Of a stretch of DNA of 24,000 bases, positions 1 through 24,000 are shown in pieces. The DNA comes from Desulfurococcales archaeon (GTDB lineage Archaea > Thermoproteota > Thermoprotei_A > Sulfolobales > Acidilobaceae). The translations under genes were made by a program, and so were the position numbers. Under the pieces are notes generated by a model, which did no database searches, was not told where the DNA came from, and saw nothing but the letters and a program-made list of their open reading frames with translations. The stretch spans positions 1-24,000 of the forward strand of contig WAOT01000056.1 of the NCBI GenBank assembly GCA_015521115.1. The letters are read 5' to 3'. How positions within the stretch are numbered: the stretch's first letter is position 1; the number at the start of each line of letters is the position of its first letter.

Positions 1-6
1 AGGTAC

Positions 7-411
7 GTGCGGACAAGGCCCTATAGTGACGTGAGGCTCAACCTCGGCCCTGGCGGGGTGGTTATCGTGTCACTACTCCTAGGAGTTCTGACCGTTTCCC
101 CGGTTCTTGTGGCCGTGGGGTTTGAGAGCTTATACTACTGGGTTGAGAACTCCTTAAACGGGGCGGCCTGGACTATTATAATGGTTCAGGCCACGCTAGT
201 CTTAACAGCTGGCATCTTCTCAACCTTACTCACAATAGTGAGCAAGAGGGTTGAGGCAGGCATAACGGGATTCCTGCTGACCTATTACTTCCTCATTATG
301 CTCCTGGGCTCTAAGCTGCATATCCTAGTATATGCCATGGCTCTGGCGGCCCTGCTGCTCGTAGGTTTAGAGTATCTTATTGAGAGGTGGAGGTTGACGG
401 GCAATGGCTAA
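7..411 (+). CDS. Polytopic integral membrane protein, function unknown (possibly 5'-truncated by window edge)
   Basis: ORF from GTG at 7. The frame stays open back to nt 1, so the real start may lie outside the window. There are four long hydrophobic segments (VVIVSLLLGVLTVSPVLVAVG, WTIIMVQATLVLTAGIFSTLLTIV, ITGFLLTYYFLIMLLG, ILVYAMALAALLLVGL). The stop overlaps the next start (ATGGCTAA, 404-411), suggesting an operon with the next two genes. Confidence 0.5.
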   Translation: MRTRPYSDVRLNLGPGGVVIVSLLLGVLTVSPVLVAVGFESLYYWVENSLNGAAWTIIMVQATLVLTAGIFSTLLTIVSKRVEAGITGFLLTYYFLIMLLGSKLHILVYAMALAALLLVGLEYLIERWRLTGNG

Positions 412-850
412 GGGTGGGACAGTGTTACTAGCCGAGATCGCCCTGATCCTAGTGATGGCCTCAGCGGCCTCTATTATAGGCTATAGCGGTGCATTCTACA
501 AGCACGGAATTACGTTCCAAGACGACCTCTACCATGCCAGCCCGCAGGCGGGTTCAATAGCGTATCTGAAGGCTGAGGGGAGGGCGGACTTCACTCTCCA
601 GATCTCAGGGGTTGAGCCCGTAGGGAAATACGAGGTGAGTGTCAGTATAGAGGGCATTAAATGTCAGAGCATAGAGATGAGGATCCACCCGCTTGGGATG
701 AAGGAGAGCACTATAACGGGGGCCTATAACTTCACCATTACCATAGAAAACCCTATTCCACTAATCCTAGTCAACGTGAACGTCACCGTAACAGGCCCAT
801 GCGTCCAGAGCGAGCAGCCAACTGTTGAGGTAACAATAACGCCCCCATAA
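404..850 (+). CDS. Small membrane-anchored/exported beta-rich protein, function unknown
   Basis: The ATG overlaps the upstream stop. The N-terminus MAKGGTVLLAEIALILVMASAAS is a signal anchor. K-G-G followed by a hydrophobic helix is also compatible with an archaeal class III pilin-type signal, which I could not resolve. The remainder is V/T/I-rich and beta-like with an NFT sequon. Confidence 0.5.
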   Translation: MAKGGTVLLAEIALILVMASAASIIGYSGAFYKHGITFQDDLYHASPQAGSIAYLKAEGRADFTLQISGVEPVGKYEVSVSIEGIKCQSIEMRIHPLGMKESTITGAYNFTITIENPIPLILVNVNVTVTGPCVQSEQPTVEVTITPP

Positions 851-874
851 CCGCCAGTGGGGTGAGGAAAAATA

Positions 875-1546
875 ATGAAGGATGAAATAGCCACGTTCGA
901 GGGCGTGACAGTAAAATACGGTAAAGTGCTTGCGGTCGATAATGTAAGCCTAACATTAAAGGGAGACAGGATACTCGTCATAGGCCCAAACGGCAGCGGA
1001 AAATCAACCCTCATAAAGGTGATGTTAGGCCTCATACGGGCCAGTAAGGGTAGGGTGAGAGTATTCGGCCTAGACCCCCTGAAGCATAGGCCACAGATAT
1101 ACGCTAGAACAACGTACCTCGGAGAGAAAGACGGCATCCCCCACAGCATCAAGGTAAGAACACACCTGGAGCACCTCGAAACCCAGTACGGCCCAACAGT
1201 GTGGAAGACGGCAGAGACGCTGGAACTGAGGGAGCACATTAATAAAAGGTTCTATGAGCTCTCCAGAGGGTTCCAGCGTAGGCTGGCATTGGTGGAGCCC
1301 CTGTCGTCGCGTAGACCCCTAATCATACTCGACGACCCCCTGCTAGGCTTAGATCTCAGGGGGCGTGAGCTAATAGAGGGAATACTGAGAGAGAAGAGCG
1401 AGGGAGGGAGTAAGGTTATCGTTGTATCCCACATAATGTTGCCAGGCCTGGAGCCGGATAGGCTAGTTGTCATGAGCTCGGGCAACCTAATATACGAGGG
1501 CTCATATGACGACGAAGTTGTTAGGAGGACAATAATATCTTGCTAA
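875..1546 (+). CDS. ABC transporter ATP-binding protein with atypical signature and Walker B motifs
   Basis: Motifs read from the translation: Walker A GPNGSGKST, signature-like LSRGFQRRLAL, Walker B LIILDDP, H-loop VVSH. At 223 aa it is typical of a stand-alone ABC ATPase subunit. Confidence 0.9.
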   Translation: MKDEIATFEGVTVKYGKVLAVDNVSLTLKGDRILVIGPNGSGKSTLIKVMLGLIRASKGRVRVFGLDPLKHRPQIYARTTYLGEKDGIPHSIKVRTHLEHLETQYGPTVWKTAETLELREHINKRFYELSRGFQRRLALVEPLSSRRPLIILDDPLLGLDLRGRELIEGILREKSEGGSKVIVVSHIMLPGLEPDRLVVMSSGNLIYEGSYDDEVVRRTIISC

Positions 1547-1770
1547 CTGATATCCTCCTCACATCTGAAATACCGTGAATTGCACGCCTCACTAATGAAG
1601 TACAAGAGGGAGCTAAAGCTAGTTGGAGCCGGTTTGTAGGCAATGGAAAAGCCGTGCTTGGAAGGTAATTTGCTTAGGATACTAAGGTATGAAAAGTACT
1701 GGTTTAGGCTTAAATTCCCCCATTATACTTACTATTTAGTCGAGAACGTGACCGTAAACTTGATTACAGG

Positions 1771-2361
1771 GTGATAGGAATGGCTAGAACCCCTAAGATC
1801 CTCGTTCTAGGTGGGGACGCGGCTGAGGCCCTCGAGATCCTATACCCATACTTTAGCCTCCGCGAGGAGGGTTGGGAGGTTCACGTTGCGGCCCCTAAGA
1901 GGAAGAAGTTCCAGACTGTTGTCCACGACTTCGAGCCGGGCTGGGACACCTACACTGAGAAGCCGGGGTACAGGTGGGCTGCTGATAAGTCGTTCGACGA
2001 GGTAGACCCTGGGGAGTATGATGGCCTCGTGATCCCGGGCGGGAGGCTTCCCGAGTATGTTAGGCTGTACCCTAAGGTCGTTGAGATTGTGAAGCACTTC
2101 ATGGAGGAGGGTAAGCCAGTTGCAGCGATATGCCACGCCCCCCTGGTGCTCTTAGCCGCTGCACCTGAGAGGTTGAAGGGCCGCAGGATGACTAGTTACA
2201 TTGCGGTTAAGCCCGACGTTGTCAACGCAGGGGCGGAGTGGGTTGATGAGGAGGTCGTAGTGGACGGGAACCTTGTAACGAGCAGGGCATGGCCTGATAA
2301 CCCCGCGTGGATGAGGGAGTTTAAGAAGCTCGTGAGGGAGTGGGTCGAGAAACACTCCTAG
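1771..2361 (+). CDS. pfpI: DJ-1/PfpI family intracellular protease/deglycase
   Basis: The protein is collinear with Pyrococcus PfpI/PH1704-type proteins: KILVLGGD..E.LEILYPY..L.EEG.EV, GLVIPGGR.PE.VR, nucleophile elbow AAICHAP (Cys-His), VVVDGNLVTSR, WMREF. The real start is more likely the ATG at 1780 (MARTPKILVL) than the GTG at 1771. Confidence 0.9.
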   Translation: MIGMARTPKILVLGGDAAEALEILYPYFSLREEGWEVHVAAPKRKKFQTVVHDFEPGWDTYTEKPGYRWAADKSFDEVDPGEYDGLVIPGGRLPEYVRLYPKVVEIVKHFMEEGKPVAAICHAPLVLLAAAPERLKGRRMTSYIAVKPDVVNAGAEWVDEEVVVDGNLVTSRAWPDNPAWMREFKKLVREWVEKHS

Positions 2362-2377
2362 GCCCCGGTTGCCCCCC

Positions 2378-2905
2378 TCATAGCAGGCCTTTTTCCCTTA
2401 GGAGCATCTCCAGGTAGCTCTCCAGTATTGGTGGCGATGTTATCCCGAGCTCTCTAGCTATATCTTGGATCTCTCCTGGGGTAGGGGCCTCGATCTCGAT
2501 GAAGCACCCGAGGCCTTCGACCCTGTCGATGGTGATTAGGGCCTTCCCAAGCCTGTAGTATCTTCTCCGCTTGACGACGACGGCTACTGGTTTAAAGCCA
2601 AGCTTCTCGAGTACTTCCTCCACAGGGCCACCGATAGGCTTGAGGATGAGCTCTGTCCTGGCCTTAACGTTTCCCGGCCTCTTGGGCCCCTTGTAGGTCA
2701 GGCTCTCCAGTTTTCCGCGGACATACCGGATCCTCAACGCCTCGTCTGTCGAGCCGAAGTTACGGCAAGGGTGCTGGTAGTACTTGTCCTCCTCTAAGGC
2801 CTCCCCTAGGCTGACGCCCCCCAGTCTTGTTATGGTTGAGGCTATCTCTTCCACCATATTACAGCTTATCCTGTACTTACCTTCAACCTCTAAGCCATCC
2901 TCCAA
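2378..2905 (-). CDS. CYTH-domain protein (class IV adenylate cyclase / triphosphate tunnel metalloenzyme family)
   Basis: There is an N-terminal ExExK motif (LEVEGKYRI). The size (175 aa) and alternating charged beta-strand pattern (LRIRYV, ELILKP, VVVKRRRYYRL, ITIDRVEGLGCFIEIE) are typical of CyaB/CYTH. The start is TTG at 2905. Confidence 0.8.
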   Translation of the reverse strand: MEDGLEVEGKYRISCNMVEEIASTITRLGGVSLGEALEEDKYYQHPCRNFGSTDEALRIRYVRGKLESLTYKGPKRPGNVKARTELILKPIGGPVEEVLEKLGFKPVAVVVKRRRYYRLGKALITIDRVEGLGCFIEIEAPTPGEIQDIARELGITSPPILESYLEMLLREKGLL

Positions 2906-2991
2906 CTAGGAACACCCTGGGCTGACCCAGTCGCCCAGGCTGGGGTAAAATCTGGTGGAGGGTTTCAGGTAAAGAGTTGGGGCAGTAATGC

Positions 2992-3001
2992 TTAAATATA
3001 T
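2992..3001 (+). promoter_or_regulatory. TATA-box-like element upstream of tnpA
   Basis: TTAAATATAT lies about 35-40 nt upstream of the TTG start at 3035. This spacing fits an archaeal promoter with a short leader. Confidence 0.4.
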
Positions 3002-3034
3002 CAAATTGTATCATACTATGTCGGAGAATGGCAG

Positions 3035-3673
3035 TTGACGGAGAGGCTACTGCCACCTAGGGAAGCGTGCAAAAGGCTTGGAATAAGCTTCATCACTTTG
3101 AAGAGGTGGATATACTCTGGCAAGATCAGGGCAATCAGGACTCCTACTGGCAGGTGGATGATACCGGAGAGCGAGATCGAGAGGATAATTGGTGGGAAAG
3201 CAGGGACAGGAAAGGTTAGAGCCGTCATATATGCCCGTGTGAGCTCTAGCGACCAGAAGAGCGACCTAGAGAGACAAATACACTACATCACACAGTACTG
3301 CTCCACCAAGGGCTATAGGGTCGTGGATGTCCTAAGCGACATAGCTAGCGGGCTAAAGACCAACCGTAGAGGCTTAACAAGGCTCTTCAACTACGTGGTA
3401 AACAAGCAGGTAGATGTTGTTGTTATCACCTACAGGGATAGATTAACCCGCTTCGGCTTTGAATATCTTGAGTACTTCTTCAAACAGTTTGGTGTAAATA
3501 TAGAAGCCCTCTATGGCGAGGAGCCAAAGGACGCTTACCAGGAGCTAGTCGAAGACCTATTAGCGGTAGTAACATCGTTTGCTGGCAAGCTCTACGGTAT
3601 GAGAAGCCACAGGAAGAAGCGCTTGGTTCAAGGCTTCAAGAGCCTCCTAGAAGAGGTAGAGGGGAATGGCTAG
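3035..3673 (+). CDS. tnpA: IS607-family transposase TnpA (serine recombinase with N-terminal MerR-like HTH)
   Basis: N-terminal HTH: LLPPREACKRLGISFITLKRWIYSGKIRAIRTPTGRWMIPESEI. The resolvase catalytic core is AVIYARVSSSDQKSDLERQ (catalytic Ser) followed by VVVITYRDRLTRFG. Confidence 0.9.
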   Translation: MTERLLPPREACKRLGISFITLKRWIYSGKIRAIRTPTGRWMIPESEIERIIGGKAGTGKVRAVIYARVSSSDQKSDLERQIHYITQYCSTKGYRVVDVLSDIASGLKTNRRGLTRLFNYVVNKQVDVVVITYRDRLTRFGFEYLEYFFKQFGVNIEALYGEEPKDAYQELVEDLLAVVTSFAGKLYGMRSHRKKRLVQGFKSLLEEVEGNG

Positions 3674-4967
3674 AGCTGCTAGGACTGTCATAGTGAGCAG
3701 TACCAGGCTGCCGAGAAAAGTGTTCAGGATATTCGTTGAGCTTGAGGGAATGTATCGAAACATGATAGAGCAGCTAGTAATATACGCTGTTAGAAACAAT
3801 ATCAAGAGCTTTACAAGGCTCAAAGCGTTGCACTACCGTGAGATGAGAAAGCTCTATCCTCAACTGCCATCGCATTACGCCTATACCGCCTGTCAAGACG
3901 CTAGTACTAGGGCCAAGAGCTTCCTGAGGCTGAAGAGGCTTGGGTTAACTGGAAGAGAGTATCCGGAGGTTAGGAGGGTCAGCATATGGCTTGACGACCA
4001 CCTATGGAAGCCTAGTGGATACACATCAGTTAAGGTGGCTACCCACAAGGGGTGAATAACTGTAGAGGTTGAGCCCCACAAGCAGTACTGGAAATACGTT
4101 AACAGTGGTTGGAGGCTGGCTTCTGAGGCTAAGATAAAGCTTGACGGGAGGAATAGGCGGCTCGTAATCTATTTAACCTTCGTTAAGGAGGTTGAAGAGT
4201 ATGAGCCTATAGGATATCTACCTGTAGACGTTAACGAAGATAATGTAACCATGCTGGCTGATGGCATTGCATTCCTCTTCGAGACAAATACAAAGAAGCT
4301 TGTCCTTGGCTACTACTATCGTAGGAAGAAACTACAAGAGCGGTACGACAAGCTCTACGGCGTAAAGTCTAGGGGTAAGAGGAAGGCCATAGGAAAGCTT
4401 AAGGAGAGTAAGAGGAAGCATGACATTAGGTGGAAAGTGGCTAACATTATAGTCAGGACTGCTCGTGAAAAGCGATACGCTATCGTTCTTGAGAGGCTAG
4501 GTAAGAGAGTAGCAAACAGTATGATTGCTAGGATAAGGGACAAGCAGTTACGGCACAGGATTTTCCAGGCCAGCTTCAGGGGTATCCAGAGGGCTATTGA
4601 GGAGAAGGCTAGGGAGCGCGGTGTACCAGTAATCTACGTTAGCCCGAAGTATACTTCCAAGCTTTGCCCGGTTCATGGTGCTCCGATAGTCTACAGTAAC
4701 GGCTCTAGGATAGGGAGGTGTAGCGTGGGCGGAGAGCTGTGGCACCGGGACGTTGTAGCTGTATGGAACCTCCTCCTCAGGGCCCGCCAGGGCGATGGGA
4801 GCCGTGCTCCAAGCCCGGGCGGGCGTCTTATCCTAGATGGGAGCCTCGTGCCGTTGGGCTCGACCGCCACCCATGACCCCATAGGGATACCCAAACCCCT
4901 ATGGGCGAGGTGGAAGTCCCTACCGCTGAGACGGAACGCTACAATCTTAAACAAAATGAAGCGGTAG
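3666..4967 (+). pseudogene. tnpB: tnpB (RuvC-like RNA-guided nuclease family) interrupted by a single in-frame TGA at 4053-4055
   Basis: Track ORFs 3666..4055 and 4251..4967 are in the same frame. I translated 4056-4250 codon by codon and found no other stop (ITVEVEPHKQYWKYVNSGWRLASEAKIKLDGRNRRLVIYLTFVKEVEEYEPIGYLPVDVNEDNVT). RuvC-like motifs are present: LPVDVNEDN, AIVLERLG, HRDVVAVWNLL. The Zn-ribbon region reads CPVHG...CSVGG instead of the usual CxxC...CxxC. Confidence 0.8.
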
Positions 4968-4977
4968 GGACAAACGG
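4745..4977 (+). ncRNA. Putative omega/reRNA scaffold region overlapping the tnpB 3' end
   Basis: Established knowledge places TnpB guide RNAs at the 3' end of tnpB and the right IS end. Seen here: a perfect 9-bp hairpin CCCATAGGG (4878-4886) / CCCTATGGG (4897-4905) with a 10-nt loop. It lies in a C-terminal ORF tail (GDGSRAPSPGGRLILDGS...) that looks more like RNA-constrained sequence than protein. Extent and expression are unverified. Confidence 0.3.
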
Positions 4978-7254
<2,277 letters not shown>

Positions 7255-7345
7255 TCATGATTGTGGGCTTGGAGGTATTAGAGGTTTGGTTTGACCTGGC
7301 GGGATATACATAGGTAAAATAGTGGTTGAACAATGGAGTCAGGAC

Positions 7346-7355
7346 TTTATAAAAA
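7346..7355 (+). promoter_or_regulatory. Strong TATA-box-like element (TTTATAAAAA) ahead of a GC-rich structured segment
   Basis: TTTATAAAAA lies in the cdc48/ribH intergenic region. About 15-25 nt downstream a GC-rich block begins (7367-7445). ribH starts about 200 nt further on. Confidence 0.4.
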
Positions 7356-7461
7356 CGGGTATCAAAGGGGGGCTCCCTCCCGCGCGGCCCGCTCACTGCC
7401 CAAGGGGCGGGCTCACACCTGCTATGCCAGGTCATTGCCCCAGGGTATACGGGTTTACGTG

Positions 7462-7480
7462 TAAGGTAGATTAAGGTAGA
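7462..7480. repeat. Tandem direct repeat TAAGGTAGA-T-TAAGGTAGA
   Basis: Exact 9-mers at 7462-7470 and 7472-7480 give a 10-bp period. They lie between the GC-rich element and the ribH-proximal A/T-rich box (ATGTAAATAC, about 7487-7496). Confidence 0.6.
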
Positions 7481-7552
7481 AGATGTATGTAAATACCTCC
7501 CCTAAAGCCCGTCCTAGGTATCCTGGGGAGCCTCAGTAAGGGGTGTGGGCTG

Positions 7553-8026
7553 TTGAGTGAGAAGATGGATGAGGTTAAGCTAGCAATAGTGGTCTCAGAG
7601 TTCAACTATGACATTACTAGGGTCATGCTGGAGAAGGCTGTTAGCCATGCCAGGTTCCTTGGCGCAAGCGTTGAGGCTGTCTACAAGGTTCCCGGCACGT
7701 TCGATTCCCCCTTCGCGGTAGCCGAGATCCTCAAGAACATGAAGGTAGATGCGGTGGCCGTGCTCGGGGCGGTAGTCAAGGGCGAGACGGAGCACGACGA
7801 GGTCGTGGCACACCAGGCGGCGAGGAAGATCCTCGACCTGGGCATACAGTATGGTGTGCCGGTGACCCTCGGGATCATAGGCCCCGGCGCCAGCAGGGAT
7901 GAGGCCATTGAGAGGGCGGAGGAGTACGCCGCTAGGGCGGTAGAGGCTGCCGTTAAGATGGCTAGAAGGGCTAAGTCGTTCAGGAGTAAGGCCTCCTCCG
8001 GGGAGAGGGGGTTCACTGTAGAGTAG
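7553..8026 (+). CDS. ribH: 6,7-dimethyl-8-ribityllumazine synthase
   Basis: Lumazine-synthase pattern: [71 protein letters not shown]. The real start is likely the ATG at 7565 ([10 protein letters not shown]) rather than the TTG at 7553. Confidence 0.9.
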
Positions 8027-8093
8027 GTATAAGTATAGAGTCGCCGCCTTAGACCTGGGAGTGCAACCCGTAGTGAGCGGCCAAGTTTGACGG

Positions 8094-8825
8094 GTGAGTG
8101 GCGGGGGGTCGGTGTTGAGGCTGGCACTGATAGAGTTAATGGGCTACAGGGAGTGGACTGAGAGCCTTGGATATGACAGGGAGTGGCTCATACAGGAGGC
8201 TCAGGCCAGCATCTACAGATCCCTCCAGGACACCGTCTCCTCAATGAGGGGCTTCGCAATGCCGCTAAGACACGACTTCCTACTAGCTGTCTCAACAGGC
8301 CTCTCCAGAGAGCAGCATGAGGCAATACTGGATAAGGTAAGGCTTGAGAGTAGGATCCCTGTGAGGATGGCCAGCGTCCCGGGGCTAAACCCCTCAGAGG
8401 CCCTCAACAAGGCACACAAGCTCCTTCAGAGGGTAGCACCAGGCGAGGTGGAGTATGTCGATGGTGACGATGGTAGAACAGTCATGGCCCACGTCGACAT
8501 TAACGGTATCAGCCGCAAGACTAGGGAGAGGGGGCTTGTCGAGAGCCTAGTTGTGATATCAGAGTTCATAGCCACAGTGACAAAAATGGCGGCAAAGCAC
8601 GGCGGTATAGCACAGTACCTTGGGGGCGACAACATCATAGTACTACTACCCGACAACGACTACATGGCGTTTGCAGAGGCGGTCGTTGAAGTCTCGGACG
8701 TCAAGGTTGGCATAGGGGTCTCCCGTCTACCCCGGAGGGCGATGGAGCTCTCGAGCAAGGCATTACACATGATAAGAGAGGACATTGTCCCGGAGAAGAT
8801 ACACGTGATCGAGGATCGGGTGTGA
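8094..8825 (+). CDS. gch3: GTP cyclohydrolase III (archaeal riboflavin/F420 pathway)
   Basis: The protein is collinear with the M. jannaschii MJ0145 family as I recall it: LALIELMGYREWT (compare VIQIDNYGPWT), AHVDINGIS, GGDNIIVLLP (compare GGDNFMAP), KVGIGVS. The real start is probably GTG/TTG at 8112/8115. It is adjacent to ribH. Confidence 0.8.
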   Translation: MSGGGSVLRLALIELMGYREWTESLGYDREWLIQEAQASIYRSLQDTVSSMRGFAMPLRHDFLLAVSTGLSREQHEAILDKVRLESRIPVRMASVPGLNPSEALNKAHKLLQRVAPGEVEYVDGDDGRTVMAHVDINGISRKTRERGLVESLVVISEFIATVTKMAAKHGGIAQYLGGDNIIVLLPDNDYMAFAEAVVEVSDVKVGIGVSRLPRRAMELSSKALHMIREDIVPEKIHVIEDRV

Positions 8826-8995
8826 GCCTTTAACGGGCGGCGTCGAGGTGAGACAGGTCTCCTCAAAGCCCCCCGGGAGGGGCTCAGGCCCGTGGACTCT
8901 TCACACGCCGCCCCCTTATATTGTGTCTGAACCCTTCGGCCCACTTAACACTTTATTGTGTGGCACTGGCGGATACCATTGATAAGGTGTTGGGT

Positions 8996-9451
8996 ATGGA
9001 GTGCATCTTCTGTAGGATAGCCGAGGGCAAGGCCCCTGCATGGGTTTTATACGAGGATGAGAGGGTTAAGGTAATCCTCGATATCTACCCCGTCTCGAAG
9101 GGCCACTCCCTCGTTATAACGAGAAACCACTACGAGAGCATCCACGACGCTGACCCCAGGGACGTCGCCCACGCCTTCACGGTTGCCGCAGCACTATCCC
9201 GCATCTTCAGGGAGAAGCTCGGAGCGCCGGGTGTTAACGTCATCGTCAATAGTGGGAGGGCTGCGGGCCAGGAGATATTCCACTTCCACATCCACGTGAT
9301 CCCGAGATGGGAGCCTGGGGGATGGAGAGCCCTCTTCCGAGGCCGGCATTTCCTCACGGAGGCGGAGGCAAGGGAAGTCGTCCGTATGGTTGCCCCGCAC
9401 ACTGACGTCATAAGAGAGTACGTCTCCATGATCAGCTGGAGCGGGCAATAA
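8996..9451 (+). CDS. HIT-family (histidine triad) nucleotide hydrolase/transferase
   Basis: The ORF starts MECIFCRIAEGKAPAWVLYEDE, contains VSKGHSLVI, and carries the histidine triad HFHIHVIPR. I prefer the ATG at 8996 over the track's TTG at 8921 because HIT proteins normally start just before the CxFC motif. Confidence 0.85.
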   Translation: MECIFCRIAEGKAPAWVLYEDERVKVILDIYPVSKGHSLVITRNHYESIHDADPRDVAHAFTVAAALSRIFREKLGAPGVNVIVNSGRAAGQEIFHFHIHVIPRWEPGGWRALFRGRHFLTEAEAREVVRMVAPHTDVIREYVSMISWSGQ

Positions 9452-9455
9452 CCGG

Positions 9456-9968
9456 GTGAGTGGTTATAAGGCGTGCTTTGTTCGATCCGTGCAATGGTCG
9501 TCCGAGGTGAACCCCTACATCTACATACTACTAATGAGCCTAGCACCCGGCTTCGAAGGGAGATACGCAGTCGTCACAGCGAGGGCTCTAGGCCTTGACG
9601 CTGGGCACAGTATCTTTGTAGCTTCATTAGGGGTAATCATATTATCATTCTTACTGCCCAGGGCACTACCATTAGCTGACATTGTAGCCGAGTCCCTCAT
9701 AAGGAGGGGGTGGGGCCCCCTGGCCCGGATAGCTTCCCTGTACTTGAGCTATGCGGAGAGGGCTAGAAACCGGGCCAGGCCTGTAGTGGAGAGATATGGG
9801 TTCCTGGGGCTCGTCGTTTTCGTCATGATACCCCTACCCCTCACAGGGGTGTGGACAGGCGCAATAGCGGCTTACCTGTTGGGTATGAGGCCCTGGAAGG
9901 CGGCATTAGCACTCGCAGTCGGGGGCCTCCTATCTATAGGGATAATGAGCGCCTCATTCCTCCATTAG
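9456..9968 (+). CDS. Small membrane protein, putative small multidrug export family (COG2426-like)
   Basis: The protein has four or five TM segments. The motifs LAPGFEGRYAVVTA near the N-terminus and PLPLTGVWTGAIAAYLLG match my recollection of this family. The start codon is uncertain. Confidence 0.55.
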   Translation: MSGYKACFVRSVQWSSEVNPYIYILLMSLAPGFEGRYAVVTARALGLDAGHSIFVASLGVIILSFLLPRALPLADIVAESLIRRGWGPLARIASLYLSYAERARNRARPVVERYGFLGLVVFVMIPLPLTGVWTGAIAAYLLGMRPWKAALALAVGGLLSIGIMSASFLH

Positions 9969-10081
9969 CTTGTAGAGAGCAGCTAATCGGATGCCCCCCG
10001 TTTTAAGCATATATCTATACCTGTACCGTCATAAATAGTCCACAAAACCCACACTACCTACAATGTGAGCATGCGAACCGG

Positions 10082-11272
10082 GTGAGTAACGTGCCAAAGA
10101 ATATTCTGATACTAGGAGGAGGCACTGGAGGAGTAGTAGCAGCACTAAGCCTTGCAGAGGCTAAAGAGAAGTTCGGCCTAGACTATGAGATAACACTAGT
10201 CAACAAGACTGAGTGGCACTACATGCCCCCACTCTGGATGGACGTAGCACTAGGGACAGCTAAGATCGAGGAGACCAGGGCGCCCATAAGAGGGTTAGAG
10301 AAGTATGGCGTTAAGGTTGTAGTCGGCGAAGCAGTAAATATAGACCCCGGGAACAGGGCCGTATCACTCGCCGACGGAACAACGCTAGGATACGACTACC
10401 TGTTCGTTGTCCTAGGGCTCAGAAACGGCTGGGAGGCAATTCCAGGCTACGCTGAGGAGGGCTACCACAACTATAGCCCGGAGGGTGCACTAGAGTTCAA
10501 CAATGCCCTAAAACAGTTTAAGGGAGGTAAAGTCGTCATAACAGTGCCTGAAGTTCCTTTCAGGTGTGGGATATACCCGATGGAGTTCGCGACAGTCCTA
10601 GCCTATAAGCTCTCCTCTAAAGGGATAAAGCCCGAGATCACACTCATGAGCCCCAGGATGCCAAATGGTGTAGATATAACGTATGCACTGGGCCCTGACA
10701 TTAAGAGGCTATGGGACAAGTACTTCAATATGTACGGTATTAAAGTGAGGACACACGATGGTATTGAGAAGATCGACGGTCAGAGGAAGGTCGTTGTGAC
10801 GAAGAACTACGAGGAGCCCTACGACCTCCTAATTAAGGTGCCCCCGCCAAGGTCTCCTAAGGTGCTAGAGGAGAACCCCGAGTTCCAGAAGGATCCGACA
10901 GGCAGGTTCATAGTTGCTAAGCCCCTAGACTTCAGGCATCCCAAGTATGACGACATATTCCTCACAGGAGAGCACAGCATGCCACCAACAGGACTAGGGA
11001 CGGCCGGCGTCTTCATACATGCAGCTTCCTACAGGGCGACCCAGATCCTGCTGAGCGACGAGTACGGTGTCGGAAGCCCAGGCCCAATACCTCCGGTAGC
11101 ATGTGTCGCCTATGTCGCGGACAAGGGCTTCCTAGGCGTGTGTGAGGTCACATTCGACGGGCAGACACACATGTGGAGCGGGCCGAGGTGCTATAACGTG
11201 GTGGAGAGCTACCTGATGAAGATGGTCAAGCACGCCTTCTACCAGGGGTGGCTTGACAGGCTCAGGCTCTAA
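10082..11272 (+). CDS. NAD(P)/FAD-dependent oxidoreductase, sulfide:quinone oxidoreductase / NDH-2-like
   Basis: There is an N-terminal dinucleotide fold NILILGGGTGGVVAA. A PFRCGIYPMEFA segment resembles the SQR Cys motif. A second Rossmann-like region follows, and the GEHS...GTAGVF region resembles the FAD-binding C-terminal motif. A DUF1641 partner lies downstream. Confidence 0.75.
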   Translation: MSNVPKNILILGGGTGGVVAALSLAEAKEKFGLDYEITLVNKTEWHYMPPLWMDVALGTAKIEETRAPIRGLEKYGVKVVVGEAVNIDPGNRAVSLADGTTLGYDYLFVVLGLRNGWEAIPGYAEEGYHNYSPEGALEFNNALKQFKGGKVVITVPEVPFRCGIYPMEFATVLAYKLSSKGIKPEITLMSPRMPNGVDITYALGPDIKRLWDKYFNMYGIKVRTHDGIEKIDGQRKVVVTKNYEEPYDLLIKVPPPRSPKVLEENPEFQKDPTGRFIVAKPLDFRHPKYDDIFLTGEHSMPPTGLGTAGVFIHAASYRATQILLSDEYGVGSPGPIPPVACVAYVADKGFLGVCEVTFDGQTHMWSGPRCYNVVESYLMKMVKHAFYQGWLDRLRL

Positions 11273-11287
11273 ATGTGGGGGTGATAT

Positions 11288-11728
11288 GTGATGGCGGAGA
11301 AGATAATTGCGGGAGACTTCGAGCTGGAAGCTCTAAAGGAGCTCCTCGAGGTCGCGGTAGAGCTCAAGAAGTCAGGCATACTAGGGATGCTAAAATCGTT
11401 CCTTAGCGAGGGCGAGGAAGCACTAGCGGGCCTACAGAGGGATCCAAGCCTACTAAGACTTGGAGTACTACTGGGAGCACTGTTCGAGGCGGCTAGGAGG
11501 CTCGAGGCGGAGAAGACGGTTCAGCTCAAGATGAACGTTGAGGACGCCAGCTACTGCCTCTTCAACACCCTAGCCGAAGTAAGCCCGGCCAAGGCCGAGC
11601 CTAAGGGCGGGATCTTCGGCCTGATGGGAGTTCTGAGGGATCCCGACGTCCAGAAGGGTCTTGGATACCTTATAGCCATGGCCAAGTCTCTAGGAGCGTG
11701 TATGAGGAGGATGGAGGGCAAAGCCTAA
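11288..11728 (+). CDS. DUF1641-family protein (usual partner of SQR/NDH-2-like flavoproteins)
   Basis: This 146-aa helical protein (LKELLEVAVELKKSGILGMLKSFL...) lies 15 nt downstream of the flavoprotein gene. The call rests on remembered family pattern and conserved gene pairing. Confidence 0.6.
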   Translation: MMAEKIIAGDFELEALKELLEVAVELKKSGILGMLKSFLSEGEEALAGLQRDPSLLRLGVLLGALFEAARRLEAEKTVQLKMNVEDASYCLFNTLAEVSPAKAEPKGGIFGLMGVLRDPDVQKGLGYLIAMAKSLGACMRRMEGKA

Positions 11729-11742
11729 CCCCTGAAAACCGC

Positions 11743-11747
11743 TTTTT
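11743..11747 (+). terminator. Oligo-T tract (TTTTT) downstream of the DUF1641 gene
   Basis: CGCTTTTTCC lies 15 nt after the TAA stop at 11726-11728. Archaeal termination commonly uses T-runs. Confidence 0.4.
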
Positions 11748-11786
11748 CCCCGGGGAAGGTCTCCTTCAGTACTGCATTATCTAATC

Positions 11787-13412
11787 TTGTCTTGCAAGTG
11801 TAAAATACTCATGAGACTAACCACCCTTACGGGTGCCATAGAGTTGAGCGGCTGTCCTGGTCTCTATGAGGCCTCTCCAGAAGACGCTGTCAGCGTTGAG
11901 CACGTCCGGGCCTCGGAGCTTAACGGTGTATACCTCGGCGTACCACTACTCCTCCTAATGGAGAGTGCCGGGAGGAGTGTGGCTGACGCCATAGAGTGTA
12001 AGCTAGGTAGTGTTAAGGGTAAGAGCGTCCACATACTGGCAGGGAAGGGCGGTAACGCTGGAGACGGCTTCGTCGCCGGCCGCCACTTAGCCCTTAGGGG
12101 TGCTAAGGTGGTAGTCCACCTATCCTCCCGTGCTCATGAGGTCACTCACCCGGATGCGAGGCTTAACCTAGAAGCCCTCATAAGAGCGGGGGGCGTGCGG
12201 GTGCTAGAGCCTGGTAAGAGAGGGTGGCTAGACCTTTCAACAGCAGACGTCATAGTTGACGCCATGCTGGGTATCGGGGTGAGGGGTGCACTCCGTGGCA
12301 GGATAAGGGATATGGCTGACGCGATGAACGAGTCGGGAGGCCTAAGGGTAGCCATCGACACCCCAACAGGCCTAAACCCCGATACCGGTGAGGCCGTGGA
12401 GGGGGCTGTGAGGGCTGACCTAACTGTGACAATGGGGTGGGCTAAGAGGGGCCTGTTCATGGGGAAAGCCCCACTCTATACCGGTGAGGTTCTAGTAGCG
12501 GAGATAGGCCTCCCGCGGGAGGCGGAGATATACGCGGGCCCTGGTGACGTTATAGCAAGGCTCCCAGACCGGCCTAGGGATGCGCACAAGGGTGTTGGGG
12601 GGCGAGTCTTAATAGTGGCCGGTAGCAAATACTATGTCGGTGCTGCCATCCTCTCCGCCGGGGCAGCTACAAGGAGTGGGGTCGATCTGGTATACCTCTC
12701 ATCCGTTAAAGGCACAGCTGTAGAGGCGGCCTCACGGTTCAGCAGTGTCATACCCGTACCCTACAAGGGTGATATACTGTCAGCCGATGACATTGAGAGG
12801 GTTGTTGAGACTGCTGCCAAGGCACACTCCATTCTCATAGGCCCAGGACTTGGTGCTGAGGAGGAGACCCTCGAAGCCGTAGCACGGTTATACAGGGAAT
12901 TGAGGGAGAGATGGCCAGACAAACCGATTGTCATGGACGCGGACGCTCTTAAAGCGATAGACAGGATAGGTGAGCTAGACGAGCTAACCATTATAACACC
13001 CCACAGGGGGGAGGCCAGGAGGCTCCATAGGAAGAAATCTTCCGATGATCTCAAGGCTATCGCAGAGGATATAGCCAAGACTATAGGCGCAACAGTCCTC
13101 CTGAAAGCCCCACACGACATCATATGCAGTCCAAGGGGGCCGTGTAGGGTCAACAGGAGCGGCGTCCCCGCAATGAGCGTCGGGGGCACAGGAGACGTAT
13201 TAAGCGGCATCGTAGCAGGCTTCCTTGCTAGGAGGGCCAGTAAAGGCTTAGACCCAGACCCCCTCAACACGGCAGCTGCAGCAGCATTCCTAACAGGGCT
13301 CGCCGGAGAGATGGCATACGAGCTCTATGGGGAAGCAATGACAGCCAGTGACGTCCTAGAGGTTATACCAAAGGCCCTGACAAAGTGTAGAGAACTCGTC
13401 ACCCACCACTAA
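11787..13412 (+). CDS. nnr: Bifunctional NAD(P)H-hydrate repair enzyme Nnr (YjeF_N epimerase + YjeF_C ADP-dependent dehydratase)
   Basis: N-domain motifs: LMESAGRSVA, ILAGKGGNAGDGFVAGRHL, VDAMLGIGVRG. C-domain motifs: KGVGGRVLIVAGSKYYVGAAILSAGAATRSG, IGPGLG, DADAL, ITPHRGE, GGTGDVLSGIVAGFLA. The start may be the ATG at 11811 instead of the TTG at 11787. Confidence 0.9.
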   Translation: MSCKCKILMRLTTLTGAIELSGCPGLYEASPEDAVSVEHVRASELNGVYLGVPLLLLMESAGRSVADAIECKLGSVKGKSVHILAGKGGNAGDGFVAGRHLALRGAKVVVHLSSRAHEVTHPDARLNLEALIRAGGVRVLEPGKRGWLDLSTADVIVDAMLGIGVRGALRGRIRDMADAMNESGGLRVAIDTPTGLNPDTGEAVEGAVRADLTVTMGWAKRGLFMGKAPLYTGEVLVAEIGLPREAEIYAGPGDVIARLPDRPRDAHKGVGGRVLIVAGSKYYVGAAILSAGAATRSGVDLVYLSSVKGTAVEAASRFSSVIPVPYKGDILSADDIERVVETAAKAHSILIGPGLGAEEETLEAVARLYRELRERWPDKPIVMDADALKAIDRIGELDELTIITPHRGEARRLHRKKSSDDLKAIAEDIAKTIGATVLLKAPHDIICSPRGPCRVNRSGVPAMSVGGTGDVLSGIVAGFLARRASKGLDPDPLNTAAAAAFLTGLAGEMAYELYGEAMTASDVLEVIPKALTKCRELVTHH

Positions 13413-13834
13413 CTCGACCTGCCCCTCCCTCCTCCCATTAGGGACAATACCCTCTCACGTGAGAGCGGAGGAGTATACCATATCAGCCCCTTCCATCCCA
13501 GGAGGCGCTCAAGCTCCCGGAACACCAAGTAATACGAGTTTCCACGCCATACAAGCAGTCCCCTGTCCTTAAGCACTCTAAGCGGTGTGGGGCTCTCTAC
13601 CGGGGGCACCGCCTCCCTATAATCGCCCCCACACTCGACTGCCACATGAGCTGGCATAGCGATCACACGGGCACCTTCCACTATCCCACTAATGTCAGTA
13701 CACTCAATTAGGATTAGGACGTCAGGCCTTTCACCGCCACCGCAACCCCTTCTGACCTCGAATCCAAGGTAGAGGAGGAAGTGCTCAAGACATGCACTCC
13801 ACTCGCCGCCGCCCACTATGCATGCAAGAGGCAC
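13409..13834 (-). CDS. Hypothetical 141-aa protein with five Cys, no family recognised
   Basis: The ORF starts at GTG 13834. A TATA-like ATTATATG on the minus strand (plus-strand coordinates about 13869-13876) lies roughly 35-40 nt upstream. There is no competing ORF on the other strand. The 3' end overlaps the nnr stop by 4 nt (convergent). Cys contexts are ACIVGGG, SACLEH, RGCGGG, IECTD and VECGGD. Confidence 0.45.
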   Translation of the reverse strand: MPLACIVGGGEWSACLEHFLLYLGFEVRRGCGGGERPDVLILIECTDISGIVEGARVIAMPAHVAVECGGDYREAVPPVESPTPLRVLKDRGLLVWRGNSYYLVFRELERLLGWKGLIWYTPPLSRERVLSLMGGGRGRSS

Positions 13835-14053
13835 ACCCGGTCACCATAAGAGGTGAGCTCGCTACCCATATAATATGAGAAGGGTTCCCGAAACCTTGGA
13901 GTTACCCAGTCTTTAAAGGGGGGCGTAAAACTCTTACCCCGCTTTTACACCTGCTCGAATCTGAACATTGAGAGGCTTGTAGTTGAGTGAGTACAGGTAA
14001 GCTCGTGGTGGCAAGCGGATAGCAACCTTCAACTCTGTCATAAAGATTATTGC

Positions 14054-14061
14054 ATTATATA
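14054..14061 (+). promoter_or_regulatory. TATA box for the Mrr-like nuclease gene (leaderless geometry)
   Basis: ATTATATA is centred about 26 nt upstream of the ATG at 14084. This is the classic spacing for a leaderless crenarchaeal transcript. Confidence 0.5.
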
Positions 14062-14083
14062 GAGGCTATAAGAGCTGAATGTC

Positions 14084-15307
14084 ATGTTAGAGATACGTGA
14101 TACAAGGCTGCGGTTTAGGTCTTGGGGGTCTGTATTGTCTAGGAGGCGTAATAGGGACAGGAGATCGAAGAAGTCCTCCAAGGGGAGGAGGTGGAGGGAG
14201 AAGGGTTATCTCTTCGAGGAGGTCGTCGCAGAGTACTTCTCCATGATCGGCTACACGGTTGTGAGGAACGTTAGACTCAGGGGCTACTCCGGGGCTCTCC
14301 ACGAGATCGATATACTCCTAGAAAAGGAGGGTGTCAAGGGAGTTGTAGAGGTCAAAGACTATTCTAGCCCTGTCTCAAAGGAGTGGGTCGCTAAAATACA
14401 TAGTGTCGCAAAGGATCTCGGATTCCAGGAGGTATACCTTGTCGCATCAAACGGCTTCACCGACGGCGCGGAAAAGGTAGCAAAGATCCTGGGAGTGAAA
14501 CTCCTGACATTAGACGACATATCACGGAAAATAGACATCCTCAAAGGGGTAGAGAGCATACCCCACTTCTACGCCAAGCCCCAGCTGACGAGGGAGAAGG
14601 CGAGGAAAGAGGCTGAGAAGAAGGCGGAGAAGATCCTCTTCATCTCAAGAGAGGAGGTCACAAGGGAGGAGTTCATCTACTACCCCTTCTATGCCGTCAA
14701 AGGCGTATACTCTTGGGAGGAAGAGGCCGGAATACCACCGTTCCGGAAGAGAATCCTGAGGAGCAAGGAGGTCGCCCTACTCTTAATGGACGCCAGAACC
14801 GGGAGCATCCCGATAATAGGGAAGAATAGATGGGAGCTCGTTAGCATTGGGAACCTGCGGGATAGTGAGAAGAGGATCCTAGCCTTACTCGTTGAAAACG
14901 ACATGACACGCGAGGAGTTCCTAGAGAAGACCCAGATGAGGCCCCAAGCTATGGGCAGGATCCTGTCTAGCCTGAAGAGGAAGGGCCTAATAGATGTAGA
15001 TGAGGACGGCACATACTATACTATCCTGCCGCCTATGGGGGATCTGGAGAAGGCCTACTCGGATCTCGAGCTCATGGACAGGCCTGAAAGGGGGTACCGC
15101 CTAGTAGAGCCCTCTATCACCTCAACTGTGGCCAGGCTAACCGCCTCATCCCTCTACGGTCTCTCAGACCCTGAGCCGATCCTAGTCTATTTACCGATCT
15201 ATAGGGCGAGGCTCACGAGGAAAGATGGTTCATATCGTATGGTGAACATTGGGGTCTGGAGTCGGAAGGCGGTTGAGATAGAAATTGGCGGGAAAACAGG
15301 GCTTTAG
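14084..15307 (+). CDS. Mrr-type (PD-(D/E)xK) restriction-endonuclease-domain protein fused to a wHTH and two unassigned beta-rich modules
   Basis: Residues about 41-146 fit the Mrr_cat layout: GYLFEEVVAEYFSMIGYTV...ALHEIDILLE...GVVEVKDYSSPVSKEWV...VYLVASNGFTDGAEKVAKILGVKLLTLDDI, with candidate D76, E89 and K91. Residues about 262-312 form a MarR-like wHTH (KRILALLVENDMTREEFLEKTQMRPQAMGRILSSLKRKGLIDVDEDGTYY). The N-terminal tail is very basic (RRRNRDRRSKKSSKGRRWREKG). Confidence 0.75.
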   Translation: MLEIRDTRLRFRSWGSVLSRRRNRDRRSKKSSKGRRWREKGYLFEEVVAEYFSMIGYTVVRNVRLRGYSGALHEIDILLEKEGVKGVVEVKDYSSPVSKEWVAKIHSVAKDLGFQEVYLVASNGFTDGAEKVAKILGVKLLTLDDISRKIDILKGVESIPHFYAKPQLTREKARKEAEKKAEKILFISREEVTREEFIYYPFYAVKGVYSWEEEAGIPPFRKRILRSKEVALLLMDARTGSIPIIGKNRWELVSIGNLRDSEKRILALLVENDMTREEFLEKTQMRPQAMGRILSSLKRKGLIDVDEDGTYYTILPPMGDLEKAYSDLELMDRPERGYRLVEPSITSTVARLTASSLYGLSDPEPILVYLPIYRARLTRKDGSYRMVNIGVWSRKAVEIEIGGKTGL

Positions 15308-15329
15308 GGGGTTTCTACTGGTTGGCTTA

Positions 15330-15788
15330 TTACTCTTTAGGCGTGAAGTAGAGGATGTCTGTTATGCTGCCCGTCCTCTCCTCTGCAGGTTTGAAGACAG
15401 GCTCGACCGGCATGCCCGGGTAGATCTTGTCTGGTTCTGCCTTAACCCTGTGTATTAGGCCTCCTGTGGCCCCATCAGGTCTTATGAGGGCTAGGATCTC
15501 GGGCTCGGGTAGGCGGTTGCCCTCTAGATCCTCGTATATTACAGTGTATAGGGTGACCCTCCACTTCCCTGTTATCTCTACTAACTCGCCCTCAACGTGG
15601 TCTGGGCAGAAGGTGAGTGGGGGTACAATGATCTTGTCGCCACACTTCATGCCAAGTATCTTGCCCTCTTTGAGGGCCTTGGCTAGCTCTAGCCCGTGAA
15701 GGCCGGGTGTGTATACGTATTCCTCGACCTCCTGGCTCCCGGGGTAGAGTATTACGTCCTCGACCCTCCTAGGCTTCCACCAGGACAT
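15330..15788 (-). CDS. DUF35 OB-fold protein with degenerate zinc ribbon
   Basis: It aligns with the neighbouring DUF35 paralog (KALKEGKILGMKCGDKIIVPPLTFCPDH versus KGLKEGKILGVKCPVCGRVYVPPRAFCEYCH). Two of the four Zn-ribbon Cys are replaced (CGDK...CPDH). The C-terminal OB-like region reads LIRPDGATGGLIHRV. Confidence 0.8.
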   Translation of the reverse strand: MSWWKPRRVEDVILYPGSQEVEEYVYTPGLHGLELAKALKEGKILGMKCGDKIIVPPLTFCPDHVEGELVEITGKWRVTLYTVIYEDLEGNRLPEPEILALIRPDGATGGLIHRVKAEPDKIYPGMPVEPVFKPAEERTGSITDILYFTPKE

Positions 15789-15794
15789 GCCTCT

Positions 15795-16328
15795 TCACCC
15801 CTCAACCGGCTCGAAGCACTCAATATCGTTGATGTCTCCCTTCCTCTCCTCCGGCGGCTTCCACCGTGGCTTCACCCTCATCCCGATTGCTTTACCGCTC
15901 ATCACGTCCTCTGGCTTAATACCGCAGAGCCTGTGGAAGAGGCCTGCGAACTCGTAGCTCCCCTCAGTGTAGCCCGGTGCGTCGAGCTTTATGACCCCAA
16001 CGATCTCAGGCTCCTCCATCCTCTCTCTGAAGGTTGAGATGTAGCTCACCACAGCAGTATGGATCTCACCAGTACCCGGCAGCTCAACCCACTCATTCAT
16101 AGGGACATGGCAGTACTCGCAAAAGGCTCTTGGGGGCACGTATACGCGTCCGCATACCGGGCACTTCACTCCCAGGATCTTACCCTCCTTGAGCCCCTTC
16201 AGGAACTTTGACTGTGCTATTCCAGCGCTAAACCTGTACTTTGCCTGGGGCTTGTAGCGGACTAGTCCCGGGAGGGAGTACATCTCGGCCCTCTTAAGGT
16301 ACCTCCCCGGAAGCTTATCCACGGTCAT
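15795..16328 (-). CDS. DUF35 (Zn-ribbon + OB-fold) protein, thiolase-complex scaffold family
   Basis: There is an intact C4 ribbon, CPVCGRVYVPPRAFCEYCH, followed by an OB-fold-like region (GEIHTAVVSYIS...IVGVIKLD). Confidence 0.85.
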   Translation of the reverse strand: MTVDKLPGRYLKRAEMYSLPGLVRYKPQAKYRFSAGIAQSKFLKGLKEGKILGVKCPVCGRVYVPPRAFCEYCHVPMNEWVELPGTGEIHTAVVSYISTFRERMEEPEIVGVIKLDAPGYTEGSYEFAGLFHRLCGIKPEDVMSGKAIGMRVKPRWKPPEERKGDINDIECFEPVEG

Positions 16329-16340
16329 CTCCTACACCCC

Positions 16341-17519
16341 CTAGTTCGAGAGGACTATAACAGTGCCCGCCTGCATCAGGTCTCCCCACGCTTGGGCTAC
16401 TCCCTTGTGGACGGGCTTCTTCACCTGCCTCCTGCCTGCCTCGTAACGGAGCTGCCAGAAGATCTCGGCAGTCTTCATTAGACCTGCCGCTGCGATAGGG
16501 TTCCCCACTCCTAGCAGTCCACCGCTCGGGCTCGTCGGGAGGTCTCCGTCCCTATAGAATACGCCCTCCTTCAGCAGCTTCCAGGCCTCGCACGGCCTTG
16601 CTAGCATTAGGCCCTCGATGTGGTGTAGCTCCTTATAGTCGAATGGGTCGTAGGGCTCTGCGACATCGATCTCCTTCCACGGCCTCTCGATACCTGCCAT
16701 CTTGTAGGCCATCCTAGCAGCGTAGTTAACATACCTGGGGAAGGCTAGCTCCCTGTTATACCAGTGGGTGTTGTCTAGTGTGAAGCCTATGCCCTCGACC
16801 CATACGGGGCTGTCAGTTATCCTCCTAGCCATGTTCTCCCTCGCGAGGACGAGGGCTGCGGCTCCATCGCTGACAGGGCTGATGTCAAGCCTGTTGACCG
16901 GCCATACTAGGAGCTCGCTGTTCAGGACGTCCTCTACCGTTATCTTGGCAGCGGCCTGTGCTGCCGGGTGGTCTAGGGCGTTCGCCTTGTTCTTCACGCT
17001 CACGAGGGCAATGTCCTCCTTCTTAGCGCCGCACTTATGCATGTACCTGCGCATCTCCATTGCGAAGATCCATATCAGGTTGGGGCCGAGGGGCCTTTCC
17101 AGGATCGGATCCCAGATGTAGGCGAAGACTCCCTGAGGGTGTGGGTGTGCCGGGCTCATCTTCTCCTCCGCAACAGCTAGAACAGTGTTGCACATTCCAC
17201 TAGCTACATGCCACCATGCGGCGACGGGAACCATTACACCGGTGCCCCCTCCAACGTAGACCCTGACTGTAGGCTTCATCCACCCACCGCTCCCGTCTGC
17301 AAGGTACTCGCCATTGAAGTGGACTCCATCGAAGGCGTCGGGGGCTGTCCCGATGACAACACAGTCTATGTCCTTCAGGGTCAGCCCAGCACTGTCTAGG
17401 GCCATCTTAGCCGCTTCCCAGGCCAGCTCCCTAGGAGTCTCTAGGAGCCTCCTCCGGAAAAGGGTCAGCCCTGCCCCGACAATGGCGACCTTATCCTTCA
17501 CATGAATGTTCGTCCTCAC
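16341..17519 (-). CDS. Thiolase-fold (SCP-x/archaeal thiolase-like) protein lacking the canonical catalytic residues
   Basis: Thiolase-like landmarks: KVAIVGAGLT, VLAVAEEKMS, VSVKNKANALDHP, ISPVSDGAAALVL, TSPSGGLLGVGNPIAAAG. Where the nucleophile motif (xxCxSG) is expected, the sequence reads VYVGGGTG. Confidence 0.85.
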   Translation of the reverse strand: MRTNIHVKDKVAIVGAGLTLFRRRLLETPRELAWEAAKMALDSAGLTLKDIDCVVIGTAPDAFDGVHFNGEYLADGSGGWMKPTVRVYVGGGTGVMVPVAAWWHVASGMCNTVLAVAEEKMSPAHPHPQGVFAYIWDPILERPLGPNLIWIFAMEMRRYMHKCGAKKEDIALVSVKNKANALDHPAAQAAAKITVEDVLNSELLVWPVNRLDISPVSDGAAALVLARENMARRITDSPVWVEGIGFTLDNTHWYNRELAFPRYVNYAARMAYKMAGIERPWKEIDVAEPYDPFDYKELHHIEGLMLARPCEAWKLLKEGVFYRDGDLPTSPSGGLLGVGNPIAAAGLMKTAEIFWQLRYEAGRRQVKKPVHKGVAQAWGDLMQAGTVIVLSN

Positions 17520-17535
17520 CTGACCATCACCCCCC

Positions 17536-18696
17536 TCAAATTGTGGACAAGATTACCGCCGCCGCAGTGTAGGTCGGGGGCCCCCTCCAGCTCGCCACCA
17601 TCACCCTCTCGGGCTCGTTCGTTGGGTACTCTGTGGCCCCCATGAGCTGGAGGTAGGCCTCTAAGAGGCGGGCTCCCCCGGTCGCCTCCAGCATCACACC
17701 AATACTCTGGCTCCCCCCGCTAGGGTTTACTGGTAGAGCGCTGTTGTAGTCTAGGTCTCCGTTCTCCAGCATCTTCACAGCTTCCCCCTCCTTAGCGAAG
17801 CCCATCTCCTCTAGGAATAATGGCTCGAGGAAGGCGAAGCCGTCCTCTATCTCGAGGGAGTCGATATCCCTTGGTGAGAGGCCTGCCATGTTGAACGCCA
17901 TGTCAGCGGCAGCCTTGGCAGCAGGCATCCTTCCGAATGTGTGTAGGAACACGCTACCCGTCCCCACCTCGGTAGCGTATCCTACCCCCTCGACCCACAC
18001 TGGGGTGTCTGTCACTCTCCTAGCTACATCCTCTGACGCGAGCACGAACACGACAGCACCGTCAGCGTACGAAGCTGTCTCAAGCCTCCTAATAGGCCAC
18101 ATACTGTACCCGCTCTCCACAACATCCTCAAGCGTTATGCGGGCAGCGTAGCTGGCCCTCGGGTTTAGGAGGCCGTTCCTCCTGTTCTTCACGCTCACAA
18201 GCCCTATCAGATCCCTATCAACACCCGTCCTCATGAGGTAGGCGTGCATGTCTAGGGCAGCGAGGAATAGGGGGTTACCCGGCTTTAGGGGCCTAATGTA
18301 GAGGGGGTCGAGGGCTAGCTCGTATATCCCTTGGAGCGTCTCAATATCGCTCTGCTTCGAGTGGGACTCGACGGCAACCACGTCGAAGGCCCCGCTACGT
18401 ATCATCATGACGGCCTGGGCAACGCCCTGTAGGAGGTCTCCTGCGACGGTGAAGGTAGGCCTTAACACACCGCCCAATGGTTCTGGCGCGAACTCGTCAG
18501 CTATCGCTATACCCTCCCAATAGTCCTCCTGACAGCTAACAAACCCATCGATATCGCTTCTCGGGTCAACACCGGCGTCCTGATAGGCTCTTGTTGCGGC
18601 CTCAAACATCATCTCCCTAAAGGACAGCTCGGGCACGCTTGGCTTGAAACCGTAGTAGCCCGCGCCTATGATGGCTACTCTCCTCAAGGATCCCAT
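17536..18696 (-). CDS. Thiolase-fold protein (second paralog), also lacking the canonical catalytic residues
   Basis: Landmarks: RVAIIGAGYYG, VVAVESHSKQS, VSVKNRRNGLLNP, ASYADGAVVFVL, VNPSGGSQSIGVMLEATG. The expected nucleophile position reads FTVAGDLLQG. A GGGGAGG Shine-Dalgarno-like sequence sits just upstream of the ATG at 18696. Confidence 0.85.
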   Translation of the reverse strand: MGSLRRVAIIGAGYYGFKPSVPELSFREMMFEAATRAYQDAGVDPRSDIDGFVSCQEDYWEGIAIADEFAPEPLGGVLRPTFTVAGDLLQGVAQAVMMIRSGAFDVVAVESHSKQSDIETLQGIYELALDPLYIRPLKPGNPLFLAALDMHAYLMRTGVDRDLIGLVSVKNRRNGLLNPRASYAARITLEDVVESGYSMWPIRRLETASYADGAVVFVLASEDVARRVTDTPVWVEGVGYATEVGTGSVFLHTFGRMPAAKAAADMAFNMAGLSPRDIDSLEIEDGFAFLEPLFLEEMGFAKEGEAVKMLENGDLDYNSALPVNPSGGSQSIGVMLEATGGARLLEAYLQLMGATEYPTNEPERVMVASWRGPPTYTAAAVILSTI

Positions 18697-18812
18697 GCCT
18701 CCCCGCTAGGGCACCGCAGCCCAGCCTGCAGGCCGGGCCGCGCTGCCGTGGGGTATGGGTGGGAGGAGTGTTGGGATAACTGGTTTGTCCGTGGAAAAAC
18801 ATATACGGAATT

Positions 18813-20069
18813 TTAGAGTCGGCGGGCAGCGAGCACGATGACTATAGCGGCAACTATCACGCCTACGACGATACCGGCGTATAGTAGCATCTCCCTCTTC
18901 CCGGAGCTTAGCGTCTTAGCTACGTCCTCGGGTAGGCTTACCACAGGCTTGGTCGGGCTCTTCCCTTTCTCCACCTGGACGGTAGCGTTTAGCCCGGAGC
19001 TCTTGAGCTGGCTGCTGAGCCAGGTTTTCAGCTCGTCAACCGTCTTGCTCGGGTCACTCTTGTATACTACCCTAGGGTACACGATGACTAGTGTATTGTT
19101 CTCCGGGTAGGCCTTAATGGTGGCGTATGTCGGGAGCTTTAGCTTGTAGTCCTCCTCCGTTAGCTCCATTATGAAGGAGGGTGTGGCCTCGGTGGGCATC
19201 GAGGATATTGTTGGAATTAGGGTTTGGAGGACGTCTGGCGACTTTGTAGCGTTCGCAACGTCGCCCTTAACCACGAACTTGAACGTAACGTTAATGAAGT
19301 ATACCTTGCCATAGGCCAACGTGCCATTTATAAAGCCGCTGTCTATCCACAGGTTCTTGCTCGCCATACTCTTAAAGTCAATGTTTAGACCCAGGTTACC
19401 GATGTTAGACTCGAAGTCGCTGAGGGGGTCGTAGGTAGCCCTGCTCTCATACTTTAAGTGTATCTTGACCTCGTTGTCTCCCACCTTCTCAACGTCTTTC
19501 TCAATAATCTTGAACATGGAGGTCGAGTTCAGCACGTTCACGTACTGGTAGAGTGTATCAATTATGCCCGTATCCCCTTTAACAACCTTGAAATCGTAAT
19601 CAATCGTTGCTGTGACGTTTCCAGTCTGCTCATTGTACTCATAGACACCTTTAGACTTGGCCTCGTAAACCGTTGTCTCGTTGCTGAAGTAGCTCTTCCC
19701 GTCATACTCGAGCCTGTTCTTCTCCCCGCTCAACTTCGTGTCGAAGGACGCCTTAGTCGTTGAGGGTAAGGCCCAAGGGGACTTCCAGGAAGCGTTATAG
19801 CGGACGTATACGGAGGCAGAATCGTTGGAGAGTGCAACGGCAAGTTCGAAAGCCTTCACGTTAAGGTCTAGAGACTCTGAGAGGTTCTCCGAGACCAGCT
19901 TAACGAATGGTTGGGCAGAGTTATCATCATAGTATATGATTTTGGCGACCGCCACGTTAAAATCCTGGGCCCCCAAGGCAGATATCATTGGCGCGGGGAG
20001 GAGGAGTAGGAGGATCATTAAAGTGGACACGACCTTGTTAACCCTCCTCGCAGCGGCCACAGTGTTCAC
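18813..20069 (-). CDS. Membrane-anchored extracellular glycoprotein (signal peptide + C-terminal TM anchor), function unknown
   Basis: The ORF starts at GTG. The N-terminal signal is VVSTLMILLLLLPAPMISALGA. The C-terminal anchor LLYAGIVVGVIVAAIVIVLAARRL carries a basic tail. There are many N-x-S/T sequons (NLS, NDS, NAS, NET, NVT, NST, NGT, NAT, NNT), as in crenarchaeal surface proteins. An A/T-rich box lies about 25 nt upstream of the start on the minus strand. Confidence 0.7.
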   Translation of the reverse strand: MNTVAAARRVNKVVSTLMILLLLLPAPMISALGAQDFNVAVAKIIYYDDNSAQPFVKLVSENLSESLDLNVKAFELAVALSNDSASVYVRYNASWKSPWALPSTTKASFDTKLSGEKNRLEYDGKSYFSNETTVYEAKSKGVYEYNEQTGNVTATIDYDFKVVKGDTGIIDTLYQYVNVLNSTSMFKIIEKDVEKVGDNEVKIHLKYESRATYDPLSDFESNIGNLGLNIDFKSMASKNLWIDSGFINGTLAYGKVYFINVTFKFVVKGDVANATKSPDVLQTLIPTISSMPTEATPSFIMELTEEDYKLKLPTYATIKAYPENNTLVIVYPRVVYKSDPSKTVDELKTWLSSQLKSSGLNATVQVEKGKSPTKPVVSLPEDVAKTLSSGKREMLLYAGIVVGVIVAAIVIVLAARRL

Positions 20070-20126
20070 CTCAATTCAAGCTACTCTATTGTTTTTATCC
20101 TAAACCTATAAGTCTTAAGCTCTTTA

Positions 20127-20492
20127 ATGCACCCCGTAACACACCAGCTTTTCAGGTGCAGTGGCATGGCGGGCTACGGGGTTAACCCCATCGAGACGTG
20201 GTTCCATGAGAGGAGGCAGAAGAACATCCACATGAGCTACAACGAGATACTAGAGGCTGTGAGGCTCGCCGTGATTGCTGAGCTGGACACAATAAACTAC
20301 TACGAGCAGGTGGCGAACGCGACCAGGGACGAACAGGTGAAGAGGGTCTTCATGGACGTCATAAAGGAGAAGACGAAGCTCATCGGAGTATTCCTGGCAC
20401 TGCTCTCCAGGCTCGACCCCCAGTTCAGCAGACTCTATAGGGAGGGTATCAAGACCGTTGAGGAGAGGCTCGCCATCAAGGTTGAACTCTAG
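20127..20492 (+). CDS. Small ferritin-like / encapsulated-ferritin-like (rubrerythrin-fold) protein, metal site apparently degenerate
   Basis: The core LEAVRLAVIAELDTINYYEQVANATRDEQVKRVFMDVIKEKTKLIGVFLALLSRLDPQF is collinear with my recollection of EncFtn/Flp-type proteins (..EE.A...Y.Q.A....D......L..I..EE..H...F..LL...DP.F). The start is uncertain: ATG at 20127, 20166 or 20232. Confidence 0.55.
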   Translation: MHPVTHQLFRCSGMAGYGVNPIETWFHERRQKNIHMSYNEILEAVRLAVIAELDTINYYEQVANATRDEQVKRVFMDVIKEKTKLIGVFLALLSRLDPQFSRLYREGIKTVEERLAIKVEL

Positions 20493-20615
20493 TTGCCAAA
20501 TAAAAACTATGCTCACAAAATGTGAGCACAGCTTATAACCCTCAGTCAACAATAGAGTAATGCAGAAAGAAGGATATAAACAATGATAAGATATAATATA
20601 ACGTAATAGTAAAAA

Positions 20616-20625
20616 CTATAAATAA
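20616..20625 (+). promoter_or_regulatory. TATA box (CTATAAATAA) for the 20628 gene
   Basis: The strong TATA-like box is centred about 27 nt upstream of an in-frame TTG at 20649. That geometry fits a leaderless start better than the GTG at 20628, which is only about 5 nt from the box. Confidence 0.45.
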
Positions 20626-20627
20626 GG

Positions 20628-21230
20628 GTGAGGAACGGGGTGCATATATTGCATAGTAAAATTATTTCCAGGAGAGCAGTACTTACAATATTCCTAATCA
20701 TTATCTACACAATAGTAGCCGCCAAGGTCTATATAGGTGGAGTAAACTACCTATCAACATACTACAATATCATCGACAGACCAGAACCAGATGTACCACT
20801 CAAAAACATTGTTGCCGCGGTATCTAGCGCTGAAAACATCGGCCATATCAGGGTACATGGAAATATCGAAATGCTCCGGATGGACTCGGCCACCGTACCT
20901 AAGGTAGGGGACACGGTTGTAATAATCCAGAATGGCCGGTGGAGCACCAATAAGACAGGTGTTATCCTATCCCCAGAAACGGTTCAGTGTATGATAAGAA
21001 ACTCAAGAAACGCTGAAGTTGAGGGGGTAGCCCTATATTGGTATGTGCCCGGTCAAGGCTGGGTTAAGGTGGTACTTGCAGAAGACATCACGCTGCACGG
21101 AGCTTCTAACATCAATAAGTGCCTGGGGGCTCTAGCTCACGGTTCAGATGCTAGGAACCTCTTAGGATACAACGGTTCCCAGCATGAAGGCGGTATTGAA
21201 ATAAGTCTACACCTAGTCGGCGGGAGGTGA
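20628..21230 (+). CDS. Hypothetical signal-anchored protein in an AT-rich islet
   Basis: The N-terminal TM segment is AVLTIFLIIIYTIVAAKVYIGG, followed by a soluble domain of about 160 aa. I recognised no family. Codon and base composition are visibly more A/T-rich than in neighbouring genes. The likely true start is the TTG at 20649. Confidence 0.5.
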   Translation: MRNGVHILHSKIISRRAVLTIFLIIIYTIVAAKVYIGGVNYLSTYYNIIDRPEPDVPLKNIVAAVSSAENIGHIRVHGNIEMLRMDSATVPKVGDTVVIIQNGRWSTNKTGVILSPETVQCMIRNSRNAEVEGVALYWYVPGQGWVKVVLAEDITLHGASNINKCLGALAHGSDARNLLGYNGSQHEGGIEISLHLVGGR

Positions 21231-21322
21231 TTAAGTAGAAAACAAACACTTGGACACGCACAAGTCCGACGCCTGACAGCTATAACCCCGCAACCTACCA
21301 CAACAATACTGAGGGACGGGGC

Positions 21323-21883
21323 TTGACACTCTCAACGACCGCAACCGTAACGATAGTAGCGGCTGACCTCGTAAGCGCAGTACTACTTCTATACATAGCC
21401 TTGAGGCTGCTGAGAGCCCTGTCCCTCATAGGTTCCGTCATAGACCCGGCCCTAGGCATGACCCTACTGGCGTTATCCCAGCTGGCAGCCGCCCTCACAG
21501 TGGTGGTAGAGGAGCAAACACTAACATACACCCTATACACTTTAACAGGCCCCTTACTTGCTGGGGGGTTCTTCCTCATCGCTACACCTCAAAAGCCTGC
21601 ACAACCACGAGCCCGTGAGCATGCCCTCCTTATCCCACCCGCACTACTAGTCGCGGCCATCGGGGATCTAGTCGGCCTTCTAGCGGGTGTGTTGAGTGCA
21701 CTCAGGTATAGGGGCGTCGCGAGGGTAGTCTCCTTATTGGTAGTGGTGGGTTTCGCACTAAGAATAGCCGGTCTAAGCCTCTTACCATCGCCGCCGGGAG
21801 TGCTATCACTAGTCCTGGGGGAGGTGGTGAGGAGCTCCGCACTGGTTGTGCTCTCATTAGCTTACGCGCCTGTGAGGGGGTGA
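21323..21883 (+). CDS. Polytopic membrane protein (5-6 predicted TM helices), function unknown
   Basis: The ORF starts at TTG. It is rich in L/A/V/G hydrophobic stretches (VTIVAADLVSAVLLLYIAL, LLALSQLAAALTVVV, GPLLAGGFFLIA, LLVAAIGDLVGLLAGVL, VVSLLVVVGFAL, VLSLVLGEVV). It ends 9 nt before the wHTH gene. Confidence 0.5.
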   Translation: MTLSTTATVTIVAADLVSAVLLLYIALRLLRALSLIGSVIDPALGMTLLALSQLAAALTVVVEEQTLTYTLYTLTGPLLAGGFFLIATPQKPAQPRAREHALLIPPALLVAAIGDLVGLLAGVLSALRYRGVARVVSLLVVVGFALRIAGLSLLPSPPGVLSLVLGEVVRSSALVVLSLAYAPVRG

Positions 21884-21892
21884 TCCCCGAGG

Positions 21893-22177
21893 TTGCCTAG
21901 GAAGAGGAGTAGACTGTTCATAATAATGGAGATCCTCGAGGCGTTAAACGATGCACCCATGACCCCAACAAGGTTAGCTACTGTTGTGAACCTGCCATAC
22001 GACAGGATGAGGCGAATCATAAAAGATCTCGAGGAGAGGGGTCTCATTGAGAGGCTGCGCCGCGAGAACTCTCCGAGCGTCACTTACCTCGCCATCACGG
22101 ATAGGGGTGTAAAGCTTCTGAGGGAATTGAGGAAGCTTAAGAAGCTCTTAAACGATTTCGACCTAGACATTATCTAG
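21893..22177 (+). CDS. Small winged-helix transcriptional regulator (COG3432-like)
   Basis: This 94-aa protein reads KRSRLFIIMEILEALNDAPMTPTRLATVVNLPYDRMRRIIKDLEERGLIERL...YLAITDRGVKLLRELRKL. That matches the archaeal stand-alone wHTH pattern. The start is TTG. Confidence 0.75.
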   Translation: MPRKRSRLFIIMEILEALNDAPMTPTRLATVVNLPYDRMRRIIKDLEERGLIERLRRENSPSVTYLAITDRGVKLLRELRKLKKLLNDFDLDII

Positions 22178-22412
22178 GCCATCGGCGGGAAAACACGATT
22201 GCCAAGGCAAGTATAAAAAGTAGAAACAGGAGGAGGATCACCAGCAGCCGAATGACAAGCGGTAGGAGGGCGAATACTAGGGCGAATATGAAGCCTGAGA
22301 ATATTTTCTCGTCTGTTGGCCCCCTACGTATTAGGTAGCCGAATATGAAGCCAATGATTAAGAGTATTACCATAAGATTCATTACTGATATCCCCTCACA
22401 GTGAGGGGTCAT
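22170..22412 (-). CDS. Small hydrophobic membrane protein (80 aa), hypothetical
   Basis: The ATG is at 22412. There are two or three TM-like segments (LMVILLIIGFIFGYLI, FIFALVFALLPLVIRLLVILLLFLLFILALAIVF). The 3' end overlaps the wHTH gene convergently by 8 nt. No homology was recognised, so it could be spurious. Confidence 0.4.
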   Translation of the reverse strand: MTPHCEGISVMNLMVILLIIGFIFGYLIRRGPTDEKIFSGFIFALVFALLPLVIRLLVILLLFLLFILALAIVFSRRWPR

Positions 22413-22515
22413 GGCCTCAAGATATAAACCCTTCGCACAACATAGTAGTATATTTCAGAGGCCGCCCCCAACGTATACGGCGGCCTTATTCCCTCAAACT
22501 TGCGGGGTGCGAGTG

Positions 22516-24000
22516 ATGTCATTGAAGAAGGCCCCCCGGAGAAGGGCTAGGAGGGGGCAGAGCGAGGTCATCGGCGGCCTAATAGTGCTAACACTCCTAT
22601 TCGCCTTCGCAGTCCCCATGCTCATAAACACCTATAACACTACAGTCCAGATGGGGACAACAGTCCAGCAGAGCCTCCAACAGGAGAAGACAGCCTACAA
22701 CGAGAAGATAGAGATACACCCCCTGGATCCTAATAATGAGGCCTTCATCAGGGCAGGGTGGATCCCAGGGGTATTCATAAACAATACCGGGACAGTGACA
22801 GTCACACTCGAGAAGCTCATACTCCTAAACAAGCTAAACAACAGCATCTTCAGAGTATACGACCTTAGATATGCGAGGGACAACCTGCCGGACATAGACG
22901 TCATGCTAATGGATGTTGACATCGTAGGAGGAGCGGTGCAACAGCCACCGCCGCCGGGCAACCCCATAACCCTCAAACCGGGAGAAAACCTACTAGTAGT
23001 GTTCAACGAGTCCATACTCCCGTTCGCATCCCAGCTAGTAGTCCTTGTAGAGTCTGCTAGCGGAGTTATCCACCCAATAGTCGGGGGCGGAGCAGAGCAG
23101 CCACTATACCCCGGCAGACCCGGCGCAGGAGGCGGAGGAGGTGCGGGCCCAGGAGCATGGAGAGGTATCTTCGCGCCCCAGAGCGGGTTCAAGCTAGTGG
23201 GGGCGTACCAGCTGGACAAGGCCGGATACGCCCACGCATGGACACCGCCACTCCACGTCTACCCGGAGGTCAGGAACTGGTGGTGGTGGGAGCTCGGTGC
23301 TTTCAGCTATCAGACCAGCTTCATCTATAATGACCCCGAGTACCCAGGGCTCTACTACCTCTACATAATACCCGATGAGACTGTGAGGATCGTCGCCCAA
23401 GGCTCTTACGGAGGCTGCGGCAACTTCTACTACACAGTATACTCTGGCTATATTATCCAGGTCAGGGGTTACGTGGGAACATATGATACGGGAGGAGATG
23501 GCACCTACTTCAACGGCTGGGCTTACGAGGTTAGGATATACAACCCATATGGCGGCCTTGTGGCCAGGTTCTCGTGCTCTAACACTCGAGACCTTGGGGC
23601 TAAAGGCGTGACGTGGACTGACTTCGACGGTAACGGTGTGAATGAGGTGACCATGTATAGCTACCTGAACGGCCCCAACGTCGGCACATCCACTGATGTA
23701 GACGCTGACAGTGACGGGGACGTGTACAACGACTCCGTGGTATGGACTTACATGGTGAGCAGGGACATAAGCGGGGTGGACTTCATCAAGATCACCGCCA
23801 AAGTGAACTACTACTGGACTACCGTGTTCTCCAGCAGCACTGGCTGCCCAGACTGGGAGTATAGGCACCTTAAGACGTTCGCAGTGGTCGTATGGCAGTA
23901 TAACAACGCAACCGGCACCTGGGAGGTCTACCACTTCCTCGACTACACCTACACCTCTGACAAGCCAAAGCAGTACCAGCCGGTTATAACGTTCCCCGTA
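22516..24000 (+). CDS. Large type IV pilin-like (class III signal peptide) secreted/surface protein, 3'-truncated by window end; NOT in the supplied ORF track
   Basis: I translated 22516-24000 codon by codon and found 495 sense codons with no stop, open to the window edge. The N-terminus is MSLKKAPRRRARRG|QSEVIGGLIVLTLLFAFAVPML: basic residues, then Gly, then a hydrophobic helix, which is an archaeal prepilin-peptidase-type signal. A beta-rich domain follows, then a Gly-rich linker PGRPGAGGGGGAGPGAW, then a Tyr/Trp-rich domain with WWWW (23278-23289) and Asp-rich loops DFDGNGVNE (23620-23646) and DVDADSDGDVYND (23695-23733). Confidence 0.8.
   Translation, partial: MSLKKAPRRRARRGQSEVIGGLIVLTLLFAFAVPMLINTYNTTVQMGTTVQQSLQQEKTAYNEKIEIHPLDPNNEAFIRAGWIPGVFINNTGTVTVTLEKLILLNKLNNSIFRVYDLRYARDNLPDIDVMLMDVDIVGGAVQQPPPPGNPITLKPGENLLVVFNESILPFASQLVVLVESASGVIHPIVGGGAEQPLYPGRPGAGGGGGAGPGAWRGIFAPQSGFKLVGAYQLDKAGYAHAWTPPLHVYPEVRNWWWWELGAFSYQTSFIYNDPEYPGLYYLYIIPDETVRIVAQGSYGGCGNFYYTVYSGYIIQVRGYVGTYDTGGDGTYFNGWAYEVRIYNPYGGLVARFSCSNTRDLGAKGVTWTDFDGNGVNEVTMYSYLNGPNVGTSTDVDADSDGDVYNDSVVWTYMVSRDISGVDFIKITAKVNYYWTTVFSSSTGCPDWEYRHLKTFAVVVWQYNNATGTWEVYHFLDYTYTSDKPKQYQPVITFPV

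Follow-up and report, generated by a model that had tools for sequence, protein, structure and literature searches.

In Comamonas testosteroni, the bile-acid side-chain retro-aldolase Sal-Shy(DUF35) (PDB: 9MYR) has a Gly at the nucleophile position of its thiolase fold and a Tyr in the former His position of the H-D-C-F motif, where Tyr is the proven catalytic base (PMC12329534). This motif reads Y-D-C-Y in Sal, Y-D-C-F in TbSLP, and Y-D-H-F in Ltp2, the thiolase-fold component of Ltp2-ChsH2(DUF35) (PDB: 6OK1), a steroid C3 side-chain retro-aldolase from Thermomonospora curvata. For actinobacterial sterol catabolism, Ltp3-Ltp4 is described as a proposed heteromeric aldol-lyase removing C24 branches (PMC6678751, citing Wilbrink et al. 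2012). The paper reporting the structure of SSO2064 (PDB: 3IRB) is silent on the operon and on the loss of catalytic residues discussed here (PMC2954200), and in the literature we found no paper on the four-gene complex and no biochemical data for any of its members.

The window, the whole stretch of 24,000 nucleotides that was analysed, contains four minus-strand ORFs encoding two full-length thiolase-fold proteins and two DUF35 proteins (Table 1). The ORF coordinates give gaps of 16, 12, and 6 nt, in agreement with the four co-directional genes spaced by 6–16 nt in the first-pass annotation, whose central observation of a Cys-less thiolase-like pair with two DUF35 partners is confirmed below. 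A GGAGG lies a few bases 5' of the T386 ATG, and a TATA-like A/T-rich stretch is found ~90–100 nt upstream of T386, adjoining the stop of the preceding gene. No metabolic genes occur beside the operon within the window.

Table 1. The thiolase-fold/DUF35 operon and its upstream region (coordinates in the window)
Feature	Coordinates	Strand	Basis
T386, putative beta subunit, 386 aa	17536..18696	-	NCBIfam PRK06066, thiolase-fold
T392, putative alpha subunit, 392 aa	16341..17519	-	NCBIfam PRK06065, thiolase-fold
D177, DUF35 partner 1, 177 aa	15795..16328	-	Pfam PF12172 + PF01796; zinc ribbon + OB fold
D152, DUF35 partner 2, 152 aa	15330..15788	-	Pfam matches, 3IRB alignment
Upstream intergenic region, presumed promoter + leader	18697..18812	-	Read from sequence

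Both large proteins score above the curated cut-offs of NCBIfam equivalog models (T392, 784 bits against 455; T386, 524 bits against 516). These models, missed in the first-pass annotation, were already available, under the name "thiolase domain-containing protein" and with no function given. In phmmer searches both proteins match the archaeal thiolases 6ESQ and 7YVY, and their AlphaFold2 models (pLDDT 88 for T392 and 91 for T386) superimpose in Foldseek on the thiolase 6ET9_C with TM-scores of 0.92 and 0.90, respectively, so the thiolase fold recognized earlier by eye is borne out by all three approaches.

Catalytic positions were assigned by aligning T392 and T386 to the canonical thiolase encoded on contig C32 of the same genome (Cys85/His289/Cys291/His339). 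At all four positions the canonical residues are replaced in both proteins, as had been claimed. T392 carries Gly91/Tyr290/Pro292/Asn340, with Gly91 at the nucleophile position exactly as first read (codon 17247–17249); T386 carries Glu284/Gly286/Val334 at the three positions following the nucleophile. The motif readings made by eye also hold: H-D-C-F is YDPF in T392 and EDGF in T386, and G-H-x-x-G-A-T-G is GNPIAAAG and GVMLEATG. The nucleophile loop of T386 is shortened by a three-residue deletion and has no Cys nearby; the absence of the Cys therefore stands, but the residue proposed in its place, about Ala85, is ambiguous, with MAFFT placing Leu88 there and HMMER a Thr. Ortholog alignments contain no invariant Cys in either orthogroup. 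Cys-dependent thiolysis is impossible for either protein, and the genes, usually annotated as thiolases, would encode a complex incapable of thiolase chemistry.

Could the complex still be a thiolase or acyltransferase whose nucleophile is unusual, for instance a Ser, or is contributed by T386 or a DUF35 subunit? An invariant Asp87 does occur in the T386 nucleophile loop, an acetoacetate-CoA ligase lies beside the operon in some lineages, making a thiolase the natural next step, and databases name such proteins acetyl-CoA C-acetyltransferase. These names are automatic annotations, however, and the oxyanion and acid-base His/Cys positions are lost along with the Cys. Canonical Cys/His/Cys/His thiolases are moreover encoded elsewhere in the source genome and in all five other genomes checked, and we regard this alternative as very improbable.

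The two large proteins differ sharply in conservation. T392 is invariant at 155 of its 392 positions (40%) but at 25 of 31 positions in the four catalytic loops, and its C-terminal loop W378-G-D-L-M-Q is invariant; identity is 61–76% across Thermoproteota families and at least 68% among the 80 best named loci. Judging from these alignments, the replacement residues of T392 are under very strong selection, and T392, whose Gly/Tyr/Pro/Asn site is a rebuilt one, is presumably the catalytic subunit. T386, in contrast, has 23 invariant positions of 386 among 14 orthologs and 2 of 31 in the catalytic loops; it is a fast-evolving partner without a conserved pocket and is probably non-catalytic.

This asymmetry bears on the possibility that the whole complex is non-catalytic and serves as a scaffold, as a protein that binds or carries acyl-CoA, or as a regulator organising other acyl-CoA enzymes. 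The canonical residues are, after all, missing from both T392 and T386, scaffolding is a known role of DUF35 proteins (10.1101/2024.07.05.601840; PMC6996347), and a Cys-less thiolase-fold protein of the same genome, in the mevalonate cluster on contig C35 (Glu83/His275/Ser277/His326), similar to ST0096 (4YZO), is probably structural. Yet loops that stay this constant from archaea to bacterial fusions while the partner drifts are unexpected for a scaffold, and the conserved polar set Tyr290, Asn340, Asp380, and His104 resembles an active site, which makes a purely non-catalytic role unlikely. The first-pass annotation had offered a C-C lyase/aldolase with a repurposed active site or a scaffold for the pair as a whole; the repurposed site is retained and fits T392 best, but the subunits are not equivalent, and because of their unequal conservation the two alternatives probably divide between them, T392 being the lyase and T386 the scaffold.

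The DUF35 partners also differ, and as previously noted one has a C4 zinc ribbon and the other CGDK...CPDH. D177 passes the cut-offs of both Pfam models and, among PDB entries, matches 3IRB and 6ESQ_E best; its ribbon (CPVC...CEYC) is kept in 12 of 12 aligned orthologs. D152 is barely above the cut-offs (27.4 against 27.1 and 23.3 against 23.2) and has a degenerate ribbon, KCGDK...FCPDH, with two Cys left and both knuckles shortened. The two-Cys ribbon is common to relatives in Acidilobaceae, Pyrodictiaceae, Aeropyrum, and Thermodiscus and is therefore not an assembly error; Sulfolobaceae and Bathyarchaeia retain C4. Starting at its first residue (MSW), D152 can be aligned over its full length with SSO2064, a match missed in the first-pass annotation that gives the structure of one subunit, and the protein in the same operon position in a Sulfolobaceae locus (L013, 9611–10045) starts almost like 3IRB.

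Eleven of 13 orthologous loci share the gene order, as do ~58 of the 79 named loci from archaea. In bacteria, a beta gene accompanies a fused alpha-DUF35-DUF35 gene, the two overlapping by 4 bp in both bacterial loci examined; more than 600 such fused proteins occur, and T392 is 55–60% identical to them, with YDPF, GNPI, and WGDLMQ retained. In the tree, an alpha clade (G-Y-[P/A]-N) and a beta clade, which includes T386, are sisters apart from canonical thiolases. The pairing is old, and gene linkage and tree topology are what suggest an alpha/beta heteromer.

The context of the operon is acyl-CoA metabolism. Among 95 loci, acyl-CoA dehydrogenases (ACADs) occur within 10 kb of 27, ACS-like ligases of 17, MCM-type mutases of 10, and acetoacetate-CoA ligase homologs of three (L016, L017, and L026); the L016 ligase, the one of the three that was scored, is above its equivalog cut-off and adjoins the operon. 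Aldehyde-oxidising neighbours are scarce (2/95). One Asgard locus has an ACAD and an aldehyde:ferredoxin oxidoreductase in the same gene run. A bacterial locus (L138) has a ligase, an ACAD, a class-IV aminotransferase, and a 2-oxoacid:ferredoxin oxidoreductase as neighbours. ACADs are present in 60/60 PRK06065-positive genomes against 59/241 negatives, an argument weakened because the 301 genomes compared include related ones and are not independent samples. Unlike ChsH2 and Shy, the operon has no MaoC hydratase, either fused or next to it, and the source genome lacks any MaoC gene. The mevalonate thiolase/HMGCS/DUF35 set, dismissed at the outset as an explanation of the locus, is ruled out here as well, since it sits elsewhere, on contig C35.

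Taken together, we give about even weight to a DUF35-clamped, hetero-oligomeric alpha/beta C-C lyase of the SCP2/archaeal-thiolase fold that would act on short acyl-CoAs without thiolysis. T392 would carry the working active site, with Gly91 in place of Cys, Y290-D-P-F, Asn340 in place of the G-H-P His, and the W-G-D380-L-M-Q loop; T386 would pair with it as a catalytically degenerate paralog of intact fold, and D177 and D152 would each be a clamp on the thiolase-fold core, the part played by DUF35 in Ltp2-ChsH2, Sal-Shy, PhlACB, and the thiolase/HMGCS complex. We infer the aldolase chemistry from the likeness to Sal and Ltp2: Tyr290 would take a proton from the beta-hydroxyl of a short 3-hydroxyacyl-CoA, and C-alpha/C-beta cleavage would yield an aldehyde or ketone and an acyl-CoA enolate, stabilised by Asn340 and backbone amides and then protonated by an acid, with Asp380, His104, and His299/300 as the candidate residues. 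The complex may act alongside an ACAD and an ACS-type or acetoacetate-CoA ligase, partners that would place it in the catabolism of short, possibly branched, acyl-CoAs.

As drawn, the aldolase mechanism is incomplete because the known proton donor is missing: Pro292 stands in place of Sal Cys304 and Asn340 in place of Ltp2 Tyr344 (PMC12329534). Also counting against the aldolase reading are the missing MaoC hydratase, the scarcity of aldehyde-oxidising neighbours, the want of metabolic genes beside the operon in the window, and the NCBIfam scores of T392 given below. The missing proton donor is also the starting point for a different enzyme, in which the T392 pocket binds acyl-CoA but either decarboxylates a CoA ester of the malonyl, methylmalonyl, or beta-ketoacyl type or performs other non-aldol chemistry such as isomerisation, hydration, or a non-covalent Claisen-type condensation. 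TbSLP has weak malonyl-CoA decarboxylase activity (PMC12329534), MCM-type mutase and MeaB genes lie close by in ~10 Bathyarchaeia loci, and the acetoacetate-CoA ligases noted above also fit. Against this, Tyr at the YDPF-type position is proven only as a retro-aldol base, an adjacent ACAD is more in keeping with a reaction that follows desaturation and hydration than with a decarboxylase, and the source genome has no PF01039 carboxylase to supply carboxylated substrates; we consider non-aldol chemistry possible but rather doubtful.

Among known systems, the archaeal DUF35-clamped thiolase complexes are closest in fold to T392 and T386 and share the clamp and the archaeal setting. Their thiolases, however, are active and retain Cys/His/Cys/His, they have one DUF35 per thiolase type, and their partner is HMGCS or a reductase and dehydratase rather than a second thiolase-like paralog. 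The PhlACB and MucABC acyltransferases (PDB: 5M3K, 9VBO) do hold two different thiolase-superfamily subunits, one catalytic and one not, by DUF35 (PhlB), but PhlC uses Cys88, PhlA is HMGCS-like rather than SCP2-thiolase-like, there is one DUF35 type, and the chemistry is a CoA-independent Friedel-Crafts acylation.

For the active site, the T392 pattern of Y-D-P-F, a nucleophile Gly, and an amide 50 residues on most resembles those of the retro-aldolases Sal and Ltp2. The Ltp2-type repurposed site already proposed holds up as the best analogy for one subunit, T392: Ltp2 likewise combines a thiolase fold lacking the Cys with a DUF35 protein and has a catalytic Tyr in Y-D-x-F (TM 0.83), but it has Tyr344 as acid and His296 in the oxyanion hole, where T392 has Asn340 and Pro292, and it is homodimeric, coupled to a hydratase, and active on a steroid. 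Closest of all is Sal (Gly/Tyr/Cys/Gln; PMC12329534), not mentioned in the first-pass annotation, with an SCP2-thiolase fold bound by DUF35 (TM 0.84 to the T392 model), Gly for Cys, Tyr first in the motif, and the same 50-residue spacing to an amide side chain (Tyr302–Gln352 in Sal and Tyr290–Asn340 in T392; Tyr294–Tyr344 in Ltp2). Sal requires the acid Cys304, where T392 has Pro, and is a homodimer whose DUF35 is part of a MaoC hydratase, as opposed to two thiolase-fold subunits with two free DUF35 proteins; its steroid substrate is implausible in these archaea. By NCBIfam scores the two fall in different clades, T392 being nearer the archaeal thiolase families PRK06064 and PRK08313 than the "lipid-transfer protein" models, so any aldolase function would be convergent. 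The closest architectural precedent, likewise unmentioned before, is Ltp3-Ltp4 (PMC6678751). It is not orthologous (91–159 bits to the lipid-transfer models against cut-offs of 419–469), and its support is genetic only; the likeness drawn here is to its description in that source. There, the genes are neighbours that encode two different thiolase-like proteins, presumed to work jointly as a C-C lyase whose proposed task is to cleave at a beta-branch standing in the way of ordinary beta-oxidation.

The four genes run head to tail in the order T386 (the beta subunit), T392 (the alpha subunit), D177, and D152 (the two DUF35 partners), with spacers of 16, 12, and 6 nt and start codons that match the N-termini of their orthologs. 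A GGAGG motif, read from the sequence, lies a few bases 5′ of the ATG of T386, the first start of the operon. On either side lie unrelated genes, one surface-protein-like (upstream) and one nuclease-like and convergent (downstream). The interval 5′ of the operon (18697–18812) is GC-rich and contains the palindrome GCCTGCAGGC; a TATA-like A/T-rich stretch within it overlaps the stop of the preceding gene. The genome (1.73 Mb, 59 contigs) is 99.9% complete, and the nearest named relatives of T392, 92–93% identical, come from Acidilobaceae and "Desulfurococcales" MAGs.

Genes of the thiolase-fold/DUF35 operon
Gene	Position	Strand	Feature
T386	17536-18696	-	ORF, 386 aa
T392	16341-17519	-	ORF, 392 aa
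D177	15795-16328	-	ORF, 177 aa
D152	15330-15788	-	ORF, 152 aa

Based on AlphaFold2 and phmmer, both large proteins have the five-layer thiolase fold with its N- and C-terminal halves. The AlphaFold2 models are confident (pLDDT 88 and pTM 0.90 for T392; pLDDT 91 and pTM 0.93 for T386) and superpose best on the DUF35-bound thiolase 6ET9_C (TM 0.92 and 0.90, respectively), with BbsB, PhlC, Ltp2, Sal, and TbSLP at TM 0.82–0.88. In the PDB, both match two archaeal thiolases (6ESQ and 7YVY) and the thiolase-like ST0096 (4YZO) over their full length; Pfam detects Thiolase_C_1 in each of them and, in T392, also Thiolase_N. Over their full lengths, T392 belongs to the NCBIfam equivalog PRK06065 (784 bits; cut-off 455) and T386 to PRK06066 (524.4 bits; cut-off 516), families whose curated name is merely "thiolase domain-containing protein". 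The full-length PDB matches, equivalog scores, and confident models bear out the thiolase fold that the first-pass annotation had assigned to both proteins.

The canonical thiolase encoded on contig C32 of the same genome served as a yardstick for the active site, with Cys85 as the nucleophile, His289 and Cys291 in the H-D-C-F motif, and His339 in the G-H-P motif. The corresponding residues of T392 are Gly91, Tyr290, Pro292, and Asn340; T386 has a nucleophile loop three residues shorter and devoid of Cys, followed by Glu284, Gly286, and Val334. In this alignment both proteins thus lack the nucleophilic Cys of the V-E-A-A-C-A-S-G loop, the His and acid-base Cys of H-D-C-F, and the His of G-H-P, and neither family contains an invariant Cys among 14 orthologs from at least eight taxonomic families. 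The earlier observation that the canonical catalytic residues are replaced in both proteins therefore holds at all four positions, and the codon of Gly91 in T392 had been located exactly. For T386, the nucleophile position does lack a Cys, but its placement at "about Ala85" falls in an ambiguous gapped loop, an ambiguity that leaves the conclusion of lost catalytic residues unaffected. The module proteins are labeled "acetyl-CoA C-acetyltransferase" (i.e., thiolases) in the databases; with all four residues replaced, we regard a cryptic thiolase activity as highly improbable. When metabolism is reconstructed for Thermoproteota, Bathyarchaeia, Asgard archaea, and many bacteria, this mislabeling probably leads to an over-count of thiolases.

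The idea that the module serves as the cell's only thiolase can be rejected: all six genomes examined, this one and G010, G067, G098, G110, and G145, encode canonical Cys/His/Cys/His thiolases at other loci. Among the four thiolase-fold proteins of this genome, only the C32 thiolase (64229–65524) has the full residue set, so just one of the four can be a thiolase. The thiolase-like gene on contig C35 (51896–53032), located between an HMGCS-sized and a DUF35 gene, is also Cys-less (Glu83/His275/Ser277/His326) and resembles ST0096 (PDB 4YZO; ...NTSGSGG..., HDM). Other Cys-less paralogs, found in the Sulfolobaceae genome G110 (L123, L132, L133, and L134), in G010 (L110), and in G145 (L111), read Gly/Tyr/x/Gln, the pattern closest to that of the aldolase Sal. 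G110 has 12 thiolase-fold genes, only two of which read Cys/His/Cys/His, while a third reads Cys/His/Ala/His.

The two subunits are conserved to very different degrees. Across 14 orthologs, 155 of 392 positions are invariant in T392 versus 23 of 386 in T386, and within the four former catalytic loops the counts are 25/31 versus 2/31; the T392 loops have the consensus RV[FY]VGG[GA]TG, E[PV]YDPF, GVGNPIA, and QAWGDLMQ. Identity across Thermoproteota families is 61–76% for T392 versus 34–51% for T386, with D177 at 41–55% and D152 at 31–46% in the same loci. Recent horizontal transfer can be excluded as the source of the high T392 identity since the T386 and DUF35 genes alongside it reach no more than 31–55% identity. 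These patterns of conservation suggest a catalytic role, with a rebuilt site, for T392 and that of a structural partner for T386. A non-catalytic role, suggested by the loss of every thiolase residue, sits poorly with 25 invariant positions in the former catalytic loops of T392, and we consider it quite unlikely. For an accessory catabolic enzyme, the identity between archaeal and bacterial T392 is unusually high, which suggests that its as yet unassigned reaction is an important one.

Of 301 sampled Thermoproteota genomes, 58 carry a single copy of PRK06065; some families have it in all of their sampled genomes and others in none. The model also matches in the Sulfolobus acidocaldarius control, and module orthologs are therefore available in a genetically tractable species. 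SSO2061, which we infer from gene numbering alone to be orthologous to T386, has been detected in a Sulfolobus proteome (PMC3518317), a hint of expression. The T386-T392-DUF35-DUF35 order is kept in 11 of 13 orthologous loci and, by manual count, in about 58 of 79 named loci with a T392 call. Named loci occur in Acidilobaceae, Pyrodictiaceae, Aeropyrum, Sulfolobaceae, Thermoproteaceae, Bathyarchaeia, and Geothermarchaeota, with a few from Asgard and Methanofastidiosia MAGs whose assignments are subject to single-contig binning; T392 identity is at least 68% throughout the best 80 named loci.

Natural fusions tie the components together. In a 731-aa protein, a T392-type domain that bears each of the four replacement motifs is fused to a tandem pair of DUF35 domains, and more than 600 such T392-type-DUF35-DUF35 proteins were found, the named sources being Pseudomonadota, Planctomycetes, Bradymonadales, Actinobacteria, and Desulfocapsaceae. 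The fused alpha domain is 55–60% identical to T392 and retains YDPF, GNPI, and WGDLMQ. These fusions provide Rosetta-stone evidence that alpha binds both DUF35 proteins. For beta, the evidence of an association with alpha and the DUF35 proteins is linkage: in two bacterial loci, the fusion gene has a 4-bp overlap with a beta-type gene of 368–369 aa. Adjacency and coupling of alpha and beta are observed here at the level of genes alone.

We also placed the module in its superfamily by searching every cluster representative, classifying it at the four catalytic positions, and building a midpoint-rooted FastTree phylogeny, which contains no named reference enzymes and is descriptive. The first superclade holds the canonical Cys/His/Cys/His thiolases. 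The second (alpha; Gly/Tyr/[Pro or Ala]/Asn) includes T392 together with a true PRK08313 member and, from a sister system at loci L022 and L023, the alpha subunit. Its sister, the third (beta; shortened loop and variable residues), includes T386 and the partner from L022. Because alpha and beta are sister clades, their pairing is old, and the four-gene operon appears from these sequences to be its most conserved orthogroup. The sister system (L022:7660-10462 and L023:7441-10245) comprises alpha, beta, and only one DUF35 gene; its alpha subunit, about 43% identical to T392 and below the PRK06065 cut-off, has Y-N-P-F, N-P, and a Cys shifted by one position (ATCGSTG).

The two DUF35 partners are free-standing and not part of a MaoC hydratase. 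D177 matches PF12172 and PF01796 above the gathering scores (44.7 and 46.6 bits) and has a C4 zinc ribbon (CPVC...CEYC) kept in 12 of 12 aligned orthologs. D152, which aligns with SSO2064 (PDB 3IRB) from residue 1, scores 23.3 and 27.4 bits against cut-offs of 23.2 and 27.1, and its four-Cys zinc site is not kept: throughout its clade, two of the Cys are gone and each knuckle is two residues shorter. At the D152 position, C4 is kept in Sulfolobaceae, Bathyarchaeia, and Geothermarchaeota, and three Cys remain in Thermoproteus and Thermocladium. Among bacterial fusions, the one at L138:9001-11193 retains just one ribbon Cys in the second DUF35 domain and none of the four in the first, and in the fusion at L139 both domains are C4. 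Given the losses in the D152 clade and at L138, the second DUF35 protein seems able to fulfil its role in some lineages without the zinc site. In the best-supported model of the module, two DUF35 proteins clamp a thiolase-fold core made up of alpha and beta.

Gene neighbors were counted within 10 kb of the operon in 95 loci, many of them partial. The most frequent is an acyl-CoA dehydrogenase (ACAD; 27/95), often immediately upstream and co-directional, followed by an ACS/PrpE-like ligase with an ACAS_N domain (17/95), an MCM-type mutase (10/95, with MeaB nearby in about 8 of these), the 2-oxoacid dehydrogenase E1 alpha (6/95), and acetoacetate-CoA ligase homologs (3/95). One of these three homologs was scored, that at L016, and at 746 bits (equivalog cut-off 521) it is the exception among the adjacent ACADs and most ligases, which otherwise reach no NCBIfam equivalog cut-off. 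Aldehyde:ferredoxin oxidoreductase, at 2/95 loci, is too rare to carry weight as a regular neighbor; one occurs in a Hodarchaeota MAG (L071) in a single co-directional run with an ACAD. An IOR-like gene lies 3′ of the operon in the Sulfolobaceae locus L013, with similar-sized genes in L065 and L106, and bacterial locus L138 again has the ligase and ACAD pair, with a class-IV aminotransferase and a 2-oxoacid:ferredoxin oxidoreductase nearby. Among the 301 sampled genomes, ACADs are found in 60 of 60 PRK06065-positive and 59 of 241 negative genomes, an association to be read only as a nested pattern because related genomes are not independent.

Beside the module, loci L018 (8422–10001), L019 (10341–11916), and L020 (10129–11874) carry a divergent thiolase with its own DUF35 protein and canonical Cys/His/Cys/His residues. 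A similar divergent gene in eight Bathyarchaeia loci (L084, L086, L089–L092, L096, and L100) is thiolase-like by BLAST match only. An MCM-type mutase and MeaB lie just downstream.

In a genome of the same genus, an ACAD lies about 2 kb from the operon. The present genome has five ACADs and, elsewhere, two crotonase-type hydratases, one of them in a 678-aa open frame. Its contig C31 (58334–63762) carries an ACAD together with an ACS-like ligase, gene types that flank the operon in related genomes; the ligase, a 669-aa open frame, scores 346 bits on the acetoacetate-CoA ligase model, under the cut-off. Neither MaoC (PF01575) nor a carboxyltransferase (PF01039) was found in this 99.9% complete genome, and there is no match to the HMGL-like lyase model NF004283 at E ≤ 1e-5, which suggests that isopropylmalate and citramalate synthases are also missing and would imply leucine auxotrophy. 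Pairing with a MaoC hydratase, known from ChsH2 and Shy, can thus be discarded for the module. The acetoacetate-CoA ligase adjoining the operon in L016 raised the idea that the module substitutes for HMG-CoA lyase in classical leucine catabolism; for this organism we reject it, given the missing HMGL-family match and carboxyltransferase, without which methylcrotonyl-CoA cannot be carboxylated on the way to HMG-CoA.

By analogy with known enzymes, we give about even weight to the view that T392 performs Cys-independent C–C bond chemistry on a short acyl-CoA, most likely a retro-aldol cleavage, for which the substrate would be a 3-hydroxyacyl-CoA produced by ACAD and hydratase. Judging from the neighbors, branched short-chain acyl-CoAs derived from amino acids are a reasonable guess. 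If the aldolase reading is correct, T392 would represent a third catalytic solution (Tyr/Pro/Asn) among thiolase-fold aldolases and the first such aldolase beyond steroid catabolism. A more far-reaching view, speculative and in our estimate unlikely, is that the module is a widespread, unrecognized central enzyme of short-chain acyl-CoA metabolism in Archaea and many Bacteria, a Cys-independent C–C lyase/synthase with a new Gly/Tyr/Pro/Asn set that would cleave 3-hydroxyacyl-CoAs closed to normal beta-oxidation (for example, tertiary 3-hydroxy-3-methylacyl-CoAs from leucine or isoprenoid-type chains) or run in reverse as an aldol-type chain builder. It would then provide a carboxylase-independent route around beta-branches. 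Our literature search found no paper on the module; related work covers bacterial steroid catabolism, the mevalonate complex, a Sulfolobus fatty-acid synthase preprint, and a structure note on SSO2064.

The operon differs from the mevalonate thiolase/HMGCS/DUF35 complex, whose operon includes an HMGCS gene that is absent here. That set instead appears on C35, where the ORF layout at 50197–54103 comprises HMGCS-sized, thiolase-like, DUF35, and HMG-CoA-reductase-sized genes (the DUF35 and thiolase domains identified by Pfam match, the HMGCS and reductase by eye), in agreement with the first-pass annotation that the mevalonate complex does not explain the locus.

The H-D-C-F motif of SCP2-type thiolases becomes Y-D-H-F in Ltp2, Y-D-C-Y in Sal, and Y-D-C-F in TbSLP; the Tyr of this Y-D-x-[FY] motif is the proven catalytic base, and the nucleophile position of Sal is Gly. 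As the second catalytic residue, Ltp2 uses Tyr344 and Sal uses Cys304; the position of Ltp2 Tyr344 is occupied by Gln352 in Sal (PMC12329534). T392 shares the combination of a missing Cys and a Tyr (Gly91 and Y290-D-P-F, invariant in 14 orthologs), a feature not shared by T386, which has E-D-G-F. It also has an amide exactly 50 residues after the Tyr, a spacing equal to that in Ltp2 (294 to 344) and Sal (302 to 352), the equivalence with these enzymes (6OK1 and 9MYR) being drawn from motif transitivity and residue spacing. However, T392 lacks the general acids known from these enzymes, with Pro292 at the position of Sal Cys304 and Asn340 at that of Ltp2 Tyr344, and the DUF35 proteins of Ltp2 and Sal are joined or coupled to a MaoC hydratase. 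With the Tyr, Gly, and amide present and the acid absent, the resemblance is real yet incomplete, and a different reaction in the T392 pocket is conceivable, if somewhat unlikely. A retro-aldol cleavage by T392 would require a different proton donor because the known aldolase acid is missing, and candidates could be the invariant Asp380, His104, and His299/300; the loop bearing Asp380 is where classical thiolases carry the acid-base Cys.

Orthology to the actinobacterial Ltp3-Ltp4 pair is not supported: PRK08256, PRK07855, PRK06059, and PRK07937, models tentatively matched to individual Ltp proteins by length, score 91–159 bits against cut-offs of 419–469. The module belongs with the thiolase-fold/DUF35 complexes with repurposed sites. 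Its closest architectural precedent is Ltp3-Ltp4, encoded by two adjacent, different thiolase-like genes and described as a heteromeric aldol-lyase for the removal of a beta-branch (PMC6678751).

Follow-up and report, generated by a model that had tools for sequence, protein, structure and literature searches.

A plus-strand gene of 809 codons from a hydrothermal-vent Desulfurococcales archaeon runs off the end of the window (the whole stretch of 24,000 nucleotides that was analysed), which contains its first 61%, counted from the 5' end. Judged from its sequence, the product carries all the marks of a class III (prepilin) signal of archaea, and the predicted structure places about 590 residues of cargo behind a pilin-like head and hinge (Table 1). 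On balance, and by a modest preference, we read it as a secreted adhesin of the modular-pilin type, in a minor or tip position, that would be assembled by machinery encoded elsewhere.

The plus-strand gene and its antisense ORFs

From ATG 22516 to the last base of the window, the plus frame runs for 495 codons without a stop, while the remaining five frames hold 12-33 stops each; given the base composition of the region, a run of this length would occur by chance at about 1.5e-9. The complete gene was read from a 239-kb metagenome scaffold (L015; 239,648 bp; ENA ERZ23495249, REYS20-1 scaffold_9) that is 100% identical to the window. There the frame extends to a stop codon at window-equivalent positions 24943-24945, giving a protein of 809 aa. 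The closest in-frame stop upstream of 22516 is at 22402, and possible in-frame starts are ATG 22411, GTG 22507, GTG 22513, ATG 22516 and TTG 22522. ATG 22516 matches the aligned N-termini of homologs and was also picked by the gene caller on scaffold L015. A start at ATG 22411 was rejected since homolog N-termini align at 22516 and since 22411 overlaps a divergent 80-aa ORF.

The GC content of the plus frame at codon positions 1/2/3 (0.53/0.42/0.69) resembles that of the identified genes of the window. Comparison with the gene of a 90%-identical homolog (locus L005) revealed 246 nucleotide differences, 193 of which fell at plus-frame codon position 3; likewise, 161 codon changes were synonymous and 47 non-synonymous. 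The plus-strand gene is thus genuine and subject to purifying selection. A sequence-only reading of this DNA had proposed such a hidden gene, to be checked by extending past position 24000, and the stop-free frame, codon-position GC, substitution pattern, homologs and scaffold L015 with its stop codon all confirmed it. Since the gene ran off the window, it was invisible to the ORF track, and two long antisense shadow ORFs occupied its place, which holds a lesson for annotation.

That one or both of these minus-strand ORFs are real genes, the plus frame being open by chance, might be suggested by their lengths (174 and 246 codons). This interpretation is already refuted and we give it practically no weight: the third-position substitution bias and the codon-position GC both favour the plus frame, the 42 homologs are homologs in that frame, and its chance opening is as improbable as stated above. 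Furthermore, the longest antisense open stretch in homolog genes varies from 57 to 345 codons, i.e. the antisense ORFs are not conserved. Their earlier description as shadows was thus correct.

Upstream of the gene, GATATAAACCC is also kept in front of the 90%-identical homolog gene in L005. Folding of positions 22450-22515 (66 nt) yields -24.2 kcal/mol (z = -2.2), and in L005 a stem forms on the same GAGGCC/GGCCUC core. At the position of the GGGGTG of the window, L005 displays GAGGTG.

Table 1. Features of the gene and its surroundings (window positions; aa, residues of the protein).
Feature	Position	Strand	Basis
TATA-box-like ATATAAA, about 90 nt 5' of start codon, possible archaeal promoter	22422..22428	+	sequence
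9-bp GC-rich hairpin, presumed 5' leader	22458..22487	+	RNA folding
Shine-Dalgarno-like GGGGTG, 6 nt before ATG	22504..22509	+	sequence
CDS, first 495 of 809 codons, predicted pilin-like modular surface protein	22516..24000	+	frame, homologs, L015
Predicted class III signal leader, aa 1-14 (MSLKKAPRRRARRG)	22516..22557	+	predicted cleavage G14/Q15; 7 K/R in 14 residues
Predicted N-terminal alpha-helix, aa 15-62	22558..22701	+	AlphaFold2 helix 16-62; first ~24 residues hydrophobic
Predicted beta-sandwich pilin-like head, aa 63-189	22702..23082	+	model strands 65-180
Conserved NNTGTV strand motif in head	22780-22797	+	
Gly/Pro-rich hinge, probably flexible, aa 190-218	23083..23169	+	Gly content, low pLDDT
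Aromatic-rich, predicted all-beta domain, aa 219-495 (to about aa 540 past the window)	23170..24000	+	jelly-roll/CBM-like
WWWW run, aa 255-258, lineage-specific	23278..23289	+	
DFDGNGVNE, DxDxNGxxE loop, aa 369-377, candidate Ca2+ site	23620..23646	+	motif only
DVDADSDGDVYND, second Asp-rich loop, aa 394-406	23695..23733	+	conserved NxDADxDG...D
Antisense shadow ORF, 174 aa, not a gene	22695..23219	-	GC1/2/3 0.41/0.63/0.62
Antisense shadow ORF, 246 aa, not a gene	23194..23934	-	GC1/2/3 0.73/0.44/0.49

Class III signal and modular organization of the protein

The N-terminus reads MSLKKAPRRRARRG/QSEVIGGLIVLTLLFAFAVPMLI, where the slash marks the predicted cleavage site. In the window protein RRG/QSEVIGG follows the basic leader and precedes the hydrophobic stretch. 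Among the 38 homologs having an N-terminus, K/R at -2, G/A at -1, Q at +1 and GG at +6/+7 occurred in 38/38 and E at +3 in 37/38. The conserved motif can be written R[RK][GA]/Q[SA]E[VI][IV]GG and is followed by about 24 hydrophobic residues; Pro34, in the predicted N-terminal helix, was invariant in the family alignment. Positions -2, -1 and +1 are the key ones of archaeal SPase III substrates, and the features by which class III membership is recognised (short basic leader, K/R at -2, G/A at -1 and a hydrophobic segment some 20 residues long; PMC3387779) were all found. The prepilin-type signal claimed in the sequence-only reading is therefore well supported by conservation of its motif. A motif scan of the window for class III signals matched this gene only, and no prepilin peptidase gene was found in the 24-kb window or in the 8 kb beyond.

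The structure was modelled with AlphaFold2 for the 90%-identical homolog (P0001), in place of the window protein (mean pLDDT 85.8). The model displays a 47-residue helix (16-62), a beta-sandwich (65-180) and a low-confidence linker (190-215), i.e. the extended helix followed by a beta-sandwich that is expected of a pilin fold. Foldseek matched it to 8fk7_A ('P. calidifontis flagellar-like archaeal type IV pilus'), the TM(target) being 0.57 and the match probability 1.00. The same structure was the sole match (E = 0.12) of the family profile against PDB sequences; searches of these sequences with the head alone, or with the partner protein described below alone, gave chance-level matches only. 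The modular-pilin layout comprises a head (15-189), a hinge and two domains that the model predicts confidently, and agrees with the head, Gly hinge and large aromatic domain outlined before any model was available. The head domain also recurs with other C-terminal modules, e.g. DUF2341, in other proteins.

The profile searches that had been suggested as a further check were less favourable. The NCBIfam UpsB model covers aa 15-110 with E = 1.9e-5, its 24.7 bits lying below the cut-off of 70, and weak matches to it occurred in 6/41 family members. No Pfam family, Pilin_N (PF07790) included, matched the window protein or five full-length homologs at E <= 1, and the window protein had no match to NCBIfam TIGR02537 (arch_flag_Nterm). 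On profile scores, the protein thus falls outside the curated archaeal pilin and archaellin models.

The Gly-rich hinge was seen at aa 190-214, with 43.5% Gly over aa 196-218, and the pLDDT of the model drops under 50 at residues 190-192 and 201-213. Behind it, aa 219-495 contain 20.6% F/W/Y, and model strands extend from 219 to 536 with pLDDT mostly above 90. Foldseek matches of the P0001 model included CBM16 (probability 1.00), the EphA7 ligand-binding domain and TNF, and those in BFVD were phage host-specificity, tail-fibre and CBM proteins; with identities of 8-14% and aligned residues that were not localised, a carbohydrate-binding reading of these matches applies to the fold class only. 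The top full-length Foldseek matches (lambda gpJ, GH31 and EngBF) were set aside as generic beta-sandwich-array matches, with TM of about 0.1 over 550-690 columns. The C-terminal alpha/beta domain was predicted with pLDDT 94.8 and showed no confident neighbour in a Foldseek search of the PDB (best E = 0.14, probability <= 0.33). Six N-glycosylation sequons were counted in the 495 residues, compared with 0-2 in cytoplasmic proteins of the window, which points to an extracellular protein.

Conservation within the aromatic-rich domain was uneven. The four consecutive Trp codons pointed out in the sequence-only reading are present, yet they are lineage-specific and no feature of the family: intact WWWW was confined to the window protein and P0001, shorter Trp clusters remained in some relatives (WWW in P0002, for example), and the alignment column was variable or gapped in most of them. 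The two Asp-rich loops are, on the other hand, both conserved. In 41 sequences D369, D371, N373 and E377 of DFDGNGVNE were invariant and G374 nearly so; in the second loop D398 and D406 were invariant and D396 nearly invariant. The first loop sits between model strands 365-368 and 377-381 and may bind Ca2+. A nine-residue DxDxNGxxE loop between strands resembles the calcium loops (DxDxDGxxD) found in PilY1 and in FG-GAP blades, and serves here as a lead only. PilY1 is not itself a pilin. Family models did not support the suggested resemblance of the loops to known calcium-binding repeats: neither the window protein nor any of five homologs gave a Pfam match (E <= 1) to FG-GAP/VCBS, thrombospondin type 3 or dockerin. 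The central domain displays a single loop of each kind, DxDxNGxxE and NxDADxDG, whose likeness to calcium loops is at the motif level only. An FG-GAP propeller was consequently rejected, there being no repeats, no model match and no predicted beta-propeller.

Family distribution and genomic context

Homology searches delimited a narrow family, with members of about 775-930 aa. The window protein had 42 homologs, the best being 90% identical, and 66 matches were recorded among 1.84 billion representatives. Full-length homologs (775-861 aa) numbered about 40 and came from Desulfurococcales, Stetteria and Aeropyrum pernix (APE_0898.1) among them. The family is spread over vent Desulfurococcales, i.e. 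Acidilobaceae, Aeropyrum, Stetteria, Thermodiscus and Pyrolobus. Genome contigs returned nothing when searched with a single protein and 23 loci when searched with the family alignment; metagenome contigs provided only 2 loci. Database entries label members such as APE_0898.1 'hypothetical protein', the family is uncharacterised, and no literature was found on APE_0898 or APE_0898.1.

At the window locus no pilus ATPase or platform protein is encoded with the gene: none was found over 22 kb on its upstream side and 7 kb on its downstream side (window and L015). The 7 kb downstream in L015 contained no further class III gene or T2SSE ATPase either, so that the assembly ATPase, platform and additional pilins expected just past the window in the sequence-only reading are absent from that interval. 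In L015 the gene is followed by a KaiC-like ATPase and then by an ABC-transporter operon. Of about 25 relatives whose flanks could be used, one (L013/L039) had a pilus ATPase within 10 kb. There, the L013 locus contains the gene pair, two small UpsA-like pilins (139 and 146 aa) and a FlaI/BasE-like ATPase; the gene downstream of the ATPase is one that we take to encode the platform protein.

The pair is a recurrent arrangement. In nearly all homolog loci, about 30 of those fetched, a gene for a pilin-like partner of about 270 aa adjoins the family gene. All of the nine partners examined have a class III-type N-terminus (9/9), and of six that were scanned, two score above the curated cut-off of TIGR02537, the archaellin/pilin N-terminal model, and two are weakly UpsA-like. 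No partner gene was found in the window or the 8 kb beyond by tblastn with six partners against the window and nine against L015.

Known systems and possible roles

The closest resemblances are to UpsA and UpsB of Sulfolobales and to the Pyrobaculum calidifontis pilin 8fk7, with which the window protein shares the leader (K/R at -2, G/A at -1), the helix and, in the model, the beta-sandwich. Weak HMM similarity links its aa 15-110 to UpsB, and the second pilin-like partner of relatives is weakly similar to UpsA. Yet these pilins measure about 130-145 aa against 809 aa, of which about 590 belong to extra domains, and the window protein differs further by its score below the UpsB cut-off (24.7 vs 70), by having no TIGR02537 or Pilin_N match and by the lack of an adjoining ATPase or platform gene. 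Among bacteria, Streptococcus sanguinis PilB, with a von Willebrand A module, and PilC, with a lectin module and complexed with PilA, are modular minor pilins (PMC8179133, PMC9934059). Common to them and the window protein are a pilin moiety with a bulky binding-type module and, likely, a pilin partner, and the role preferred here is modelled on theirs. No sequence relationship was detected, however, and the signal of the window protein is of the archaeal type (K/R at -2, no Glu5). In addition, the PilB and PilC genes lie in the pil locus and their incorporation into filaments was shown, whereas the window gene lies outside such a locus and is known from sequence.

Large cargo on class III signals has been described in archaea (PMC2910488; bioRxiv 10.64898/2026.04.22.720090). 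The bindosome sugar-binding proteins of Saccharolobus solfataricus and the SPIII substrate-binding proteins (SBPs) resemble the window protein in this respect and in being encoded away from an assembly ATPase. They differ in having SBP folds and in lying beside ABC-transporter genes, while in the window protein a complete predicted pilin head precedes the cargo. A bindosome SBP was rejected as an identification because Pfam revealed no SBP domain and no permease operon is co-transcribed.

In the role that we moderately prefer, the precursor would be inserted into the membrane via the Sec system, a PibD/FlaK-type prepilin peptidase would cut off the 14-residue basic leader after Gly14, and the freed hydrophobic helix would enter a type IV filament machinery whose genes lie elsewhere in the genome. 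As a low-abundance minor or tip pilin, the protein would show a glycan- or surface-binding module, possibly Ca2+-dependent, at the end of a pilus that is itself built from small pilins. In most relatives it would act with the neighbouring pilin-like partner, which is not adjacent in the genome of the window. A minor or tip position appears the most likely one because a fibre could hardly accommodate so bulky a cargo on each of its subunits. The opposite arrangement, in which the protein would form the bulk of a novel, thick 'bottle-brush' fibre as its major subunit, each copy lending its helix to the core and carrying its cargo outside on the Gly hinge, seems very improbable to us. The pilin-like head and helix, a flexible hinge that could splay bulky cargo outward and a gene that is single-copy across the family are compatible with it; yet no type IV filament is known with so large a major subunit, tandem pilin paralogs are lacking, the family is narrow, and the small pilins of L013 are likelier fibre builders.

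A rather unlikely alternative, though one to be taken seriously, is a class III surface protein that never enters a long pilus, being, after cleavage, either anchored in the membrane by its N-terminal helix or part of a short pseudopilus or bindosome-like structure under the S-layer, with cargo domains that could act as a cell-surface receptor or enzyme. Such signals are known on sugar-binding proteins, proteases and redox proteins (see the two reports cited above), about 24 of 25 loci show no linkage of the gene to pilus machinery, and the cargo far exceeds any solved archaeal pilin. Against this stand the globular pilin-like head, complete beyond the signal peptide and helix, the pairing with a second pilin-like protein in relatives, the relative whose gene sits inside a pilus locus with small pilins, and the fact that neither an SBP domain nor a transporter operon goes with the gene. 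We consider it improbable that the N-terminus is an ordinary uncleaved signal-anchor of a type II membrane protein, its pilin likeness being superficial. The window protein passes no curated pilin HMM, and a basic stretch with a hydrophobic helix always looks broadly alike. Yet near-invariance of R[RK][GA]Q[SA]E..GG across proteins that are 31-55% identical overall would be unexpected for a plain anchor, the predicted helix and sandwich resemble a solved archaeal pilin, and partner proteins pass TIGR02537 (two of those scanned).

A minor or tip pilin adhesin could also take a more particular form, which we put forward tentatively as possible rather than probable: the protein of about 800 aa and its partner would constitute a Desulfurococcales-specific two-pilin tip complex with a Ca2+-stabilised jelly-roll, assembled by machinery encoded elsewhere. 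If true, the modular-pilin adhesins of bacteria would have their first counterpart in archaea, and the complex would recognise glycans or the surfaces of minerals or hosts at about 90-100 C, using in addition an alpha/beta domain with a fold not yet in the PDB. Cargo on class III signals being already known, the family would extend a known theme, grafting binding-type cargo onto a pilin-like head, usually beside a second enlarged pilin-like protein. With members in named species such as Aeropyrum pernix K1 (APE_0898.1) and Stetteria hydrogenophila, it offers a concrete and testable candidate for an archaeal pilus adhesin.

A plus-strand gene masked by shadow ORFs

The plus-strand frame at 22516..24000, held to be a hidden gene in the sequence-only reading, comprised 495 stop-free codons in the window translation, versus 12-33 stops in each of the other five frames of that stretch; from local base composition, the chance of one frame staying open for 495 codons is about 1.5e-9. 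The nearest in-frame stop upstream was found at 22402 and, among the start candidates (see table), ATG 22516 is the position where homolog N-termini align. Both minus-strand ORFs named in the same reading (22695..23219 and 23194..23934) exist in the sequence.

Four agreeing lines of evidence bore out the plus-strand gene and led to the rejection of the minus-strand ORFs. GC at codon positions 1/2/3 was 0.53/0.42/0.69 in the plus frame, the same GC3-rich pattern as in the identifiable genes of the window (e.g. CDC48 and the thiolases), versus 0.41/0.63/0.62 and 0.73/0.44/0.49 in the minus-strand ORFs. Comparison with the 90%-identical gene of metagenome contig L005 placed 193 of 246 nucleotide differences at plus-frame third positions, with 161 synonymous and 47 non-synonymous codon changes. 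The plus-frame product had 42 database homologs (best E = 0, 90% identity), nearly all of 775-861 aa, two being partial sequences. The longest antisense open stretch in the homolog genes varied from 57 to 345 codons; hence no antisense ORF is conserved. The minus-strand ORFs only shadow a plus-strand gene rich in GC3, and the chance that they are real genes is negligible; the large gene is shown to be real, conserved and under purifying selection.

Upstream of the start, a GC-rich 9-bp hairpin between the TATA-like box and the SD-like motif may be a 5'-leader structure. Its stem core was preserved in L005, and the 66-nt leader displayed a folding z of -2.2.

The remainder of the gene was reached through the winged-helix protein encoded at 21893..22177, which led to ENA ERZ23495249 REYS20-1_SAMN12239311 scaffold_9 (239,648 bp, locus L015). 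Bases 108-12108 of this scaffold equal window 12000-24000 at 100% identity, and it supplies 314 further codons and 7 kb of downstream sequence. The gene has the same ATG start there and 809 codons, with its stop at window-equivalent 24943-24945. It is followed, after a 350-nt gap, by a gene for a 266-aa KaiC-like ATPase and, on the opposite (minus) strand beyond, by an ABC-ATPase operon that also encodes four small proteins of membrane or secreted type. These 7 kb proved free of T2SSE-type ATPase genes, platform genes and additional genes with a class III signal. So did the 22 kb of window upstream, where there are housekeeping genes, a patch of small genes low in GC and, at 3035-4967, an apparent IS607-type element. 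The large gene is therefore not encoded with assembly genes over this range, and the pilus locus expected to continue just past the window did not materialize.

Features of the large gene, its product and its surroundings
Feature	Location	Strand	Basis or content
Resolvase and TnpB-like genes	3035-4967		serine resolvase (HTH_17 + Resolvase), 129-aa ORF, then Cas12f1-like TNB-domain protein (TnpB-like)
Thiolase cluster	15330-18696	-	two thiolase-like and two ChsH2-type zinc-ribbon/OB-fold (DUF35-like) genes, consecutive
418-aa protein	18813-20069	-	N-terminal Sec-type signal, C-terminal membrane anchor, 11 N-glycosylation sequons
Four small genes	20100-22450		200-aa ORF; 186-aa multi-pass membrane protein; HTH_45 winged-helix regulator; 80-aa membrane protein
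TATA-like box	22422-22428	+	upstream of hairpin and SD-like motif
Hairpin	22458-22487		
SD-like GGGGTG	22504-22509	+	6 nt before ATG 22516
In-frame start candidates	ATG 22411, GTG 22507, GTG 22513, ATG 22516, TTG 22522	+	sequence
Helix	aa 16-62		P0001 model; Pro34 invariant in family
Beta-sandwich	aa 65-180		P0001 model
Gly-rich hinge	about aa 190-215		low confidence in P0001 model
All-beta domain	aa 219-536		P0001 model
Alpha/beta domain	aa 546-806		P0001 model
C-terminal alpha/beta domain	window-equivalent about 24130-24942	+	P0050 model

Class III-type N-terminus and predicted architecture

The leader of the large protein (aa 1-14, MSLKKAPRRRARRG) contains seven K/R residues and precedes a predicted cleavage site and the hydrophobic stretch QSEVIGGLIVLTLLFAFAVPMLINTY. 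Among 38 homologs with a complete N-terminus, all displayed K/R at -2, G/A at -1, Q at +1 and GG at +6 and +7, and 37 displayed E at +3; overall identity among the large proteins is just 31-55%. Positions -2, -1 and +1 matter to archaeal prepilin peptidases, and a basic residue at -2 is an archaeal hallmark (PMC3387779). Judged by this strictly conserved motif, the N-terminus qualifies by sequence as a class III signal, in agreement with the sequence-only reading.

The structure of P0001, a 90%-identical full-length homolog, was predicted with a 41-sequence family alignment (mean pLDDT 85.8). The model displayed the anticipated layout of pilin-like head, Gly-rich hinge (43.5% Gly over aa 196-218) and further large domain. 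A helix and a sandwich make up the predicted head, the predicted hinge is flexible, and the cargo comprises two domains with a confidently predicted fold. The predicted fold is the archaeal pilin fold: Foldseek against the PDB matched the head to 8fk7_A, 'Pyrobaculum calidifontis flagellar-like archaeal type IV pilus' (probability 1.00, TM(target) 0.57), which was also the sole sequence-profile match in the PDB (E = 0.12). All curated pilin HMM thresholds were missed. Membership of UpsB (NCBIfam) was not assigned, the match over aa 15-110 (E = 1.9e-5, 6 of 41 family members) reaching 24.7 bits versus a cut-off of 70. No Pfam family matched anywhere in the protein, and Pilin_N, FG-GAP and bindosome families were likewise not assigned.

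The beta-rich part gave jelly-roll matches in the PDB, namely CBM16 (probability 1.00), the EphA7 ligand-binding domain and TNF, and in a viral library it matched phage host-specificity, tail-fibre and CBM-containing proteins; in these predicted structures the resemblance is one of fold class, not homology. The two Asp-rich loops described earlier are present and conserved; their suggested likeness to FG-GAP repeats found no Pfam match. The first, DFDGNGVNE (aa 369-377), lies between two predicted strands, with D, D, N and E invariant and G nearly so in 41 sequences; the second has the consensus NxDADxDG...D. The run of four Trp was also recovered; it is intact only in the protein of the window and in the relative closest to it, with shorter clusters in some others. 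The C-terminal domain, outside the window and modelled separately (pLDDT 94.8), had no confident PDB neighbour (Foldseek best E = 0.14, probability <= 0.33); close to its end lies a conserved NPVHIDWDxxGDG motif, possibly a further loop that binds metal. The window part of the large protein carries six N-glycosylation sequons versus 0-2 in the window's cytoplasmic proteins.

Distribution and the adjacent partner gene

An exhaustive profile search recovered only 66 relatives among 1.84 billion representative proteins. The named sources of the family were Aeropyrum pernix (APE_0898.1), Stetteria hydrogenophila, Pyrolobus fumarii (Pyrfu_0583, a distant member) and MAGs labelled Acidilobaceae, Thermodiscus, Aeropyrum, 'Ca. 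Calypsonella' and Desulfurococcales. The family occurs only in hyperthermophilic Desulfurococcales, and its genes mostly lie apart from those for pilus machinery. Databases have listed its members since the Aeropyrum genome, labelled only 'hypothetical protein', and a literature search for APE_0898 found no paper mentioning the gene. The head alone (profile positions about 8-196) also occurred on 330-1025-aa proteins with other C-terminal parts, two of them carrying DUF2341, and thus behaves as a portable module.

Directly upstream of the large gene, about 30 fetched loci (L001, L003, L006, L008-L010, L013, L014 and L017-L039 except L031) encode a partner of 215-281 aa, usually divergent and co-directional in L013 and Pyrolobus. 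All nine partner sequences read displayed a class III-type start, R[RK]GQ plus hydrophobic helix (RSQ in Pyrolobus), and most of these nine, when aligned, a DxDxDGxx[DE] loop. Among six scanned, two passed the curated TIGR02537 archaellin/pilin N-terminal model (NCBIfam) and two showed weak UpsA similarity. Among loci with usable upstream sequence, no adjacent partner was found in the window's own lineage (L015, L016) and in L031. The latter and L036 are paralogs from one genome, MAG WAQN01 (Desulfurococcales S146_67), and the L036 copy has an adjacent partner; by analogy, the window's genome may hold a second copy with a partner elsewhere.

Syntenic locus L006 has in common with the window the pair of thiolases, the EncFtn-like gene and the gene for the 418-aa protein. 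In place of the window's four small genes, L006 carries the partner and a pair of prefoldin-domain genes; this window patch dips to 46% GC and looks like a replacement or insertion. The thiolase cluster has a gene set typical of archaeal acetoacetyl-CoA thiolase/HMG-CoA synthase complexes. The 418-aa protein matched no Pfam family, and its gene keeps its place next to the thiolase genes in both L006 and L015; it is probably a glycoprotein of the cell surface.

A recognisable pilus locus was found around just one relative (L013/L039, 37% identical), at 12431-22331 of L013 (MAG GCA_027083135.1). Besides the pair of partner and large protein, this locus encodes two small pilins resembling UpsA (146 and 139 aa), a PMT-type glycosyltransferase, a 1509-aa beta-propeller surface protein and a FlaI/BasE-like ATPase, with a presumed platform-protein gene downstream.

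Proposed role at the cell surface

The precursor would be inserted into the membrane through the Sec system and its leader cut after Gly14 by a PibD/FlaK-type peptidase; type IV filament machinery encoded elsewhere would then take up the hydrophobic helix. Ca2+ bound at the conserved Asp loops might stabilise the exposed binding module and, in most species, the partner of about 270 aa would act jointly with the large protein. We lean towards a low-copy minor or tip pilin presenting this module, because a 590-residue cargo is hard to fit on every subunit of a compact fibre and because small pilins accompany the pair where the full locus is seen (L013). The logic of such a minor or tip pilin is that of bacterial modular pilins, Streptococcus sanguinis PilB and PilC (PMC8179133, PMC9934059). 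It also fits a recent proposal in which class III-signal proteins of archaea 'functionalise' the machineries of type IV filaments (bioRxiv 10.64898/2026.04.22.720090). A major subunit of a thick fibre seems quite improbable.

The missing linkage to machinery fits equally well a surface protein that takes the class III route yet remains at the membrane, an arrangement put forward for bindosome proteins (PMC2910488); we consider this possible, at a lower probability than the minor or tip pilin. A plain uncleaved signal-anchor, set beside the leader motif kept throughout the homologs, seems improbable. The large protein is pilin-like and likely works as a modular minor pilin, its cleavage and filament entry being proposed steps.

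Modular pilins are an established concept, and so is the carriage of cargo on class III signals. New are the unusual size of this archaeal pilin-like protein, its conserved and enlarged partner, a conserved loop that is a candidate Ca2+ site, and a predicted C-terminal fold that lacks a PDB neighbour. The large gene is a clear example of a gene concealed by shadow ORFs, and its product, not surprising in kind, is a good, testable adhesin candidate.
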